A stretch of DNA of 64,000 nt from an uncultured Bacteroidales bacterium (GTDB lineage Bacteria > Bacteroidota > Bacteroidia > Bacteroidales > Porphyromonadaceae). Position 1 is the first letter of the stretch; each line of letters starts with the position of its first letter. A program made the translations under genes and the position numbers. The stretch is taken from contig CABTZX010000001.1 of assembly GCA_902489445.1 (NCBI GenBank), positions 38,606 through 102,605 on the forward strand, given 5' to 3'. Below the pieces are notes generated by a model. The model had not been told where the DNA came from and ran no database searches. It saw only the letters and a list, made by a program, of their open reading frames with translations. Positions 1 through 64,000 of this stretch are shown piece after piece.

Positions 1-2
1 AA

Positions 3-554
3 CTGATAGCACTATACAGAGAGGGTAGTAGTACGGCTTTCAATACGCTCGTATTGCGCTATGATGCGCCTTTACATACCTTTATACGTATGTCGGTGAA
101 CGATGGTGCGCTGGCGGACGATATTTTTCAGGATACATTTATGAAGGTTATCCTTACGCTTCGTGAGGGTAAATACACCGGTCAGGGCAAGTTCAAGGCG
201 TGGGTGACGCAAGTTGCCCGTAATTTGATCATAGATCACTTTAGGCGCGTCAAGGTTAAGAACGTTATTTCTGAATGGGATGAGAGCTTTCGGGAAGAAC
301 TCTCGGAACGATTGCCTTCGGAAGAGCGAAATGCGGAGGAAGAACTAATACGCCAGAGCGAACATAGAGCGCTGCACGACTGGATAGCTAAGCTGCCGCA
401 AGCGCAACGCGAGGTACTACAGCTTCGTTACCTTGAGGATATGAGCTTTAAGGAAATAGCTATGCAGACCGGAGTTAGCATCAATACTGCGCTGGGACGT
501 ATGCGGTACGCGCTCATCAATCTGCGTAAAGAAGCAACAACGGCGTATCGTTAG
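3..554 (+). CDS. RNA polymerase sigma-70 factor, ECF subfamily (5' end lies outside the window)
   Basis: Translation carries ECF region 2 (DIFQDTFMKV...) and region 4 (REVLQLRYLEDMSFKEIAMQTGVSINTALGRMRYALINLRK). The reading frame stays open back to window position 3, so the true start is upstream of the window. Confidence 0.85.
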   Translation: MIALYREGSSTAFNTLVLRYDAPLHTFIRMSVNDGALADDIFQDTFMKVILTLREGKYTGQGKFKAWVTQVARNLIIDHFRRVKVKNVISEWDESFREELSERLPSEERNAEEELIRQSEHRALHDWIAKLPQAQREVLQLRYLEDMSFKEIAMQTGVSINTALGRMRYALINLRKEATTAYR

Positions 555-570
555 GCTGATCTGCAGGCAA

Positions 571-1635
571 CTACTTTGCGAGGGCAAGAAAGTCCGCAAG
601 TACCAGAGCGGTCATAGCTTCAACAACGGCTGTTGCTCGTAGGGCGATACAGGGATCGTGTCGTCCGGATGCTATGAAGGTAGTGGGCTTCCCATCCGTA
701 GTTATGGTGCGTTGCGCCATATGAATAGTGGGCGTGGGCTTAAAGGCAATCTTAAAGAAAAGAGGTTGTCCCGTGGAAATACCACCCAGAATTCCGCCGG
801 AATGATTCGATAGAAAGCGCGGTTTCCCGTTGTTATCCGGCTCCATGGCATCATTTGCTTCACTGCCACGCATAGATGCGAGCGCAAATCCATCGCCTAT
901 TTCGAATCCTTTTGCTCCGTTGATGCTCATCATTGCATAGCTGAGGCGCGCGCTCAACTTGTTATATATTGGTTCTCCCCATCCTTCCGGTACGCTCTCA
1001 ACAATGCAAGCTATGCAGCCGCCTATACTGTCTCCCTCGGCACGAACCGATTCGATAAGCTGCGCCATGCGTTGATCTGCACTGGGATTGGGACAACGTG
1101 TGGCAAACTCATAGGCTCGCTCCGGCTCCAATCGTTCATCAGGAGATACGCTTATATCTCCAATTTGGCAAACAAATGGCATTATACGGATTCCGTATCG
1201 TGCCAGCCATTGCGAAGCGATGGCTCCGGCTATGCAACGCACTGCCGTTTCGCGCGCAGAGCTACGTCCTCCTCCGGGCAACGGACGCAAGCCGTACTTG
1301 GCAAAATAGGTGTAATCGGCATGCCCGGGGCGGAATAATCCTTGTAGTTTGGTGTAGTCTGCACTCCGCACATCCCTGTTTTCAATGAGAAATGCAATAG
1401 GAGCACCTGTGGTTACGGATGCTTCGGTTAGTCCTGATAGGAAGCGAACTTCGTCCTTTTCGTTACGTTCGGAGGTAAGCGTGCTATTCCCCGGCTTACG
1501 ATGCTCCATAAAGCGTTTTACCGCGTCTTTATCAATGGGAAGCCCGGCAGGTAATCCGTCCAAAACACCTCCTACACAAAAGCCGTGCGACTCCCCAAAA
1601 GTGGTGAGCCGCACGTTGTTTCCGAACGTATTCAT
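571..1635 (-). CDS. aroC: chorismate synthase
   Basis: 354 aa. The N-terminus MNTFGNNVRLTTFGESHGFCVGGVLDGLPAGLPID and the GGRSSARETAVR motif are characteristic of AroC. Confidence 0.9.
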   Translation of the reverse strand: MNTFGNNVRLTTFGESHGFCVGGVLDGLPAGLPIDKDAVKRFMEHRKPGNSTLTSERNEKDEVRFLSGLTEASVTTGAPIAFLIENRDVRSADYTKLQGLFRPGHADYTYFAKYGLRPLPGGGRSSARETAVRCIAGAIASQWLARYGIRIMPFVCQIGDISVSPDERLEPERAYEFATRCPNPSADQRMAQLIESVRAEGDSIGGCIACIVESVPEGWGEPIYNKLSARLSYAMMSINGAKGFEIGDGFALASMRGSEANDAMEPDNNGKPRFLSNHSGGILGGISTGQPLFFKIAFKPTPTIHMAQRTITTDGKPTTFIASGRHDPCIALRATAVVEAMTALVLADFLALAK

Positions 1636-1689
1636 ATGGATCTTTGCCCAAATCGGGCTATCGTTTTCGTTTCGGGGTAAGGATTGTGC

Positions 1690-2277
1690 TTAATGACAGC
1701 CCGAACAGCCGTGTCCGCAACCCTCCTCGTGTTCTTGGTCGCAATCGCAGTGACCACCGCAATCGCAGCCTCCTTCGTGACTATGCGCCAGTGCTTCAAT
1801 GCGGGCACGATCCTCGTCGGTAGCGGGCCGCGCTGTAAGAACGCTTCCGATAAAGTGTAGCGTTTCGCCGGCGAGCGGATGGTTGAAGTCCATTTCAACC
1901 TCATTATCGGTTACTTCCACTACGGTACCCTGTATTTTGTGCCCATCGCTGGTCATCATTGGTAGTGTGTGCCCTTCTTGTACGTTAGCGGCATCAAAGT
2001 TACCTGATGCATCCTTGAATATTTCCTTCGATAATTTGAGGATCATATCTTCGCGAACTTCGCCGTACGCTTCGTTAGGGGTGAGAAGAAAATCAAAGTT
2101 ATCTCCTTCCTCAAGTCCCTCGAGTTTGGCTTCGAAGGCTGGTAGCATCATTTCAGCTCCTTGAATATAGATGAGCGGAGCTTCCGCGGTAGCTTGCTCA
2201 ATAAGGTTATCCTCGTCTTTTTCTCCCAAATAAAGGTCGTAGCGGCATGCTACATAGTGGTCTTTCGCAATAGGCAT
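1690..2277 (-). CDS. slyD: FKBP-type peptidyl-prolyl cis-trans isomerase SlyD with a His/Cys-rich metal-binding tail
   Basis: FKBP fold with an inserted-flap domain, plus a C-terminal HSHEGGCDCGGHCDCDQEHEEGCGHGCSGCH tail typical of SlyD. Confidence 0.8.
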   Translation of the reverse strand: MPIAKDHYVACRYDLYLGEKDEDNLIEQATAEAPLIYIQGAEMMLPAFEAKLEGLEEGDNFDFLLTPNEAYGEVREDMILKLSKEIFKDASGNFDAANVQEGHTLPMMTSDGHKIQGTVVEVTDNEVEMDFNHPLAGETLHFIGSVLTARPATDEDRARIEALAHSHEGGCDCGGHCDCDQEHEEGCGHGCSGCH

Positions 2278-2408
2278 AATTTAGTGTCTCTTTTTGTCTG
2301 TCTGCTCTTTTCGTTATCGGTAACGCAGCACGCATCCTTGGATAACCAACTGCTACCGCAGAACAAAGGTAATGGAAACGTGGAAATGAGCCAACCCGAA
2401 GCTTACAT

Positions 2409-2909
2409 TTAGAATGTAGGACAGTTCAGAATTGGGCAACTTATATAGCTTTTCCTGCGTTTGGCAAGGAAGTTACGCATAAAATCCTTGCGCGCATCGT
2501 CCAGCTTCAGTAGTTTTTCGGGCGAAAGCAATTGGGCAAGAGCCACCTCAGTCTTATAGGAGAGCGCGGCATCCTGCTCACGTGTTTTCTGCAACAGAGC
2601 GTAATACTCCATAACCTCACTTTGGGTTAGCTTCTGCTTTTTCTTGAGTGCTTTACGTTGCTCCAATACCTTTTCCCATAATGCAGCGCGCTCCACATCC
2701 CATTTGTTCAGAATTGCGGCAACATCCTCACTCTCTTGATTGGTCAGACCAAGCTCTTTTTGGATGAATTCGCGCCTATCTTCTAGTAATTCCTTACGCT
2801 CGTACGCCCCACCAACACCGTGCCGTAAGCAATGTTGTGCGGAGAGTGGTGCCAATCCTGCCATAATCCATAGAACAGCAGTAACGAAACGAATAATATA
2901 ATTCTTCAT
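2409..2909 (-). CDS. periplasmic Spy/CpxP-like protein (LTXXQ-motif family), signal peptide present
   Basis: N-terminal signal peptide. Helical, charged, K/E-rich sequence with an LGLTNQESEDV (LTXXQ-like) motif. Same strand as, and directly downstream of, a small single-TM protein. Confidence 0.5.
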   Translation of the reverse strand: MKNYIIRFVTAVLWIMAGLAPLSAQHCLRHGVGGAYERKELLEDRREFIQKELGLTNQESEDVAAILNKWDVERAALWEKVLEQRKALKKKQKLTQSEVMEYYALLQKTREQDAALSYKTEVALAQLLSPEKLLKLDDARKDFMRNFLAKRRKSYISCPILNCPTF

Positions 2910-2933
2910 ATTCGGATGGTAATCAGATGGTTG

Positions 2934-3362
2934 TTATGGTTCTAAGTAGACTTCATCGAGCCAATCTTCATCAAGAATGCGATCGGCTGCATAGACGGAG
3001 TAAAGCTCGGCAAAGTCACTCTCGGCTGTTTGGGTAGAGGTTTTAGGCGTATTTTCTTCGGCGCATACCGAAATCTTCGTTTCCTTTTCGGCAAGATCGT
3101 TACGAACCAACCGAAGCATACGCACAGAACCAATAACCACAACGAAAGTAGCTGCCATATAAAGGTAAGGACGCAGTACAAGCGATAAGCGACTTATGCG
3201 GGGAACAGATTGTTGTTCCTGCACTTCAACCTGAGGCTCGTTGGCGATGCGTGCTTCCATTTGCGCTTTCAGATCGGTAAAGTAGCCGTCCGGCACTCGG
3301 TATGCCCGGCGGCAACTCTCTCCGGAGGGTATTGGGCTGGCTTTATTTCCTTTTGTAGTCAT
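2934..3362 (-). CDS. hypothetical single-pass membrane protein (anti-sigma-factor-like topology)
   Basis: 142 aa. Cytoplasmic N-terminus, one hydrophobic TM segment (YLYMAATFVVVIGSV), acidic C-terminus. Probably in an operon with the Spy-like gene. Confidence 0.45.
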   Translation of the reverse strand: MTTKGNKASPIPSGESCRRAYRVPDGYFTDLKAQMEARIANEPQVEVQEQQSVPRISRLSLVLRPYLYMAATFVVVIGSVRMLRLVRNDLAEKETKISVCAEENTPKTSTQTAESDFAELYSVYAADRILDEDWLDEVYLEP

Positions 3363-3594
3363 ACATCACTCGGATTGCACTTTTGCTTAGGTTCAATCCT
3401 TCTATTCTAATAAGAGTGCAAAAGAAGCAAAGGTTTAATCAAACGGAAGCCTTTTGTTTCCTTTCAATGATATGAGGAGCTCCTACAGATGTCTGTCTTG
3501 CATAATTCATTCGCTGTATCAACGTCGGGCAGAGGTCGCTCAATATACATCCGTTTGTAAAAGACTATTTTTCCGCCTAAGGTTCATCGGGGCC

Positions 3595-3704
3595 AAAAGG
3601 TATATACCTTTTCAGTGAAAGGTATATAAGTTTCGTTTCAAAGGTATATAGGTATCATCCGATAGTTATATAGCTTTCGGCAAGTGAAAACTATAGGTAG
3701 TTTC
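3595..3704. repeat. array of 5 tandem copies of the palindromic-box repeat (unit about 22 bp; core AAAGGTATATACCTTT)
   Basis: aaaaggtatatacctttt / gaaaggtatataagtttc / caaaggtatataggtatc / gatagttatatagctttc / gaaaactataggtagtttc. Confidence 0.85.
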
Positions 3705-3716
3705 AGTCGGAATCGT

Positions 3717-3724
3717 TATCTTTG
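3717..3724 (+). promoter_or_regulatory. candidate Bacteroidetes sigma-A -7 element (TAnnTTTG) upstream of the SOD gene
   Basis: TATCTTTG lies about 50 nt upstream of the ATG at 3774. It matches the TAnnTTTG consensus of Bacteroidetes primary promoters. Confidence 0.3.
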
Positions 3725-3773
3725 TTGGAAGTAATGTGTAAGGAAACGAATAATCATTAACTAAAAGACCATT

Positions 3774-4370
3774 ATGACACACAAACTAATCGAATTACCG
3801 TACAAAGCAGGTGCTTTGGCTCCTGTTATCAGTGAGGAAACTATTAACTATCACCACGGAAAGCACCTAAAAGGGTACGTGGATACATTGAATAAGCTGA
3901 TCGCCGGTACCGAGTTCGAATCCATGTCGTTGGGCGAAATCGTAAAGAAGGCAGAAGGCAAAATGTACAATCAAGCAGGTCAGGTACTGAACCATAACCT
4001 CTATTTCTTGCAGTTCTGCGGAGAAAAGGGCGGAGGCAAACCATCCGGTAAGTTGGCGGAAGCCATTAATAAGAAGTGGGGTAGCTTCGAACAGTTCCAA
4101 CAGGCTATGAATGATGCCTCAACGGGGCTATTCGGAAGCGGTTGGGCATGGCTCGCTGCAGACGAAAAGGGCGAACTCTCGATTGAATCGATGCCTAATG
4201 CCGGTAATCCCTATCGTGCGGGGCTCAATCCGCTGCTCTGCTTTGACGTATGGGAACATGCCTACTACCTGAGCTATCAGAACCGCCGTGCTGATCACGT
4301 TAAGGATCTGTGGAGCATTGTTCGCTGGGACGTGATCGAAAAACGATACGAAGAACGCCCCAAGTACTAA
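3774..4370 (+). CDS. sodB: Fe/Mn superoxide dismutase
   Basis: 198 aa. Metal-ligand context HHGKHL...NHNLYF...DVWEHAYYL. Roughly 70% identical by eye to the Porphyromonas gingivalis SOD sequence. Confidence 0.95.
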   Translation: MTHKLIELPYKAGALAPVISEETINYHHGKHLKGYVDTLNKLIAGTEFESMSLGEIVKKAEGKMYNQAGQVLNHNLYFLQFCGEKGGGKPSGKLAEAINKKWGSFEQFQQAMNDASTGLFGSGWAWLAADEKGELSIESMPNAGNPYRAGLNPLLCFDVWEHAYYLSYQNRRADHVKDLWSIVRWDVIEKRYEERPKY

Positions 4371-4451
4371 CATTGCGTAAAGCGCGGCGAGCAGCATCGC
4401 GCTGAAACTGCGCTGCAACCTTCGGAAAAGCTAACCGAAGAAAGACCGAAC

Positions 4452-4483
4452 GACGGGTGAGGGAATCAATTCCCCCACCCGTC
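4452..4483 (+). terminator. hairpin downstream of the SOD gene (no clear T-tract)
   Basis: GACGGGTGAGGG-aatcaatt-CCCCACCCGTC forms an imperfect 12-bp stem about 80 nt after the stop codon. Confidence 0.3.
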
Positions 4484-4637
4484 TTCCCTTAAATGCTGTT
4501 CTATTAGGCTCGCGAGCAGGTCTGATAGACTGTAGACGTTTCACGTCGCTTTTCTTGCAGTTGCTACGCTTCTCGTTAATGAGATATAGAGGAATGAGGG
4601 GTGGTTTTCCGTTAGTAATCGCAAGAAAGCAGTAATT

Positions 4638-7298
4638 TTGCGAGGAAACAGGTATCATACGTATATGACGGACGAACAAGACAATATGGGGCTATTTAAC
4701 GAGCAAAACGGAGAATCAAGCGGAGAATCAAACGAAGAACAGTTGCATTCCGCGCAAAAGAGCGAAATGGAAGGTGATTCGATAGTGGGCGAACCTATGG
4801 CACACTCAGAAGCAACTCTGCCTGCTGACGAGGATATCAAAACGCTGCCGGGAATGTATCGTACGTGGTTCTTGGATTATGCTTCCTATGTAATCCTTGA
4901 GCGCGCTATACCCCATATTGAGGATGGCCTTAAACCGGTGCAGCGGCGCGTCTTATACGCGATGCATCTCTTTGAGAATGGTCATTTGCATAAAGTCGCT
5001 AAGATAGTAGGGCAAACGATGGCGTATCATCCGCATGGAGATGCTTCCATTAACGATGCTCTGGTACAACTCGGTCAGAAAGGATTACTTATTGATACGC
5101 AGGGAAACTGGGGGAATATCCTCACCGGAGATGAAGCTGCCGCCGGACGATACATCGAAGCAAAGCTGTCGTCCTTTGCGCTGGAAGTGGCTTTTGACGA
5201 TAATATTACTGAGATGCGCCCAACTTATGATGCTACTGCCGAGGAACCTGTTTATCTGCCGGTACGCTTTCCGCTCCTTTTGGCACAAGGAGCCGAGGGA
5301 ATTGCCGTAGGTCTTTCGTCCAAAATATATCCGCATAATCCCAAGGAACTTTTGGAAGCTGCAATTGCCTATTTGGAAGGTAAAGAGTTTGAGCTGTATC
5401 CTGACTTTCCCACCGGTGGATTGCTTGATGTAGATCGCTATAATGATGGTCGGCGTGGGGGGCAAATGAAGAGCCGTGCGCGTATAGAACGTATCGGAGA
5501 TCGGGTGCTGAGTATCACTTCGCTTCCGTACGGTAAAACAACGGCAATGCTGATTGATTCGATTTTACGTGCCAACGACAAGGGACAGATCAAGGTAAAA
5601 CATATAGACGATATGACGGCCCAGGAGGCGGATATACGCATTCAGCTACCGCAAGGCGTTTCCACGGATAAAACAATTGACGGATTATATGCCTTTACCG
5701 ATTGCGAAGTATCCTTAGCACCCAATGCTTGCGTGATACAGGATGGAAAGCCGGCATTCCTCGGTGTATCGGATCTTTTGAAGCATAGTGCCGATAGAAC
5801 CGTCGAATTACTGAAAGCTGAATTGGAACATCGGCTACACGAATTGCGCGAAGGGCATGTAGCGGCCTCATTGGAACGGATCTTTATTGAAGAACGCATC
5901 TATAAGGAACAGCCCTTTGAAGAGGCTTCTAACGAAAAAGAAGCCTTGGATTATGTTGAAAAACGTATTCTGGCGTTGCCCGGGCTCACTTTTGTGCGAG
6001 CCATTAAACGTGAAGATCTGAAACGTCTTTTGGAAATAAAGATGGCGCGCATTCTTCGTTTTAACCGAGCGGCTCACGATAAGAAGATTGCCCGAATCGA
6101 ACAAGAGATGGCACAGCTCGCAGATAATATTGAGCATATTGTAGCCTATACGATTGCCTATTACAAACGTTTGATTGAGGAACACTTTGCAGACTGGCAA
6201 CGGAAAACAACTTTGGCACGCTTTTCCAATATAGAGGCAACCAAAGTGATAGAAGCTACCGAACGTCTCTTTTGGGATGCTGAGGGCGGTTTTGCCGGTA
6301 CTCAGATTAAGAACGGAACCTTTGTAACAGAATGTTCGCTATTAGACGATATGATCGTTTTCTTCCGGGATGGAACTTATCTTATTACTAAAATTGAGGA
6401 GAAGAAGTTTTTAGGCAAAAAGGAGGTTATTCATATTGATCGGTATATACGTAATGATAAGCGAACCATTTATAATGTAATTTATCGTAGTGGAACACAG
6501 GGCCCTTGTTTCATAAAACGATTCTACGTTACCGGGATGGTTCGCGATAAAGAATATAATTTAACTACCGGAAAGGCAGGCTCGAAGGTGCTTTACTTTA
6601 CTGCCAATCCCAATGGAGAAGCTGAAACCGTGCGCATAACTCTTAAGCAACAACTGAGAATGCGTAACTTGGTTTTCGAAAAAGATTTCAGCGAAATACT
6701 CATTAAAGGGCGAACGAGTAGAGGAAATTTGGTAACTCGAGCCACGATTCAGCGTATTTTGCTTAAAGAAAAAGGTGCATCTACGCTGGGCGGTCGTAAG
6801 GTTTGGTTCGATAAGGACGTGCTTCGCATAAACTTTAACGAACAAGGCACTTTGTTGGGCGAATTTGAGGCAGAGGACAAATTATTGGTTGTGTGCAAAA
6901 GTGGCTTGTACTTTACGGCAGAAGTGGATGAAAGCGTTCATTTCCCGGCAGATTTGCTCTGTGTAGAGCGTTTTGATCCCAATAAGGTATGGAGTGCCGT
7001 CTACAGAGAAGGTGAGCAGGGATATGTATACTTAAAGCGTTTTCAGTTTACGGATCGCGAAAAACCTCTACAACTGCAAGGCGAAGGCAACAAACTGATG
7101 CAGCTGAGCGATGCGGCATCTGCATCCCTTGTAATTCGTTATGGTGGTAAGGACGAGCATAGACCCGAGGATCAGGAATCAATAGTTGATTTTGTTGGAG
7201 TAAAAGGCATAGGCGCCAAAGGGAAACGACTTACAACACGTGAGGTTTCTGAAGTAGAAGTAGTTGAAAACGAGGAAGAAGAATCTACAGGAGAATGA
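4638..7298 (+). CDS. parC: DNA topoisomerase IV subunit A-like protein (GyrA/ParC family)
   Basis: 886 aa. GLKPVQRRVLYAM and YHPHGD active-site-region motifs of type IIA topoisomerase A subunits. The length and divergence fit the Bacteroidetes ParC type. The true start may be the internal Met at about 4665. Confidence 0.75.
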   Translation: MRGNRYHTYMTDEQDNMGLFNEQNGESSGESNEEQLHSAQKSEMEGDSIVGEPMAHSEATLPADEDIKTLPGMYRTWFLDYASYVILERAIPHIEDGLKPVQRRVLYAMHLFENGHLHKVAKIVGQTMAYHPHGDASINDALVQLGQKGLLIDTQGNWGNILTGDEAAAGRYIEAKLSSFALEVAFDDNITEMRPTYDATAEEPVYLPVRFPLLLAQGAEGIAVGLSSKIYPHNPKELLEAAIAYLEGKEFELYPDFPTGGLLDVDRYNDGRRGGQMKSRARIERIGDRVLSITSLPYGKTTAMLIDSILRANDKGQIKVKHIDDMTAQEADIRIQLPQGVSTDKTIDGLYAFTDCEVSLAPNACVIQDGKPAFLGVSDLLKHSADRTVELLKAELEHRLHELREGHVAASLERIFIEERIYKEQPFEEASNEKEALDYVEKRILALPGLTFVRAIKREDLKRLLEIKMARILRFNRAAHDKKIARIEQEMAQLADNIEHIVAYTIAYYKRLIEEHFADWQRKTTLARFSNIEATKVIEATERLFWDAEGGFAGTQIKNGTFVTECSLLDDMIVFFRDGTYLITKIEEKKFLGKKEVIHIDRYIRNDKRTIYNVIYRSGTQGPCFIKRFYVTGMVRDKEYNLTTGKAGSKVLYFTANPNGEAETVRITLKQQLRMRNLVFEKDFSEILIKGRTSRGNLVTRATIQRILLKEKGASTLGGRKVWFDKDVLRINFNEQGTLLGEFEAEDKLLVVCKSGLYFTAEVDESVHFPADLLCVERFDPNKVWSAVYREGEQGYVYLKRFQFTDREKPLQLQGEGNKLMQLSDAASASLVIRYGGKDEHRPEDQESIVDFVGVKGIGAKGKRLTTREVSEVEVVENEEEESTGE

Positions 7299-8161
7299 AA
7301 CGTATTATCTGTATAGTTGCCGTTCTATTTACCTTTGTACAGGTGGCATTTGCCCAGGAGAACGCATCGCTTCCTCCGAGCAACTACCTCTCTTTCAAAG
7401 CAGGAATAGGGGGAACGGTTATCACGGACGAATGGCTCAGTCCGCTTAGGTATGGAGGAACCGCCTATACGCTATCGGGTGAGGGCGAGTTTCCGTTTAC
7501 CCATAAAGGGCAATGGATGCTTCGTATGGATAGCTATTTCCAGTATTCAAATACATTAAATCCGGCACAAAATGCCTCCATTAGCTACTTTCGTGGGGAA
7601 TTCCATCCTGAAGCTATGGTACGTTTCGCTTTGCCCTACGGATTCCGTTTGGGGGTTGGCCCCGGCATACGTATTGCCGGAGGAGCGCGGATCCATTCGC
7701 GTAACGGTAATAATCCCGCATCTTTTGATGCCAAAGCGGACATAACGGCGGGAGTATTGCTGGGCTGGCGCGTTCCTTCTCCTAAATGGCCCATAGCACT
7801 TCGTCTATATGCTAATATCAATACCATAGGGGTTGCCAACCGAATCGGATACGCAGAAAGCTATTATGAGCAGTTTTATGTAGACGGGGGATTTGTGCGC
7901 TCGGCTCTGTGTACACATTGGGGCAATCAGCTCCAATCCACGCTATCGTTTACCGTTGACGTACCGCTTTGGAATGCCATTACGTTGCAAGCCGGCTATA
8001 GGTTCGATGCGGATGCGGCACGAATTAGTTCGCGCAGAAGGATTATGACAACTCACACCGGATTCGTGGGAATTTCCTTTGAAACCCTCTGGCTACGAGG
8101 CCGGAGAGCCACAACCTCAGATAAAGCAAAATCGTTTTTGTTTGGAAACGTAGCACTATGA
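7295..8161 (+). CDS. hypothetical outer-membrane (beta-barrel-like) protein with signal peptide
   Basis: Signal peptide MKRIICIVAVLFTFVQVAFAQ. Alternating aromatic/Gly-rich beta-strand-like sequence. Overlaps the parC stop codon by 4 nt (ATGA). Confidence 0.5.
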   Translation: MKRIICIVAVLFTFVQVAFAQENASLPPSNYLSFKAGIGGTVITDEWLSPLRYGGTAYTLSGEGEFPFTHKGQWMLRMDSYFQYSNTLNPAQNASISYFRGEFHPEAMVRFALPYGFRLGVGPGIRIAGGARIHSRNGNNPASFDAKADITAGVLLGWRVPSPKWPIALRLYANINTIGVANRIGYAESYYEQFYVDGGFVRSALCTHWGNQLQSTLSFTVDVPLWNAITLQAGYRFDADAARISSRRRIMTTHTGFVGISFETLWLRGRRATTSDKAKSFLFGNVAL

Positions 8162-9207
8162 TCAAGAACATAAAACAACTCATTTTCGGTATTCTGCTCC
8201 TTGTTGCACTCGCATCCTGCTCTACTGAAGGCGATTACAACAGGGATGCCGGAACAAACTATCGCGCTCTATGGCGAGTTTTGGACGAAGGTTATTGTTA
8301 CTTTGATCAGAAACTTCCCAAGGATAGTACTTGGAGCGATATGTACGATAAGTACCTACCACTTGTGCAAAAAGCAAAGAATGACGATGATCTATTTGAT
8401 GCTATGGCGCTCTTAGTAAACGAGTTGAAGGACGGGCATGTCAATTTGATTACACCTTTTGATGTGAGTCGTTACAAAGGATGGTACAAAAATCACCCTG
8501 CCAATATCGATTACAAGGTGCGCAACCTATATTTGGGCGAGGATTACCGCACCGCTTCCGGCATCGCTTATAACAAGATTTTGTACAATGGCCATTCGCG
8601 CGATAAAATAGGGCTGATGGTCTATTCCTCTTTCTCTTCTCCCATCGGAGCCGGCAATATAGCCCATGTATTCCTTCGCTTTAAGGATTGCAAGGGAATT
8701 ATATTGGATGTGCGGGATAATGGTGGGGGAAATGTGGCTTATGCCGAGTTGCTTGCGTCACATTTTGCTGAAGAGCACACGCCGGTGGGTTATATGCGCT
8801 ATAAGACCGGAAAGGGGCATAACGATTTTTCGGAACGGTATGAACTATCGATAGATACGCTTAAGCAGAGCATTCGTTGGCTTCGTCCGGTCGTGGTGCT
8901 TACGAACAGGGGAATGTATAGTGCAGCTAACGATTTTGCTCTTTATATGAAGGCAATGCCCTATGCAACTCTGTTGGGTGATACTACCGGAGGTGGAGGC
9001 GGTCTACCACGTTCGAGCGAACTTCCCAACGGATGGGCTGTACGTTACTCTTCAAGTGTAACCACTGATTTGGACGATAAACATATTGAGTTCGGCGTGG
9101 CTCCGGATAAGGTGATCCTCTTGAAGGATGAAGACGTTGCAGCCGGCAAAGATACTTTAATAGAAGAAGCTATCCGGCTTATTAAAAGTCAGTACATCAA
9201 GCAATAA
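8158..9207 (+). CDS. S41-family (tail-specific/C-terminal processing-like) peptidase lipoprotein
   Basis: Lipoprotein signal ending LVALASCS. The DVRDNGGGN motif and a Ser/Lys-dyad-type segment (VVVLTNRGMYSAANDFALYMK) are typical of S41 peptidases. Confidence 0.65.
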   Translation: MIKNIKQLIFGILLLVALASCSTEGDYNRDAGTNYRALWRVLDEGYCYFDQKLPKDSTWSDMYDKYLPLVQKAKNDDDLFDAMALLVNELKDGHVNLITPFDVSRYKGWYKNHPANIDYKVRNLYLGEDYRTASGIAYNKILYNGHSRDKIGLMVYSSFSSPIGAGNIAHVFLRFKDCKGIILDVRDNGGGNVAYAELLASHFAEEHTPVGYMRYKTGKGHNDFSERYELSIDTLKQSIRWLRPVVVLTNRGMYSAANDFALYMKAMPYATLLGDTTGGGGGLPRSSELPNGWAVRYSSSVTTDLDDKHIEFGVAPDKVILLKDEDVAAGKDTLIEEAIRLIKSQYIKQ

Positions 9208-9260
9208 AGTCAGTGCAAATGTATCGTATTGCTTCTGCTTAGGATACTCGAAGCATTGCG

Positions 9261-9348
9261 GAAAAAGGTATATACATATCAAACGAAAGGTATATACCTT
9301 TTGCTCTAAACATCTATACCTATTGAGTGAAAGGTATAGATGTTTTTC
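9261..9348. repeat. palindromic-box repeat array, 4 copies
   Basis: gaaaaaggtatatacatatc / aaacgaaaggtatatacctttt / catctatacctattg / gaaaggtatagatgttttt. Confidence 0.85.
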
Positions 9349-9488
9349 CGAGTAGTGTACAGGTATGCTTCGGAAGTTCCCGATTGGCTATGGAAACCCA
9401 TACCGGCACATCGGCAAAATAGCTACCTTTGCCAAAGAGAATTTAGGGTTGATCTCAACGGAGCATCCCAACAAGGTAGAAGGCGTGT

Positions 9489-11426
9489 ATGAAGCATGGT
9501 TTTGTAAAGGTGGCGGCAGCCGTCCCTTATGTAAAAGTAGCCGATTGCTACTATAATGTGTCCCGCATAGCGGAGATGATTCGGAATGCGGATAAAGAGG
9601 GAGTTGAAATAATTCTTTTCCCGGAGCTTTCGGTTACCGGCTATACGGCAGGCGATCTGCTCCTACATCCTTTTCTTATAGAGGAAGCATATAATGCGCT
9701 GCTTCAGTTGGTAGCAGAAACCGCTTCAACAGAGGTCCTCGCCATTGTTGGTATGCCTATCCGTGTAGAGGAAAAGCTCTTTAACAGCGCGGTTGTATTC
9801 CAGCAGGGGCACATATTGGGAGCTATTCCCAAAACCTACCTTCCCAATTACAGAGAGTTTCAGGAAAAGCGTTGGTTTTCGCCCAGTGAAGTGCTGCAGT
9901 ACAAGAGGGTAGCGATAGGGGACGAAACGGTTCCGATAGGAAGAAATATCCTATTTAAGAGCGGTAAAGTGGGAATCGGCATTGAAATTTGTGAGGATAT
10001 GTGGACGCCCTACACGCCCGGTACGCGCCTTGGGCTCTATGGAGCACACATCATCTTTAACTTAAGTGCCAGCAACGAAAACGTAGGAAAGCACAATTAT
10101 CTTCGTTCGCTTATAAGCGGTCTTTCCTCGCAAGGGCTGTACGGCTACGTATATGCCTCCAGCGGATACGGCGAAAGCTCTACCGATTTGGTATACACCG
10201 GTAAGGCTTTTATTGCCGAAATAGGCAAAATAGTGGAGGAAATGCAACGCTTTGACTATTCAGAGCGAATGATTGTGAGCGATATTGACGTAACGCAGAT
10301 CCAATCGGAACGGCTGACCAACAGCAGTTTTAAGAGTGCTGTATCGCACTTTACTCAGGAAGAAATTACGGAAATCCCGTTCCGCTTGCGTAAGCCGGAA
10401 GATTCTTTCCCCGTAAATCGTCCTATTCGGCGGAATCCCTTTCTCCCTGAAGGGGTTTCGGACGAAGTGAATTGTTCGGAAATGTTCGAAATTCAGGTGT
10501 GCGGTCTGGTACAAAGGCTTCGACATCTCGGATGCGAACATGCAGTTATCGGTATATCGGGTGGATTGGATTCAACGCTTGCTCTTTTGGTTACCGCAGC
10601 TGCCTTTGATAAGCTCGGGCTTTCTCGTAAGGGCATTATAGCCGTTACTATGCCAGGATTCGGAACATCGCACCGTACGCACGACAACGCACTCGCTCTT
10701 TGTGAGGAATTAGGGGTAACTTTTGAAGAAATTGATATTCGCGAGGCTTGCCTGCAGCAATATAAGGCTATCGGTCACGATGTATCGCAACACGATACCA
10801 CGTACGAGAATGTTCAAGCTCGGGAACGTACCGAAATACTGATGAATCTCGCCAATAAACATAAAGGAATTGTGGTGGGAACCGGTGACCTTTCCGAAAT
10901 AGCCTTAGGGTGGTGTACATACAACGGCGACCATATGTCAATGTATAGTGTTAATGCTACCGTAACCAAAACCTGCGTTGCACTTATTGTTGGTTGGTAT
11001 GCAAGTAGGGAAGCGCAAAGAGAACGCTTAGCGGCTACGCTTGCAGATATTGTGGCTACTCCTTACAGCCCGGAACTGCTCCCCGTTAAAGCCGGTGAAA
11101 ATGAGATGATTCAGCCTACGGAACAGCTGATTGGTCCCTACGAATTGCACGACTTTTTCCTTTATCATATGATATACGGTAAGTCTAGTCCTGAAAAGGT
11201 TTTCTATTTGGCAAGTGTGGCGTTTGCCGAAAAGTACAATCAAGAGATAATAAAGACCACGATGAAGCAATTCGTAAAGCGCTTCTTCAGCCAGCAGTTC
11301 AAACGTAACTGTATGCCCGATGGCCCCAAGGTGGGTTGCATTAGCCTATCTCCACGCGGAGAATGGCGCATGCCCAGCGATGCCGTGGGAACAATGTGGC
11401 TACGAGCAATTGATGCACTTAAATAG
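9489..11426 (+). CDS. nadE: glutamine-dependent NAD+ synthetase
   Basis: 645 aa. N-terminal CN-hydrolase domain (FPELSVTGYT) and a C-terminal NAD synthetase PP-loop (VIGISGGLDST). Confidence 0.9.
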   Translation: MKHGFVKVAAAVPYVKVADCYYNVSRIAEMIRNADKEGVEIILFPELSVTGYTAGDLLLHPFLIEEAYNALLQLVAETASTEVLAIVGMPIRVEEKLFNSAVVFQQGHILGAIPKTYLPNYREFQEKRWFSPSEVLQYKRVAIGDETVPIGRNILFKSGKVGIGIEICEDMWTPYTPGTRLGLYGAHIIFNLSASNENVGKHNYLRSLISGLSSQGLYGYVYASSGYGESSTDLVYTGKAFIAEIGKIVEEMQRFDYSERMIVSDIDVTQIQSERLTNSSFKSAVSHFTQEEITEIPFRLRKPEDSFPVNRPIRRNPFLPEGVSDEVNCSEMFEIQVCGLVQRLRHLGCEHAVIGISGGLDSTLALLVTAAAFDKLGLSRKGIIAVTMPGFGTSHRTHDNALALCEELGVTFEEIDIREACLQQYKAIGHDVSQHDTTYENVQARERTEILMNLANKHKGIVVGTGDLSEIALGWCTYNGDHMSMYSVNATVTKTCVALIVGWYASREAQRERLAATLADIVATPYSPELLPVKAGENEMIQPTEQLIGPYELHDFFLYHMIYGKSSPEKVFYLASVAFAEKYNQEIIKTTMKQFVKRFFSQQFKRNCMPDGPKVGCISLSPRGEWRMPSDAVGTMWLRAIDALK

Positions 11427-11480
11427 CTATCTTTGCAAGGGAAAAAGGGAAGAACCGATACTGATACAGATGGACAAACA

Positions 11481-12233
11481 ATGTCTCAAAGCTTAATTAT
11501 CATACCAACTTACAACGAACGGGAGAACGTGGCGGAGATGATTAACCGCGTTATGGCTCTTGATATAAGCTTTGATCTGCTTTTTGTGGATGATGCTTCG
11601 CCTGATGGCACGGCAGGAGTAGTAAAGGCGTTGATGCCTAAGTATCCGCAACGGATTCATATATTGGAACGGAGCGGAAAGCTTGGGCTCGGTACGGCAT
11701 ATATTGCCGGCTTCAAATGGGCTTTGGCGCATGAGTATCAGTTTATCTTTGAGATGGATTGCGATTTTAGCCATCCGCTTTCGGCTTTATCCCGTCTTTA
11801 CAACGCTGTGGCTTACGAGGGATACGACGTAGCGGTAGGTTCGCGCTATACAAAAGGCGGTGGAATTGCCGATTGGCCGTTCATCCGTAGATGCATCAGC
11901 TATGGCGCTTCGCTATATGTACGGATGGTCACTTGGATGCCCGTTAAGGACCCAACGGCGGGTTTTGTCTGTTATCGGAGAGCCGTTTTAGAGCAACTTG
12001 ATTTGGATGCCATTGAGTTTAAGGGATATGCCTTCCAAATAGAAATGAAGTTTGCCGCCTATCGATTGGGTTATAGCATCAAAGAGGTACCCATAACCTT
12101 TACTAACCGTCAACTCGGTTCTTCCAAGATGAGTAGCTCTATATTTGGCGAAGCGTTCGGTGGGGTAATCAAATTGCGCTACAGAGCTTGCCGAGGTTCA
12201 TTCCCTGTAGTAAAAGGAGAAAAAGAAAGGTAA
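11481..12233 (+). CDS. GT2-family polyprenol-phosphate mannosyl/glycosyltransferase (Dpm1-like)
   Basis: LIIIPTYNERENV...FVDDASPDGT...FEMDCDFSHP motifs of DPM1-like GT2 enzymes. The likely start is the MSQSL Met, not the upstream 11433 Met. Confidence 0.8.
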   Translation: MSQSLIIIPTYNERENVAEMINRVMALDISFDLLFVDDASPDGTAGVVKALMPKYPQRIHILERSGKLGLGTAYIAGFKWALAHEYQFIFEMDCDFSHPLSALSRLYNAVAYEGYDVAVGSRYTKGGGIADWPFIRRCISYGASLYVRMVTWMPVKDPTAGFVCYRRAVLEQLDLDAIEFKGYAFQIEMKFAAYRLGYSIKEVPITFTNRQLGSSKMSSSIFGEAFGGVIKLRYRACRGSFPVVKGEKER

Positions 12234-12237
12234 GCCT

Positions 12238-13596
12238 ATGAAAACGTTACTACTCAACGGAACTATTGTCAACGAAGGTCGTTCCTATATCGGCTCTATT
12301 GCTATTGAAGGCGATACAATTAGTGCCGTTTTGGAAGGAAAGCTTTCCGTTGAGGTTGCGTACCGACGGTTTGAAGGCTACGAAATTACAGATTGTACCG
12401 GTTTGCTCCTATTGCCAGGGCTAATTGATGACCAAGTACACTTCCGCACTCCGGGGTTAACCCATAAAGGCGATATAGCTTCGGAAAGCCGCGCTGCCGT
12501 AGCCGGAGGCGTTACTTCCTATATGGATATGCCTAACACGAAGCCTCCCACGATTGATTACGAGGCTCTTATGGCAAAACGTGATTATGCGGCAGAGCAT
12601 TCCTATGGTAATTATGGTTTTTTCATTGGCGGAACGAATACCAATTGTCAGGAAGCACTCAAAATTGATACCCGGCTTATACCCGGTTTGAAGCTTTTCC
12701 TCGGTTCTTCCACGGGAAATATGTTGGTGGACGATGAGCGAGCCTTGGATTGCTTTTTCTCCGAGTTTCCCCTTCCAATTGCTATCCATTCCGAGTCAGA
12801 AACCATTATCAGGCAAAATAAGGCGCGAGCCATTGAACAGTGGGGCGAAGATCCCCCCATTGAGTATCATCCGTTGATTCGTAGCGAGGAAGCTTGTTAT
12901 CGGTGCACGGCTGAGGCTTTGGAGCGCGCTACTAAGTATGGTACTAACCTGCACGTGTTGCACCTTTCCACAGCGAAGGAAACGGCTCTTTTTGATGCCG
13001 CCGATCCTATGGAAATACGTCGCATTACGGCTGAAGTATGCATTCATCATCTTTGGTTTAACGATGGCGATTATGCCGAGAAAGGCACGCTAATTAAGTG
13101 GAATCCCGCCATCAAAACGGAAAGCGATCGGGAAGCGCTTCTTGAAGGTGTACGGACGGGTCGTATTTCCGTTATTGCTACGGATCATGCCCCTCATCTA
13201 TTGAGCGAAAAGCAGGGTGGCGCACTTAAAGCAGCTTCCGGCGGTCCCTTGGCTCAATTCGGGCTTTTGGTTCTTTTGGAATTGGTAGGGCGTGGCGAGC
13301 TTCCTCTAGAGCTAATTCCCACTAAAACCGCTCATTATCCGGCTCTGCGATTTGCCGTACAAAAGCGTGGTTTCCTGCGCCCTGGCTATTACGCTGATAT
13401 CGTAGTGGTAAATCCTGAGTGCCCAACGGCGGTAACAAAGGATATAATTCTCTCCAAGTGTGGTTGGTCGCCTTTTGAGGGTACAACTTTCAAGCACTCC
13501 GTGGAGGCAACCTATGTAAACGGAACCTGTGTCTATAAGCGCGGAGAACTACTTGACGTACCCTCGCCGGCTATGGCGCTCGTTTTTGATCATTAG
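12238..13596 (+). CDS. pyrC: dihydroorotase-like cyclic amidohydrolase
   Basis: 452 aa. Metal-binding DDQVHFRTPG, with HAPH and DHAP-type motifs of the amidohydrolase/dihydroorotase family. Confidence 0.75.
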   Translation: MKTLLLNGTIVNEGRSYIGSIAIEGDTISAVLEGKLSVEVAYRRFEGYEITDCTGLLLLPGLIDDQVHFRTPGLTHKGDIASESRAAVAGGVTSYMDMPNTKPPTIDYEALMAKRDYAAEHSYGNYGFFIGGTNTNCQEALKIDTRLIPGLKLFLGSSTGNMLVDDERALDCFFSEFPLPIAIHSESETIIRQNKARAIEQWGEDPPIEYHPLIRSEEACYRCTAEALERATKYGTNLHVLHLSTAKETALFDAADPMEIRRITAEVCIHHLWFNDGDYAEKGTLIKWNPAIKTESDREALLEGVRTGRISVIATDHAPHLLSEKQGGALKAASGGPLAQFGLLVLLELVGRGELPLELIPTKTAHYPALRFAVQKRGFLRPGYYADIVVVNPECPTAVTKDIILSKCGWSPFEGTTFKHSVEATYVNGTCVYKRGELLDVPSPAMALVFDH

Positions 13597-13639
13597 TGAA
13601 GTAAGAATAATCAATTAGTAACGTATAAACATTCAAAAC

Positions 13640-14656
13640 ATGGAAAAAACTGATTGGGCCTCGTTAGGCTTTGGTTATCACAAAACGGATTACAACGTAC
13701 GCTGCTACTACCGCAACGGTAAGTGGGGCGAGTTGGAAGTAACTCAGGACGAAACTATAACCCTTCACATGGGAGCTACCTGCCTGCACTACGGACAGGA
13801 AGCCTTTGAAGGTCAGAAGGCGTTCCGTGGCAAGGACGGAAAGATTCGCATCTTCCGCATCCACGACAATGCTAAGCGTATGATTCGTTCCGCTGAAGGG
13901 GTCGTAATGCAACCTGTTCCCGAAGAACTCTTTGTTGAAGCATGCCTGAAGGCAGTTAAGCTCAACGAACGCTTTGTTCCGCCTTACGAAAGCGGAGCTT
14001 CGCTCTATATTCGTCCTCTGCTCATCGGCTTGGGCGAACAGGTTGGTGTTAAACCCGCTCCCGAGTATCTCTTCGTTGTATTCGTAACGCCCGTAGGTCC
14101 TTACTTCAAGGAAGGCTTCAAGCCCACTCCTATGGCTATTATGCGCGGATACGACAGAGCTGCCCCCTTAGGTACCGGTACGATCAAGGTGGGCGGTAAC
14201 TATGCCGCCGGTATGGTGCCCACAGTTCTCTGCCACGAAAAGGGCTATTCCGCATGCCTCTTCCTCGATGCAAAGGAAAAGAAGTATATCGATGAATGCG
14301 GTCCCGCTAACTTCTTCGGAATCAAGAACAATACCTATATCACGCCGAAGTCCACTTCCATCCTGCCTTCCATCACCAATATGAGCTTGATGCAGTTGGC
14401 TGAAGATATGGGCATGAAGGTAGAACGCCGTCACGTCCCCGAAGAAGAACTCGCCGAATTTGAAGAAGCCGGTGCTTGCGGTACAGCTGCCGTGATCAGC
14501 CCCATCCTTCGCATCGACGACTTGGACGAACATAGGACGTACGAAATCGCTAAGGACGGCAAGCCCGGTCCCGTTTGCGAAAAGCTTTATCACAAACTCC
14601 GTGCCATTCAGTACGGTGACGAAGCTGATCCCTACGGATGGGTTACCGTCTTGTAA
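13640..14656 (+). CDS. ilvE: branched-chain amino acid aminotransferase
   Basis: 338 aa PLP fold-type IV BCAT signature (EGQKAFRGKDGKIRIFR...). Confidence 0.9.
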   Translation: MEKTDWASLGFGYHKTDYNVRCYYRNGKWGELEVTQDETITLHMGATCLHYGQEAFEGQKAFRGKDGKIRIFRIHDNAKRMIRSAEGVVMQPVPEELFVEACLKAVKLNERFVPPYESGASLYIRPLLIGLGEQVGVKPAPEYLFVVFVTPVGPYFKEGFKPTPMAIMRGYDRAAPLGTGTIKVGGNYAAGMVPTVLCHEKGYSACLFLDAKEKKYIDECGPANFFGIKNNTYITPKSTSILPSITNMSLMQLAEDMGMKVERRHVPEEELAEFEEAGACGTAAVISPILRIDDLDEHRTYEIAKDGKPGPVCEKLYHKLRAIQYGDEADPYGWVTVL

Positions 14657-14700
14657 GCAACGGAACAAACACAAATGCTCTCCAAGAGAGCAATCCTCTG

Positions 14701-14733
14701 TGGCATCCCCTTATCGGGATGCCACTTTTTTGT
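14701..14733 (+). terminator. rho-independent terminator after ilvE
   Basis: The stem TGGCATCCC/GGGATGCCA with loop cttatc is followed by CTTTTTTG, 45 nt after the ilvE stop. Confidence 0.7.
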
Positions 14734-15233
14734 GCCTATTTCCTACAAATTCAATCGCCTCTTATCAACGGAAAGCACCCACCGGCTTCTGTCAGCGATA
14801 GTCCTATTTTCTCATTGTAAATGGCTTATGTGAGTAATTGTCGCTAAATCCTATCGGCAGGTATGGCGCATCCCAGTGCTTGGATCTTCCCGATGCGTCC
14901 AAATAGAGTACGATCTCCTCAGATTTCATCCGATACGTTCCGATTGCATAATAGGAAGCGAGTCCCTTGTGTTCCATACTGACGACAAAGTTCCCTTCTA
15001 TTTTACCCACCAATTAGCGTTGCTTTATCGCCGTTTAATCGGCATTAAATAGTAGCTAAATCAACGAAATACGAACCTTCGTACGGGAAGAACCGTCACG
15101 TCCATCCAGAACCGACACCGATTCGTCCTGTGTAGACGGATTGGTTATACCGAGCCTCCGCCCCGTCCGTTCTGATCAACCGTGCCACCCATTTCATACG
15201 AGCGGAACCAAAGATGTGAAGTGTCGCAACGTT

Positions 15234-15456
15234 TATACGAAAGTACCGAGGAAATAGATGGGTGATGATGGGGCTAGGAAAGGGAGGAATTGTCTCAGTT
15301 GTACGAAGGAAGCGAAGTGTTAGATAGGTGATGATGTGTAAAGGGATGTGGAATAATGCAGCGGTGTGGGGGATGAATCGGGCCGTTAATACGAAGGGAG
15401 CTGAGTAGTAGATAGGTAATGATGGGGCAGAGGCTGGGAGGGAACCGGTTGTTTGT
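15234..15456. repeat. three imperfect tandem repeats of about 66-88 bp, each starting TACGAAG and containing GATAGGTGATGATGG
   Basis: By eye the units are about 15234-15301, 15302-15389 and 15390-15456, sharing TACGAAGG...AGATAGGT(G/A)ATGATG(G/T)G. Confidence 0.6.
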
Positions 15457-15520
15457 ACTATGAGAACCGAGCGAAGGATGGGGGGGACGGAGCGGATGTA
15501 CGGTGCGGTCGGAGAAAAGT

Positions 15521-15586
15521 CTATAGACTTTCTGAAAATACTCTATAGACTTTCTCCAGATACCCTATAGACTTTTTCCAGATATG
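15521..15586. repeat. 22-bp-period minisatellite, three copies, core CTATAGACTTT
   Basis: CTATAGACTTTCT starts at 15521, 15543 and 15565. The spacing is exactly 22 bp. Confidence 0.8.
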
Positions 15587-15705
15587 TCCGTACAAACGCT
15601 CGGACAGCATGGGAGCAACGATTTGTTCGTATGGGAGAACCGCTGCATTTCCTCGGTAGAAAAGAGTGCGAACGTGCGCATGTATGGGGTCGTTCGTGCC
15701 TAGGT

Positions 15706-15886
15706 TAGTGGGCAAAGGTGCGCTGCGGTGAGGGGCGTTGGTGGGAGGATTGATGGGGAAAGTGCGCTGAAGTTGGGGCGGAGGTGCGCTGCGATGGACG
15801 CGTTGGTGCGCAGGAATGAGGGGCATGTGCGCTAAAGCTGGGGGGAAGGTGCGCTGCGGTGCGGGCAGGAGGTGGTAGGGTACGAT
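15706..15886. repeat. G-rich tandem repeat with a period of about 66 bp, core GGTGCGCTGCG(G/A)TG, about 2.5 copies
   Basis: GGTGCGCTGCG occurs at about 15717, 15783 and 15849. Each unit also carries a (A/T)GTGCGCT(G/A)AAG(T/C)TGGGG half-site at about 15760 and 15826. Confidence 0.7.
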
Positions 15887-15920
15887 CGGTATGTTTGTTT
15901 GAGGGTATCTGAATTTATCG

Positions 15921-16010
15921 GAGCAAATCGGAACTAATCGGAAGGTATCGGATCATTTCTGATAAGTTCTGATTGACTCTGATAAGTTCCGATAAACTCC
16001 GATTGGGTAA
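15921..16010. repeat. helically phased short repeats: four ATCGGA followed by five (C/T)(C/T)GAT(A/T) at about 10-11-bp spacing, the two halves being reverse complements
   Basis: Sequence: tATCGGAgcaaATCGGAactaATCGGAaggtATCGGAtcatttCTGATAagttCTGATTgactCTGATAagttCCGATAaactCCGATTggg. Confidence 0.7.
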
Positions 16011-16119
16011 GTATTGACGCGGAGGTATATAGGTGGGTGGGGCTTTCAGTGAAAAGGGTCAAAAGCGTGGTAGGAAGAGGGCGGCTCTGTGGGTGAGATG
16101 GGTTAAAAGAAGGGGAGGT

Positions 16120-16343
16120 GTGGGGTGGTTGTTGTATCTCGCGCTTCGCTTTTTGTAGTTCTGTGTCGGGAAGGGTCGGGTCTGCCATTTTGTTTGTCCG
16201 AGTGGGGTGGGGCAGTGAAACGCATGGAAGTGGGGTGGTTGTTGCATCTCGCGCTTTGCATTTTGTAGTTCTGTATCGGGAAATGTCGGGTATGCCGGTT
16301 TGTTTGTCAGAGTGGGGTAGAGCAGTGAGGCGCATGGAAGTGG
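16120..16343. repeat. two tandem copies of a roughly 112-bp unit (about 85-90% identity)
   Basis: GGGGTGGTTGTTG(T/C)ATCTCGCGCTT(C/T)GC(T/A)TTTTGTAGTTCTGT(G/A)TCGGGAA...GCATGGAAGT occurs at about 16120-16230 and again at about 16233-16343. Confidence 0.85.
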
Positions 16344-16354
16344 GGCGAATGCGC

Positions 16355-16362
16355 TACCTTTG
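16355..16362 (+). promoter_or_regulatory. candidate -7 element TACCTTTG upstream of rseP
   Basis: Matches TAnnTTTG. Lies about 54 nt upstream of the rseP ATG (16416), immediately after the 112-bp tandem repeats. Confidence 0.3.
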
Positions 16363-16415
16363 CGTTGCAAACATCGAGAGAGAAACAGAACGAACAAGGA
16401 CGGAAGGAACGGAAA

Positions 16416-17743
16416 TGACCACACTGCTCATCGTATTAAGCAAGCTTATCCAGTTGATGCTTGCCCTTTCCCTGCTGGTATTCATACACGAGTTGGGGCA
16501 TTATCTGGCGGCACGGCTCTTCGGGGTACGTGTAATGCGTTTCTTCCTCTTCTTCGACCTCGGCGGCAAAGCGTTGTTCCGCTTCAAAGGAAAGAAGAGC
16601 GGCACGGTATACGGTATGGGATGGCTCCCAATTGGCGGATATTGCAAGCTGAGCGGTCAGGCGGATGAACAGCTACTGGCTACCGGCAAGCCCTCAACGC
16701 CACAGAGCGATGAGTTGCGCGCCAAGCCGGCGTGGCAACGGATCATCGTAATGATCGCCGGCATTCTGTTTAATCTTATTGCGGCATATTTGATCTATAC
16801 AGGCATTTCGATGCGCTGGGGCGATACACTGCTCTATTCGTCTGACATCACGCAGGGAATGTACTTTTCTGAAGCAGCGCACAAGGTAGGCTTTAAGGAT
16901 AACGATATCATCCTAACGGCAGACGGTAATCGGCTGAACGTATTTGCGGACGGATTCATAAGAGAGATCATTGAAGCGAAGCAGGTGGAGGTTCTTCGGG
17001 ATGGAGAACGAGTTTCTATCGACATACCGCAGGATATGATGCAGCGAGTGATCGCCGGTAAAGAGGGTTTCCTGGGTATTCAGGTGCCGTTTGTGGCGGA
17101 CAGTGTGCCGAAAGGCAGCCGCGCTTACGTAGCCGGTATGCGCAAAGGCGACCAATTGTTGCAAATAGACAGTAGCGCGGTGCACGATGTGAGCGATGCA
17201 CGTATCCTTTTTCGGCAGTATGAGGAGCGAAGCGTCTCAGTAAATTTATTGCGCGGCGCGGATACGCTATACCTTTCGATTACGCCCGATAGTATGGGCA
17301 GAGTGGGCGTTTACCTTGCTCCACCCGACAAAATATACCGGACGAGCCACATATCGTATAATCTTACGGACGGCTTTGTGCGTGGCGTCCAAAGGGCTAA
17401 CGCTATGTTGCGCGGATACGCAGGCGATATGAAGTACGTCTTTACCAAAGAGGGTGCCGGCGAAATGGGAGGCTTTATCTCAATGGGTAAACTCTTTAGC
17501 GGTGTTTTTGACGCTTATTCCTTTTGGAACGTGGTGGCGTTTCTGTCGCTCATCTTTGCTTTTATGAACTTCCTACCCATACCGATGCTTGACGGAGCGG
17601 AGATTCTATTCGCTTTGTGGGAGTTAGTAACGCGCAAAAAGGTGGATGATCGAGTGATTGTAAAGGTTAAATCGGTGGGATTGATATTGCTCATCGCTCT
17701 GTTCCTATTCGCTAATCTGAACGACGTTTTCCGTCTTTTCTAG
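16416..17743 (+). CDS. rseP: RIP metalloprotease RseP (site-2 protease, M50 family)
   Basis: HELGHYLAARLFGV zinc motif, a PDZ domain and the C-terminal LDGG motif. The ORF-track start at 16118 runs through the repeat region; the real start is the ATG at 16416 (MTTLLIVLSKL). Confidence 0.85.
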
Positions 17744-17747
17744 AGGT

Positions 17748-20213
17748 ATGTCCCAAGTTCTGCGCCTTTTTCCTGAACAATACGAAGCCAAAGTGGATGC
17801 TTTGCGGCTGCGCGCTCTCATTGTGGCGGAATGCGGCAGCGAACCGGGTAAAGAAATCATTACCTCCATTGTGCCAACGGCGGATGCCGAAACGCTGAAA
17901 CAACGCTTTGCACCGGTTGCGGAGATGATGAGCCTTTTGCAAACCGGACGGGCTTTGCCGTCCCTTGTCTTTGCCGATTTGCGAAGAGAAATAGCTGCAT
18001 TAGAGCCGGCGGGGAGCTATCTGAGCGAAGAACAGTTGGCTGATTTGGCGGTATTGCTCCGCAGTGCTGAGGCGTTGTATCGCTTTTTGTCGGTAAACGA
18101 TTCGGAAGATACGAATGCCGAGGCGGGTTATCCCACGCTGAAGGCATTGCTCGGAAGCGAGTTTCTTCTTCCTGAGCTTGCTGATCGAATAGAATCTCTG
18201 CTGGATCGCTTCGGAAGAATCAAGGATAATGCATCTGTCACGCTCAAAGAACTAAGGAGCGAACAGGCCGCCGTAGTTCGGCAAACGAGCAAACTGACGC
18301 GGTCGCAGCTCGAACTAGCCATACGTGAGGGATGGGCGGAAGAAGGCGCGCAGCCTACACTTAGGGACGGACATTTGCTGATCCCGGTAACGCCGGCGTA
18401 TCGCAAGCTTGTTCCCGGCATCGTTTACGATGAATCTGCTACCGGAAAGACCGTATTTATCGAGCCTTTGGCCGTAGTAGAGAGCAACAACCGACTACGC
18501 GAATTGGAAATAGCCGAGCGCAAAGAGATTATCCGCATATTGATTGAAACAGCTGATCGTATTCGTCCCTCTATACCGCTAATAGGTCGTCTCTACGAAG
18601 TTATGGGCAAGGTGGATGCTTTGCACGCTGTGGCGCGCTATTCCCTTAGGATAAATGCCTGCATGCCGCCGATAAAGAGCGAACCGCACATGCGTTGGTT
18701 CAAAGCGCGACACCCGTTGCTCGAAGCCGCTTTAAAGCAACAAGGACGGGAATTGGTTCCTTTGGATATTTGCTTGGAAGCGCCAAAAGGGCGCATCTTA
18801 TTGGTATCCGGCCCGAATGCCGGTGGTAAATCGGTTTGCCTCAAGACGTGCGCTCTGCTGCAATATATGCTGCAATGTGGCTTTCCCATCCCTGTTTCGC
18901 CCGATTCCGAGGCGGGCGTTTTCAGCGCATTGGCAATCAATATTGGCGATGATCAATCTATTGATGACGATCTCAGTACCTATAGTTCGCACTTAGCGGC
19001 TATGAAGGCGTTCTGTCGCATCGCTTCGCCCGAAAGCCTGCTACTGGTAGACGAATTCGGCGCCGGTACGGAACCCGAGCTGGGAGGTGCTATTGCCGAG
19101 GCGCTCCTCAAGCATTTCAACGAACATGGAAGCTTTGGCATCATAACTACGCACTATGCCAATCTGAAGCAGTTTGCCTCGGAACACGAAGGAATTATCA
19201 ACGGAGCTATGTGTTACGACCGCTCCGCCATGAAGCCGCTCTTTAAGTTGGAGATTGGGCGACCGGGCAGTTCGTTCGCCTTAGAGATAGCACATCGGAG
19301 CGGTTTGCCTGTGGAGGTACTCGATTATGCTAAGGAAATTGTGGGCGAAGAGCGTTTGCACAGCGAACGTTACCTAATGGATATTGCTCGCGACCGTAAC
19401 TATTGGCACCGCAAGCGCGAGGAAATACGCATACAAAGCAAGAAGCAGGATGCCGTTACCGAGAAGTATGAAGCGGCTTTGGAGAAGATTCGCAACGAAC
19501 GTACATCGCTTATTGAGGAGGCTCGTAAAGAAGCGACGCAGCTCTTGGCGGAAGCAAACGCACGCATAGAGGGGACTATTCGCCAAATTAAGGAAAGTGG
19601 CGCGGAAAAGGAGGCAACGCGCGTTGCCCGGGAAGCATTGGAAAGCTATAAAGAGCAGCATCAATCCAAGCAACAAAGCGCATCTTCCGAGCATCCTTTG
19701 CTGCCGAAAAGCAAGCGAAAGAAGAAGATTGAGCGCAAAGCTCCGATTCCATTCGTTCCGGCACCTGGAGTGCGCGTCCGCATCAAAGGAACTGAGGTGG
19801 AGGGAACTATCTTGGAAATAAAAGGGGATAAGGCGGTAATCGCCTTGGGAGGTGCTATGAGCAGCACCAAACCGCTCTCTGAACTGGAACGCGCCAAGCG
19901 TCCCAACGCGCCGGCTCCCGTACAGCGTGCATCCTCCAACATAACGGAGCATTTGCACGAAAAGCGGATGCACTTTAAAGAGGAGCTTGACGTGCGTGGA
20001 ATGCGTGCTGCCGATGCGCTCGTGGCTGTAGATTATTTTTTGGATGAGGCGGTACAGGCCGGCGTGCCTCAGGTGCGTCTGCTACACGGAACAGGTACCG
20101 GTGCGTTGCGACAAAGCATTCGGGAAGATCTTTCCTCCAAGCCTTTTGTGAAGCGCTTCTATGACGAAGACGTGCGCTTTGGTGGCGCCGGAATCACCAT
20201 TGTAGAGCTTTAA
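17748..20213 (+). CDS. mutS2: endonuclease MutS2 (MutS domains plus C-terminal Smr)
   Basis: 821 aa. Walker A LVSGPNAGGKSV, a long coiled-coil linker and a C-terminal Smr domain (LHGTGTGALR). Starts 5 nt after the rseP stop. Confidence 0.9.
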   Translation: MSQVLRLFPEQYEAKVDALRLRALIVAECGSEPGKEIITSIVPTADAETLKQRFAPVAEMMSLLQTGRALPSLVFADLRREIAALEPAGSYLSEEQLADLAVLLRSAEALYRFLSVNDSEDTNAEAGYPTLKALLGSEFLLPELADRIESLLDRFGRIKDNASVTLKELRSEQAAVVRQTSKLTRSQLELAIREGWAEEGAQPTLRDGHLLIPVTPAYRKLVPGIVYDESATGKTVFIEPLAVVESNNRLRELEIAERKEIIRILIETADRIRPSIPLIGRLYEVMGKVDALHAVARYSLRINACMPPIKSEPHMRWFKARHPLLEAALKQQGRELVPLDICLEAPKGRILLVSGPNAGGKSVCLKTCALLQYMLQCGFPIPVSPDSEAGVFSALAINIGDDQSIDDDLSTYSSHLAAMKAFCRIASPESLLLVDEFGAGTEPELGGAIAEALLKHFNEHGSFGIITTHYANLKQFASEHEGIINGAMCYDRSAMKPLFKLEIGRPGSSFALEIAHRSGLPVEVLDYAKEIVGEERLHSERYLMDIARDRNYWHRKREEIRIQSKKQDAVTEKYEAALEKIRNERTSLIEEARKEATQLLAEANARIEGTIRQIKESGAEKEATRVAREALESYKEQHQSKQQSASSEHPLLPKSKRKKKIERKAPIPFVPAPGVRVRIKGTEVEGTILEIKGDKAVIALGGAMSSTKPLSELERAKRPNAPAPVQRASSNITEHLHEKRMHFKEELDVRGMRAADALVAVDYFLDEAVQAGVPQVRLLHGTGTGALRQSIREDLSSKPFVKRFYDEDVRFGGAGITIVEL

Positions 20214-20280
20214 GCCTACAGAACCCTTACTTTTATCGAGTATTTACCGCTGTCCGATAGGTAGCGCGCTCAGAGTTCTC

Positions 20281-20365
20281 CAAAGGTATATACGTTTCGT
20301 TCGAAAGGTATATACCTTTCCATCAAAAGGTATATAGGTATCGTTTGAAAGTTATATACCTTTTG
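20281..20365. repeat. palindromic-box repeat array, 4 copies, between the convergent mutS2 and pnp 3' ends
   Basis: caaaggtatatacgtttcg / ttcgaaaggtatatacctttcc / atcaaaaggtatataggtatcg / tttgaaagttatatacctttt. Confidence 0.85.
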
Positions 20366-20456
20366 TGGCTCGCCTTCCTGAAGTGATAAAAAGCGAAAGG
20401 GGAGTACGGGAAAAAGCTCCCGACTCCCCTTTGAACGTATCCTTCGTTAGAGGAAA

Positions 20457-22673
20457 TTAGTCTTCAAAACGGCGACTCCCGTTCCGGTGTTCACCACGAT
20501 GTTCTCCATCGCGATTGGTGCGCGGCCGGCGAGCGGGACGCTCCGGTTCCGTCCAATCCTCCGGTTTGGGAAGGAGGGAGCGGTGAGACAGACGATACTT
20601 GCCCGTTTTAGGATCAATTTCTAAGAGCTGAACTCTTATGCTATCGCCTTCCTGCAAGCCGGTATCCTCAATCTTTTCAAAGCGACGCCAATCAATTTCG
20701 CTTATATGTAGCAATCCGTCCTTACCGGGCATAAATTCCACAAACAAGCCGTAAGGCATCACGCTGGTTACCTTAGCATCGTAGATTTCACCAACTTCCG
20801 GTACCGCCACTATAGCCTTAATCATTGCCATAGCCTTATCTAATGCGGCTTTATCGGAGGAGGCCACTTCAACACGTCCTTCGCCTTCGGTTTCTTCTAT
20901 GCTAACGCTTGCGCCGCTCTTTTCTTGAATGCCCTGAATAATCTTACCACCGGGGCCAATGATGGCACCGATAAATTCCTTAGGTACAGTGAAGCATTCC
21001 AAGCGTGGTGCATTGGGCTTCAGATCGGCACGAGGCGCCGGCAGAGCTTCTTCAATCTTTCCGAGGATGTGCATACGTCCTTCGCGAGCCTGTGCAAGTG
21101 CCTTTTCAAGGATATCGTAGCTCAATCCATCCACCTTAATATCCATTTGCGTGGCGGTGATGCCCTTTTCGGTACCGGTTACCTTGAAGTCCATATCGCC
21201 CAAGTGGTCTTCATCGCCGAGAATATCGCTCAAGATGGCGTAATTCTGCCCCTTGTTTTCACTGATTAGCCCCATGGCAATACCTGAAACAGGGCGTTTG
21301 ATGGGCACACCGGCATCCATCAGTGCGAGCGTACCTGCGCAAACTGTTGCCATTGAAGAGCTACCGTTACTTTCAAGGATATCGCTCATTACGCGAACCA
21401 CATAGGGGTAATTATCCGGAATCATATTCTTCAATGCGCGCAAGGCAAGGTTGCCGTGCCCGATTTCACGCCTTCCAACAGCGCGCCACGCCTTTGCTTC
21501 GCCCGTGGAGAAGGGAGGAAAGTTATAATGAAGCAGGAAGCGTTCCTTGCCATGATTAAGCGGATCGTCCACAAGTTTCTCGTCGTCCTTGGTTCCTAAG
21601 GTAACTGTGGAGAGAGATTGCGTTTCGCCTCGCGTGAAAATAGCGCTTCCGTGAGGCATTGGCAGGCAGCTGGTTTCAATCCAAATCGGGCGTATTTCGT
21701 TGGTTTTACGTCCATCCAAACGCTTACCTTCATCCAATACGGCACGACGCATCGCTTCTTTTTCCACATCGTGGTAGTAGCGATCGATCATCATTGCCTT
21801 GGTTTCCAGTTCTTCTTCCGTAAAGGCTTCTTTGTATCCCTCTAACAATGCTTCAAAAGCATCTGTGCGTTCTTGCTTTCCGGTACCGGAAGTGGCAATT
21901 TCGTATGCTTTTTGGTAACATTTGTCGTGTACATCTTTGCGAAGCTCTTCATCGTTTGTTTCGTGACAATAGGCGCGTTTTTCCATTTTGCCTACTGCTT
22001 CGGAGAGCTCGAGCTGTGCTTGACACTGCTTTTTAATAGCTTCGTGTGCCTGTTTGATGGCTTCCAGCATCTCAGCTTCGCTTACTTCTTTCATTTCGCC
22101 CTCTACCATCATGATGTTATCGAGGGTAGCAGCCACCATTAGGTCTATATCCGCCTTTCCCAACTGAGGTGCCGTTGGGTTGATAACCCACTCACCATCA
22201 ATGCGTACGATACGTACTTCGCTGATGGGACCTTCGAAAGGAATATCGGAAACCGCAAGAGCCGCTGAAGCAGCCAAACCTGCCAATGCATCGGGAAGAT
22301 CTTCTTCGCCCGCCGAGAAGAGTACTACATTAACGAAAACTTCAGCGTGAAAATCGCTCGGAAAGAGCGGTCTCAGTGCACGGTCAATCAGTCGGGAGGT
22401 AAGAATTTCATAATCCGATGATTTGCCTTCTCTGCGCGTAAATCCGCCGGGGAACCGTCCCACTGCCGAGAACTTCTCTTTATAATCTACCTGTAAAGGC
22501 ATAAAATCCACATCCGGAGCCGCATCCTTTGCAGCACACACGGTAGCCAGAAGGACCATATTGCCCATTGTTACCGTCACGGCACCATCGGCTTGCTTAG
22601 CCAATTTCCCCGTTTCGATCTTTATGGTTCTACCATCGCCAAGATCGATCAGCTTTGTTACGGGTTTTACCAT
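20457..22673 (-). CDS. pnp: polyribonucleotide nucleotidyltransferase (PNPase)
   Basis: 738 aa. Two RNase PH domains, KH and S1 domains, and an Arg/Gly-rich C-terminal tail. Confidence 0.95.
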
Positions 22674-22746
22674 ACTTAATTCGTCTAAATCTTTATTTCA
22701 GTTCTTTTCTTGGTTACAAAGGTAGCCAATTAGCCCGATATGCGTG

Positions 22747-23433
22747 CTAACCGAGCCGAACGGCCTGGAGTACTTGTCGCTTGCCACTTGTGCCGGGGAG
22801 TCGCTCTACTTTATATCCGAGCGCTTGTAATGTTCGGCGTAGCGTACCCTTTACCGTGTACGTAACAAAGAGCCCTTCAGACGGTTGCGCGGCTGCTACA
22901 CGGCTCAATGTCGGCTCGCTCCACAGCTCAGGAACTACGTCCGGCGAAAAGGCGTCGTAATATACCACATCAAAGCACTCATTTGCAAAGCGCGCTTTAC
23001 GGAAGTTTTCGTGCCGTTTCTCCAATTGAAAGAACGGCGTTAGCGCAGTCGTTTGCCCCCAAGGTGCCGTATACAGCGCACGAAGTAGCTCCTCGTCCGT
23101 TGAGGGAAAGCTCAGTTGCTCCCATTCTCTTTGCCGAAGCGGGTAACGCTCGTAGGAAGTATATGTAACGTGTATCCCCAGCTTTGGGGCTTCCATAGCG
23201 GTCAATAGCGCATTAAGCCCTGTGCCGAAGCCCATTTCCAGAATGCGCACGTGGTTCGCATCGGGATGTGTTCGGCAAAAGGCAAGGAGCCCGTTTTGTA
23301 CAAATACGATACGGCTCTCTTCAATGGGACCATAAGTAGAGTGAAAGGTTTGATGATGCCTGCGATCCAGAAAGGTGACTGACCCCTCATCGGTAGGTAC
23401 GGCAATACGAGGTTTCCGAAAAAGATGGAACAT
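22747..23433 (-). CDS. MnmC-type (methyltransferase-domain only, DUF752-like) tRNA 5-methylaminomethyl-2-thiouridine methyltransferase
   Basis: 228 aa. SAM motif ILEMGFGTGLN and a DAFSP motif matching the MnmC methyltransferase domain. No FAD oxidase domain is attached. Confidence 0.65.
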   Translation of the reverse strand: MFHLFRKPRIAVPTDEGSVTFLDRRHHQTFHSTYGPIEESRIVFVQNGLLAFCRTHPDANHVRILEMGFGTGLNALLTAMEAPKLGIHVTYTSYERYPLRQREWEQLSFPSTDEELLRALYTAPWGQTTALTPFFQLEKRHENFRKARFANECFDVVYYDAFSPDVVPELWSEPTLSRVAAAQPSEGLFVTYTVKGTLRRTLQALGYKVERLPGTSGKRQVLQAVRLG

Positions 23434-23472
23434 AGTTATAAGACACTTGAGTAAGGGGTGAAAAGCTACTCG

Positions 23473-23560
23473 GAAAAAGGTATATACCTATCAATGAAGA
23501 TGTATATACCTTTCGAACGAGATGTATATACCTTTCGTTTGAAAACTATATACCTTTTTA
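23473..23560. repeat. palindromic-box repeat array, 4 copies
   Basis: gaaaaaggtatatacctatc / gaagatgtatatacctttcg / cgagatgtatatacctttcg / gaaaactatatacctttt. Confidence 0.85.
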
Positions 23561-23699
23561 TAAGGGGCAATAGGATGGGAAATAAAGGTGCATAGACAGA
23601 CCTTCGCCCTAAAGTATCGGAGCATATCGGAAACTCCCGATACGCTCCAACACCCTCATAGGGGCACAATACTTCCGTAAGAAAGGTTTTCTTCCGGTT

Positions 23700-25853
23700 C
23701 TATGCGTCCTGTTCTTCTTCCGCTTCGTGTTCTTTCAGCAACTTATCCTGAACATCGGTCGGTACCAGCTCATAAGAAGCGAATTTCATCGTGAAGCTCG
23801 CTCTGCCTCCGGTTATGGAGCTGAGTGCGGTAGCATAGTTGCTCAATTCCTTCAGCGGAACTTTAGCCAACAACTGTTCGTAACCCTTTTTGCTGTTCAT
23901 CCCCATTATGATGGCGCGCCGTCCTTGGAGATCGCTCATCACATCACCGATGAATTCGGCCGGTACGTCAACTTCTACGTCATATACCGGTTCCAAAATT
24001 TTGGGAGCAGCTTCGCGGAACGCCGTACTAAAGGCATTTCGTCCGGCAAGCATAAAGGAAACTTCGTTGCTGTCTACCGGGTGCATTTTGCCGTCATATA
24101 CAATTACGCGTACATCACGGGCATAGCTTCCGGTAAGCGGGCCGCGCTCCATCTTTTCCATTATACCTTTTAGGATGGCGGGCATAAAGCGCGTATCAAT
24201 GGCACCGCCTACAACGCTATTTACGTATACTAACTTACCGCCCCATTCCAGAGGTATTTCCTGCGTATCGCGTGGCGTTATTTTGAATTCCTGCGAGCCG
24301 AAGCGGAACGATTCGGGTAGTGCTTTCCCCTCTTCGTAAGGCTCTATAATGAGGTGTACCTCACCGAATTGCCCTGCACCGCCCGATTGCTTCTTGTGCC
24401 GATAGTCCGCACGTGCCGGTTTGGTAATCGTTTCGCGATACGGAATGCGTGGTTCGCTGTATTCAACGGGTATCTTGTCGTTGTTTTCAATACGCCACTT
24501 CAGCGTACGAAGGTGAAATTCGCCCTGACCGCTTACGATGGTTTGCCGCAATTCCTTAGATTGTTCCACAATCCAGGTGGGATCTTCTTCGCACATACGG
24601 TGCAACACTTCGCTCATCTTTTCCGAATCGGACGCATTAACCGCCTTGATGGCGCGCCGATACTTAGAATTGGGGAATTCAACCTCCGGATAACGGTAGG
24701 AAACCTCCTTATCGTTTAGCGCATCGCCACGCCGAACATCCTTCAATTTTACGGTAGCTCCCAAGTCACCGGCTTCGAAGGATTCCACACGCTCACGGAT
24801 CTGCCCCGCGGTAACGTAGAGCTGTCCGATGCGTTCCTTGCTGTCCCGATTGCTGTTCGTTAGGTCCATCCCTTCCTTCAGTGTGCCTTGCATCACCTTA
24901 AAGAAAGATACTTCGCCGATATGCGGCTCTATGGTAGTTTTGAAAAAATAGAGACTTACCGGCTTGGAGGCATCCGGAGCAACCGCCTCACCTTCAGTAG
25001 TTACCGGCGATGTGGCTTCCGTTACACGCGGTGCCAATAGTGCCAATAAGCTCATTAAGCGGCGTACGCCCATATTCTTCATACCGCATGCGGTAAACAC
25101 CGGGTACATTCCTCCGGTGAGTACCCCTTTGCGCATGCCTTGGACAATCTCTTCTTCCGTGAGCGAACCGGCTTCAAAGAAGCGCTCCATAAGGTTTTCT
25201 TCGTGTTCGGCTGCCGATTCGATGAGAGCCTGACGTAACTCTTCTGCCTGAGCCAACTCAGATGCCGGAATATCCAATACTTCCGGCGTGCCACCTTCAG
25301 GACCCCATTGGTACATCTTCATGCTGAGCACGTCCACCATTTGGTTCTTGCTGCCGGCAACCGGGAACTGAATTTGAACTAATTTACCGCCAAAACGCTC
25401 CTTTAGTTGGGATAACGTAGCCTGAAAATCAGCTTTTTCGTCATCGGTCTGGTTAATCAGGAAAAAGATCGGTCGCTTCTTTTCTTCTACATATCTTAGT
25501 TGGTTAATCAGACCCACTTCTATCCCGTACCGCGCATTGACTACTGCTAAGCTGCTGTCCGTCACATTTAATGCCGAAACGGTACCGCCGATAAAGTCAT
25601 CGCTACCGGCGCAATCAATCAAATTCAGCTTCTCGTCCTCCCAAGCAACGCTAAAGAGGGTCGAAAAAACCGTATAGCCATATTCCTTTTCTACGGGGAA
25701 GTAGTCGCACACCGTATTGCCTTGACTCACTTCGCCACGACGTTTTATCACGCCGGCTTCGTAGAGCATCGTCTCAGCGAGAGTCGTTTTGCCCGAACCG
25801 GCACTGCCTAAAAGAGAAATGTTGCGGATGTCCGCTGTTTTGTACACTTTCAT
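23700..25853 (-). CDS. elongation factor G-family GTPase (EF-G paralog)
   Basis: 717 aa. The G1 motif SAGSGKTT and the five-domain EF-G architecture are present, but the N-terminus is divergent (MKVYKTADIRNISLLG), suggesting EF-G2 or a ribosome-associated paralog rather than canonical fusA. Confidence 0.8.
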   Translation of the reverse strand: MKVYKTADIRNISLLGSAGSGKTTLAETMLYEAGVIKRRGEVSQGNTVCDYFPVEKEYGYTVFSTLFSVAWEDEKLNLIDCAGSDDFIGGTVSALNVTDSSLAVVNARYGIEVGLINQLRYVEEKKRPIFFLINQTDDEKADFQATLSQLKERFGGKLVQIQFPVAGSKNQMVDVLSMKMYQWGPEGGTPEVLDIPASELAQAEELRQALIESAAEHEENLMERFFEAGSLTEEEIVQGMRKGVLTGGMYPVFTACGMKNMGVRRLMSLLALLAPRVTEATSPVTTEGEAVAPDASKPVSLYFFKTTIEPHIGEVSFFKVMQGTLKEGMDLTNSNRDSKERIGQLYVTAGQIRERVESFEAGDLGATVKLKDVRRGDALNDKEVSYRYPEVEFPNSKYRRAIKAVNASDSEKMSEVLHRMCEEDPTWIVEQSKELRQTIVSGQGEFHLRTLKWRIENNDKIPVEYSEPRIPYRETITKPARADYRHKKQSGGAGQFGEVHLIIEPYEEGKALPESFRFGSQEFKITPRDTQEIPLEWGGKLVYVNSVVGGAIDTRFMPAILKGIMEKMERGPLTGSYARDVRVIVYDGKMHPVDSNEVSFMLAGRNAFSTAFREAAPKILEPVYDVEVDVPAEFIGDVMSDLQGRRAIIMGMNSKKGYEQLLAKVPLKELSNYATALSSITGGRASFTMKFASYELVPTDVQDKLLKEHEAEEEQDA

Positions 25854-26466
25854 GGTACCTTACTACCTAATATTTTGTTACTTTCAATTAGCTCTTTCCT
25901 GCATTTACCAAGGAATGTGCCGGCATGCCATAGGCTCTGATTTGCGCTTATAGGTATGCTTTTGGGTGCCTATTCCCTGCAAATGCGCTGCAAGTTACCA
26001 AATTATTCTCAATGACACAACAACTGCGTAATAATTGACACAATGCTACATTTTATTACCCATCCTGCGTGCTATTTGCTAAGACGTTCCTTTGCACATG
26101 TAAACTATGAAGAATGACTAAACGCATCTATTCCCATCTCTTGTGACTGATCTTATTAGTGATAAATAAGAAAGAGGGTATTGTGTCAATTATTTGTTAT
26201 CCGTATTTGATAGATGATATTCATCATTAAAGGAATGCCTCCTTTTCGTCTAACTGTAGCAATGAGGCCTATGCGAAAAGGGTCGGTAAGATATACTCAC
26301 AATACCCCAATTTTTGATGGACAGCTTCCTCATAAAAGATGATTTCTATATTTCTATCGTTTGCACGATGGTGCGGATTCATAGCAAAAAAACAAATTTC
26401 CGAGAATAGGAGTGATCAAATAATAGAAACAAACTTAATACTGCTTTTACATACAATAGTTATTGA

Positions 26467-26474
26467 TAACTTTG
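26467..26474 (+). promoter_or_regulatory. candidate -7 element TAACTTTG upstream of the giant ORF
   Basis: Matches TAnnTTTG, about 36 nt upstream of the ATG at 26510. Confidence 0.25.
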
Positions 26475-26509
26475 GGCAAGAAATGTTAGGGGTGTAGTGT
26501 GACATAGTT

Positions 26510-29500
26510 ATGTGGAGGTTCAATGAAAATATAAAAGAAATAAGAGCTAAGGCAGAAAGAGATTTTACTAATAGAGTTTTTTCCACTATAGCTCCATTCT
26601 ATAATACTAAAATAACTGCTGGGAACTTAAAAGAAATAAGAACTAAAGTAGAGGATGATTTTACTAGAAGAGCTAATCATGTAGCTGGGTTATTAGGAAT
26701 AAATCTAATTGGTATCACTACTAATATTGAAAACTTTGGTTTAGAAAAAGGTAAGACAGCTGCTGAAGCTATGGCTAATTTATCCTATACTTTTGAATTA
26801 GAAGGTCCTTCAGAAAAGACAGCATTATTTGCTTCATTAGTTAATGACTTAGGATATGAACCGCAAGAAACAGTTATAACTTCTAAAGTAGTTAACTCTG
26901 CTGAAGAAGCTGATGCTGTACAAATAACCTACCCATTAGGTAATAAGAGTAGAAAAGAAACATTAGAACTAATAAATAAACTAGGCATAGAAAATTATTC
27001 TATTGACCCTAGAACTAATGTAATAACTGTCACTGTATTTAATCAGAAGAATGGTAAACTTACATTGACAGCAGAAGAAGCAGAAAAACAAAGAACATTA
27101 AGTGAAGAATTATATGGTAAAGAAAGAAGTGGATGGAAGTGCTCCGCAAAATTCCTCAAATCAGATTATCTCAATACGAGAGTTCGTAGAGAAATTTATG
27201 CCAGAGAGCTTGAAAGAGATGGAAACAGAGGAAAGCAACAAGACATACGTCTTCATAAGAAACTCAAAGCAGGATTAAAAGAAACTACAACTAGTCTACA
27301 AGATACAAGTAGACAAAGAGGGAGTCAATTCTTTGGAGAACACGATGCTATATCTAGTAATATTGTAGTAGTAAATGAGAGTAATTCAGGTGAAGAAAAC
27401 TCAATAACAAGAAGAAATACTGAAAAGGAAATAAAAGAAAATGCTAGAATAAGTATTCCCTTAGGTAAAAGCATTGGTGATATTATCTCAGGGAGAAGAA
27501 CAGCTATAACTATAGAAAGAAATAATGCAACTAAGCGTGATTTTTACATCTTAAAAGATATAGAGGCTGGGCAAATATTCTCTATTAAAGATAACTCTGG
27601 AAAAACAGTTTTTGTTAGAGCCACAAAAAAACTACATAAAGTAAAGAGAGAAGGTGTTGGTGATGAATGGGCTGAAAGAAACTTTGGTGACACAAGAGAA
27701 AGAGAAATCTTTGCTACAAAAGATAATAGAGAGTTTTCTGAAGTAGAGTTCGAGTATGTAGGTGATAAAATAGATGCCTTATTAAATAAAGATAAAATAC
27801 TAGAAGAAATTAAAAGTATATTTGAGAGAGCTCTAGATAATGGTTCTCGGGATTTTAGATTAGATTTTGCTAGTGGAATAAGTGATCCTGATGTAATAAA
27901 TAGAGTTGTAGAATATATCAACAGTGTAGCTGATGATTTTGGATGTATTCCTTTTAATGTTATATTTCCGGAGAATTTAAATACAGGTAAGCTCAATATA
28001 ACAGCACAAGAAGAAACAGAAAGTGATACCACAACTAATAGTTCAGTATCTATAGAACAAAGAAGAAAACTTAATCAGACATTTGACCCTAAGAGGAGAA
28101 AAGCTAGAGCTAACCTTATAGCTAGATATTTTAGTAATTACTTGGATGCTAAAGTAGCAAAATTTGATAAGAGAGTACAAGAAGCTTTAACTAGTGATAC
28201 CGTATCTGAAGAAGATAAACAAGAATTAAGAGCTTTTCTAGCTACATTGGAAGCTACAGGAAGTAAGAGACTAGAAGTATTACGGAGAATAGGACCTAAA
28301 AAGATATTAGAAAAGATAAGAAATTCTTTAAATAAAACACTTAATGATACATTAAGTGGTAATAGAGAGAAAATTATAGAGGGAAAGAAAAAAAACGCTC
28401 TTAGGAAAAATCCAAATCTTACAGAAGAACAATTAGAAGCTGATGCTAATAATTTTATTAAAAACATAGTAGAAAAATATCCTGCTATAATAGAGAATTT
28501 TACAGCTCTAGCTGAGGAAGCTATTCCTATGATTAATAAAAGAGAGCAAATAACTATAAATGAAGATAGTGTTCTCTCTTATATTAACTCTCAGGAAAGT
28601 ATGTTTCAAGAAGAGTTTAATGAAGATGGTACTGAAGATATTGTAGACATGGAGGAACAACCTAAAGATCATTTTCTCTCTGACTTTAGAACTACTTCTT
28701 CACAAGAAACAATGTCTATGAGAGTTAGGAAGAGATTAGGTGAAATAATAAAAATAAATCCTGATGGTACTCCTGTATTAGATGATATGTATATGGGTGT
28801 ATATCTAAATGAAGATGAAGTATATTCTACACTTAAAAGAGATTTGTCTAGTATGGTCACTTCTGAGGATATGATTCCTTTATTAGAGGAATCAGCTAAA
28901 ACTAAACCTTGGGTAAAGCAAGTAATACAAACAGTAGAGAGAGATCTTTTATTTAAGACTCAATTATACCACAATATGAGAAGTGATTTCCAAGAATATT
29001 GGGTACAAGAAAAGTCTAAGGAATCTAAAGGATTTAATACATTACCTATTAATAGAAAATCAGGTATATGGCATATGCTTGAATCTTGGAAGAATAATGT
29101 AGAAGGTGATAATGTATTAACTACTACTAATACTAATGATAAATATGGTAGTATCTATGATAATAATGGTAATATTATTAAAGAGAATATAAAGAAAGCA
29201 AAAACATCATTTTTAAATATAAGACGAATATTAAGGGGTATAAAAGATATTAATGAGTTAGATAAAAATTTTTATAGAGATGTCACTAATTTATTAAAAT
29301 CTTTTGGAATAAATGTGGGGATTGATACAGTAGAACAAACAATAAAAGTAAATAAACCTGAAGAAGTATATGCTGGAATTAGTCCTCTGGTAATAATTAC
29401 AGATGTAGTAGAAAAAGATAATATAACTACTACTAATAATTTTTATAAAAAATTCAGCACAGCCTATTCTAATATAGCTAAATTCTTTGCTCCAGCTATG

Positions 29501-32500
29501 GGATCAGTGATGGAGGACTCTGCTAGACAGAATGGTAAAAACTATCAATCTTATGTAGCTCCTTCTTATCTAGGTAAACTGATGAAAAGTATTAAGGATA
29601 AAAATACTGAAGAGGGTACTAGGTTTCTAGATGAGAATTACAAAGCTTTTGGCTGGTTTTATAATAAAAAAGCTGATTTCTTTTTTAGTGATTGGATAGA
29701 TAAATTATATAAAAATGAAATCTTTAATCGTGAAAAAGGAATGAGATTTAGAGATCTTATAGCTCATAAGACAGTATTAAATCAAGATGATAAAAACTAT
29801 GTAGATTGGGGTAAAAAGGATGTCATTCTATCTCTATTAACTGAGTTTCAAAAAGCTGATGTAGATGGTACAGCTTGGTATTATGTACCTCTATTTAGTG
29901 ATGCTCCCTCTGCTGATTTTATTAGGTTTGTGAAGTATGGTGATGAAGTTGGTGATTTTAAAGAAGGAGATAAACCATATAAAGAGGCTATAAAAGAAAA
30001 ACTCCGTGGAGTTGCAATGCAGGAATTTGAAAGAATAGTTCTTGTAAAAGAAAGAGATGCTATTAGAAATAGTGAAACAGCTACTGCTGAAGAAAAAGAA
30101 AGAGTAGGAGCTATAGATAACTATGATATAAAGAGGGATAAGAATGGTAATATAGTAAAGAAAGGTGGAGCAGAGTTTAAGTTCTTTCCTCAATTTAATG
30201 AATGGGGAGTATTTGATGCCATTAGTGACTTCCTAGAAGATCCTAATAATTCTGGTGAATATCCTTCAAAACTTGTTGATAGGTTTGTTGAAAGATACTT
30301 GGAAGAAGGTCTTGATAATGCTCTTGAAGTATGGAAGAATGAACAAGTATTTGAATTAGATGAATATGGTGGATATAAAAACTTTGATATAAGCACAGAG
30401 TTAGATACTGATACTCTTACGGATATTTTAAATTCTTTAAGTACCGATTTATATGATGTAAGGTATGGTCCTTTTGTAGAATTGTCTACAGAAGATATAG
30501 ATATACTATCTAAAGTTTATGGTATTTATGATGATTTTAACAAATATGTAATTTTCAATAAAAACAAAATTGATGATAGAGTTGTAAACAAATACATAAA
30601 TGACTTTAGAACAGCCGTAAAAGAATTACCTAATTCAGAAGTATTTGATGCTATAAGAAAAGACTCTATTGAATTAAGTGAATTATCACCCTTAGTAAAA
30701 TTCCTCAGAAACTACTACTACAATAATGCCCTAGCTACTTCTCAAATTATTCAACTAACTAATACTGACTTAGCTTACTTTAAGGACATGACTGATTTCT
30801 ATAAGAGAAATAAACAGAACCATGCTCCTTCACTAAGGCTAGATACTAGTGCAGTAAATCCCTTTACAGGAGAAAAAGTAGGTAGAAAAGTAGAAAGAGC
30901 CATCACTATTAAAGATGAATATATTCCTTCTACTGGTGTAGAAGATATAAGAAAAATTCTTACAGAAAGAGGAGTAAGTAAGACAGAAATAGATTTTATC
31001 TGTAGTCAATTTAGAAACGTTAATGTAACTGATGCTCAATCTTATAGAAGTCTAGACTCTTATAGGGCTGTTAAGTGTATGGTGGGTGATTGGACACAAC
31101 AAATGGAGACTGCCTATAATAATATACTTAATGATAGATGGACTGCTACTGATATGATGACAGTGTTTAATACATTAAAGCCTTATGTATACACACAGAA
31201 CTCTGTAGATAGTGGTGTAGCTGGTGGAGGTAAAATAAAAGTTCCTATACAACATAAGAACTCAGAGTTTCTTCTTCTGGCTACTTATAATCTAGTATCT
31301 GGTGCTCTAGGAAGAGCAAAGAAACTGAAGATATTGGATCAATTTATGAGAGACAATCAAATTGATGTAGTTCACTTTGAGTCTGTAGTAAAAGTAGGTA
31401 AGCAAGGTGCTATAGATGTAAATCAATTTGATGAAAATAATCTTGATGGTTTTAGAGAGTACCTAGAAAAAGCTATACGCACTGAAGATGGAAATTATAA
31501 TCCACAAGTAGTTCATGAAATAAGCTATGAGGATTATGGTATTCAGATGGAAACAGGACAGCATATAGTAGACACTAATAATCTTGTAGGTACTCAGGTA
31601 CAAAGATTAATAGGGGGAGACATAAGTGAGTCTGCTGTATTAGAACTAGATCAAGTAGATGATTTATTACTCTCTGATATGGGTGATGATGAAGTAATAC
31701 CCACATTAGGAGTTACTGCTGGTTCTTTGAGAGCTCAATCAGGTATAAGTGTAGAACAGTTTAGAGAGATAAAAGAACTTAGAGATTATGCAAGACATGC
31801 TAAGAACCTTTATGAAGACTATGCTGACTTGCAATATAAAAAGGGAGAAAAGATAGATCAGAATAAACTAGATCAACTTAAATCTGAGTACGAAACTGCA
31901 AAAGAAAAGTATGAAGCTAAAAGAAAGAGTACAAAGTCTGGATTAAGTAAAAAGCAATGGCATACTTTATTTAATGCTCTAATGGTAGAGAATATCATAC
32001 AGGGTTATAATAAAGTAGATAAACTATTCTCTGATAAAAAATCTATAAGTGATGTACTCAAGAGACAGATTAATTCTAGTCCTAGATATAGCAGGGATTT
32101 GCTTGATGCTTGTAGTCTCGATGAGAATGGAGAGTTCTTAATTCCTCTTGTTGATCCTACTAATAGTGATAGAGTACAAGCCCTTATGGCTAGTATAATG
32201 AGAAAGGAGATCACTCAACAAAAGATTAAAGGTGGTGCTCTATTCCAAGCTTCTTCTTTTGGTCTTACTGATGAACTAAATATTATTTATGAGGGTGAAG
32301 GTGAGAATAAAAGAATTAAAGAGTTTGAGTGCTATATGCCTGCTTATTCTAGAGAATTCTTTGAACCATTTATGAATTCTAAAACTCATGAACTTGATAT
32401 TAGTCAGCTACCAGATGAACTAAAAGAAATAGTTGGGTATAGAATACCTACAGAAGATAAATATTCTATGATGCCTTTAAAGATTAAAGGCTTCTTACCC

Positions 32501-35206
32501 TCTTCTATGGGTACTGCTATTATGCTTCCTGCTGAAATTACTACTATCACAGGTTCAGGATTTGGCATTGATGAATTACAATTAATGCTTCCTGAGTTTG
32601 ATATTATTGAATATAACAAAGGAAAGGCAAGAGCTGCATATAAAGAGCAATATAAACTCAGCGCAAGAGATAAGTCACTAGCAACTAACTCAGATATACC
32701 TAGTTTTGAAGATTGGTTTGAGGAGAATAAAGAAGATTTCAAATACAATAAACCTAAGTTCTCTAAAGTAAAATATGATTTCTCTAAGTCTCCCAAAGAG
32801 AATGGTACTAGAGCTAGAAATAATCTTTACTTAGATTTAGTACGTAGTGTACTTACTAATTCTGATACTGCTGATAAGATATTTAAAGGAGTTACTCCTA
32901 CAGAACATCATAGAGTAGGTAGAATTAATACTATACTTTTAAATGCTACTAGAAAAGAAATAGCTGAAGCTTTAGGATGTAGAGAATCAGAAGCTGTAAA
33001 GAAGTTATTACAAGTAGATGAGAGTACAGCTACTAACTTAGCAAAGAAATTAAGTCCTAAGATGGATCCACTATCACCTATATCTCAATTAGTTTCTCAC
33101 CAAGCTAATATGGTAGGACAAAAGATGATTGGGGTATATGCAATTAATCATGTGCAGAATGCCATTCTTCAATATGCTGAAGATACTGCCTTCACTCATC
33201 CTTTACTTCTAAATGGTAGATCAAGGAACAAACTAACTGAAATGTTAGATAGTAGTGGTGGTGCTAGAAACTTTATTACCAGGAACATAGCAGGGTATCT
33301 TTCTATGGCAGTGGATAATAGTAAGGAACAAATGCTTGCTACTCATAATCAGAATAACTTCACTTGTGGTGTCACTATGGCTCTCATAAGAGTGGGTTAT
33401 CAACCTAAGGAAGTAGCTCTATTACTGCAACAGCCTATCGTAAGAAGAATGACTGATGCATACTCTAGCAATGAATATGGAGAATATGCATCAGGAAAAG
33501 ATGTAATAAGTAATGTAATAGAAGATCTACAGAAAAAGATTTTAAGCATAGATCCCAGCTTTTCTTTTACAGGTATGACAGGTGAGTCTTTATCTGCATG
33601 GAATACAGCTGGTGCGTACTCAATGGAAAGGCTTGCGAATAATATAGTTCAGGATACAGAAAGAAGAAAAGCACATATAAAAGGAGAAGATCTAAATTCT
33701 TTAGTAGATCAATATAAAGTAGCTTTACTTTTCAGGAACTTATATTCTAAAGGAGAAGAACTTTCAAACTTTGTAAATAGAACTAGACCTGATCAAATAA
33801 AAAATGCAGCAGGACCTACTATAGCTCAAACACAAGAAAATGAAGCTAAGTATGTAGATGCTTATAGAAAATCTCAACCTGTAAAGAGAGGTGATGTGAT
33901 AGTTACTCCTCCTGTAGCTATTACTGGAGCTAATATATTTAGCATAACAGATAATATAGAAAGTATTACTGAGGATGAGCTAAGAAAAATGTCTATGGAA
34001 TCTTCTATACCCTATCTACAAGCTCAGTTCTTGTGTGGTATACAAGGTGCTAAAAAGTTCTATGGTAAGTTCTTTCCATACTATAATGAGAATATCATTG
34101 CAGCAAAGGATAAAGTACTTAGTCTAGCTAAATCTAATCATATTAGTGCTAAAGAAGTAAATGATATTTATCAAGAACTTAGTACTTATGTATTATCAGG
34201 TGCAGAGTTCTTGGCAGGAGATACAGCTTTAATGGGTGATAAAAGATTCTTGAATGGTTATGAAGAAGTAAAGGATTACTACATAAATGAATTTCCTGAT
34301 GACTTTCAAGCTCTCTTAAAAGAGGCAGAAAAGGATGAAAATTCAGACCTGAAGAGCAACTTTTTTATAGATAATCTTACTGTAGCTTTTAATAGAAAAG
34401 TCAACTCAAAAGTCATTGAATTAAATACAGAAGGTAAGATGACTAGAGAAACAAGGGAATCTATACAAAGAGATTGGGAAGATCTACTTTATTCAAGTAA
34501 TCCTAAGTATGTAAAACTAGCTCAAGCTCTATTTACCTATAGTTACTTTAGAAGTGGATTAGCTTATACACCTAAGGGGTTTGGTCACTTAGCACCTTCC
34601 TCTATAAAAACTAGTGTTCCTGGTTTTGTGGATGCAATTAAATTATTAGATGATAAGAATTTAAACTTTGATGAGTTTGCCGAACAGTTTATCATTAATC
34701 ATAGAAATAATAACAAATTAGTTGCTAATGCCTATAGCTTAGATAAAAGAGAGTTCATCAACACTGTTAATGGTAAAAATGAAATAAAGACTGAGCTTTT
34801 GTTTGACACTTCCGGAGAAAATAGTGGGAAGAGATACAAGTCTATCATAAAAGAGAGATATTATTCAGGGGGAAAGGTACGGTATCTATATTCTCCGTTT
34901 ATAAAGAAGACTATAAATAGTAGAGATTTTGTTTATACACTTACAGAGTATACTGATAATACAGTGAAATATAGATTAGTACAGAATCTTGGTATGCCAT
35001 CTGTGTTTAAAGAATATAGCTTTGGGAAAAACTACGATAAAATAGACAGTAGTCTTATAGCTAATATTAATAATACTGACCTCTCTTGGAATAGACGTAC
35101 TATGAGAACCATAGATGTTTTACGTAAAAGTAGTGGAATGAAGGTATATGGCTATTATGTAAAAGAAGATGTGGCTGCAGTAGTAGAGAATAGTCAAAAA
35201 GAATAA
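26510..35206 (+). CDS. giant hypothetical protein (2898 aa), cytoplasmic-type, horizontally acquired
   Basis: 8.7-kb ORF with no stop codon in an AT-rich context, which is essentially impossible by chance. No signal peptide or TM segment. Lys/Glu/Asn-rich, with a coiled-coil stretch around residue 1750. No Walker A, DPPY/NPPY, DxDGD, DEAD/H or polymerase motifs found by eye. Confidence 0.85.
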   Translation: MWRFNENIKEIRAKAERDFTNRVFSTIAPFYNTKITAGNLKEIRTKVEDDFTRRANHVAGLLGINLIGITTNIENFGLEKGKTAAEAMANLSYTFELEGPSEKTALFASLVNDLGYEPQETVITSKVVNSAEEADAVQITYPLGNKSRKETLELINKLGIENYSIDPRTNVITVTVFNQKNGKLTLTAEEAEKQRTLSEELYGKERSGWKCSAKFLKSDYLNTRVRREIYARELERDGNRGKQQDIRLHKKLKAGLKETTTSLQDTSRQRGSQFFGEHDAISSNIVVVNESNSGEENSITRRNTEKEIKENARISIPLGKSIGDIISGRRTAITIERNNATKRDFYILKDIEAGQIFSIKDNSGKTVFVRATKKLHKVKREGVGDEWAERNFGDTREREIFATKDNREFSEVEFEYVGDKIDALLNKDKILEEIKSIFERALDNGSRDFRLDFASGISDPDVINRVVEYINSVADDFGCIPFNVIFPENLNTGKLNITAQEETESDTTTNSSVSIEQRRKLNQTFDPKRRKARANLIARYFSNYLDAKVAKFDKRVQEALTSDTVSEEDKQELRAFLATLEATGSKRLEVLRRIGPKKILEKIRNSLNKTLNDTLSGNREKIIEGKKKNALRKNPNLTEEQLEADANNFIKNIVEKYPAIIENFTALAEEAIPMINKREQITINEDSVLSYINSQESMFQEEFNEDGTEDIVDMEEQPKDHFLSDFRTTSSQETMSMRVRKRLGEIIKINPDGTPVLDDMYMGVYLNEDEVYSTLKRDLSSMVTSEDMIPLLEESAKTKPWVKQVIQTVERDLLFKTQLYHNMRSDFQEYWVQEKSKESKGFNTLPINRKSGIWHMLESWKNNVEGDNVLTTTNTNDKYGSIYDNNGNIIKENIKKAKTSFLNIRRILRGIKDINELDKNFYRDVTNLLKSFGINVGIDTVEQTIKVNKPEEVYAGISPLVIITDVVEKDNITTTNNFYKKFSTAYSNIAKFFAPAMGSVMEDSARQNGKNYQSYVAPSYLGKLMKSIKDKNTEEGTRFLDENYKAFGWFYNKKADFFFSDWIDKLYKNEIFNREKGMRFRDLIAHKTVLNQDDKNYVDWGKKDVILSLLTEFQKADVDGTAWYYVPLFSDAPSADFIRFVKYGDEVGDFKEGDKPYKEAIKEKLRGVAMQEFERIVLVKERDAIRNSETATAEEKERVGAIDNYDIKRDKNGNIVKKGGAEFKFFPQFNEWGVFDAISDFLEDPNNSGEYPSKLVDRFVERYLEEGLDNALEVWKNEQVFELDEYGGYKNFDISTELDTDTLTDILNSLSTDLYDVRYGPFVELSTEDIDILSKVYGIYDDFNKYVIFNKNKIDDRVVNKYINDFRTAVKELPNSEVFDAIRKDSIELSELSPLVKFLRNYYYNNALATSQIIQLTNTDLAYFKDMTDFYKRNKQNHAPSLRLDTSAVNPFTGEKVGRKVERAITIKDEYIPSTGVEDIRKILTERGVSKTEIDFICSQFRNVNVTDAQSYRSLDSYRAVKCMVGDWTQQMETAYNNILNDRWTATDMMTVFNTLKPYVYTQNSVDSGVAGGGKIKVPIQHKNSEFLLLATYNLVSGALGRAKKLKILDQFMRDNQIDVVHFESVVKVGKQGAIDVNQFDENNLDGFREYLEKAIRTEDGNYNPQVVHEISYEDYGIQMETGQHIVDTNNLVGTQVQRLIGGDISESAVLELDQVDDLLLSDMGDDEVIPTLGVTAGSLRAQSGISVEQFREIKELRDYARHAKNLYEDYADLQYKKGEKIDQNKLDQLKSEYETAKEKYEAKRKSTKSGLSKKQWHTLFNALMVENIIQGYNKVDKLFSDKKSISDVLKRQINSSPRYSRDLLDACSLDENGEFLIPLVDPTNSDRVQALMASIMRKEITQQKIKGGALFQASSFGLTDELNIIYEGEGENKRIKEFECYMPAYSREFFEPFMNSKTHELDISQLPDELKEIVGYRIPTEDKYSMMPLKIKGFLPSSMGTAIMLPAEITTITGSGFGIDELQLMLPEFDIIEYNKGKARAAYKEQYKLSARDKSLATNSDIPSFEDWFEENKEDFKYNKPKFSKVKYDFSKSPKENGTRARNNLYLDLVRSVLTNSDTADKIFKGVTPTEHHRVGRINTILLNATRKEIAEALGCRESEAVKKLLQVDESTATNLAKKLSPKMDPLSPISQLVSHQANMVGQKMIGVYAINHVQNAILQYAEDTAFTHPLLLNGRSRNKLTEMLDSSGGARNFITRNIAGYLSMAVDNSKEQMLATHNQNNFTCGVTMALIRVGYQPKEVALLLQQPIVRRMTDAYSSNEYGEYASGKDVISNVIEDLQKKILSIDPSFSFTGMTGESLSAWNTAGAYSMERLANNIVQDTERRKAHIKGEDLNSLVDQYKVALLFRNLYSKGEELSNFVNRTRPDQIKNAAGPTIAQTQENEAKYVDAYRKSQPVKRGDVIVTPPVAITGANIFSITDNIESITEDELRKMSMESSIPYLQAQFLCGIQGAKKFYGKFFPYYNENIIAAKDKVLSLAKSNHISAKEVNDIYQELSTYVLSGAEFLAGDTALMGDKRFLNGYEEVKDYYINEFPDDFQALLKEAEKDENSDLKSNFFIDNLTVAFNRKVNSKVIELNTEGKMTRETRESIQRDWEDLLYSSNPKYVKLAQALFTYSYFRSGLAYTPKGFGHLAPSSIKTSVPGFVDAIKLLDDKNLNFDEFAEQFIINHRNNNKLVANAYSLDKREFINTVNGKNEIKTELLFDTSGENSGKRYKSIIKERYYSGGKVRYLYSPFIKKTINSRDFVYTLTEYTDNTVKYRLVQNLGMPSVFKEYSFGKNYDKIDSSLIANINNTDLSWNRRTMRTIDVLRKSSGMKVYGYYVKEDVAAVVENSQKE

Positions 35207-35793
35207 GCAGAGTACATCAGATGATATTAATACCTCTAAAGCAAGGAGACCCCAATTGTCCAAAATAACACCAACTGGTGTATATAATAGGATAGGCGGT
35301 TCAAAGAGTAATTCTACCCTTAGTGATAAAGATTAGAAAAACTCTGGATGGACTATGAAGGAACTTAATAGCTTTGATGAAGCAAAACTAAGATGTCTGC
35401 TGAAGAAGATATAGATGTAGCCTTTATGGTAAAATCGAAAGAAAAGATAGAAAATGCTGAAGGTAACTTGGCTTGTGATTAATTGATAAATAAGAATGTG
35501 GGATTAAGTTGTGCAATAATATCCAGAGTAAAAAAACAGACTTAGAAGATCAGACGTATAAAGTAACCTATGGGCTTCCAATTTATTCAAAGAATATAGA
35601 TTGGGAGTTAGTTACAAAAACTATTCAGTTCCTCCAATTTAGTGGAGAAATATAAATGTGAGTATAACGAGGTGTAAGCATATTTCTGACTTTCGGGGAA
35701 TCTTTTCCTCTCATCTTAACAATAAAGTATCTAATGGGAGCGAAATAAGTATTATATTTGTGGACAGATATACGTAAATCCATTGGTGGCAAT

Positions 35794-36240
35794 ATGAAAA
35801 AAGTCTATAGATCTGTGCGTAGCCTTCTCTCTACAGGCGCCTCCTTGCTTTTAGGATGGTTTGGTTTTTCCGGTTGTCTCATTATAGGTGGTGCTGAGTA
35901 CGGTACTCCTACGGTTAATTATGAGTTCAAGGTGCACGTAAAGGATCAGAACGCAAAACCGGTTCCCGGTCTACAGGTATCTGTTTCTGAAACATATTAT
36001 CAGGAAAAGCCACTCACCGATGCAGATGGAAATGTGCAGTTGAACGGTAGATATACCGGATTTTACGGAGATCAAAAGGTTGGCTTGGGTATACGCGACG
36101 TTGATGGCGAACAGAATGGTGTGGTAGCGGATACGCTGATCAACGTGGATGTGAAGGAAAGTGACTTTGTAAGCAAAGGAAGAGGCTGGAATAAAGGCAA
36201 GATCGTAAAGGATATAACTCTTGAAGTTAAACGGAAATAG
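35794..36240 (+). CDS. putative lipoprotein with a carboxypeptidase-regulatory-like beta-sandwich, paired with the radical SAM gene
   Basis: Signal peptide plus lipobox (GWFGFSGC). The Met at 35794 is the likely start. GC content is host-like. Confidence 0.55.
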   Translation: MKKVYRSVRSLLSTGASLLLGWFGFSGCLIIGGAEYGTPTVNYEFKVHVKDQNAKPVPGLQVSVSETYYQEKPLTDADGNVQLNGRYTGFYGDQKVGLGIRDVDGEQNGVVADTLINVDVKESDFVSKGRGWNKGKIVKDITLEVKRK

Positions 36241-36265
36241 CTATAGACAAATTGGTTCAAATATC

Positions 36266-36526
36266 ATGAAGCGTAGTAGCATTTCTTTTCTCGGAAATAT
36301 AGTGGTGGCGGTAGCGCTCGTGCTCATCGGGTGCTTGGGATTTATGAGCTGCAAGTCACGCACATTTCGTTCGGAGAAAAGAGATGAACAAAATGTCCCA
36401 TCCGATTCGACAACTTTCAGAAAACCACGACCGATACACGGAGGCGTGGTAGTAGCGATGTACGGAACTCCCTATACTCGTTTTGAAGCAAAGAAGGTTC
36501 CTCGTCCAGAAGAAGCTGAAGAATAA
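36266..36526 (+). CDS. small putative lipoprotein (86 aa)
   Basis: Signal peptide plus lipobox (VLIGCLGFMSC) and a charged C-terminal tail. Lies between the first lipoprotein and the radical SAM gene. Confidence 0.4.
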   Translation: MKRSSISFLGNIVVAVALVLIGCLGFMSCKSRTFRSEKRDEQNVPSDSTTFRKPRPIHGGVVVAMYGTPYTRFEAKKVPRPEEAEE

Positions 36527-36556
36527 GCGGATACTGAGATTTTCCGGCAAACTGAT

Positions 36557-37693
36557 ATGATGCATCGCAAGCATTCCTCTATGGGTAAAAAGCTACTTCG
36601 TCCGTCGCTCAAACAGCGATTGGCACTGAACTTGTACCGCGTGGTTCGCGATGAAAATATACATCAGCATCCGATGAATACGCTCTTTTGGGAGTGTACC
36701 CTGCGGTGTAATCTGCATTGCGCGCACTGTGGAAGTGATTGTCGCGCTGATAGCGGCGTAGCGGAGCTTTCTGTTCCCGAATTCATTCGCATCATCGATC
36801 GGTTAACTCCCCATGTCAATCCCAATCAACTTTTGGTGATTTTCACCGGTGGAGAGGCGTTGGTGCGGCAAGATATCGAGGAAGCCGGACTGGCACTCTA
36901 CCATCGCGGTTATCCGTGGGGCATTGTGACCAATGGGATGCTTTTGAGTGCTGAGCGTTTGGAAAAGCTACGAAGTGCCGGGCTCCATACCGCAACTGTG
37001 AGCTTGGACGGCTTTGCCGAAGCGCATAATAGGCTACGAGGTCATCCGCTAAGCTATGAGCGCGCTTGGAATGCCATACAACTGCTCACGAAAGCGGAAG
37101 ACATTGTGTGGGACGTGGTTACCTGCGTTAATCCGATGAATTTCGATTCACTTCCCGCACTGCGCCAACATCTAGTTAATGCCGGAGTGAAGTGCTGGAG
37201 GCTCTTTTCTATTTTTCCCGTAGGGCGAGCCGCTGAAAATGAGCAACTCCGTCTTTCGGACAGCCAACTCTACCAATTAATGCAATTCATTGTAGCCACT
37301 AACCGGGAGGGGCAAATTGAGGCGCAGTATGGGTGCGAGGGCTATTTGGGAGCCTTTGAGGGAAAGAGTCGCAAGCAGTTTTACCAATGTCGTGCCGGTG
37401 TGAATATAGCCTCCATTCTTTGTGATGGTTCCATCAGTGCCTGCCCAAGCATACGCTTCAATTATAAGCAGGGCAATGTGCATCATGATGACCTTTGGAC
37501 CGTGTGGCAAAACGGATTTACCGCTTTTCGCGACCGATCATGGGCTAAGAGCGGTCCCTGCGCATCCTGCAAAAGCTGGAAGTTTTGTTTGGGAAATGGC
37601 ATGCATCTTCGGGATGACGACGGAAAGTTATTGGTATGCCATCTCAGTCGACTCGAAGCCGGAGCTGAAGCCCTGCACGCCTCCAAGGAGTAA
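36557..37693 (+). CDS. radical SAM enzyme with a C-terminal SPASM (additional 4Fe-4S) domain
   Basis: CNLHCAHC (CxxxCxxC) radical-SAM cluster motif near the N-terminus and a Cys-rich C-terminus (CPSIRF...CASCKSWKFCLGNG...C). This is the architecture of anSME and peptide-maturase-type SPASM enzymes. Confidence 0.85.
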   Translation: MMHRKHSSMGKKLLRPSLKQRLALNLYRVVRDENIHQHPMNTLFWECTLRCNLHCAHCGSDCRADSGVAELSVPEFIRIIDRLTPHVNPNQLLVIFTGGEALVRQDIEEAGLALYHRGYPWGIVTNGMLLSAERLEKLRSAGLHTATVSLDGFAEAHNRLRGHPLSYERAWNAIQLLTKAEDIVWDVVTCVNPMNFDSLPALRQHLVNAGVKCWRLFSIFPVGRAAENEQLRLSDSQLYQLMQFIVATNREGQIEAQYGCEGYLGAFEGKSRKQFYQCRAGVNIASILCDGSISACPSIRFNYKQGNVHHDDLWTVWQNGFTAFRDRSWAKSGPCASCKSWKFCLGNGMHLRDDDGKLLVCHLSRLEAGAEALHASKE

Positions 37694-38292
37694 TACGCGT
37701 TGTTTCTCTCTATCAACCACATTGATTAGCCATTTCAATTCTTTCGCTCCTCCTACTTATTATATAGGTGGAAGCGTGATCTTTTACCGAGAAAAGAACG
37801 CTCTTTATGCGAAGAAATAGCAGAGAACTTCGCTACCCCCGTATGCACGCTGTTACGCCATGGTACATTCCTCAAATAAGGCGGATTATAGCGCGCAGTT
37901 TAGTGCAGAATATACTGGTATGAGACGCAGTTATATGACCAAATGCTACACGTAATAAAAAAAGACAGGCCAATCGATCGCTCAATCAGCCTGCCGAGGG
38001 CTTTACATCAACGGCGGGTGAACCAATACCATCTTCTGCCCTCACCGGCAAAGATAGCTAACTCCTATCACTTTTGTCCATCGCCATAGTGGCAGACTAA
38101 CTACCAATCGCTTTGAGAGCTTAGGCAACGGATACAATACAGCTAACATTTCGCCATATATCGTGGCTAAGGTTGCGCTTAATCATACCAGGTTCTGCTG
38201 CGGCAGGACACGTCTTGGCCAACTGCGATGCGGGTCGCCTTGGCTCGTCCGAGGCTTCCTGTCTCTATTCTTGCTCGTAGTTTTACCCTCCT

Positions 38293-38690
38293 CAATCCAT
38301 ACGCTCTCGCTCATCAATCCATAGATGCTCACTTCTTAATCCGTACGCTCTTGCTCCTTTATACATACGTCCTCAATCCTTTCTACGTACTTCCTCGATT
38401 CTTTATACGTAGCTTCATAATCTTTTGTACGTACCTTCTCTATAAATCATTAAAAGGATTTATATAAACCGTTTAAATGATTTATACGCGTACTTTAAAG
38501 GATTTGTACAAATCATTTAAAGAATTTATCGAGTGTCACCGGATAAAAAATCGACAACCTACGCATCACCGGTCATCAGCCTACGTATAATGAATCGTCA
38601 AACTACGCATCACTGGTCAAGATCTACATATTAATGGTCATCAATCACGAATAAGCAGGCGGCGAAAACGTACAAATACGCATAGAGATA
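38293..38690. repeat. MITE-like repeat element copy A, containing a 22-23-bp minisatellite (core TACGTAC / ATCC(A/G)TAC) and a palindromic AAAGGATTTATATAAAC core
   Basis: About seven tandem units of 22-23 bp (38293-38455) are followed by aaatcattaaaaggatttatataaaccgtttaaatgattta. A 160-bp stretch is homologous to 44105-44265, and the ACGTACAAATAC end motif is shared. Confidence 0.7.
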
Positions 38691-38827
38691 TTCATAATGG
38701 GGTGTCGGGGGGACTACATGGGGGACGTTATCGCTCGCTAAAACGTTCGACTACTTCCGTACCGTACAAACAAAAGCCGACGGATTACTTTATCCGCCGG
38801 CTTGAATTGGTCTGGGTGGTGGGGTAG

Positions 38828-39244
38828 CTACTTGCGGAGATTATCCCGAATCTCGCGGAGCAACTTCACCTCTTCGGATGGTTCGGGTGCAGGTTCCTGA
38901 GCGGCTTCTTTCTTACGTCTAAAACTATTGATCCCCTTAATCAGTAGAAAGATAACCAATGCGATGATAAAGAAATCCAGTAAGGCTTGGATGAAACTTC
39001 CTATCGTTAATGCTACTTCAGGACGGATAATTTCGTCACCCTCCATAATACCGGGACGGAGAATCCATTTTAGATCGGCAAAATTGCCTTTGTCCGTAAG
39101 TAACGTAATTGGGGGCATAATCACATCCTTCACCAAGGAATCAACTATTTTGCCGAACGCACCGCCGATGATGATCCCGACAGCCATATCCATCACACTT
39201 CCTTTGAGTGCGAACTCTTTGAACTCTTGAATAAACTTAGCCAT
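38828..39244 (-). CDS. mscL: large-conductance mechanosensitive channel
   Basis: 138 aa. MAKFIQEFKEFALKGSVMDMAVGIIIGGAFGKIV is the canonical MscL N-terminus/TM1. Confidence 0.9.
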   Translation of the reverse strand: MAKFIQEFKEFALKGSVMDMAVGIIIGGAFGKIVDSLVKDVIMPPITLLTDKGNFADLKWILRPGIMEGDEIIRPEVALTIGSFIQALLDFFIIALVIFLLIKGINSFRRKKEAAQEPAPEPSEEVKLLREIRDNLRK

Positions 39245-39571
39245 ACGATCTTGTTTTGCTAACTAACTGATGTTTCTTCTTACGTGGCAAAAGTACGCTC
39301 TTTTTGGGAAGATAACAAGGAAAATAATCGGCAAAACGCTGTTTTAGCCACTTTTTCACGCGTTAAGGGGTCTAAAGTTGCGTTAGAAAAAAAATAATGA
39401 TTACTTTTGGTGCAGGTACCGAAAAGTAGTGGTTGTAGGTTGCGCTTTGGCTCAGGTGAAGCACGGCTAAAACAAAGAAATTGGGCAACCGAAAAAGAAG
39501 GAAAGAATGAAAAAGAGAGGTACACAAAATTATACAGACGAGAGTTTAACTACACAATAAGAAGAATCGTT

Positions 39572-39841
39572 ATGAACAAAACAGAATTCATTGCTCGCGT
39601 AGCTGAAGAAGCCGGGCTGACAAAAGCGCAAGCTCAGAAGGCTGTAGCTGCATTCAGCGACGTAATTGCAGACCAAATGCGTAAGGGAGAAAAAGTTGCT
39701 ATCCTTGGATTCGGCACTTTCTCTGTTACGGAAAGACAGGCACGTATGGGTATCAATCCTCGCACCAAAAAGCAAATCAAGATACCTGCACGCAAGAGTG
39801 TTAAATTCAAACCGGGTTCCGGTCTTGATCTCACGAAGTAG
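39572..39841 (+). CDS. DNA-binding protein HU
   Basis: 90 aa: MNKTEFIARVAEEAGLTKAQAQKAV...GFGTFSVTERQARMGINPRT. The ORF-track start at 39407 is an upstream in-frame extension. Confidence 0.9.
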   Translation: MNKTEFIARVAEEAGLTKAQAQKAVAAFSDVIADQMRKGEKVAILGFGTFSVTERQARMGINPRTKKQIKIPARKSVKFKPGSGLDLTK

Positions 39842-40134
39842 TAAGGTTTTCTCCCATTAAAAGTAGAAGAAAGCATTACGCTACGTAAGAGACGCTCGTT
39901 GCACAGTGTGCGTCTCGGTAAAGAAGAAGCCTGTTCCGAACTTACGTACTATTCGGGGCAGGCTTCCCATTTTATTATATGCTTTTAGAGGCTTTCAGAG
40001 GCAATATGAGCGTCTGTATAGCATTTATTTTGTAGCTTTGCGGTACCAAGTGGCTGACATTGCCCAAAAGGGAGGCGAGAGACGCCCGCGGACGAGATAG
40101 AATGAAGAAATAAAGAAAAAGAGCAACATAGCTG

Positions 40135-40776
40135 ATGAAGACTTTAATTCGAGTATTGATTGGAGTAGCCGTTGTCGTGATGGCTTACTTGTGCGTTATG
40201 AGCATCTATACGCCGGTTCAGTTCGACCGCGAACAAAAGAAACGCGAACAGGTGATAGAAGAACGGCTTAAGGAGCTGACCCAGTATCAGTTGGCATACA
40301 AAAGTGTACACGGCACCTTTGCCAGTGGAGATCAATTGGTTGACTTCCTGCAAAACGGCCGTATCTATTACGTAAATGCAGAGGGCGATTACACCGACGC
40401 CATGCGTGAAAAAGGTCTTTCGGAAGCAGAAGCTGCTCGTCAAGGCTTGATTCAGCGCGATACGGTATATGTTAGTGCCAAGGACTCACTCCTACGTCAG
40501 GGCGTTGATCCCGCAGAATTGATCAAAGTTCCCGGAATGTCCGACGATATGATTGATATTCAGGCATCTGTGGTCAATCAGTATATCGGTACCGATACCA
40601 TTCCTGTATCCGTTTTCATGATGGCCGTACCGATGGATGTTTATATGCGCGGAATGGACCCGCAGTTGGTTGCAGCGAAGAAGGATGAAGCCGTAGCTCG
40701 CAACAACGGAAAGGGTTATCCCGGCTTGGTAATTGGTTCTCTCGAAGAACTTAAAACAACGGGTAACTGGGAGTAA
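40135..40776 (+). CDS. hypothetical membrane-anchored protein
   Basis: N-terminal TM anchor (LIRVLIGVAVVVMAYLCVM) followed by a soluble domain of about 190 aa. No recognisable motif. Confidence 0.5.
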   Translation: MKTLIRVLIGVAVVVMAYLCVMSIYTPVQFDREQKKREQVIEERLKELTQYQLAYKSVHGTFASGDQLVDFLQNGRIYYVNAEGDYTDAMREKGLSEAEAARQGLIQRDTVYVSAKDSLLRQGVDPAELIKVPGMSDDMIDIQASVVNQYIGTDTIPVSVFMMAVPMDVYMRGMDPQLVAAKKDEAVARNNGKGYPGLVIGSLEELKTTGNWE

Positions 40777-40782
40777 CTCTCT

Positions 40783-41637
40783 ATGCCTCTTCCTCCGTTA
40801 CCGGTAGTGCCGTTCAGTGAGGAAAGGGCAACTACAATGAGCCTCGCCATCCGATTTTTTTCGGATAGCGTGGCTTATTCTATTACAGACGCTACCGGAT
40901 ACACACAGCTTGCCGGTCAGCACAAATTCCCTTTGCAGCTTTGGGAAGAGCGTGGAGTGGAATTCTTTTCGAACATATTGGATCAAAGTCCTTTCCTTGT
41001 TTTTCCCTATAAATCTGTACAGATAACCTATTCTCCCGCTGCGTATGCGCTGATTCCTCCCGGAATGACGGCGGAAGATGGTAACGATGAGGCGTGGTTA
41101 CTTCCTTGGGCGTTGATGTTGGATGGCTCCGCTTACGTAGATACGTACACAATTGAGAGCGGTCAGCCCTCAGTCGTGGTGGCTTGGCAGCGTGAGTTGT
41201 ATCTTTTCCTAAAGCGCACGTATCCAGCGGCATCTATCGAGCCGATTACACTGTATGCAATACGAGAGGCACTTTGTCGCTCCAGAAGGGAAAGAACGCG
41301 TGTATTAAATCTACTTTTGGACGGAAAAACGCTCGAATTGGTTGCTGTAAAAGAGGGACAAATCGATATCGCTAATCGTTTTGCCATAGGAGTAGCTCCG
41401 CAGGAAAAAGAGAGCTATGCCACCGCTGTTCTATATTTTGTGGCAGCATATCTTCGTTCCGCCCAAGAGCTTCATCCCGCAAACGGGCAGGACGTTATAA
41501 CGTTATATTATCTCCTGCACCAATGGGGTTTCGATAATGACCCTTTGCCACAGCTTAATCAGGAGCTTGAGCATATGGGGTATGACTTATCCGTCATTCC
41601 CATTTCAGGCTTATTTTTCAAAGAATTGTGCGAATAA
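40783..41637 (+). CDS. hypothetical protein (possibly a DUF3822-like Bacteroidetes family that often sits next to rsmD)
   Basis: 284-aa ORF with good coding character, overlapping the rsmD start by 10 nt. The family assignment is from memory only. Confidence 0.45.
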   Translation: MPLPPLPVVPFSEERATTMSLAIRFFSDSVAYSITDATGYTQLAGQHKFPLQLWEERGVEFFSNILDQSPFLVFPYKSVQITYSPAAYALIPPGMTAEDGNDEAWLLPWALMLDGSAYVDTYTIESGQPSVVVAWQRELYLFLKRTYPAASIEPITLYAIREALCRSRRERTRVLNLLLDGKTLELVAVKEGQIDIANRFAIGVAPQEKESYATAVLYFVAAYLRSAQELHPANGQDVITLYYLLHQWGFDNDPLPQLNQELEHMGYDLSVIPISGLFFKELCE

Positions 41638-42188
41638 TAGGCGGAATATTGGCCGGCAGACGTTTTGACGTCAATCAGAAGCTCAAGCTTCGTCCCACTA
41701 CCGATATGGCAAAGGAAGCGCTCTTTAATATGCTTTCTGCTCGTTTTGAATTCGAAGGAAAGCGTGTTTTGGATCTTTTTGCGGGAACAGGCGGCATCGG
41801 TATAGAATTCGCTTCGCGAGGGGCTGCCCATGTGCTCTTTGTCGAAAAGGTACCGCGTCACGTAGCCGGAATAAGAAAGTTGGTTATGGATACCGGATTG
41901 GACACGACAATCGAGGTGCGTGTAGCCGATGTGCTGCGCTTTCTCCGATCCGAAAATGCTATCCCTGATGAGCATTTTGACTTCATTTTTGCCGATCCAC
42001 CCTATAATTTACCCGAAATACCGGCACTCCCCGAACAAATACTTTGTTCCGGATTGCTTGCTCCCACCGGTATTTTGATTCTGGAGCATCCCAAGGAGTA
42101 CGATTTTTCTGCCAATTCGCAGTTTATCCTGCATCGTTCCTATAGCGCCGTTAACTTCAGCCTCTTCTCCCAAAGCGCCCCGAGCTAA
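41628..42188 (+). CDS. rsmD: 16S rRNA (guanine966-N2)-methyltransferase
   Basis: SAM motif LDLFAGTGGIGIE and the catalytic FADPPY motif. Typical RsmD length of 186 aa. Confidence 0.85.
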   Translation: MRIIGGILAGRRFDVNQKLKLRPTTDMAKEALFNMLSARFEFEGKRVLDLFAGTGGIGIEFASRGAAHVLFVEKVPRHVAGIRKLVMDTGLDTTIEVRVADVLRFLRSENAIPDEHFDFIFADPPYNLPEIPALPEQILCSGLLAPTGILILEHPKEYDFSANSQFILHRSYSAVNFSLFSQSAPS

Positions 42189-42260
42189 TCGGCGCAGCCA
42201 CCATATTGTTTCCTAAACTTCTTGTTGAGTTTGGCTACACGTTCTATCGGCGTAGGTACG

Positions 42261-42366
42261 TTGGTATAGATGCATCGGGCGATAGGTATAGATGTTTCCA
42301 TCAAAAGGTATAGATGTTTCGATCGATAGGTATATACGTCTTGCGCAAAAGGTATATGAGTTTCAT
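42261..42366. repeat. palindromic-box repeat array, 5 copies (GGTATAGATG variant)
   Basis: ttggtatagatgcatcg / gataggtatagatgtttcc / caaaaggtatagatgtttcg / gataggtatatacgtcttg / caaaaggtatatgagtttca. Confidence 0.85.
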
Positions 42367-42525
42367 CGGATGGCGAGCAACCTTGTCGTGAAGCGTATCT
42401 TTCCTTGACGGATTGTCTTGCGTCGTGCGTCTACGGATATAGGGGCTGTTTGGCGGTACGTTTCCGTCAATCGTCTGTTTCTGGTGCTTGGATGGGTAGG
42501 ATAGTTCCAATTATTCTTCGTAATA

Positions 42526-42903
42526 TTGTCGCCGAATCCGCTATTGAAGCGTGAAGTTAGAGGAATGAGTGAGCAGATAGCAAGAAAGAACGAGCCTTCT
42601 TCGGATAGTATTCTCTCGATAAGAGGATTGCACTTTGCCTATCAGAGCAAAGCCATACTGCGTGGTGTGGATCTGGAGATCCCTGCCGGATCTATCTTCG
42701 GATACCTCGGAAAGAATGGTGCCGGCAAGTATCTGCCCTTTACGACGCTTACCTATTTGGCGTCTCCCCATACGGTGGCGGAGCTTACTGCCTTTTCGGA
42801 AAGAGACGTCATAAACCTATCGCTCTTAGGCATCTCGCTCTTTATCGGCTACCGATGCTTTACCCCCGAAAAGAGATCGTTACTTCGCAACCACATTCAC
42901 TAA
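42526..42903 (+). pseudogene. truncated ABC-transporter ATP-binding protein (N-terminal fragment only)
   Basis: ILSIRGLHFAYQSKAILRGVDLEIPAGSIFGYLGKNGAGK is an ABC ATPase N-terminus through Walker A. After GAGK the sequence no longer matches (no Q-loop, signature or Walker B) and it terminates. Confidence 0.5.
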
Positions 42904-42945
42904 CCTCATCGCGTAAAGTTTCCGTTTAATCAACACATCCTTGCA

Positions 42946-43839
42946 ATGAAGAAGCTGCTTTATCCTAATCTGTATAAGGAACTGATTACCCTCTTGAGGG
43001 GCGTCAGCCAAGTGTTTCTCATTAATAAAGCTCTCTCGGGCGCGCTAATTCTTATCGGGATTGCCTGTAACTCGTGGCGGCAGGCACTGATGGCTCTGCT
43101 GGGAGCGGCTGTTGCCCGTATGACCGCTTCTCTTTGTGGCTATGAGCGTCGGGAGATTGAGGATGGTCTTTACGGATTTAACGGTGTTTTGGTGGGCATT
43201 GCCGTAGGGGTTTATTGGGCGATCGGTTGGCTTTCGCTTCTCTTCGTAATAGTGGGAGCCGCAGCGTCAACCCCTATAGCATACTGCTTTCGGAAGCGAA
43301 CTCGTTTGCCCGGATTAACCGCGCCTTTCATTATCGCCGTGTGGGCGCTACTTCTTATCAGTGCTGTTGCTCCGGAAGCTATGGGACGATTGACCTCCAC
43401 TGCACCTTCGGCAGAGCCGTATCCCTACCTCCGAGTGCCCGCCGATAGCTTTGGACAGGTGATGTTTCAGGCTAATGCGCTCTCCGGATTGCTCTTCTTT
43501 GTGGCGATTCTCTCGGTATCGCGTCGCAAAGCACTATATGCGCTGGCGGCGGCTTTGTTGCCGATGCTCCTGATTCCTATAGTGCCGCAACCGATGTGGC
43601 GTGAGGGACTGCTAGGCTACAACGCAGTGCTGTGTGCGCTCTATTGGGCAGACGTAGCGCATCGTCCGTTGCTTCGAGCCTTGCTCTCGGTAGTGTTGTC
43701 GGTTGCCGTGCAGCTGCTGGCTATGCATCTGCATGCCATTCCGCTGACCGCCCCCTTTGTCCTCTCCGTTTGGGCGGTGTGGCTGTGGAAAGAGCCCTCA
43801 TCCCCTTCAACCGCGCCATCAGCGCCCGCATTAGGATAA
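42946..43839 (+). CDS. urea transporter (UT) family membrane protein
   Basis: Two-repeat membrane protein with LTAPF motifs in each half (GLTAPFIIAVWALL / PLTAPFVLSVWAVW) and GLYGFNGVLVG, as in UT/Yut-family channels. Confidence 0.6.
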   Translation: MKKLLYPNLYKELITLLRGVSQVFLINKALSGALILIGIACNSWRQALMALLGAAVARMTASLCGYERREIEDGLYGFNGVLVGIAVGVYWAIGWLSLLFVIVGAAASTPIAYCFRKRTRLPGLTAPFIIAVWALLLISAVAPEAMGRLTSTAPSAEPYPYLRVPADSFGQVMFQANALSGLLFFVAILSVSRRKALYALAAALLPMLLIPIVPQPMWREGLLGYNAVLCALYWADVAHRPLLRALLSVVLSVAVQLLAMHLHAIPLTAPFVLSVWAVWLWKEPSSPSTAPSAPALG

Positions 43840-44104
43840 TCTTGAACGGGCGGAGCGCATCTATACAAACGTAAGTGCGCGTTACACACTGCTTTCTCGC
43901 ACAGCTCCAAACATAAGAGAACGCATCTACGCAGACGTGTAGGCATATCTTTTGTGCAACCTTTACCATCTTCCTTTTACTTTCGACAACCGCATCTGAC
44001 TTTTCTTTCCCGTCATCCTATTCTTACTGACCACTTATCCGCACGTGCATAACTCTTTACTCGTACTTAACCGGCCACTCAAGCGTTTCTTATCAAATTC
44101 TTCT

Positions 44105-44290
44105 ACGTACCTTTTCAATCATTTATACGTACTTCCGCAACCATTTGTATATACCTCCTCAATAAATCCTTTAAAGGATTTATATAAACTGCTTAAAGAA
44201 TTTATACGCGTACTTAAAATGATTCGTACAAATTCTTTAAACAATTTGTCGAATAGGTACGTACAAATACTTGAGCTTGTACGTATAAAC
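44105..44290. repeat. MITE-like repeat element copy B (same orientation as copy A)
   Basis: ttctacgtaccttttcaatcatttatacgtac...aaatcctttaaaggatttatataaactgcttaaagaatttatacgcgtacttaaaatgattcgtacaaat aligns with 38380-38540 at about 75-80% identity. Confidence 0.7.
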
Positions 44291-44642
44291 AATTGCGAAA
44301 GTACGATGCCGCGAGCGAAAAGAAAGGACGTACAGAGCAAAAGAGAGCGAAGCTCTGCTCCCGCTAACCCGAGCCCTCTGAAAAGGGAAATGGCTACTAA
44401 CGTTAGCGAAAGAAATATCTCCCGAAACGAATAACTAGACACGAACAACTAATGTTATGTAGGTATGATATGAAAGAGTCCTTCTTTGTCGCTTAATAAT
44501 GGTAGTAAATTATGCAAGGGAGGCACAAGATCAATTCAATGTTACGTTTCCACACAAAAGAACCAATCGCTATCTGAGCGGGTAAAAGGGTACCTTTGCA
44601 GTGGGGAGAACGAGTTGCCACTTGAGGATAAGGAAGTGAAAG

Positions 44643-45890
44643 ATGAATACATCCGGTAAATTTCGTAGAAAACGATATCTCTCGCCGGCATTAACTATCG
44701 TCATTCTGTTTGGCGTGATTAGCATGCTCGGCGATTTAGTGCACGAATCTGCACGAAGCGTAAACGGGCAGTACCTCAGTTTGGTTGGACTAACCGCTAC
44801 GCAAGTGGGGTTGGTGTTCGGAATAGGGGAGTTCTTGGGGTACGCATTACGGCTCCTTTTTGGATCGCTTCTTGATAGAAGTGGGAGGTATTGGCTGTTT
44901 CTTTTTATTGGTTATGGTGTCCATTTGGTTATTCCACTTATGGGGGTAACCACGGCTTGGGGCTGGTTGTATACATTTATTCTGCTTGAACGTGTAGGAA
45001 AAGCATTGCGAAGCCCTGCCAAGGATACTCTCCTTTCTGCTGTGGCTGAGGGCGAAATCGGTTTGGGATACGCCTTTGGCATCCAGGAAGCCTTAGACCA
45101 GTTAGGAGCTTTTCTTGGACCTTTGCTCTTTACTGCGCTTTTTTCCATTTTAGACCGAAGTACTATTGATGCATTTCAGATAGGCTATCGGTTGCTTCTG
45201 ATCCCGTTTCTCCTCTTAATGGTTGTACTCATTTGGGTACATCAACGCTTTGTTCGTGCAGATCTTACGCCTAAAGTTGAGGTGAATGCCCCACCGGTAC
45301 GATTACAACCTATATTTTGGATCTACTCGGCATTTACTTTCTTTGCCGCATTCGGACTCATCAACTTTAGCATAGTGGGCTATCACCTCAAAGTGAAGCA
45401 GATTGTTCCCGATAGTGTGATTCCTATTCTTTATGCTGTGGCTATGGCTGTGGATGCGCTTGTGGCGATCGCTATCGGCAAATTATACGACCGAATGAAG
45501 CGCAAAACAGGGCGTAAATCAGCGGGAATATTGGTTTTGCTGATAGTTCCGGTTCTGACGGCATTCCTACCGATCCTTACCTTTTCGCACACAAATACGT
45601 TTATTTGGATTGGAATGGTGCTTATGGGCATTGTTTTAGGCGTGCACGAAACGGTAATGCGATCGGCAATTGCGGATATTACGCCGTTCCGAAAGCGCGG
45701 AATTGGGTTTGGTTTGTTCAATACGATCTATGGATTAGCCCTGCTTTTCGGTTCCCTTCTAATGGGAAGGCTGTACGATCTGCAGAAAACATCCCTTATC
45801 GCAATAATAACTGTCCTTTTGGAACTTTTCGCCATCATACTCTATTTTGTTCTTTATAAACGAATTAAGACTGAGAAAGCGCCCTCCTGA
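44643..45890 (+). CDS. MFS transporter
   Basis: 415 aa with 12 predicted TM segments. The loop motifs LLDRSGRYW and MGRLYD are MFS-like. Confidence 0.8.
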   Translation: MNTSGKFRRKRYLSPALTIVILFGVISMLGDLVHESARSVNGQYLSLVGLTATQVGLVFGIGEFLGYALRLLFGSLLDRSGRYWLFLFIGYGVHLVIPLMGVTTAWGWLYTFILLERVGKALRSPAKDTLLSAVAEGEIGLGYAFGIQEALDQLGAFLGPLLFTALFSILDRSTIDAFQIGYRLLLIPFLLLMVVLIWVHQRFVRADLTPKVEVNAPPVRLQPIFWIYSAFTFFAAFGLINFSIVGYHLKVKQIVPDSVIPILYAVAMAVDALVAIAIGKLYDRMKRKTGRKSAGILVLLIVPVLTAFLPILTFSHTNTFIWIGMVLMGIVLGVHETVMRSAIADITPFRKRGIGFGLFNTIYGLALLFGSLLMGRLYDLQKTSLIAIITVLLELFAIILYFVLYKRIKTEKAPS

Positions 45891-46213
45891 GCTCCTTTCC
45901 TCAGAGGATTTTTACCTCTATAAACGAAGGAATGAGAGAAAGTTGGCATTGATGGGATTGGATCATTATTTGGAGTGGAGAAATAGGTAGTGCTAATTTG
46001 CATGCCGATGGATTGATTCCTTCTGATTTACAGATGCTTTCTTAAGAGCTGTTCAGTACTATTGGCGAAAAGAGCACTATTGAAACGCTGAGCTGTGCAT
46101 AGGTTTGGTTAGTGTTATGGTCGTTTTAATCGACATTTATGCTTGTTTGTATCGATTCTTTTCGTACCTTTGCACCACGCTTCCGGACAAGTGTATGCGT
46201 CGGAGCGTACGAT

Positions 46214-46287
46214 GGCGAGATAGCTCAGCTGGTTAGAGCGCATGATTCATAATCATGAGGTCGAGGGTTCAAGTCCCTCTCTCGCTA
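46214..46287 (+). tRNA. tRNA with a CAU anticodon (elongator Met or lysidine-modified Ile2)
   Basis: Cloverleaf: acceptor GGCGAGA/TCTCGCT, D-arm TAGCTCAGCTGGTTAGAGC, anticodon loop tTCATAa, T-arm GGTTCAAGTCC. No encoded CCA. The anticodon stem lacks the three G-C pairs of an initiator. Confidence 0.8.
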
Positions 46288-46824
46288 CTTCACTATAGAT
46301 TTTTTGTCGCTTACAGAGAAGTTTTTATCCTCTTGTTTCTTAGTTGGGTGGTATCTGTGTAGCAAAGAACTATGGTAGATCTCGGCATTATTCTTATTAT
46401 TCTCACTACTAGGATAGGGTTGTGCTGTTGTTTCCATCCAAAAAGTATGCTATGGAAATGGGGAACTAACGTACAAGAGAGGGAGTTTGAAGAAATAAAG
46501 GAATGGATGATATCGTAAATTATCAATGATAATGCTCCTATTCCCGCGCTGTATCAGTACGAGAAGTTCTTAATAGAATAGAAGATACTTCTCGGTTCGT
46601 ATATTTACACAGTAAACAACGAATAAGCTGCAGATGTGACTTATAATGTTGGATGTTGTTTGGTTGTATCCGATGTAAAGAAATACGAGTTCTCCGGTAA
46701 AAAAGAGGAACAAATGTAGAGCCCGAGTTCCAAATTAGGAGCTCGGGCTGCAATAACTCTATTAAGGATTCAACTAAAGCAAGACTTTGCGTTTGTTCGC
46801 AAGGTTCTGCCCGCGTTAAATGCT

Positions 46825-47385
46825 TTATTCAGCTACACGTATCTGCTTGATGCTATCCATTCCGCGCTTAATCGCCTGCTCATTCATAGGAATAAGCTTG
46901 TGGTGGCGTTCGGGAAGCGATTTCTTCAACCCTGCAATTACGCTTTCGTACTTTACAAAGGGCACCAACTTAAGCAATCCGCCGAGGATGATCATATTGA
47001 ATGATTTCTCATTTCCCAATTCGAGTGCTAATTCGGTGGCATCCACTTCGTAGATATTGATATCCTTACGTTCCGTCATAGTATGAATACCATTGGGTTC
47101 GTAAATAAGGATGCCATTTTTCTTCACTCTAGGGGCAAACTTGTCCAAAGATGGTTGGTTGAGTGCAATTACAATGTCGTAGCTGTTCAGTACGGGCGAG
47201 CTAACCTTCTCGTCACTTACGATTACCGTAACGTTAGAGGTACCTCCGCGCTGTTCGGGTCCGTAGGAAGGCATCCAGCTCACTTCCTTGTCTTCCATCA
47301 TACCGGAGTAGGCGATTATCTTGCCCATAGAGAGGACTCCCTGTCCCCCAAAGCCGGCGATAATAATTTCGTAGGTCATTACCAA
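46825..47385 (-). CDS. korC: 2-oxoacid:ferredoxin oxidoreductase gamma subunit
   Basis: 186 aa: IIIAGFGGQGV...SYGPEQRGG. Confidence 0.85.
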   Translation of the reverse strand: MVMTYEIIIAGFGGQGVLSMGKIIAYSGMMEDKEVSWMPSYGPEQRGGTSNVTVIVSDEKVSSPVLNSYDIVIALNQPSLDKFAPRVKKNGILIYEPNGIHTMTERKDINIYEVDATELALELGNEKSFNMIILGGLLKLVPFVKYESVIAGLKKSLPERHHKLIPMNEQAIKRGMDSIKQIRVAE

Positions 47386-47410
47386 TTCCTTCTAAAAACG
47401 CCTTGTCGGC

Positions 47411-48184
47411 TTATTCATCCTTAAGATCACCCAACTGATACTTGGCAGTCATATGTTCTGCCATCCATTCGTTGGCTTTTGCAGGGCTCATTTTCCATCC
47501 CGTATTACAGGTTGAAACGAACTCAACAACTGAAGTTCCCTTTTTGGCCATCGAGTTTTCGAAAGCTTTGCGTAGTGCGGTTTTCGCCTTACGAACGGCA
47601 CCAACGTTATGTACCGATTGGCGCGTTACATAGCAAGTACCATCCAACTGAGCAAGCAGATTGGAGATAACAAAGGGATATCCCTGCTTATCCGCCTGAC
47701 GACCATAAGGGGAAGTGGTTGTTTTCATTCCGAGGAGTGTGCAAGGGCTCATCTGTCCACCGGTCATCCCATAAATAGCATTGTTTATGAAGATGATAAC
47801 GATATTTTCACCGCGGTTGCAGGCGTGCAGTGTTTCAGCAGTACCAATAGCGGAAAGGTCTCCGTCTCCTTGATAGGTAAAGACGAGTTTCCCCGGGTTC
47901 AAACGCTTAATAGCGGTAGCCAAAGCGGGAGCGCGTCCATGAGCCGCCTCCTGCCAGTCAATATCGATGTAGTTGTAGGCGAATACGGAGCATCCAACGG
48001 GTGCGATACCGATGGAATCCTCTGCCATACCCATTTCGTCAATTACATCTGCCACCAACTTATGTACTACGCCGTGGCTACAGCCCGGACAGTAGTGCAT
48101 TGTATTATTGTTAAGAAGCCGCGGCTTCTGATACACCAAGTTCTCAGGCTTGATGATTTCTTTAATGTCTATCGTTGTATCCAT
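47411..48184 (-). CDS. korB: 2-oxoacid:ferredoxin oxidoreductase beta subunit (TPP-binding)
   Basis: CPGCSHG, GDGD and the TPP-binding region. 257 aa. Confidence 0.9.
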   Translation of the reverse strand: MDTTIDIKEIIKPENLVYQKPRLLNNNTMHYCPGCSHGVVHKLVADVIDEMGMAEDSIGIAPVGCSVFAYNYIDIDWQEAAHGRAPALATAIKRLNPGKLVFTYQGDGDLSAIGTAETLHACNRGENIVIIFINNAIYGMTGGQMSPCTLLGMKTTTSPYGRQADKQGYPFVISNLLAQLDGTCYVTRQSVHNVGAVRKAKTALRKAFENSMAKKGTSVVEFVSTCNTGWKMSPAKANEWMAEHMTAKYQLGDLKDE

Positions 48185-48189
48185 AGTCC

Positions 48190-48405
48190 TTATCGTTTAC
48201 TTTGTCTGACAATGTACCCGGCCACGCGTGCTACTAATGCGGCCCCTCCGGCATAGAGGAAAGCCCAAGGAGCAGAGCGACGCGTCAGGAAGAAAATAAC
48301 TACCATAGCAATGGCAAAGAGATAAAAGAGTACATCCAATACTCCTACCCATTTGTCACGCTTTTTTGTGGCTCTGTTCCTAACGTAGCTCATTGTCACT
48401 TGCAA
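48190..48405 (-). CDS. small hypothetical membrane protein embedded in the kor operon
   Basis: 71-aa ORF with two hydrophobic segments, tightly packed between korA and korB (5 nt and 30 nt gaps). Confidence 0.4.
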   Translation of the reverse strand: MQVTMSYVRNRATKKRDKWVGVLDVLFYLFAIAMVVIFFLTRRSAPWAFLYAGGAALVARVAGYIVRQSKR

Positions 48406-48435
48406 TGCTTAGCACGGGTTACGACCTATTCTTAC

Positions 48436-49518
48436 TTATCTGTTGATAATCTTTTCCTTCAGTGCATCCAGAACTTCTTCCGGTGAGAAGAGCATACCGC
48501 CCATACGTCCGTAGTGTTCAACAGGAACGCGTCCTTCAGCTCCAAGCCTTACGTCTTCAACCATCTGACCGGCATTAAGTTCTACGGAGAGCATTCCCTT
48601 GCAGCTCTTTGAAAGTTTACTAATCGTATCGTAGGGGAAGGGCCAAAGAGTAATCGGACGAACCAATCCTATCTTTATTCCTTCTGCACGACCAATCTGT
48701 ACCACCTTTTGGCAAATACGTGCTGAGGAGCCGAATGCAACGAGAATATAGTCGGCATCTTCCGTCATATATTCTTCAACGCGCACTTCGTTTTCCTCAA
48801 TCTTGCGATACTTTTCCTGGAAACGTTCGTTATTCTTTTCCATCACGGCAGAATCAAGTTCCAGCGAAGTGATGATGTGTCGTTTTCCGTCTTTAGCACC
48901 AGTGGTTGCCCAGGGGCATTCTTTCTTAATTTCTTCGTCCGTACGACGCGGTTTGAAATCGGGCAGAGTAACTTTTTCCATCATCTGACCAATAATACCG
49001 TCAGCGAGGATTACGGCCGGGTTCCGATACTTAAATGCAAGTTCTATGCCAAGATCTACAAAATCGACCATTTCCTGTACGGAGTTGGGTGCCAATACAA
49101 TCAGCCGATAGTCACCATGTCCGCCACCCTTCGTCATTTGGAAATAATCCGCCTGACTGGGCTGAATGGTTCCGAGACCGGGGCCCCCACGCATAACGTT
49201 TACTACGAGGCAAGGCAGTTCGGCACCGGCCAAATAGCTGATCCCCTCGGACATCAAGCTGATGCCTGGGCTACTGGAGCTGGTCATAACCTTTTTCCCG
49301 CTGCCTGCACCTCCATATACCATATTGATGGAAGCTACTTCGCTTTCTGCCTGAAGTACTACCATTCCGGTAATTTCTTCCGGGTTTTCGGCAGTAAGCG
49401 TTTCTAATACCTCAGACTGAGGTGTGATGGGGTAACCAAAGTATCCGTCCATGCCGGCACGAATAGCCGCATGTGCGAGTGCTTCGTTACCTTTCATTAG
49501 TTTTACTTCTTTCGCCAT
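48436..49518 (-). CDS. korA: 2-oxoacid:ferredoxin oxidoreductase alpha subunit
   Basis: 360 aa: MKGNEALAHAAIRAGMDGYFGYPITPQSE. Confidence 0.9.
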   Translation of the reverse strand: MAKEVKLMKGNEALAHAAIRAGMDGYFGYPITPQSEVLETLTAENPEEITGMVVLQAESEVASINMVYGGAGSGKKVMTSSSSPGISLMSEGISYLAGAELPCLVVNVMRGGPGLGTIQPSQADYFQMTKGGGHGDYRLIVLAPNSVQEMVDFVDLGIELAFKYRNPAVILADGIIGQMMEKVTLPDFKPRRTDEEIKKECPWATTGAKDGKRHIITSLELDSAVMEKNNERFQEKYRKIEENEVRVEEYMTEDADYILVAFGSSARICQKVVQIGRAEGIKIGLVRPITLWPFPYDTISKLSKSCKGMLSVELNAGQMVEDVRLGAEGRVPVEHYGRMGGMLFSPEEVLDALKEKIINR

Positions 49519-49558
49519 ATTGCGTTATGTCCTTTTTCTCTCTGTTCTTTTCTTAGAT

Positions 49559-49786
49559 TTAAAGCTTTACCTTATATACGGTAATGCAACCATCAGGGCA
49601 TACCATTCCGCAGCTTGCACAACCGATGCAGGCTTCCGGATTGCTCATGTAACAATAGTGATACCCTTTGTCGTTCATTTCCGTTGGATGTAGCGAGATC
49701 GTATTGGTCGGGCATGCCACAACGCACAAGTTGCATCCTTTGCAACGCTGCTCGTTGACTACGATTGCTCCTCTTACTTTTGCCAT
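49559..49786 (-). CDS. korD: 4Fe-4S dicluster ferredoxin (oxidoreductase delta subunit)
   Basis: Two CxxCxxCxxxCP motifs in 75 aa. Confidence 0.85.
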   Translation of the reverse strand: MAKVRGAIVVNEQRCKGCNLCVVACPTNTISLHPTEMNDKGYHYCYMSNPEACIGCASCGMVCPDGCITVYKVKL

Positions 49787-50222
49787 ATTTTCTCTCCTAA
49801 GTTCTGTTAGTCTCTTTCTCTTTTCATAGGGTGTTACTTTGCCGTAACATTACCGAACCAAAGGTACACAATCTTTTTTTAATACCTACAAATAGTGACC
49901 AATGGTCTTTCTTTGAACTCTATAATGTCCTATTTTGCCATCTAATGATTGCAAAATCAACATATCTTTTCTGCTTTCTGAAAGAATAACCCCATTCTCA
50001 TGCCAATAGAGTGCCCCTGAGTGGGTACGAAGTTCGTTTTCTGTTGTTGTCCGGATGATGAAAAGGAGAACTATGGACGCATAGAACCATTCGGAACAAT
50101 AATGAGAATGGAGCGGTGATATGCGATATGAGCAAAAGAAAATGCAGACATATTCTCAACTCTCCACTATCATATCATAATGATAGGTAAATCCCTGCAC
50201 GCACAAGCCACAACGTCAATCT

Positions 50223-50308
50223 AAAAAGGTATATAGGTTTCAGTTGATAGGTATATAAGTTTCAGTTGATAGGTATATAGGTTTCACTCGGGAGGTATAC
50301 CTTTCGTG
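50223..50308. repeat. palindromic-box repeat array, 4 copies, in the divergent korD/lipoprotein promoter region
   Basis: aaaaaggtatataggtttcag / ttgataggtatataagtttcag / ttgataggtatataggtttcac / gggaggtatacctttcg. Confidence 0.85.
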
Positions 50309-50455
50309 TCAGCAGTTTCGTTATCTTTGTCGCGCGATGCTTTCTTTGAGTAGTGCGCTCCCCTTGCAGGCAGGGAACAAGATGCTTGCTGGTTGGTTAC
50401 AGTGCGCAGCTCAAAGGAGCAAAAGAGTATTAGGAACATAGAAAGAGTAAGGATC

Positions 50456-50833
50456 ATGAAACAGAAACTCAAAATCGCGTGTGCGCTGGTAGCGGTTATT
50501 ATTTGCGCAATTGCTTGTTCTCCCGAGCCTCAAGACGAGCAGTTTATCGGTACCTATTCGGGTAAAGTAGGGTACAACAAGGGTATTCAGAAGATACAGG
50601 GAGGAAACGGTTCGGTAACCGTAACACGCCGAGGTGACAACTTCTACTTTACATTCTCCGAAAACATTCCGGCATTGAACGGAATACCGATGGTTGGAAA
50701 GGGTAATGACAACTTTGTTTTGAAGGACGCCGAAACAAGTAGTAATACGGTTTCTATAAGCAGTACGGGTAGTTTGGAGATCTTCTACAAACTAAACGAC
50801 GAGACTTGGTTGGCGCACTGCAGCAGAAAATAG
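50456..50833 (+). CDS. hypothetical lipoprotein
   Basis: MKQKLKIACALVAVIICAIACS signal peptide plus lipobox. The internal Met at 50456 is chosen over the ORF-track start at 50393. Confidence 0.5.
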   Translation: MKQKLKIACALVAVIICAIACSPEPQDEQFIGTYSGKVGYNKGIQKIQGGNGSVTVTRRGDNFYFTFSENIPALNGIPMVGKGNDNFVLKDAETSSNTVSISSTGSLEIFYKLNDETWLAHCSRK

Positions 50834-50858
50834 TCGAGCGAGGACAGCAACGCGGATA

Positions 50859-51407
50859 GTGACAAGCAGACGTTTCGGCTTAAGGCAGCGTCTTGGAGCT
50901 TGGCTCAAGGCTCCCCTTACCACATTCGGACACGGTATTCATTCTCCCTTTCTGTATCAGTTGGTTACGGAAGTTTGGGATCCGCGTTACGAATTTTACC
51001 GAACGGCTTGGTTACAAGAGCGGACGCCTTTTGCTGACGATGCGCAGAAGCGTTCTGCATGGGCAGTTTGGCGCATAGCAGTGTACTACTCAGTGGCTCA
51101 AATTGATGCTTCCGGTGACTTGTCGTATACTATGGCTCGAACCATACGACAGCTCCGGGAGCATCCGGAAAGAGCAGTATCCGGACCGCACTCATCTGCT
51201 GCTCCGAACAGAATGTTCATATGCGGAAAGAGCTTCGAAGGCTCTCTGAATAAGGAACATTTGCTCGTTCTTACTCAAAGTTCACTTCGCAACGCTTGTC
51301 GCGTAGCAAATAGGGTAAACGCGCGGACTATCGTGCAGTTATTACCCTCGCTCTCTTTGTTGTGGAACAACCCTACGTTGCCGCGTAAAATATTCGTTGT
51401 TTCATGA
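50859..51407 (+). CDS. hypothetical protein (coding status uncertain)
   Basis: 182-codon ORF with no recognisable motifs and Arg/Ser/Ala-rich composition. Kept at low confidence. Confidence 0.3.
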   Translation: MTSRRFGLRQRLGAWLKAPLTTFGHGIHSPFLYQLVTEVWDPRYEFYRTAWLQERTPFADDAQKRSAWAVWRIAVYYSVAQIDASGDLSYTMARTIRQLREHPERAVSGPHSSAAPNRMFICGKSFEGSLNKEHLLVLTQSSLRNACRVANRVNARTIVQLLPSLSLLWNNPTLPRKIFVVS

Positions 51408-51679
51408 TGTTGCCATACAGTTTCTATTGCGAACACACTGTTGTTCAATATGATACATAGTTGTTCCATTAGGCATTACCATAGGTTTCTTTAGATCAAT
51501 TCTCGTCGGTTCTTAAACGTCTTATATGTTCTTGTGAAAAATAGGGTAGTGTTGGGGAGGATTTTCCTGATTTGTGGCTGCTTCTCAGTTTTCTTTGCTT
51601 GAAAACAAAGCGTTCACAGCCATTTTTTACTACCTTTGGAAAGAGAATAAAGTGACTAAAAGCGAACAAGATAGCGATC

Positions 51680-52273
51680 ATGAGCAAGAAAAGCAGATTA
51701 TATACCGCCAAGGGCGATAAAGGAACAACCTCATTGGTTGGGGGACAGAGAGTGAGCAAAGGTGATCAGCGACTCGTTTCCTATGGTACAGTGGACGAAT
51801 TGAACTCACTCATCGGAATACTTCTTGCAGAGGAAATGCCCGAATCAGACCGAGGGCTCTTTGTAATGATACAGAATGCGCTCTTCGTTATAGGGAGCGA
51901 CCTGGCAACTTTGCCCGAAGATATTTCCGTAAAACAACGTTTTGCTTTGCCGGAAAGTGTGGTACATCAGCTCGAAAGTGCTATTGATGAGTACGATGCC
52001 TCTCTGCCACCTATGAAAGGATTTATTCTCCCGGGAGGCGGACGGATGGCATCTACGGCTCATTTGGCGCGTACGGTTTGTCGCAGAGCAGAGCGCGAAA
52101 TTGTCCGTTTGATGGATTTGGTTCCCGAAGAGGAGCGTGCATTAACGATAGCCGAACCTAATATGCGTTTTATGAACAGACTGAGCGATTTGCTCTTTGT
52201 TTATGCGCGTATGGCGGCACACCGATCGGGTGAACCTGAGGTTTTATGGAGTCCAAATTGTTTTTCCGAATAG
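51680..52273 (+). CDS. ATP:cob(I)alamin adenosyltransferase, PduO/MMAB type
   Basis: TAKGDKGTTSL...TVDELNS N-terminal signature of PduO-type adenosyltransferases. 197 aa. Confidence 0.85.
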   Translation: MSKKSRLYTAKGDKGTTSLVGGQRVSKGDQRLVSYGTVDELNSLIGILLAEEMPESDRGLFVMIQNALFVIGSDLATLPEDISVKQRFALPESVVHQLESAIDEYDASLPPMKGFILPGGGRMASTAHLARTVCRRAEREIVRLMDLVPEEERALTIAEPNMRFMNRLSDLLFVYARMAAHRSGEPEVLWSPNCFSE

Positions 52274-52352
52274 ATAATACTATTTTTGCAGCCGTTTACC
52301 GCACATAGGCGGCAAAATGGCGAACAAAACCTATTAGTGTGAGAGAAAAAGT

Positions 52353-52574
52353 ATGTACTGGACCCTTGAATTAGCTTCGCGTTTGGACGATGCTCCATGG
52401 CCTGCCACCAAAGAAGAACTCATTGATTACGCGCAAAGAAGCGGTGCTCCGCTCGAATTGATTGAGAATCTTTCCGAAATTGATGAGGATGGGGAGGTGT
52501 ATGACTCTATAGAAGATATTTGGCCGGATTATCCGCGCAACGAAGATTTCTTCTTCAACGAAGACGAATATTAG
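52353..52574 (+). CDS. small acidic hypothetical protein (DUF2795-like)
   Basis: The 73-aa sequence MYWTLELASRLDDAPWPATKEELIDYAQRSGAPLELIENL resembles the conserved Bacteroidetes DUF2795 family, from memory. Confidence 0.5.
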   Translation: MYWTLELASRLDDAPWPATKEELIDYAQRSGAPLELIENLSEIDEDGEVYDSIEDIWPDYPRNEDFFFNEDEY

Positions 52575-53671
52575 AGTTTGGCACTCATGTAGAGGGCGAT
52601 TGCGTGACTAAATGAGCCACCCGGGTGTAGCCACGCATCTCCTTGTAAGCGAAGTCCAAACTGCTCATTTTGGTACAATTGATAAGCGAGCAACAGACGC
52701 ATAAAGCGCGTTTTGTTGCTCGCTGTGTTTAGTGCATTATAAAAAGGTCCACTCCAAGTAGCGTAATAGTTGCTGCCGTACCAACCTTCTATCGCTGCGT
52801 CTATACCTTTCCAACGGCCTTGTAGGGTAACATCTATACCTAAGCCGTTGGGACGCGAATGCCGTGAGGAAGCAGAAAGTAACCCATAGCCGCTCAACCC
52901 TATTGATGCGTTTGGATGAATCATATAGCACCATTCTGCTCCCAAAGCGGCAGCCAGCCTTGTTTGCGCTGTTTCTCCCGGTTGAATGTTATATACTTCA
53001 CCTCCACGATGGGTACCAATGCTTTTCACCGCTACAGTTAGTTTTTGCGTTGTGGAGAGGTGAAATGGGACGGAAGCTGCTAATCCAAAGGTAAAAAGCT
53101 CCTGATGGTTATCTCGCGGAAAAATGAAGTTTTGCCAATCAACCCACGTATCTAAGAGTAAAAACCGCCATTCTCCCCTAAAACGAACTCCCTGTTCGGG
53201 GAAAGCCGTATAGCGAAGTTCCTTGTTATAAAGAGCATCCGGAAGTTGATGATCCGCATCGCTTGAGCCGATTTGTACCATCATTTCCTTGCCGATGTAG
53301 GTTTTAATTTGAAAAATGGGTCGGAAGAAGGGTAGGGCGTTCTTCCTTCGTGTGCTGTCGCTGATATTAGTAAAAGAGCTCCCATAGGCAAGCTGTGGAT
53401 AGCTTTGTGCTCCAAAATAGCCCAAAAGGAATCCACCAAGGGAAACTTCCCATTTATCCTTTTGATAACCAACAGTCCCTGAAAGGCGATACCCCGGCAA
53501 AGTGTAGCCGATTCCGAACGGCTCCTTGTACTCGTTGTTTCGGAAAAAGCCTGTGGCGGAAACAGAGTAAAACCAAGGTGAAATACGGGTTGAGCCCGTT
53601 TGTGCATAGGTCGTTAAGCAAAACGAGATACTGAACAATGTGTAAAGAAGTCGACTAATGCGATGCTTCAT
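52571..53671 (-). CDS. hypothetical outer-membrane beta-barrel protein with signal peptide
   Basis: Signal peptide ending LTTYAQ. Alternating aromatic beta-strand pattern and a C-terminal residue F/L consistent with an OMP. Confidence 0.5.
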   Translation of the reverse strand: MKHRISRLLYTLFSISFCLTTYAQTGSTRISPWFYSVSATGFFRNNEYKEPFGIGYTLPGYRLSGTVGYQKDKWEVSLGGFLLGYFGAQSYPQLAYGSSFTNISDSTRRKNALPFFRPIFQIKTYIGKEMMVQIGSSDADHQLPDALYNKELRYTAFPEQGVRFRGEWRFLLLDTWVDWQNFIFPRDNHQELFTFGLAASVPFHLSTTQKLTVAVKSIGTHRGGEVYNIQPGETAQTRLAAALGAEWCYMIHPNASIGLSGYGLLSASSRHSRPNGLGIDVTLQGRWKGIDAAIEGWYGSNYYATWSGPFYNALNTASNKTRFMRLLLAYQLYQNEQFGLRLQGDAWLHPGGSFSHAIALYMSAKL

Positions 53672-53677
53672 AGGGTA

Positions 53678-54613
53678 TTAGGCAAGCTTAAATACATAAA
53701 TGAGAGAACTCGCCTCCGTGGGGTTGCGGCGTGCGGCATAGTTAGACCGCAGTCCTGTATAGAAAGCGCGGAAATAGCCCCATATACCTTTGCGCCCTCG
53801 TTGTTGTTCACTTAGAAGCGAAATATAGTACGCATCAAACGGCATTGGGTGCTTTTCAATCAGCCGAAATCCTTCGTTTTGCGCCAAACGACAGATATGC
53901 TCGGGAGCGAAATGCCACAAATGACGTGGTACATCGTAGGCGGCCCAAGAACAGCTATAGTGCTTTGCATCCCAAGAAGTGTGGTTAGGCAATGCCAGTA
54001 TCAAAGTTCCATCTGCCGTTAGTAGCTTACGGAATAGAGCAAAATGCTCTTTCAGATCAGGAATATGCTCCAGAACATGCCAAAGAGTAATAAAATTGAC
54101 TCCGGCACGAGGTAACTGTGCCTCTTTCAAATAGGGACTTGTGGCAAGATGATGCTTTTTCTCAATAAAACTGCGTGCCTCGGCATCCTGTTCAATGCAG
54201 TGCACGCGATAGCCTTTTTGCTGCATATAGGCAGCAAAAAAGCCGGTTCCGGCACCAACATCTACTATTAGGCCTCCTTTCTGCCCTTTGCTCAATCGGT
54301 CAATAAGCTTGTATTTGCTTCGTAAGGTGCGATGGCGCACCCAATGATAGAGATGGTTGGTTAGACCGCGATGCGTGTCGCTATGCGAGATATACGCCTT
54401 GTTTCGGTAAAAAGAACCAAGTTCCGAAGGTACCGGTGCATCCCCAGTAACGAGCATACCGCACTTTTCGCACCTCAGAAGGGGAAAAATGCGCTGGGAA
54501 ACTAACTCATCCCGAGCTTCCCCAACCTTACTGTAGGTAGTGCCACTACATATGGGACAGGGGTTGTATGTAGTTAGTTCCTGTTCTTTTCGCTCTTTTT
54601 CGCTTCCTGCCAT
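53678..54613 (-). CDS. class I SAM-dependent methyltransferase with an N-terminal zinc ribbon
   Basis: CPICSG...CEKCG zinc ribbon, then the SAM motif IVDVGAGTGFF and the motif-II-like LILALPNH. Confidence 0.75.
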   Translation of the reverse strand: MAGSEKERKEQELTTYNPCPICSGTTYSKVGEARDELVSQRIFPLLRCEKCGMLVTGDAPVPSELGSFYRNKAYISHSDTHRGLTNHLYHWVRHRTLRSKYKLIDRLSKGQKGGLIVDVGAGTGFFAAYMQQKGYRVHCIEQDAEARSFIEKKHHLATSPYLKEAQLPRAGVNFITLWHVLEHIPDLKEHFALFRKLLTADGTLILALPNHTSWDAKHYSCSWAAYDVPRHLWHFAPEHICRLAQNEGFRLIEKHPMPFDAYYISLLSEQQRGRKGIWGYFRAFYTGLRSNYAARRNPTEASSLIYVFKLA

Positions 54614-55368
54614 AGCGTTTCCATCTCGTCCAACGTTAGGTCGCTCAATTTGAGTCCCTTTTGTCGTGCTTTTTCTTCAGCGAAGCCGATTCGGTAAGTA
54701 AACTTACGGTTTGTACGTTCTAATGCCGTATCCGGATTTATTCCATAAAGTCGCGCCGCATTTACAATTGCGAAGAGCAAATCGCCCATCTCAGCTTCCA
54801 TGGCATCGGGATCATTTTGGGCAATAGCTTGGTCCAATTCGGTACGTTCTTCCGCCACTTTTTGCCACACCTCGGTGCGTTCTTTCCAATCAAAACCTAC
54901 TGCAGCAGCCTTTTCGCTAATCCGGTATGCTTTTACAAGTGATGGAAGGGAGGAGGGAACACCGCTCAGTAACGTTTTATTACCACCTTTTTCTACCTGT
55001 TTGACCCGTTCCCACTGATTAACAACCGCTTCCGCCGAATCGGCTTGTGCATTGCCATAAATGTGGGGATGGCGAAAAATGAGCTTGTTGCACAGAGTGT
55101 TGCAAACATCGGCAATATCGAATTTGCCCTGTTCTTCGGCTATTTTTGCGTAGAAAACGATGTGCAACAATACGTCACCCAGCTCTTTTTTCTCTTCTGT
55201 AGTATTGTTGCTGAGTAACGCTTCCGATAGTTCGTGCACCTCCTCAATGGTATTTGTACGCAAAGAAGCGTTCGTTTGCTTTTTATCCCAAGGACAATGC
55301 GTGCGCAACATATCCAGAACATCGAGCAAACGCGCAAATGCGTCTACTTTATTAGCCTTGTTATTCAT
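54574..55368 (-). CDS. mazG: nucleoside triphosphate pyrophosphohydrolase MazG
   Basis: Two MazG EExxE-type modules (EEVHELSEAL, EMGDLLFAIV), CPWDKKQT near the N-terminus and RHPH. 264 aa. Confidence 0.85.
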   Translation of the reverse strand: MNNKANKVDAFARLLDVLDMLRTHCPWDKKQTNASLRTNTIEEVHELSEALLSNNTTEEKKELGDVLLHIVFYAKIAEEQGKFDIADVCNTLCNKLIFRHPHIYGNAQADSAEAVVNQWERVKQVEKGGNKTLLSGVPSSLPSLVKAYRISEKAAAVGFDWKERTEVWQKVAEERTELDQAIAQNDPDAMEAEMGDLLFAIVNAARLYGINPDTALERTNRKFTYRIGFAEEKARQKGLKLSDLTLDEMETLWQEAKKSEKNRN

Positions 55369-57377
55369 TGGTTTCTTCCGGGAACGGGCTTGCCGTTATC
55401 CGTTCTTTCTTTGTACTCTTTCAGTCCGCTTTGGAGAAAATCTATATAGCGTTGCACGTTTAAGTCGCGTTTATAGGAGGCACTCAAGGGTATCCCGTTG
55501 TGATCCACAGGTATATAGAAAGGTTGCGAACTTGCTCCAAATTTTGTGCGTTGCAGGTAGCTCCACTTATCGCCTATAGTCCGAAGCGTGCGTTTCTTTC
55601 CGGCATCATCCACGACAATTGGTTCCGGTAAGGCAGTCTTATCGTCCACGATTAGTGTAATCAGTACATAATCCTGTTCTAAGATCTTTTTTACTCTCGG
55701 ATCGATCCATACATTGTTCTCCATTTCACGGCAGTTTACACAGCCAAATCCGGAGAAATCGATCAAAACAGGCTTGTTTTGCTTCTCTGCATATCGCATT
55801 CCTTCCTCAAAATCATCAAACTGTGCGTGAACGTTACCCTCGTAAAGGTTGAAATCCTGCGTATAAGCAGGTGGTGAAAAGGCACTTATTGCCCGAAGCG
55901 GTGCGCCCCATAAGCCCGGCACCATATATACGGCAAAAGAAAGGGATATTACAGCAAGGAAAAACCTTCCCACTCCTATCTTCTCCAAAGGCGTATCGTG
56001 TGGGAAACGAATCTTTCCCAATAGATAAACACCGAGTAAAAAGAATATAACTATCCATAGAGCGAGGAAGGTTTCACGATCCAAAATGCCCCATCCGTAT
56101 GCTAAATCGGCTACAGAAAGGAATTTTAGCGACAAGGCAAGTTCCAAGAATGCCATCACTACTTTAACCGAATTGAGCCATCCTCCGCTCTTAGGCATGC
56201 TTTGTAACCAATGAGGGAAGACGGCAAATAGGCTAAACGGAAGAGCCAGAGCTATGGCAAATCCGAACATACCTATCATTGGTCCCAAAATCTGCCCCAT
56301 CGAAGCAGCTTGCACAAGTAAAGTTCCGATTATTGGTCCCGTACAGGAAAATGAAACAAGTACTAATGTAAACGCCATAAAGAAGATGCTGAGCGCGCCA
56401 CGAGTACTATCGGCCTTACTATCAATGCGGTTAGTCCAGCGAGACGGTAGAACAATTTCGAATGCTCCAAAGAAGGAAACGGCGAAAAAGACCAGTAATG
56501 CAAAGAAAATTAGGTTGAAAATGGCGTTAGTCGAAAGGCTATTCAGCGCACTTGCTCCGAAAAGAAGAGTGATTGCTACGCCTAAAACGAGGTAAATGAC
56601 AATAATTGCTATGCCGTAAATGAGTGCGTCCCGTATGGCTTCACGTCTCTTTTTTGTTCTTTTGAGGAAGAAGCTGACCGTCATGGGTATCATCGGCCAA
56701 ACGCAAGGGGTGAGTAGTGCAATTAGCCCACCGAGGAATCCGAATAGGAAAATCATCCAAAGTGAGCTGTTTGCCTGACGCATGGAAACGTCTCCATAGG
56801 CTTGAAGCACATCAGTGACCGGTTCATAGATTTTGGCGTTATCTGTTTCCGTTTCGTCAAGAGGCGTAAATGTGAGTGCAGCAGTGGTTGTATCGGCTTC
56901 TGCTACCGTTTCTGCCCCAAAAGAGAACTTTTCTCCTGATGGAGCCAAACAGGTTTCGTCGTTGCAAGCCTGCGCTCTTGTTTCTACTACCAGTGCAAAA
57001 TTATCGGCATCAGTAACACGCAATTTTTGCCGAAAAACCACTTTTGTTTGGAACCATCTCAGTTTCATTTGGAACTGTTGATCGTAGCTTTCCTCCGGAG
57101 CGCGGTCAGCTTCAAAATCACCAATCCGTTCCGCTCCACGCAACGTGTTGAAGAGAAACTCGGTTGAATTCGGTCCTCCCTCGGGAAGATTACGGTCGTA
57201 CATATGCCAACCGGGCTCTATTTTTGCGGTAAGAACGAGCGTTTTCTCCTCTTTCGCTGTTTCTTCAATAGAGGCACTCCACTTGATTACATCGTCGTAT
57301 AGCTGAGCATTAACACGCGAGAAGGGTAGTAGCGCGAATAATACAAGGAGTATTGGGGTCAATCGGTTAGACTTCAT
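55365..57377 (-). CDS. dsbD: thiol:disulfide interchange protein DsbD family (CcdA-like membrane core plus C-terminal thioredoxin domain)
   Basis: Signal peptide, multi-TM core with TPCVWP/CTGP-type cysteines, and a C-terminal thioredoxin-fold CVNC motif. 670 aa. Confidence 0.85.
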   Translation of the reverse strand: MKSNRLTPILLVLFALLPFSRVNAQLYDDVIKWSASIEETAKEEKTLVLTAKIEPGWHMYDRNLPEGGPNSTEFLFNTLRGAERIGDFEADRAPEESYDQQFQMKLRWFQTKVVFRQKLRVTDADNFALVVETRAQACNDETCLAPSGEKFSFGAETVAEADTTTAALTFTPLDETETDNAKIYEPVTDVLQAYGDVSMRQANSSLWMIFLFGFLGGLIALLTPCVWPMIPMTVSFFLKRTKKRREAIRDALIYGIAIIVIYLVLGVAITLLFGASALNSLSTNAIFNLIFFALLVFFAVSFFGAFEIVLPSRWTNRIDSKADSTRGALSIFFMAFTLVLVSFSCTGPIIGTLLVQAASMGQILGPMIGMFGFAIALALPFSLFAVFPHWLQSMPKSGGWLNSVKVVMAFLELALSLKFLSVADLAYGWGILDRETFLALWIVIFFLLGVYLLGKIRFPHDTPLEKIGVGRFFLAVISLSFAVYMVPGLWGAPLRAISAFSPPAYTQDFNLYEGNVHAQFDDFEEGMRYAEKQNKPVLIDFSGFGCVNCREMENNVWIDPRVKKILEQDYVLITLIVDDKTALPEPIVVDDAGKKRTLRTIGDKWSYLQRTKFGASSQPFYIPVDHNGIPLSASYKRDLNVQRYIDFLQSGLKEYKERTDNGKPVPGRNQ

Positions 57378-57387
57378 ATGATTAACT

Positions 57388-58326
57388 CTATTCTTTTCTA
57401 TTGTTTTCTGCCTTTTGTTCCTCTAACAGGGCAATAGCGGCACGTTGTTTTCTTGTCGGTATTTTGCGCAAAAGAGCGTCAAAATTCTCATTTTGGGCGG
57501 ACGTGAAGCGCATTTCTTTCCCCGTTTCGGGGTGTATGAGCGTCAGTTGTTTTTGGTAGAAAGCGAGGCCTTTGGAATAAGTGAGGATGACGTGTTCGTG
57601 CTGATCTCCCAAAATAGCGTGTCCCGAGGCTTTAAGTGTTGTACGGATGGCGTTATGACGCCCCAAAAGACGTAATTCCATTAGTGTACACCACGCTCCA
57701 TATCCCAATACGCTGTATTCTGTTGTGGCGGCGCGTTCACTTCCCTCTTTCGGTTTTGTTATTTGTCCCTTTCGGGGGAAAAGTATTCCTTCTACTACGG
57801 CAATGAACGTTTGTTCCGGAATGTAGCGCGTCCAGTCGGCTAAAATCGTCTGTTGTACTTCGCGAGAACGAGCAAAAAGGATCAATCCGCGCGTAGCACC
57901 ATCCAACCGGTTTAGTAAAAAGATTTTCGCACGCGGATCTGTTGCTTTTTCATGAGCCGCAACCAAGCGGTAAAGGGTATCACCTTTCATACCTCCTTTC
58001 GCTATTGTTGGCAATCCGGCGCGTTTCTCTACTAAAATCAAATGCTCGTCGCGCCACAACTCCTCTGCTAAAGGATGCCGAAACGAATCCGGAAGTCCAC
58101 GGGCAAATACCTCTATAAGATTTCCGGGAACTATAGGCGAATCATAGCGTGTAACCACTTTCCCGTTAATGGTAACGCATCTTTTGGCAAGAAACTGTTT
58201 GATACGCTGATTGCTCAATGGTGGCTTAATCGTGCGGAGTAGCTCTGAGAGTGTAGTTGCCTCTTCTGCACGGAGTCGATAGATAGGTGGCTTTTGTGAG
58301 CTTGAAAGTGGATGTTTGCCGTTCAT
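57388..58326 (-). CDS. RluA-family RNA pseudouridine synthase with an N-terminal S4 domain
   Basis: LNRLDGATRGLILFARS is the RluA catalytic HRLD-type motif. An S4-like N-terminus is present. 312 aa. Confidence 0.8.
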   Translation of the reverse strand: MNGKHPLSSSQKPPIYRLRAEEATTLSELLRTIKPPLSNQRIKQFLAKRCVTINGKVVTRYDSPIVPGNLIEVFARGLPDSFRHPLAEELWRDEHLILVEKRAGLPTIAKGGMKGDTLYRLVAAHEKATDPRAKIFLLNRLDGATRGLILFARSREVQQTILADWTRYIPEQTFIAVVEGILFPRKGQITKPKEGSERAATTEYSVLGYGAWCTLMELRLLGRHNAIRTTLKASGHAILGDQHEHVILTYSKGLAFYQKQLTLIHPETGKEMRFTSAQNENFDALLRKIPTRKQRAAIALLEEQKAENNRKE

Positions 58327-58330
58327 ATTG

Positions 58331-58714
58331 CTATCTTTTCAGAAAAGTGAGGCACAGATTGCCATTAATATAGAAAACCGTGCCGACCACAGCCCATACA
58401 GACCACGAACTTTGGCCTACGATCAGCATAACGGCAGCAAATATCCAAAAGAAGCCGGCGATTATAGCTATCGTTCGCCACCGTTTTTCGCGCAAATGGA
58501 TTCGTTTGTTTGCTTCCGGGCGTGTAGCGTCGTTTCCCTGTTCCGGAGCACGAAGTAGAAAGGAAAAGGTATAGGCGATTCCTCCGAACAGAAGTATCCA
58601 ACCCGAAAATGGGGTTTTATCAACGAAAACGGACGTACCTACACCGATTAAAAGGAGCAGGCTTCCCACAACGAAGAGCGTGTTTTTGAGTCTGTTAAGT
58701 GTTTGGTTGTTCAT
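58331..58714 (-). CDS. hypothetical 4-TM membrane protein
   Basis: 127 aa with two hydrophobic hairpins. Directly downstream of the pseudouridine synthase. Confidence 0.45.
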   Translation of the reverse strand: MNNQTLNRLKNTLFVVGSLLLLIGVGTSVFVDKTPFSGWILLFGGIAYTFSFLLRAPEQGNDATRPEANKRIHLREKRWRTIAIIAGFFWIFAAVMLIVGQSSWSVWAVVGTVFYINGNLCLTFLKR

Positions 58715-58935
58715 TTTTCTCTATTGCTTGTATCGGGCCGGTTTCGATGAGAACGAAAGCATATTTGTACTAATCATGTTACACAAGTGATAAGAGGTGT
58801 TTCGGTTAGCTTGCAACGTGAAAGAATATAGAAATGTATTGGGGGGTATTACCCTTAATAACCCTATATGTCCGTAACGATTGCTTGCGCTAAAAATCCT
58901 CTTTTTATCCGCCTTTGCGTTTGTTACCACGTCAT

Positions 58936-59385
58936 TTAACGCTTATGTGTAGTGCTATCTTCCAGAATGAACACCAGCTCGTTAGCACATTTCATCTTAA
59001 ATCGTTCCCGTGCTTCACGTTCCAATGCATCCAAATCGCTGTTCCGTACACCTTCCAATCGTAAACTATCCCGTACAAAAGCTTCATTTTCCTCTTTCAA
59101 TGCTTGCTTGAGATCGTCAATCCGACGTGAATACTGTGCATGAACGGACAAACTGTCAGGACCTAAAATAAGGGAAAATAGGACGAAAAAGAGAGCCGCC
59201 AGTGCATACATCATCCACCAATGCCGGTTAAAAAGACCAATTATGCGGCTTACGTACACACGTTTGCCCCCTTCTGCATGTTCGTCTGACTGTATTGAAC
59301 CCGGATTATTATATCCGGATGTTTCCTCATTATACCCCTCTGTTTCCACATCGGGGCGTTCTTTTGCGCGTTTTCTCCAAAACAT
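58936..59385 (-). CDS. hypothetical bitopic membrane protein with a periplasmic coiled coil (FtsB/DivIC-like topology)
   Basis: Cytoplasmic N-terminus, one TM (WWMMYALAALFFVLFSLILG), then a heptad-like segment IDDLKQALKEENEAF...LDALEREARERF. Confidence 0.4.
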   Translation of the reverse strand: MFWRKRAKERPDVETEGYNEETSGYNNPGSIQSDEHAEGGKRVYVSRIIGLFNRHWWMMYALAALFFVLFSLILGPDSLSVHAQYSRRIDDLKQALKEENEAFVRDSLRLEGVRNSDLDALEREARERFKMKCANELVFILEDSTTHKR

Positions 59386-59562
59386 ATTGCCGTATCTTGC
59401 GTTGCAAAGATAACAAATAACCTATTAGTTTGGCGCAGGCTTATCCTCAAATAAGCCACGCCTGTATACCTTTCGGCGAGCGTTTACGCATTGGCTATCT
59501 TTTCAAAGTATCGTAGCCTTGAATCGGAACGAACCGTTTCGGAACAAAACAGCTCCTTTTTC

Positions 59563-59585
59563 TCAAAAAGGTATATATCTATTCG
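59563..59585. repeat. solitary copy of the palindromic-box repeat upstream of uvrB
   Basis: The sequence is tcaaaaaggtatatatctattc. Confidence 0.5.
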
Positions 59586-59674
59586 ATGCTTCCTCCTTGT
59601 GGTTACGAAAGCTGTACCCGATGTATCGGGCTTGATTAGTATCATTTTGCTACGGAGGTTGTATCTTTGCAGAT

Positions 59675-61717
59675 ATGAAGTTCGAACTCACTGCACAATA
59701 CGAACCAAGTGGTGATCAACCGGAAGCAATCGAAGCTCTGATAAAGGGTTTACGTGCCGGAATGCCGGCGCAGACGCTTCTCGGTGTTACGGGGAGCGGC
59801 AAAACATTTACTATAGCCAATGTGATTGCTCAAGCCGAACGTCCCACGTTGGTAATTAGCCACAACAAAACGCTTGCAGCGCAGTTGTACGGCGAGTTTA
59901 AGGCGTTTTTCCCGAATAATGCCGTGGAATACTTCGTCTCGTACTACGATTATTACCAGCCCGAAGCGTACATATCGACTACGGATACCTATATAGAAAA
60001 GGATATGGCTATCAATGCGGAGATCGAAAAGCTTCGCTTACGCACAACCGCTTCGCTGCTGAGTGGCAGAAAGGACGTTATTGTGGTGAGCAGTGTTTCT
60101 TGTTTGTACGGTATGGCAGATCCGAATGCTTACGCAGCTTCGGTAGTACACGTGGAAGTGGGGCAACAAATTGAGCGTGGCGCGCTTATGCGTTTATTGT
60201 CCAATGCTTTTTACACTAATACGCAAAGCGAGTTCACGAGTGGAACATTCCGTGTAAAAGGCGATACAATCGATGTTTTTCCCGCGGTGGAAGGATATGA
60301 CGGCATTGCCTATCGACTTCTGTTCTTTGACGATGAGATTGAGTCCATTGAAGTGATTGATCCCGTTTCAGGCGTTTCTACGGGCGAATTAACCGCTTTG
60401 GATATCTATCCCGCTAATCTGTTTGTAACAACTAAGGAGCAAACAGCCCATGCATTGGAGCAGATTAAGCACGATTTGGACGTACAAGTAGCATCATTTG
60501 AACGTATGGGTAAGATGTTCGAGGCAAAACGTCTATATGAACGCGTTACTTATGACCTCGAAATGATGCGTGAAATAGGGTATTGTACCGGCATAGAGAA
60601 CTACTCGCGTTACTTTGATGGGCGAAGTGCCGGCGAAAGACCCTTTTGCTTATTCGATTACTTTCCTCGTGATTTTCTACTGGTTATAGACGAAAGTCAC
60701 GTAACTATTCCACAAATCAAAGCTATGTATGGAGGCGATCGCTCGCGTAAAACCAGTTTGGTGGAATACGGCTTCCGTCTGCCTGCGGCACTGGATAATC
60801 GTCCTCTTACGTTTGAGGAGTTTACCGCGCTCCGAAACAGCACTATTTTTGTCAGCGCAACCCCTGCTGAGTACGAATTGGAAGAGAGCGAAGGAATTGT
60901 TGTAGAGCAGATTATACGCCCAACGGGGCTACCGGATCCGCAAATTGAAGTGCGTCCTACTGAATACCAGATAGACGATTTGATGGAGGAAATCCGTCTG
61001 CGCAAGCAAAAACGTCAGCGAACCCTCGTTACCACGCTAACCAAGCGCCAAGCTGAGGAACTAAGCGAGTATCTGCAGCGCTATGGTGTTGCTACAGCAT
61101 ATATACATAGTGACGTGGAAACATTGGATCGAGTGCGCATTTTGGATGAGTTGCGCAAAGGCAAATATGATGTTTTGGTCGGTGTAAATCTCCTCAGGGA
61201 AGGATTGGATCTACCGGAAGTTTCCTTAGTGGCTATATTGGATGCGGACAAAGAGGGCTTTTTACGCTCAGAGCGCGCCCTTACTCAAACGGCAGGCCGT
61301 GCAGCGCGTCATCCCGAAGGACGCGTCATTCTTTATGCCGATACGGTGAGTGACGGAATGAAACGTATGATGGATGCCACCAATAACCGCCGCGAACGAC
61401 AATTGGCATATAATAAATTGCACCACATAACGCCGCGCGCCGCGGTGAAAGCAGGGATTAGTTTGGCTAAAGAACGGGTTACGGGTAATGCTGCCACCGC
61501 TTATGTAGAGCCGGATGAAGGCGCTTTTGCCGATCCACTACTAAATGAGTTGGGGCTCGAAAAGCTTGAAAAGCTCTACAACGAACGTCGAACCCAAATG
61601 TACGAAGCAGCTAAAAAACTCGATTTCCTTGCAGCTGCGCGTTTGCGGGACGAGGCAAAAGAGATGGCGGAGCGCATCGATGCATTGAAAAAAGCGGGGA
61701 AAAAGCCTGCAAAGTAG
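59675..61717 (+). CDS. uvrB: excinuclease ABC subunit B
   Basis: 680 aa. GVTGSGKT Walker A, DESH box (VIDESHV), beta-hairpin region and the C-terminal UvrB/UvrC interaction helix. Confidence 0.95.
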   Translation: MKFELTAQYEPSGDQPEAIEALIKGLRAGMPAQTLLGVTGSGKTFTIANVIAQAERPTLVISHNKTLAAQLYGEFKAFFPNNAVEYFVSYYDYYQPEAYISTTDTYIEKDMAINAEIEKLRLRTTASLLSGRKDVIVVSSVSCLYGMADPNAYAASVVHVEVGQQIERGALMRLLSNAFYTNTQSEFTSGTFRVKGDTIDVFPAVEGYDGIAYRLLFFDDEIESIEVIDPVSGVSTGELTALDIYPANLFVTTKEQTAHALEQIKHDLDVQVASFERMGKMFEAKRLYERVTYDLEMMREIGYCTGIENYSRYFDGRSAGERPFCLFDYFPRDFLLVIDESHVTIPQIKAMYGGDRSRKTSLVEYGFRLPAALDNRPLTFEEFTALRNSTIFVSATPAEYELEESEGIVVEQIIRPTGLPDPQIEVRPTEYQIDDLMEEIRLRKQKRQRTLVTTLTKRQAEELSEYLQRYGVATAYIHSDVETLDRVRILDELRKGKYDVLVGVNLLREGLDLPEVSLVAILDADKEGFLRSERALTQTAGRAARHPEGRVILYADTVSDGMKRMMDATNNRRERQLAYNKLHHITPRAAVKAGISLAKERVTGNAATAYVEPDEGAFADPLLNELGLEKLEKLYNERRTQMYEAAKKLDFLAAARLRDEAKEMAERIDALKKAGKKPAK

Positions 61718-61765
61718 TAATTGTTTGGTCAGAAACAAAAAGAGTATTACCTTTGCATTCGCATT

Positions 61766-61840
61766 CGGGATGTAGCTCAGTCCGGTTAGAGTACGCGTCT
61801 GGGGGGCGTGGGGTCGCTAGTTCGAATCTAGTCATCCCGA
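61766..61840 (+). tRNA. tRNA-Pro (GGG anticodon; anticodon-arm parse is moderately uncertain)
   Basis: Acceptor CGGGATG/CATCCCG with discriminator A, D-arm TAGCTCAGTCCGGTTAGAGT, anticodon loop cTGGGgg, T-arm GCTAGTTCGAATCTAGT. Confidence 0.7.
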
Positions 61841-61946
61841 CAGAATGCAGGAGAGGTGTAGCTGATCATTAGATATCTCGGCGGCACCTCTTCCTCTTTT
61901 TTGACCGCTCGCATCTTTAGAATTAATCCCGGGTAGGGTAGTCTCA

Positions 61947-62036
61947 ACTGAAACTTATATACGTTTCAAGTGATAGGTATATACCTCTGAAACGAAAGGT
62001 ATATAAGTTTTGTAGCAAATGTATATACCTTTTGTC
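61947..62036. repeat. palindromic-box repeat array, 4 copies, between tRNA-Pro and leuS
   Basis: gaaacttatatacgtttcaa / gataggtatatacctctgaaa / cgaaaggtatataagttttg / caaatgtatatacctttt. Confidence 0.85.
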
Positions 62037-62123
62037 CCGTGAAAATAGACCCTATGGACGATGAATGGCAACGGTTTATACCCAATGAGCCTTATTTCTC
62101 CTTTAGTTGTGCGGCAAAATAGC

Positions 62124-62131
62124 TACTTTTG
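62124..62131 (+). promoter_or_regulatory. candidate -7 element TACTTTTG upstream of leuS
   Basis: TAnnTTTG match 24 nt upstream of the leuS ATG. Confidence 0.3.
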
Positions 62132-62154
62132 CAGGCGGTTAGCGAAACGAAACT

Positions 62155-64000
62155 ATGGAGTATCGATTTGGAGAGATTGAACCTGCCATACAACAAGCGT
62201 GGCGGAACGAGGAAGTGTATAAGGTAAAAGAGGACGAAACAAAGCCCGCTTACTACGTTTTGGATATGTTCCCCTATCCGTCGGGAGCCGGTCTTCATAT
62301 GGGGCATCCCTTGGGCTACACGGCTTCGGATATCTATGCACGCTATAAACGGCTGAACGGTTTTTCCGTGTTACACCCAATGGGCTTCGATGCCTTTGGT
62401 CTTCCGGCCGAACAGTATGCCATCCAAACCGGGCAACATCCCGCCGAAACGACCCGAATCAATAGTGCTCGCTACCGAAAACAGTTGGACCGCATCGGAT
62501 TTAGTTTCGATTGGTCGCGCGAAGTGGTTACCTCTGATCCGGCTTACTATCGTTGGACGCAGTGGGTTTTTGCCCGTCTTTTTGAACATTACTACGACAC
62601 AAAGGCGCAAAAGGCGCGTCCAATCGCTGACTTGGTACGCCATCTCGAGGCAAACGGCACAAACGGATTGACCGCTTATGCGCCTGATGCTCCGGAAGAG
62701 ATAGATGCCGCTACGTGGAATGGTTTTGACGAAAAAGCGAAAAGCGACTTCCTGATGCACTATCGGTTGGCTTATTTGGGCGAATCGATGGTGAACTGGT
62801 GCGCCGATTTGGGCACCGTACTTGCCAACGACGAGGTGAGCGAAGGCGTGAGTATACGCGGCGGTTATCCGGTAGAACAGCGTAAAATGACCCAATGGTG
62901 CTTGCGTATCTCTGCATACGGAGAGCGACTTTTATCGGGATTGACAGACTTGCAATGGACCGAAGCGCTCAAAGAAACACAGCGCAACTGGATCGGCCGC
63001 TCTGAAGGTGCCGAGTTGCACTTCCAATTACAGAACAGGAAAGAGCAAATTGCCGTCTTTACTACACGAATAGACACTATTTTTGGCGTTTCCTTCTTAG
63101 TTTTGGCACCTGAACATGAGCTGGCGGAGCAAATTGCCACGCCTGCCGAACGCGATAAAGTATCTGCCTATATAGCCGAAACACGGCGCAAAACGGAGCG
63201 TGAACGTATGGCGGATCGGCGAGTGTCAGGCGTTTTTACCGGTGCTTATGCCGTTCATCCTTTTACCGGTGAGCCTATACCTATTTGGATTGCCGATTAT
63301 GTGCTCGCCGGATACGGTACCGGTGCCGTGATGGCTGTAGCCGCTCACGATAGCCGCGACTTCGCTTTTGCGCGACATTTTGATCTGCCCGTGCAACAAG
63401 TTATATGTCCCGATGGGGAACAACCCACCAATACGGACGAATGGACCGATGCACGCGCTGAAAAAGAGGGACACTTGGTGCATTCCGGTGCCTATTCAGG
63501 ACTGTCTGTTGCGGAAGCAACGCAAAAACTATTAGACTTTATTGAAGAAAATAAGATAGGAAAGCGCCGCGTTACCTATCGTTTGCGCGATGCTATATTC
63601 AGCCGGCAACGTTATTGGGGCGAGCCTTTCCCTATCTACTACGATGCCGACGGAGTGCCTAATCTGCTTCCCGACAGCGAATTACCCCTCGAATTGCCGC
63701 CAATCAATAGCTATAAGCCTTCGCAGGACGGTACGCCTCCACTCGGAAGAGCCGAAAATTGGCATACAAAGGAGGGATATCCCTATGAATTAAGCACTAT
63801 GCCCGGTTTCGCGGGAAGCAGTGCCTATTATCTTCGCTATATGGATCCGCACAACAACGAAGCGTTGGTTGGCGAAAAAGCTAACAAGTATTGGCGTCAC
63901 GTGGATCTATATGTGGGCGGAACCGAACATGCTACCGGTCACCTTTTGTATAGTCGTTTTTGGTGCATGTTCCTTTATGATCTCGGATTGGTATGCGAAC
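62155..64000 (+). CDS. leuS: leucyl-tRNA synthetase (3' end lies outside the window)
   Basis: [24 protein letters not shown]...[22 protein letters not shown] contains the HMGH motif. The frame stays open to the end of the window, so it is absent from the ORF track. Confidence 0.9.

Follow-up and report, generated by a model that had tools for sequence, protein, structure and literature searches.

A radical SAM/SPASM enzyme paired with two small lipoproteins in a Bacteroidales genome: a candidate for tyramine splicing of lipoprotein precursors

Radical SAM (rSAM) enzymes encoded beside small lipoproteins are already catalogued as a kind, the 'rSAM/lipoprotein system' of TIGR04133 (the enzyme, rSAM_w_lipo) and TIGR04134 (the lipoprotein, lipo_with_rSAM). 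Both families are hypothetical equivalogs in NCBIfam/TIGRFAMs, and IMG uses the label 'radical SAM enzyme (rSAM/lipoprotein system)'. Our literature search on TIGR04133 and TIGR04134 returned no functional study, the sole accession match being a typo for the T9SS type-B CTD. The system goes unmentioned in a Bacteroidales RiPP-mining paper and in two SPASM surveys, and we found no publication that combines 'splicease' and 'lipoprotein'. Scott et al. 2022 reportedly surveyed the YG-rich neighbours of all SPASM enzymes.

Two better described types of SPASM enzyme bear on the system. The anaerobic sulfatase-maturating enzyme (anSME), a SPASM enzyme without an RRE, modifies a short motif of unfolded proteins that bear signal peptides, and does so in the cytoplasm, ahead of their export. 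Spliceases, which belong to the rSAM/SPASM enzymes, remove tyramine from X-Y-G sites, in nature MYG and LYG; the splice tag of PlpA2 reads PIRP-LYGLP-I (PMC11414181; PMC11626197; PMC9811515; PMC10533398). The X-Y-G motif itself has been defined (PMC11414181; PMC9811515), binary spliceases without a Y protein exist, in which a leader helix activates the enzyme (PMC11414181), and an acidic DYG site was left unspliced by RcsX (PMC11626197).

Family membership and genomic setting of the cassette

The window, a 64,000-nucleotide stretch of DNA from an uncultured Bacteroidales bacterium, carries a cassette of this kind. As the initial annotation had proposed, it consists of three co-directional ORFs separated by short gaps, of 25 nt between the two lipoprotein genes and 30 nt between the second of these and the rSAM gene:

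35794..36240, + strand: lipoprotein 1 gene, 148 aa, TIGR04134 'radical SAM-associated putative lipoprotein'
36266..36526, + strand: lipoprotein 2 gene, 86 aa, a minimal partner
36557..37693, + strand: radical SAM/SPASM enzyme gene, 378 aa, TIGR04133 family

In an NCBIfam profile search the enzyme matched TIGR04133 with 556.3 bits (E 2.3e-167, cutoff 425 bits) over model positions 1-350 of 350, and lipoprotein 1 matched TIGR04134 with 115.5 bits (cutoff 39.8) over model positions 2-150 of 150, so that the rSAM/lipoprotein pairing that the initial annotation had pointed to in TIGRFAMs is indeed this one, each member lying above its curated cutoff. The closest named relatives are Porphyromonas uenonis (81%) and P. 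levii (75%). The three ORFs are real and not chance features: the HMM scores of the enzyme and of lipoprotein 1 exceed their cutoffs, and the 13-19 nucleotide differences found in the rSAM gene between strains are every one synonymous. The cassette is under purifying selection; lipoprotein 1 has a between-strain pN/pS of ~0.3, and the between-strain substitutions in lipoprotein 2 fall mainly in its linker and tail and spare residues M65-F73.

The enzyme contains the Pfam domains Radical_SAM (PF04055) and SPASM (PF13186; residues 278-339), and the CxxxCxxC cluster and Cys-rich C-terminus read from the sequence at the outset both correspond to conserved columns of the family alignment:

36707..36730, + strand: C51-x3-C55-x2-C58 radical-SAM cluster motif (CNLHCAHC), columns invariant in the family alignment
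37334..37639, + strand: SPASM region with seven conserved Cys, invariant alignment columns and Pfam SPASM

The cluster motif stands in the context W45-E-C47-T-L-R-C-N-L-H-C-A-H-C-G-S-D-C62, and the seven Cys of the SPASM region (C260, C278, C296, C335, C338, C344 and C361) are the predicted ligands of two auxiliary [4Fe-4S] clusters. An AF2 model of the enzyme (pLDDT 86) has as its closest solved folds the RiPP maturases SkfB, PqqE and SuiB, and it shows no RRE domain, a single helix preceding the barrel.

The surroundings of the cassette differ from it in composition. Its GC content of 0.48-0.49 is host-like, as had been noted, compared with 0.28-0.35 in the island upstream, which includes a giant low-GC ORF that is homologous to the virion RNA polymerase of crAss-like phages and is separated from the cassette by 588 nt. 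The initial annotation had asked whether the two are functionally linked, and the idea that the cassette works with this ORF, or was brought by it, could draw on the adjacency of the two, which is seen in two metagenome contigs as well as in the window. The giant ORF is absent from all 80 related loci, though, its GC is sharply different from that of the cassette, and an identical rSAM protein is encoded, with no giant ORF beside it, by cassettes of 96.4-96.9% nucleotide identity located between rimP-nusA-infB and queG. On these comparisons the giant ORF is unrelated to the cassette, and we regard any such link as scarcely credible.

What is shared with those other contigs is a compact unit. 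In blastn comparisons, four loci (L093 and L095-L097) matched the window at 96.4-96.9% identity over a stretch confined to 35733-38202/38205, the only part of the window common to contigs in which the cassette has other genomic surroundings:

35733..38203, + strand: conserved 2.47-kb module comprising the promoter region, the two lipoprotein genes, the rSAM gene and ~0.5 kb downstream
35753..35760, + strand: candidate -7 promoter element, a weak, pattern-only match to TAnnTTTG

A search for terminal repeats around the module gave weak inverted matches only and nothing convincing, and even the closest Porphyromonas genomes have unrelated sequence on either side of the cassette. The putative promoter element, TATATTTG, fits the Bacteroidetes -7 consensus TAnnTTTG and lies 33 nt upstream of the first ATG as read from the sequence; the 61 nt preceding that ATG contain 0-2 differing positions between strains. 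Scans for sigma-70 promoters and terminators gave chance-level results, the models being uninformative for Bacteroidota, and an Rfam scan of 35000-39500 gave no match.

Gene pairing and a Y-G-x-P tag across related loci

The family is encoded in at least 596 stretches of a species-representative genome collection, and the carrier genera include gut and oral Porphyromonas, Bacteroides, Parabacteroides, Tannerella and Alistipes; Parabacteroides distasonis (L032, with a further match among the plasmid records) and Bacteroides clarus (L042) are among the carriers. The locus statistics that follow come from the best 80 of these at least 596 related loci. In 77 of the 80, the enzyme gene is immediately preceded, on the same strand, by between one and seven partner genes, which often overlap the rSAM start by 3-10 nt, an arrangement that suggests stoichiometric co-translation. 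Every other neighbour family occurs in at most 14 of the 80 loci, and no conserved accessory protease, transporter or RRE gene was found near the cassette in this set; the features of a canonical leader-dependent RiPP cluster (an RRE, a conserved protease or transporter) are thus absent. Because only the enzyme and lipoprotein families are conserved among the loci, we infer a protein-modification system of two components, complete in itself, in which a TIGR04133 enzyme would act on TIGR04134-type lipoprotein substrates.

The partners share a lipoprotein signal with the pattern-level consensus LLxLLGF-[SAT]-[SGA]-C (89 sequences), followed downstream by a tag with the consensus [E/M]-Y-G-x-P-x-x-x-[Y/F]. 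YGxP is carried by 109 of 129 partner ORFs, the residues around it being E70/M40 at -1, Y71/F51 at +7 and K88 at +10, and the tag occurs at a density of 6.4 per 1000 aa in partners versus 0.087 in flanking ORFs. Beyond the family set, only two further cassette ORFs and one chance site in LeuRS contain the extended motif, and no additional tagged lipoproteins were found elsewhere in the window. Some partners carry the tag two or three times, and partners of 48-106 aa retain the signal and the tag only; this retention in short partners, together with the tag repeats, resembles the behaviour of a RiPP core and is unlike the signature of a folded domain. Some short partners have Asp or Ala where the tag normally has Gly (MYDCPP and MYACPS are examples), and in a Treponema partner the lipobox Cys itself directly precedes the tag Tyr.

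Both lipoproteins of the window carry the tag, the first as EYG and the second as MYG:

35896..35910, + strand: E-Y-G-T-P tag of lipoprotein 1, a modification site predicted from motif statistics (Y36 codon, 35899-35901)
36458..36472, + strand: M-Y-G-T-P tag of lipoprotein 2, a predicted modification site (Y66 codon, 36461-36463)

Lipoprotein 1 consists of a signal peptide, the lipobox FSGC (Cys28), a 7-residue linker, the tag E35-Y36-G37-T38-P39 and a transthyretin/CarboxypepD_reg-like beta-sandwich. The FSGC lipobox, as first read, fits the family signal consensus at pattern level, and the description of the protein as beta-sandwich-like was borne out by an AF2 model of moderate confidence (pLDDT 71), in which residues 1-35 are disordered and an all-beta sandwich has its strands from residue 40 onward. 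The alignment behind this model is shallow because the word-indexed homologue search gave only relatives of at least 59% identity. Foldseek returned transthyretin-like sandwiches, Pfam gave weak Big_1/CarboxypepD_reg matches, and the tag lies in the disordered segment just ahead of the first strand of the domain.

Lipoprotein 2 has no folded domain; its signal peptide, lipobox FMSC (Cys29) and charged 35-residue linker are followed by the tag segment M65-Y66-G67-T68-P69-Y-T-R-F73 and an acidic tail. The initial annotation had placed the lipobox at LIGC (C23), but C29 is the Cys conserved in the family, and C23 is replaced by Ser in a close homologue (L004, IGSLGFAGC). Against TIGR04134 the protein scored 17.5 bits, below the 39.8 cutoff and over residues 60-76 (the tag) only, and an iterated search recruited it at E 7e-08; under the curated rule it is a tag-only relative and not a TIGR04134 member. 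Short forms homologous to it occur at L001-L004, L006-L010, L058 and L074, all with MYGxP. The Y-G-x-P tag is the sole feature common to long and short partners.

These observations also bear on whether the lipoproteins are substrates at all. The enzyme might instead produce or alter a cofactor or small molecule, like the related AhbD and NirJ haem enzymes, with the lipoprotein binding, carrying or needing the product or being merely co-regulated. Its scores against AhbD (118.9 bits) and NirJ2 (119.5 bits) are similar to that against the splicease family, it has no RRE, and the beta-sandwich resembles binding modules. Yet what all partners have in common is a short tag in a disordered segment, which can repeat, and not a domain, which the partners of 48-106 aa lack altogether; biosynthetic and transport genes do not co-occur, the gene overlaps suggest stoichiometric co-translation, and the closest solved folds of the enzyme are peptide maturases. 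We consider the small-molecule explanation improbable. The view of the initial annotation that the small secreted partners are the likely substrates is thus supported comparatively, by the adjacency in 77 of 80 loci, the lack of any other conserved gene and the Y-G-x-P tag.

Candidate chemistry at the Tyr-Gly site

The best mechanism is, in our judgement, cytoplasmic splicing of tyramine from their precursors ahead of Sec export, for which we would put the chances at close to even, because spliceases cut X-Y-G sites and were among the nearest annotated relatives of the enzyme in a tblastn search of plasmid records. The lipoprotein precursors would be made in the cytoplasm, where the SAM-dependent iron-sulfur enzyme would recognise, before export, the unfolded N-terminus, in which the signal peptide LLxLLGF-x-x-C, unusually conserved, is followed by the tag [E/M]-Y-G-x-P-x-x-x-[Y/F]. 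Radical chemistry would then take place at the invariant Tyr-Gly, most likely the 'splicease' reaction, in which the Tyr loses its tyramine unit (C8H9NO) and its former carbonyl becomes linked to that of the residue before it. Export of the modified precursor would presumably follow the Sec/lipoprotein pathway, with lipidation of the lipobox Cys and cleavage by signal peptidase II. The mature protein is predicted to carry an electrophilic ketoamide on a flexible tether, separated from the lipid anchor by a few residues in the long form and by ~37 in the short form. Held at the membrane in this way, the ketoamide might inhibit serine/cysteine proteases or provide a reactive handle.

We compared the system with spliceases using annotated plasmid records as stand-ins. 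The best non-family plasmid matches in tblastn (122-126 bits, ~30% identity) were TIGR04103 (splicease type), TIGR03913 and a DUF1843-type enzyme, and their precursors carry X-Y-G/A. The enzyme is ~30% identical to a TIGR04103 enzyme of Nostoc, and a plp-type cluster of Nostoc has the core SIA-LYGLPPELF, a fit to Y-G-x-P-x-x-x-F. X-Y-G/A also occurs in an unannotated ORF beside an intermediate Agathobacter enzyme, and three of the four sub-threshold TIGR04133-like enzymes examined have Y-G/A-bearing neighbours, the remaining one having no Y-G neighbour. In a neighbour-joining (NJ) tree, a small and simple one of few families, the TIGR04133-like clade joined the splicease-like clade, apart from NirJ/AhbD-like enzymes, TIGR04053 and MftC (100/100 bootstraps).

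The profile scores are less discriminating. The enzyme lies outside the PlpX family IPR026482, which, going by the plp-like Nostoc locus, we take to be TIGR04103: it scored 128.7 bits against a cutoff of 725, next to the 119.5 bits for NirJ2 and 118.9 bits for AhbD. Conversely, splicease-type enzymes score ~150 bits against TIGR04133, no better than AhbD, NirJ2 or TIGR04053. The enzyme phylogeny is soft because these cross-scores do not single out spliceases over AhbD, NirJ and TIGR04053, and the case for splicing is therefore carried mainly by the substrate motif.

The same substrates and site would also be compatible with other radical chemistry, namely cross-linking, epimerisation or hydroxylation of the tag in place of tyramine excision. 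A cross-link could join Tyr0 to the +7 aromatic residue or the +10 Lys, both of which are strongly conserved even in domain-less short partners and would also suit a cross-link, or it could be a three-residue Y-G-X cyclophane as in triceptides, whose aromatic-X-X motif Y-G-X fits formally. Many aromatic cross-links are made by rSAM/SPASM enzymes, SuiB (Lys-Trp) and PqqE (Glu-Tyr) are among the nearest solved folds, and an enzyme that is only ~30% identical to spliceases has HMM scores not clearly closer to them than to other SPASM families. The acidic residue at X counts against splicing as well, since the long forms have mostly Glu there and Glu may make a poor splice site; splicing at the Cys-Tyr of the Treponema partner would give an awkward beta-amino acid. 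On the other side, Y, G and P are the only invariant residues of the tag, which is the pattern of splicease cores (LYGLP), and a C-beta cyclophane is ill-suited to Y-G-X, whose third residue varies and is in some partners Gly or Pro. The 25 best NCBIfam matches of the enzyme (lowest listed score, 51.4 bits) include no 3-CyFE (XyeB/GrrM/FxsB), streptide-type or epimerase family, and all sampled relatives with Y-G partners lie in or adjoin the splicease clade. We therefore judge these other chemistries unlikely, though they deserve serious attention.

A further alternative is that the enzyme matures a sulfatase-like or other exported protein in the manner of anSME, by forming formylglycine; like anSME, it is an RRE-less SPASM protein that would act on proteins with Sec signals. 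The initial annotation had named an anSME match together with a nearby sulfatase gene as its counter-case. As to the enzyme, no anSME family is among its 25 best NCBIfam matches, and the solved anSME scored only 36 bits. The sulfatase motif C/S-x-P/A-x-R is absent from the partners, no sulfatase family recurs in the 80 best loci, and we give formylglycine formation almost no chance.

Returning to tyramine splicing, we offer the tentative proposal, for which we rate the prospects as somewhat short of even, that envelope lipoproteins of Bacteroidales (and of at least one Treponema) are backbone-spliced before export by a TIGR04133 enzyme that removes tyramine at [E/M]-Y-G-x-P, leaving a ribosomally derived alpha-keto-beta-amino acid (ketoamide) beside the lipid anchor. 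If true, this electrophile would be tethered to the membrane of gut and oral bacteria as a protease inhibitor or covalent hook, splicease chemistry would extend from secreted RiPP peptides to Sec-exported structural proteins, and the signal peptide would double as the leader. Confirmation would mean that abundant human commensals and pathogens carry non-canonical beta-amino-acid ketoamides in their cell envelope, and it would make compact, RRE-free enzyme/tag pairs available for protein engineering. Narrowing the conserved feature to the Y-G-x-P tag turns an opaque annotation into a testable hypothesis, a 135.06-Da loss at a defined peptide.

Comparison with described systems

The cassette agrees with the TIGR04133/TIGR04134 system in gene order, strand, adjacency and Bacteroidales host. 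Nothing essential differs, and the window adds a second, minimal partner of 86 aa below the TIGR04134 cutoff. For anSME the parallel is a logistical precedent only (cytoplasmic, pre-export and RRE-less), since its C/S-x-P-x-R motif and formylglycine chemistry are unlike the Tyr-Gly tag proposed here.

The GDL-motif peptide/DUF1843 systems (TIGR03913, 'rad_SAM_trio') likewise have tandem small partner genes directly upstream of an rSAM/SPASM enzyme, and their partners have an N-terminal X-Y-G/A/M site (RMLYGG, KPYGVA, PMYAAS), as the window partners have X-Y-G; TIGR03913 systems resemble the window enzyme to about the same degree as TIGR04103 does. However, the DUF1843 partners are cytoplasmic and helical and lack signal peptides, unlike the window lipoproteins, and the TIGR03913 enzyme has 470-520 aa with a C-terminal extension, whereas the window enzyme has 378 aa. 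The TIGR03913 enzyme is also far closer to TIGR04103 (cross-score of 414-435 bits) than to TIGR04133 (~150 bits).

The spliceases (PlpXY, PcpXY and RhaX/RcsX/RasX), whose products are alpha-keto-beta-amino acids, resemble the window system in combining an rSAM and SPASM enzyme with a co-encoded substrate that has an invariant X-Y-G. Their non-cyanobacterial types are known in a binary architecture without a Y protein, which the RRE-less enzyme of the window would match. In PlpX and RhaX the Y-G is reported to be placed next to the SAM cluster. They differ in using a Nif11/NHLP leader where the window substrates have a Sec/lipoprotein signal peptide; the window system also lacks a protease and a transporter and has mostly Glu at X in its long forms. 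Splicease-type enzymes have the fourth Cys of Cx2Cx5Cx3C, which is absent from TIGR04133, whereas TIGR04133 has four extra invariant Cys; C260 is present in the window enzyme. As for the substrates, Met at X in the window-type short forms matches the MYG sites of spliceases, and the Y-G-x-P(-x3-F) context is common to the window partners, PlpA2 (LYGLPI) and the Nostoc precursor (LYGLPPELF).

The rSAM/lipoprotein cassette and its enzyme

The cassette consists of three co-directional ORFs, laid out as the initial annotation described them and separated by gaps of 25 nt and then 30 nt, with a GC content of 0.48-0.49 versus 0.28-0.35 in the 9-kb island upstream.

Features of the cassette (window coordinates)
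35794-36240, + strand: lipoprotein 1, 148-aa ORF; Y-G-x-P tag E35-Y36-G37-T38-P39 on the tether ahead of the first strand, residues 1-35 being disordered (AF2 model)
36266-36526, + strand: lipoprotein 2, 86-aa ORF made up of signal, linker and tag (...VVVA-M65-Y-G-T-P-Y-T-R-F73...)
36557-37693, + strand: rSAM/SPASM enzyme, 378-aa ORF; notable residues C47, C62, C190, C260 and G348 in the comparison of TIGR04133 with splicease-type enzymes

The TIGRFAMs rSAM/lipoprotein pairing named in the initial annotation fits exactly: the enzyme matched NCBIfam TIGR04133 (“rSAM_w_lipo”) at 556.3 bits (cutoff, 425) and lipoprotein 1 matched TIGR04134 (“radical SAM-associated putative lipoprotein”) at 115.5 bits (cutoff, 39.8). 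The similarity of lipoprotein 2 to TIGR04134 was confined to the tag and, at 17.5 bits, fell below the 39.8 cutoff. Among named homologues, those of Porphyromonas are closest (P. uenonis, 81%; P. levii, 75%). Both families are classed as “hypothetical equivalogs”; we found no functional study of the system in the literature, the RiPP and SPASM surveys are silent on it, and the sole literature match to the two accessions was a typographical error for a T9SS domain. The system is catalogued and functionally uncharacterized, and the cassette is an ordinary example of it.

Pfam assigns Radical_SAM and SPASM domains to the enzyme, which carries the CxxxCxxC cluster (C51-x3-C55-x2-C58) and the Cys-rich C terminus (seven conserved Cys) noted previously. 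Its AF2 model (pLDDT, 86) shows a partial TIM barrel and a SPASM domain; since nothing but a single helix (residues 18-37) comes before strand 1, the enzyme has no RRE. The nearest solved folds are those of the peptide maturases SkfB, PqqE and SuiB. In TIGR04133 enzymes the SPASM element Cx2Cx5Cx3C is missing its fourth Cys, and there are four extra invariant Cys residues (C47, C62, C190 and C260), two of which (C47 and C62) bracket the radical-SAM CxxxCxxC motif and none of which is conserved across splicease-type and outgroup enzymes.

Gene neighborhood and genomic context

In a survey of one genome per species, at least 596 stretches encode a relative of the enzyme. Among the best 80, which were kept and are nearly all from Bacteroidales, 77 have one to seven partner genes directly upstream on the same strand as the rSAM gene, often overlapping its start by 3-10 nt. 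Clustering of all flanking ORFs showed enzyme and partner to be the only conserved families at these 80 loci, every other family occurring in at most 14; no RRE, protease or transporter is conserved with the cassette there, and the window and the closest Porphyromonas genomes have no sequence in common beyond the cassette. With two components, the system is binary, and the partners' own signal peptides must provide for export. An enzyme/partner pair is also carried by a Treponema saccharophilum replicon, outside Bacteroidota (pTS1; locus L087, 2622-3011), with a gene for an Mpi-family DNA invertase just upstream.

The initial annotation had asked whether the cassette is functionally linked to the giant ORF upstream (26510-35206, + strand; 2,898 aa, low GC). 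This ORF has no Pfam or PHROG match; over 77-81% of its length it shares 34% identity with the “putative RNA polymerase” (virion RNAP) encoded by crAss-like phages (cr112_1, cr128_1, PhiCrAssBcn and Kehishuvirus). It stands alone between host genes, namely, an EF-G-like gene (23700-25853, − strand) and the cassette, and has the appearance of a single gene of phage origin within a bacterial chromosome. An identical rSAM protein is encoded on metagenome contigs with the giant ORF upstream (L094 and L098) and on others without it, between rimP-nusA-infB and queG (L093 and L095-L097), and the two contexts have only positions 35733-38203 in common. Because the same cassette occurs both with and without the giant ORF, their adjacency is incidental, and a functional link is highly improbable.

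The 2.47-kb cassette (96.4-96.9% nucleotide identity between contexts) behaves as a portable module, which suggests rearrangement or transfer; we found no convincing terminal repeats around it. Separately, the 1.1-kb stretch at 37694-38827, which has no ORF of ≥100 aa and no Rfam match, contains two repeat arrays, each with four units at a 22-nt period. The first (38288-38375) is CTCCTCAATCCATACGCTCTCG-like, and the second (38428-38529) is made of half-palindromes of the TTTAAAGGATTTAT type, with inverted repeats that overlap. Both look like iterons or operators.

The partner proteins and their tag

Partners have very little in common beyond a lipoprotein signal and a tag. In the signal peptides, the h-region and lipobox vary unusually little (L-L-x-L-L-G-F-[SAT]-[SGA]-C) and are followed after a short linker by [E/M]-Y-G-x-P-x-x-x-[Y/F]-x-x-K. 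YGxP is present in 109 of the 129 partner ORFs; at position −1, E occurs 70 times and M 40 times, at +7, Y occurs 71 times and F 51 times, and at +10, K occurs 88 times. The density of the tag is ~70-fold above that of flanking ORFs, and outside the family set the extended form recurred only in two further cassette ORFs and at one chance site in LeuRS. Some partners repeat the tag two or three times, and in some short ones its Gly is replaced by Asp or Ala.

In long partners the tag precedes a transthyretin/CarboxypepD_reg-like beta-sandwich, the fold behind the beta-sandwich first proposed for lipoprotein 1. In the AF2 model of that protein, disorder extends over residues 1-35 and strand 1 begins at residue 40, which places the tag on a flexible tether. 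Short partners (48-106 aa) comprise only signal, charged linker and tag, and homologous short forms stand beside the long form throughout the Porphyromonas clade. Judged by its sequence, the 86-aa ORF is a minimal partner, a tag-only putative substrate. Its lipobox had been placed at LIGC (C23), wrongly: the Cys conserved in the lipobox is C29 (FMSC). A close homologue has Ser in place of C23, and the consensus for the family reads LLGF-x-x-C. The Treponema partner has its tag directly after the lipobox Cys (LTSC-YGMPENYYSIKG), so that the residue before the Tyr would be the lipidated Cys itself.

Among contigs whose copies of the cassette are 96.4-96.9% identical in nucleotide sequence, the rSAM gene shows 13-19 differences, all synonymous. 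The pN/pS is ~0.3 for lipoprotein 1 and ~0.6-0.8 for lipoprotein 2, in which most substitutions are in the linker and tail and none alters the M65-F73 tag. The partners are probably substrates, modified at the tag, and the sequences support the earlier reading of a modification cassette with the lipoproteins as its likely targets; a non-substrate role for them seems unlikely.

Proposed processing and comparison with spliceases

In the scheme that we infer for substrate, site, chemistry and biological role, the lipoprotein precursor would be translated, the cytoplasmic TIGR04133 enzyme would bind its unfolded signal-plus-tag segment, and radical chemistry, most likely tyramine excision, would occur at the Tyr-Gly of the tag; the precursor would then be exported via Sec, lipidated and cut by signal peptidase II, leaving a ketoamide on the tether near the lipid anchor. 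Gene pairing, tag, binary architecture and selection, by comparison, are established by the sequences described above. Among SPASM enzymes, anSME provides a precedent for action on Sec substrates prior to export; anSME-like chemistry itself is very improbable here.

The rSAM/SPASM “spliceases” PlpX, PcpX and RhaX/RcsX/RasX remove a tyramine equivalent at X-Y-G, with MYG and LYG as natural sites; those outside cyanobacteria are binary, and ketoamide products inhibit Ser/Cys proteases (PMC11414181; PMC11626197; PMC9811515). The PlpA2 splice tag is GPIRP-LYGLP-I (PMC10533398). In a plp-type Nostoc cluster, a Nif11 precursor accompanies a TIGR04103 enzyme that scores 853 bits, and an ORF of 71 aa overlaps the enzyme stop; the core, SIA-LYGLPPELF, has the Y-G-x-P-x-x-x-F pattern seen here. 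However, X is mostly Glu in the long partners, and RcsX leaves a DYG site unspliced (PMC11626197). Tyramine splicing specifically has close to an even chance of being the chemistry; another radical modification at the tag, such as epimerization, cyclophane formation or cross-linking to the aromatic at +7 or the Lys at +10, is appreciably less likely.

Scott et al. (2022), as described in PMC10849128, mined YG-rich neighbors across all SPASM enzymes, with 27 pairs confirmed, and the TIGR04133 system may already be listed there. The present analysis adds to the catalogued system by defining the Y-G-x-P tag, by identifying the 86-aa ORF as a tag-only putative substrate and by framing a splicease hypothesis that is specific and testable.

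Neighbors were examined for four TIGR04133-like enzymes that score below threshold (280-390 bits; cutoff, 425). Three have a Y-G/A neighbor (GPP-MYAPP, LSGC-PGPVM-KYGPGP and LSAL-AYGCP) and the fourth has none. Some sub-threshold enzymes are fused to other domains: P0168 and P0196 have a second, N-terminal rSAM/SPASM domain, and P0216 is placed in this group (736-854 aa) by length and match position only, while P0198 and P0208-P0211 (535-560 aa) have a C-terminal extension, which in P0198 matches TrmK and Methyltransf_18. The ORF upstream of P0198 ends in ...LSAL-AYGCP-SAEE. In an Agathobacter rectalis plasmid record (NZ_CP143948.1; locus L089, 2216-2422), an unannotated small ORF ending in ...LFGPV-MYG-TGVRM lies directly upstream of an unclassified, intermediate rSAM/SPASM gene (235 bits versus TIGR04103) and, from its sequence, looks like a splicease-type precursor in a human gut Firmicute.

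When plasmid records were searched by tblastn, the window enzyme's best matches outside its own family were the Nostoc TIGR04103 protein and TIGR03913/DUF1843-type maturases (122-126 bits, ~30% identity), with TIGR04053 at ≤97 bits and MftC at ≤84 bits; DUF1843 partners also carry X-Y-G/A sites (RMLYGG, KPYGVA and PMYAAS). The window enzyme scores 128.7 bits against the splicease-type family TIGR04103, far below its cutoff of 725, and splicease-type enzymes score ~150 bits against TIGR04133, no better than AhbD, NirJ2 or TIGR04053. In a small NJ tree sampling few families, the TIGR04133-like clade joins the splicease-like clade in 100/100 bootstraps, and NirJ/AhbD-like proteins, TIGR04053 and MftC stand apart from both.

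Follow-up and report, generated by a model that had tools for sequence, protein, structure and literature searches.

BOX elements of Streptococcus pneumoniae are modular intergenic repeats (boxA, n boxB, boxC) whose tandem modules vary in number; they are multi-copy, non-coding and hairpin-forming, and we know of no transposase for them. In Porphyromonas gingivalis, the MITE BrickBuilt (Klein et al. 2015, PMC4596501) occupies intergenic sites in ~10-20 copies, many of them partial, and contains a spacer-less minisatellite of ~22-23 nt whose unit number depends on the strain. MITEPgRS / MITE464 of the same species combine internal tandem direct repeats of 41 nt with repetitive flanking segments and IS5-like terminal inverted repeats (TIRs) (PMC4596501). 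REP / BIME sequences are GTAG- or CGTC-tagged palindromes with RAYT transposases; they are short and extragenic, are often clustered in tandem, and have neither TIRs nor target-site duplications (TSDs) (PMC3733652).

We analysed a 64,000-nucleotide stretch of DNA (the window) from an uncultured Porphyromonas-like Bacteroidia species. The best PDB matches of the window SOD are 1UES/1QNN, which we take to be the P. gingivalis enzyme. Two segments, A and B, resemble each other in direct orientation well beyond chance: blastn aligned them plus/plus with 80.3% identity over 152 nt (E=1.5e-37), the plus/minus alignment reaching 68% only, and a repeat-family search paired 38381-38532 with 44101-44252, gap-free, at 80% identity. 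The exact 17-mer AAAGGATTTATATAAAC occurs in the 64 kb at 38453 and 44173 only, the chance expectation being ~0.38 matches even with three mismatches tolerated. The similarity reported in a first-pass annotation is therefore real, and Pfam bore out the genes that it placed between the two segments: MscL, HU, a hypothetical protein, DUF3822, RsmD (Cons_hypoth95), a weak ABC_tran fragment and a urea transporter (UT). The ABC fragment is a deletion remnant, since the ABC genes are intact in another strain contig (L008).

Autocorrelation over lags 5-60 gave lag 22 as by far the strongest signal, with, besides its multiple 44, only weaker signals at lags 10 and 20, and a 22-nt register print displayed the individual units in A and B. 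As already described, A contains 22-bp tandem units (TRF period 22 at 38288-38369, 38355-38434 and 38444-38529), its periodicity extending from ~38290 to 38690. Its start had been set at 38293, but the A-type element begins at ~38191, where three different left contexts become homologous: homology with L003-type strains and with a second A-type copy (L023) starts there, the left flanks being different. A opens with a non-periodic leader (38191..38289; plus strand, as for all arms, the insert and the remnant, the cores being unstranded), followed by distal 22-bp units of the CTCAATCCATACGCTCTCG type in variable number (38290..38354) and by a proximal arm of four 22-bp units with TACGTA-type mini-palindromes (38355..38443), which aligns with the B left arm. 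The A core (38444..38531) is AT-rich and self-complementary. Its description as a near-palindrome holds as regards palindromy (overlapping palindromes I1-I3) but not as regards anatomy, since it consists of four 22-bp units, with palindromic centres every 11 bp in which TTTAAA alternates with TATATA, ACGCGT and TGTACA. The insert of ~130 bp that follows (38532..38660) is indeed present in A and absent from B; instead of the three CTACGCATCACYGGTCA repeats proposed, it contains two good ones and a degenerate one (TRF 38549-38636, period 44, 2.0 copies; 2 x 44 nt = 4 x 22). A right remnant (ACGTACAAATAC; 38661..38690) matches the start of the B right arm, with an exact 12-mer common to 44270-44281.

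B, previously delimited as 44105-44290, spans ~44040 to 44320, with a lag-22 region at 44052-44309. Its left arm comprises ~five decaying 22-bp units (TACGTAC / GTATATAC; 44040..44163) and its right arm GTACGTA units inverted with respect to the left arm (44252..44320); between them lies a core of four 22-bp units (44164..44251; palindromes I5, I8 and I10) that includes a perfect 18-bp palindrome, AAATCCTTTAAAGGATTT. B is a ~200-nt imperfect palindrome, with inverted arms of 79 nt (44106-44184 / 44227-44305) that are 73% complementary; folded as DNA, it gives a long hairpin (z=-6). The window holds nine more strictly 22-bp-periodic intergenic stretches, seven of which are arrays of a related GGTATATACC unit. 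The unstranded GGTATA(T/G)A 22-bp array located inside the bracketed block (42255..42365; TRF period 22, repeat family D1) is of this related array class and is no copy of A or B. Across arrays of different sequence, the period is 22 or one of its multiples (44, 66, 110), plus one 11-nt GATAC array, the sole exception being an unrelated 10-nt repeat (15917-16003).

The 88-bp core lies at the centre of the element and is conserved in all family members. In the window, a nhmmer profile of the core recognized A (E=5e-33) and B (E=7.5e-35) and gave no other match, while a core pattern search identified 12 real element copies in metagenome contigs and one in a metagenome-assembled genome (MAG). At least six sequence types can be distinguished among these copies, and a single metagenome, QWCE01, accounts for six copies, on four contigs; its contigs 633 and 343 match the window or its sister strains at 97-98% identity. 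Identity between copies is 75-85%, the core being alignable at ~80% across members and the arms differing. The core is thus present at at least six sites other than A and B, and the dispersed multi-copy family foreseen in the first-pass annotation exists. All neighbours examined are housekeeping genes (GrpE, ECF sigma factor, KsgA, FtsW, NamZ, MscL and UT among them), and the copies occupy intergenic regions of every orientation (convergent, tandem and divergent), A sitting between two gene 3' ends. In other strains, A is present with no B nearby. The elements are non-coding, since no reading frame survives the 22-bp indels; ORF calls across A vary from strain to strain, and Rfam gave no match to the elements at gathering score.

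Among 11 strains, the A left arm comprised 7, 7, 12, 10, 9, 8, 8, 9, 8, 8 and 10 units, the length differences always being whole 22-bp steps, and one 44-nt unit of the A insert is lost in L009. Strain diversity in the A leader is about neutral (pi=0.076); in the A core, it amounts to 0.012 vs about 0.036-0.037 in the segments on either side, a value confounded by the choice of contigs with identical MscL. The B left arm is hypervariable, with pi=0.166 vs 0.06-0.067 at four-fold degenerate sites (2.5 times neutral), while the B core (pi=0.046) is not clearly below neutral and the right arm is at 0.016. In array 42255..42365, the unit number is constant in seven strains and pi is 0.043. At the level of sequence comparison, the low diversity of the A core and the alignability of the core across members hint at constraint, which a purely neutral or selfish model would not predict.

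The strains also differ in gene order around the elements. In L003-type strains, the order is ligase-A-mscL, the A-to-rsmD block has other surroundings, which include neither UT nor B, and homology to the window stops at 42203, just before array 42255..42365. One metagenome has both EF-G...A-mscL (L020) and ligase-A'-KsgA (L023). Two C-type copies (L021 and L024) have the element and its right flank in common and diverge exactly at the element left end; L008 retains the B left arm next to a different core, its right flank departing from the window at 44267 onward. Several rearrangements have their breakpoints precisely at the edge of an element or within the core, which points to recombination between copies. 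Because other rearrangements in the species do not use elements (the breakpoints of the MFS + tRNA-Met block, 44563-46337, and of an 11.5-kb island, 26293-37804, are outside them), some of this coincidence could be due to chance. The contigs used for comparison come from metagenomes assembled from short reads, where repeats can yield chimeric joins; the L003-type arrangement was seen again in four independent samples, which argues against a chimera.

We consider it probable that A and B have diverged from each other as copies of a dispersed repeat that is lineage-specific, non-coding, modular and inter-recombining and whose effect is structural. Each copy would be made wholly of 22-bp modules, the AT-rich four-module core being central and flanked by module arrays with 6-8-bp mini-palindromes (TACGTA, TTCGAA, GTATATAC); as the flanking arrays are oppositely oriented, a complete copy would be a 200-400-bp imperfect palindrome. 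The arms gain and lose whole units between strains in the manner of a minisatellite, which does so by slippage or unequal exchange, and homologous recombination between copies would rearrange the strains, reshuffling neighbouring gene blocks. The family may formerly have spread as a non-autonomous element and then diverged in place to its present level of identity. For the family, the analysis revealed no empty site, no TSD or terminal motif and no partner enzyme.

A repeat of this kind shares with BOX its modular, intergenic, multi-copy and non-coding character, variable internal modules and hairpins; BOX differs in that its sequence and host are unrelated, its 45-nt boxB is enclosed by distinct end modules, and both 22-bp quantisation and a central conserved palindrome are lacking. 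BrickBuilt is found in a relative of the window organism and is comparable in its intergenic location, multiple and partial copies and strain-dependent internal minisatellite, but its 23-nt unit, AGACCATAGTATCCTCTCATATG, is unrelated to the units described here (PMC4596501), and in the present elements it is a central four-unit palindromic core that is conserved, with 22-bp arrays making up the flanks as well. MITEPgRS / MITE464 likewise combine direct repeats in tandem with repetitive flanks (PMC4596501), but their repeats measure 41 nt and their TIRs are IS5-like, a type for which the TIR search gave no match at the ends of A or B. Like REP / BIME, the elements are short extragenic palindromes without TIRs and TSDs, and the generic AAAGGTATATACCTTT arrays are reminiscent of tandem REP clusters; however, neither GTAG nor CGTC recurs consistently as a tag, RAYT genes were not encountered, and a fixed 22-bp register with an 88-bp composite core is foreign to REP. 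Finally, the arms change by whole units between strains as in a minisatellite/VNTR, but a VNTR is confined to one locus, whereas the array here belongs to a composite element that is palindromic and dispersed.

It seems rather unlikely that the elements are classical MITEs, i.e. IS deletion derivatives moved in trans via their TIRs, whether BrickBuilt-like, IS5-like or of a miniature Mu/Tn7 type with several 22-bp sites. Tn7 and Mu ends carry 22-bp TnsB and MuA sites, which the arms of repeated 22-bp units may recall by analogy. Small size, non-coding sequence, multiple intergenic copies, inverted arms, folding as a long hairpin and an internal minisatellite, as in BrickBuilt and PgRS of P. 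gingivalis (PMC4596501), are likewise what a MITE would show. However, the IS5-type TIR GAGACCTTTGCA has seven loose matches in the window vs 4.4 expected, none of them at an end of A or B; the BrickBuilt 23-nt unit was not found, similarity to it not exceeding a shuffled-query null; no TSD or direct repeat flanks the C-type left end, the one sharply defined end; and no transposase was detected in the window or beside any copy, among ~40 flanking proteins scanned. Moreover, the outer ends are variable, fuzzy and least conserved and the centre is most conserved, the opposite of what is expected of a transposase-bound MITE, and copies that are only 75-85% alike speak against recent transpositions. 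The MITE-like reading of the first-pass annotation is partly supported: multiple copies, the internal minisatellite, inverted arms and inter-copy recombination are borne out; a BrickBuilt unit, TIRs, TSDs and a transposase are not.

The core and the generic GGTATATACC arrays might instead be phased operator arrays, in which 18-20-bp palindromes would serve a putative dimeric DNA-binding protein for regulation or nucleoid organisation, the two-turn spacing of the units aligning all dimers on one helix face; we regard this as unlikely. Such a role would agree with the palindromy of every core unit (e.g. the perfect 18-mer of B), with the preservation of mini-palindromes via double changes between types (e.g. 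CTACGTAG to CTTCGAAG), with the core being the most conserved part across copies, and with the position of four of the seven generic arrays, 17-84 nt upstream of a Bacteroidetes-type -7 box preceding a gene. The recurrence of 22 or its multiples as the period of arrays of unlike sequence also fits, but is equally expected from higher-order repeats derived from one ancestral 22-bp satellite. Furthermore, the element copies have no consistent relation to promoters (A lies downstream of both its neighbours), the arms are hypervariable, and neither the B core nor a generic array is less diverse than flanking intergenic DNA.

That the element acts as RNA, its hairpin being a terminator, insulator, RNase III target, transcript stabiliser or small-RNA gene, is quite improbable. 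The predicted folds are very stable (-84 kcal/mol, z=-10, for the B minus strand as RNA), one strand of most copies folds 10-23 kcal/mol better, with more G-U pairs, and two strong minus-strand intrinsic terminators bracket A (38803-38774 and 37995-37964). However, RNAalifold gave a weak consensus (-14 kcal/mol, covariation term -1.2, compensatory pairs 3/36), and arms from different copies pair as well as same-copy arms, so there is no copy-specific covariation. Nor is there agreement between the better-folding strand and the orientation of the flanking genes: B is flanked by plus-strand genes and its stable strand is minus, and the C type shows the reverse. Rfam gave sub-threshold matches only, to generic miRNA hairpins, and the strain changes in arm length would alter any defined structure.

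Although A and B are in direct orientation, 5.7 kb apart and 80% identical, a simple local segmental duplication, or a composite mobilising or excising the 5.5-kb mscL-to-UT block, is most improbable, since unrelated loci carry the same core, B is closer to distant copies (83.8% for L017) than to A, the A-to-rsmD block of L003-type strains exists without UT and B, and 16 strain contigs contain no A×B hybrid or deletion. The bracketing of the block, from which excision had been suggested, looks coincidental, and the A/B pair would form no functional composite around it. The repeat family is new and specific to the lineage; modular intergenic repeats carrying minisatellites are already familiar, and no new mechanism is involved. 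Its main present-day effect would be structural, through length polymorphism and the reshuffling of gene blocks.

The first-pass annotation had placed two direct copies of a repeat around a 5.5-kb gene block, and sequence comparison bore this out: the non-coding copies A (core at 38444-38531) and B (core at 44164-44251) align plus/plus over 152 nt at 80.3% identity in blastn (E=1.5e-37; 68% for the reverse alignment), and a repeat search of the window paired 38381-38532 with 44101-44252 at 80%, ungapped. Both contain the 17-mer AAAGGATTTATATAAAC, exact matches to which are found in the window only at 38453 and 44173. The gene content given for the block was confirmed by Pfam (MscL, HU, a hypothetical protein, DUF3822, RsmD, an ABC_tran fragment and the urea transporter UT); outside it lie a radical-SAM/SPASM gene on the left and an MFS transporter gene on the right.

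Tandem units had been described as preceding the core. A 22-nt period is indeed detected there by TRF, but the core of A (38444-38529) displays the same period, and the extra insert of A a period of 44. Printing in 22-nt register shows that the periodicity of A runs from 38290 to about 38690 and that of B from about 44056 to 44320, with the units of both abutting without spacers. The core consists of four units, each an 18-bp palindrome of type AAATCCTTTAAAGGATTT, connected by 4-bp palindromic joints (TATA, ACGCGT, GTAC); as a result, symmetry centres recur every 11 bp. Over its full length B forms an imperfect palindrome (arms 44106-44184 and 44227-44305, 73% complementarity), and a long hairpin is predicted for it (z=-6 for DNA, z=-10 for minus-strand RNA). 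In A, two 44-nt repeats replace the right arm: there are no inverted arms, and the leader has no inverted partner.

We searched GTDB representatives and metagenome contigs with the core pattern AAAGGATTTATATAAACNNNTTAAA. The former gave one match, on a 1.1-kb MAG contig labelled 'uncultured Bacteroidia bacterium', and the latter 16 matching stretches, 12 of which are real elements and four chance coding matches, so that the core is not confined to A and B. Apart from the orthologues of A and B, a second A-type copy and at least four more sequence types, named C to F, were recognized, all of them sharing the same build of left units, four-unit core and inverted right units. One metagenome holds six copies on four contigs, two of which demonstrably belong to the species of the window. 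The copies other than A and B lie beside genes for GrpE, an ECF sigma factor, KsgA, FtsW, NamZ, a GH3 enzyme and an AspT-type permease, and no transposase was found among the genes flanking them. B is closer to the E-type copy (83.8%) than to A (80.3%); Neither is therefore a duplicate of the other, and their bracketing of the gene block is probably coincidental. On the best-supported reading, A and B are members of a dispersed repeat specific to this lineage, in which 22-bp minisatellite arrays form an inverted pair on either side of a conserved core.

The window is ordinary chromosome: it encodes ParC/GyrA-like, NadE, RseP, MutS2, PNPase, EF-G and 2-oxoacid:ferredoxin oxidoreductase proteins and no transposase. 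The organism is uncultured and of a Porphyromonas-like lineage that appears to inhabit oral or host-associated samples. The best PDB matches of the host SOD are 1UES and 1QNN, which we take to be the P. gingivalis enzyme. The closest non-self homologue of the DUF3822 protein is only 47% identical and lies on contigs shorter than 3 kb; it was also the nearest relative met when empty sites were sought in sister species.

Autocorrelation of the window over lags 5-60 gave lag 22 as by far the strongest signal, accompanied, besides lag 44 (a multiple of 22), by weaker signals at lags 10 and 20 only. Eleven lag-22 regions were delimited, all intergenic, and seven of them are arrays of a separate unit, AAAGGTATATACCTTTCnnnnG (repeat family D1), with 4-5 units each in strict 22-bp period (3595-3692, 9263-9345, 20281-20367, 23475-23560, 42263-42365, 50228-50305 and 61950-62040). 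In each of the seven the unit is a 16-20-bp palindrome; four of the arrays are followed, 17-84 nt downstream, by a Bacteroidetes-type -7 box (TAnnTTTG) that precedes a gene. Such arrays are also present in five related contigs (L016, L017, L020, L023 and L029), and showed no variation in unit number in the strains checked. Arrays of GGTATATACC units are found in roughly half the long intergenic regions. Other tandem repeats of the window and related contigs have periods of 44, 66 or 110, with one case of 11. Taken together, these periods make A and B a special case of a genome-wide habit rather than an isolated oddity. The genome paper of P. gingivalis W83 reportedly described 22-nt repeats as well.

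Several other repeat regions were observed. A 1.6-kb intergenic region upstream of rseP (15459-16345) is dense in tandem repeats of periods 22 (CTATAGACTTTCT), 65-66, 10 and 110, and part of it (15665-15993) is homologous to the flanks of D-type copies (L013, L014, L025 and L026); it may be a decayed relative of the A/B family that lacks the core. In L003-type strains (L003, L004, L006 and L010), the rsmD-ExbD gap carries about 26 tandem 11-nt GATAC-containing units in place of the generic array (L003, about 6510-6800), followed 20 nt further on by the -7 box TATCTTTG, and tandem repeats of 66 nt (3 x 22) lie between the ligase gene and copy A.

The units of A vary in number between strains. 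Aligning the A locus across 11 strains, whose contigs had been selected for identical MscL, gave left arms of 7, 7, 12, 10, 9, 8, 8, 9, 8, 8 and 10 units, all length differences being steps of 22 bp; gain and loss of whole units, as in a VNTR minisatellite, thus spans 7-12 units, and one of the 11 strains has also lost a 44-nt unit. At B, diversity is high in the left arm (pi=0.166, vs 0.06-0.067 at four-fold degenerate sites of neighbouring genes) and lower in the core (0.046) and right arm (0.016). The A core has a pi of 0.012 vs about 0.036 in adjoining segments, in a zone whose diversity is low through the MscL-based choice of contigs. Evidence for purifying selection on the cores or generic arrays is accordingly equivocal: the low value of A is confounded by that choice, and the B core and one generic array are no less diverse than flanking DNA. 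No empty site was found for A, which is occupied in all 11 aligned strains as well as in L018 and L020, or for B, which is occupied in every contig retaining UT (L001, L002, L005, L007, L008, L009 and L012); L003-type strains are missing the UT-B region entirely.

The direct repeats had also been said to allow recombination. In other strains, compared through short-read assemblies, breakpoints do fall at the edges of elements or inside them, but the A×B deletion is present in no contig. In the four L003-type contigs, which come from independent samples, homology to the window is confined to 38191-42203, a block that lies there between DNA ligase and ExbD/TonB. One metagenome contains both EF-G...A-mscL (L020) and ligase-A'-KsgA (L023), and the order ligase-A-mscL seen in L003 is the recombinant expected from exchange within the element. 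Two C-type contigs are identical in the element and right flank and diverge exactly at the left end of the element. In L008 the left arm of B is kept but the core differs, and from 44267 on the context to the right departs from that of the window; the new flank matches none of the compared loci, so that no partner copy could be assigned. Several contigs end inside the B core.

Rearrangement is not restricted to these elements. A 1.77-kb block (44563-46337) comprising the MFS gene, its promoter and tRNA-Met lies, at 99.5% identity, between a 4HBT thioesterase gene and DUF695 in L029, L031 and L034; no A/B-type element is found at its breakpoints, one of which is about 50 nt past the tRNA. The 11.5-kb segment 26293-37804 (34.7% GC, vs 47.5% elsewhere) encodes a 2898-aa ORF without Pfam match, two small ORFs and the radical-SAM/SPASM gene, and is missing from L020, in which a short microhomology of TATGCGAA type is seen at the junction. 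The segment resembles an island gained by horizontal transfer and inserted 386 bp left of copy A; a link between the family and giant-protein islands was discarded, the 2898-aa ORF being unrelated to the 2341-aa ORF beside a D-type copy. At 42721-42730, a loss of about 1.4 kb relative to L008 is shared by the window and most strains; L008 has an intact ABC ATPase (312 aa) and ABC-2 permease (270 aa) here, and the window ORF 42526-42903 is a fusion remnant.

Among the alternatives, a generic MITE was considered. Long imperfect inverted arms are present in B and in the C, D and E types. However, the outer ends are fuzzy, decayed and poorly conserved between copies, the conserved part being the centre, and the copies are old (75-85% identity). 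Neither A nor B ends in an IS5-like TIR, and at the left end of the C type, the only sharply defined one, no target-site duplication was found (left flanks ...TTGTCAA and ...CCTTTAT, right flank TTCGTAAG, no direct repeat), although this is a weak test since recombination between copies would scramble such duplications. No transposase was detected in about 40 scanned proteins from the window and the flanks of copies. In a comparison with REP/BIME elements, the units were found to contain palindromes, and some to contain CTACGTAG; there is no consistent terminal tag.

Alternatively, the 22-bp register could be functional, with a dimeric DNA-binding protein specific to the lineage using the core units and the related GGTATATACC arrays as phased palindromic operators; chromosome-wide arrays of sites spaced by two helical turns would then organize the nucleoid or tune promoters, and shifts in unit number would serve as a heritable rheostat. 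The helical phasing of palindromic units, the maintenance of the palindromes through double changes and the promoter-proximal position of generic arrays are suggestive of this. Against it, contexts are heterogeneous, A sits between convergent genes and the diversity of one generic array is not reduced; we regard this reading as improbable.

The copies had been likened to MITE-plus-minisatellite architectures of P. gingivalis; kinship with BrickBuilt of that species (Klein et al. 2015, PMC4596501) did not survive scrutiny. The tandem unit of BrickBuilt is 23 nt long (AGACCATAGTATCCTCTCATATG; supplement of PMC4596501), compared to 22 here, and has no match in the window even when 3 mismatches are allowed; the best rotated match within the regions of A, B and mscL-HU reaches 14-15 of 23 positions, as do shuffled queries. 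BrickBuilt has a non-repetitive leader and a tail ending in IS5-like TIRs, GAGACCTTTGCA / TGCAAAGGTCTC (PMC4596501). Loose matches to these (2 mismatches) number seven in the window vs 4.4 expected, and none is at the ends of A or B, the nearest (44589) being in the MFS promoter region. BrickBuilt_14 lies between genes for a 'membrane protein' (minus) and a PF00216 DNA-binding protein (plus) in P. gingivalis (PMC4596501); mscL and HU (38828-39841) are the same kind of pair, and their spacer contains no 22/23-nt array or BrickBuilt similarity. Like BrickBuilt, the A/B family is intergenic, multi-copy and variable in repeat number between strains, and it belongs to the known class of minisatellite-carrying modular intergenic repeats (BrickBuilt, PgRS, BOX, REP clusters), BrickBuilt itself being excluded.

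A conserved RNA was likewise rejected. The RNAalifold consensus is weak and almost devoid of covariation, and an arm-by-arm complementarity matrix revealed no copy-specific pairing, left arms pairing equally well with the right arms of other copies. At gathering score, Rfam 15 reports only two tRNAs in the window, and just sub-threshold miRNA-precursor hairpins for the elements. One strand of each element (38373-38598 and 44093-44318; L011, L014, L017 and L021) does fold 10-23 kcal/mol better, with more G-U pairs; this better-folding strand is minus in A, B, D and E but plus in C, independently of the direction of flanking genes, and its sign is the reverse of that of the local GC skew in the three informative cases. 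An origin of this asymmetry in flanking transcription or GC skew was dropped, the relationship being inconsistent or based on too few cases, and its direction opposite to simple deamination expectation. As a separate matter, the minus strand of 37957-38056, 140 nt downstream of copy A on that strand, carries a -7-box-like TATCTTTG (plus-strand CAAAGATA at 38049-38056) and, about 50 nt beyond, a strong intrinsic terminator (37995-37964, 14-bp stem, T7 tail); the predicted RNA of about 85 nt has no meaningful ORF and is a possible small-RNA gene.

Finally, a CRISPR array is excluded by the contiguity of the repeats, which lack spacers, and a phage or plasmid origin was discarded after scans of viral contigs gave a chance coding match only.

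The A/B family is probably still evolving as 22-bp minisatellite arrays, and its present-day effect is probably for the most part length polymorphism and the provision of substrate for recombination between copies. No earlier description of it was found in the literature searched; it is a new repeat family from an uncultured Porphyromonas-like lineage. Unit-number variation in copy A is a ready strain-typing marker, and the repeats account for the breaks and differences that short-read assemblies of this organism show at these sites. The strict 11/22/44/66/110-bp quantization of nearly every intergenic tandem array in the genome is a clean case for the study of higher-order-repeat evolution in bacteria, and would gain weight if a binding protein were found. 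For P. gingivalis it is a long-standing inference that dispersed repeats serve as recombination substrates and so reshuffle housekeeping gene blocks between strains; the rearrangements at elements of the A/B family are concrete cases.
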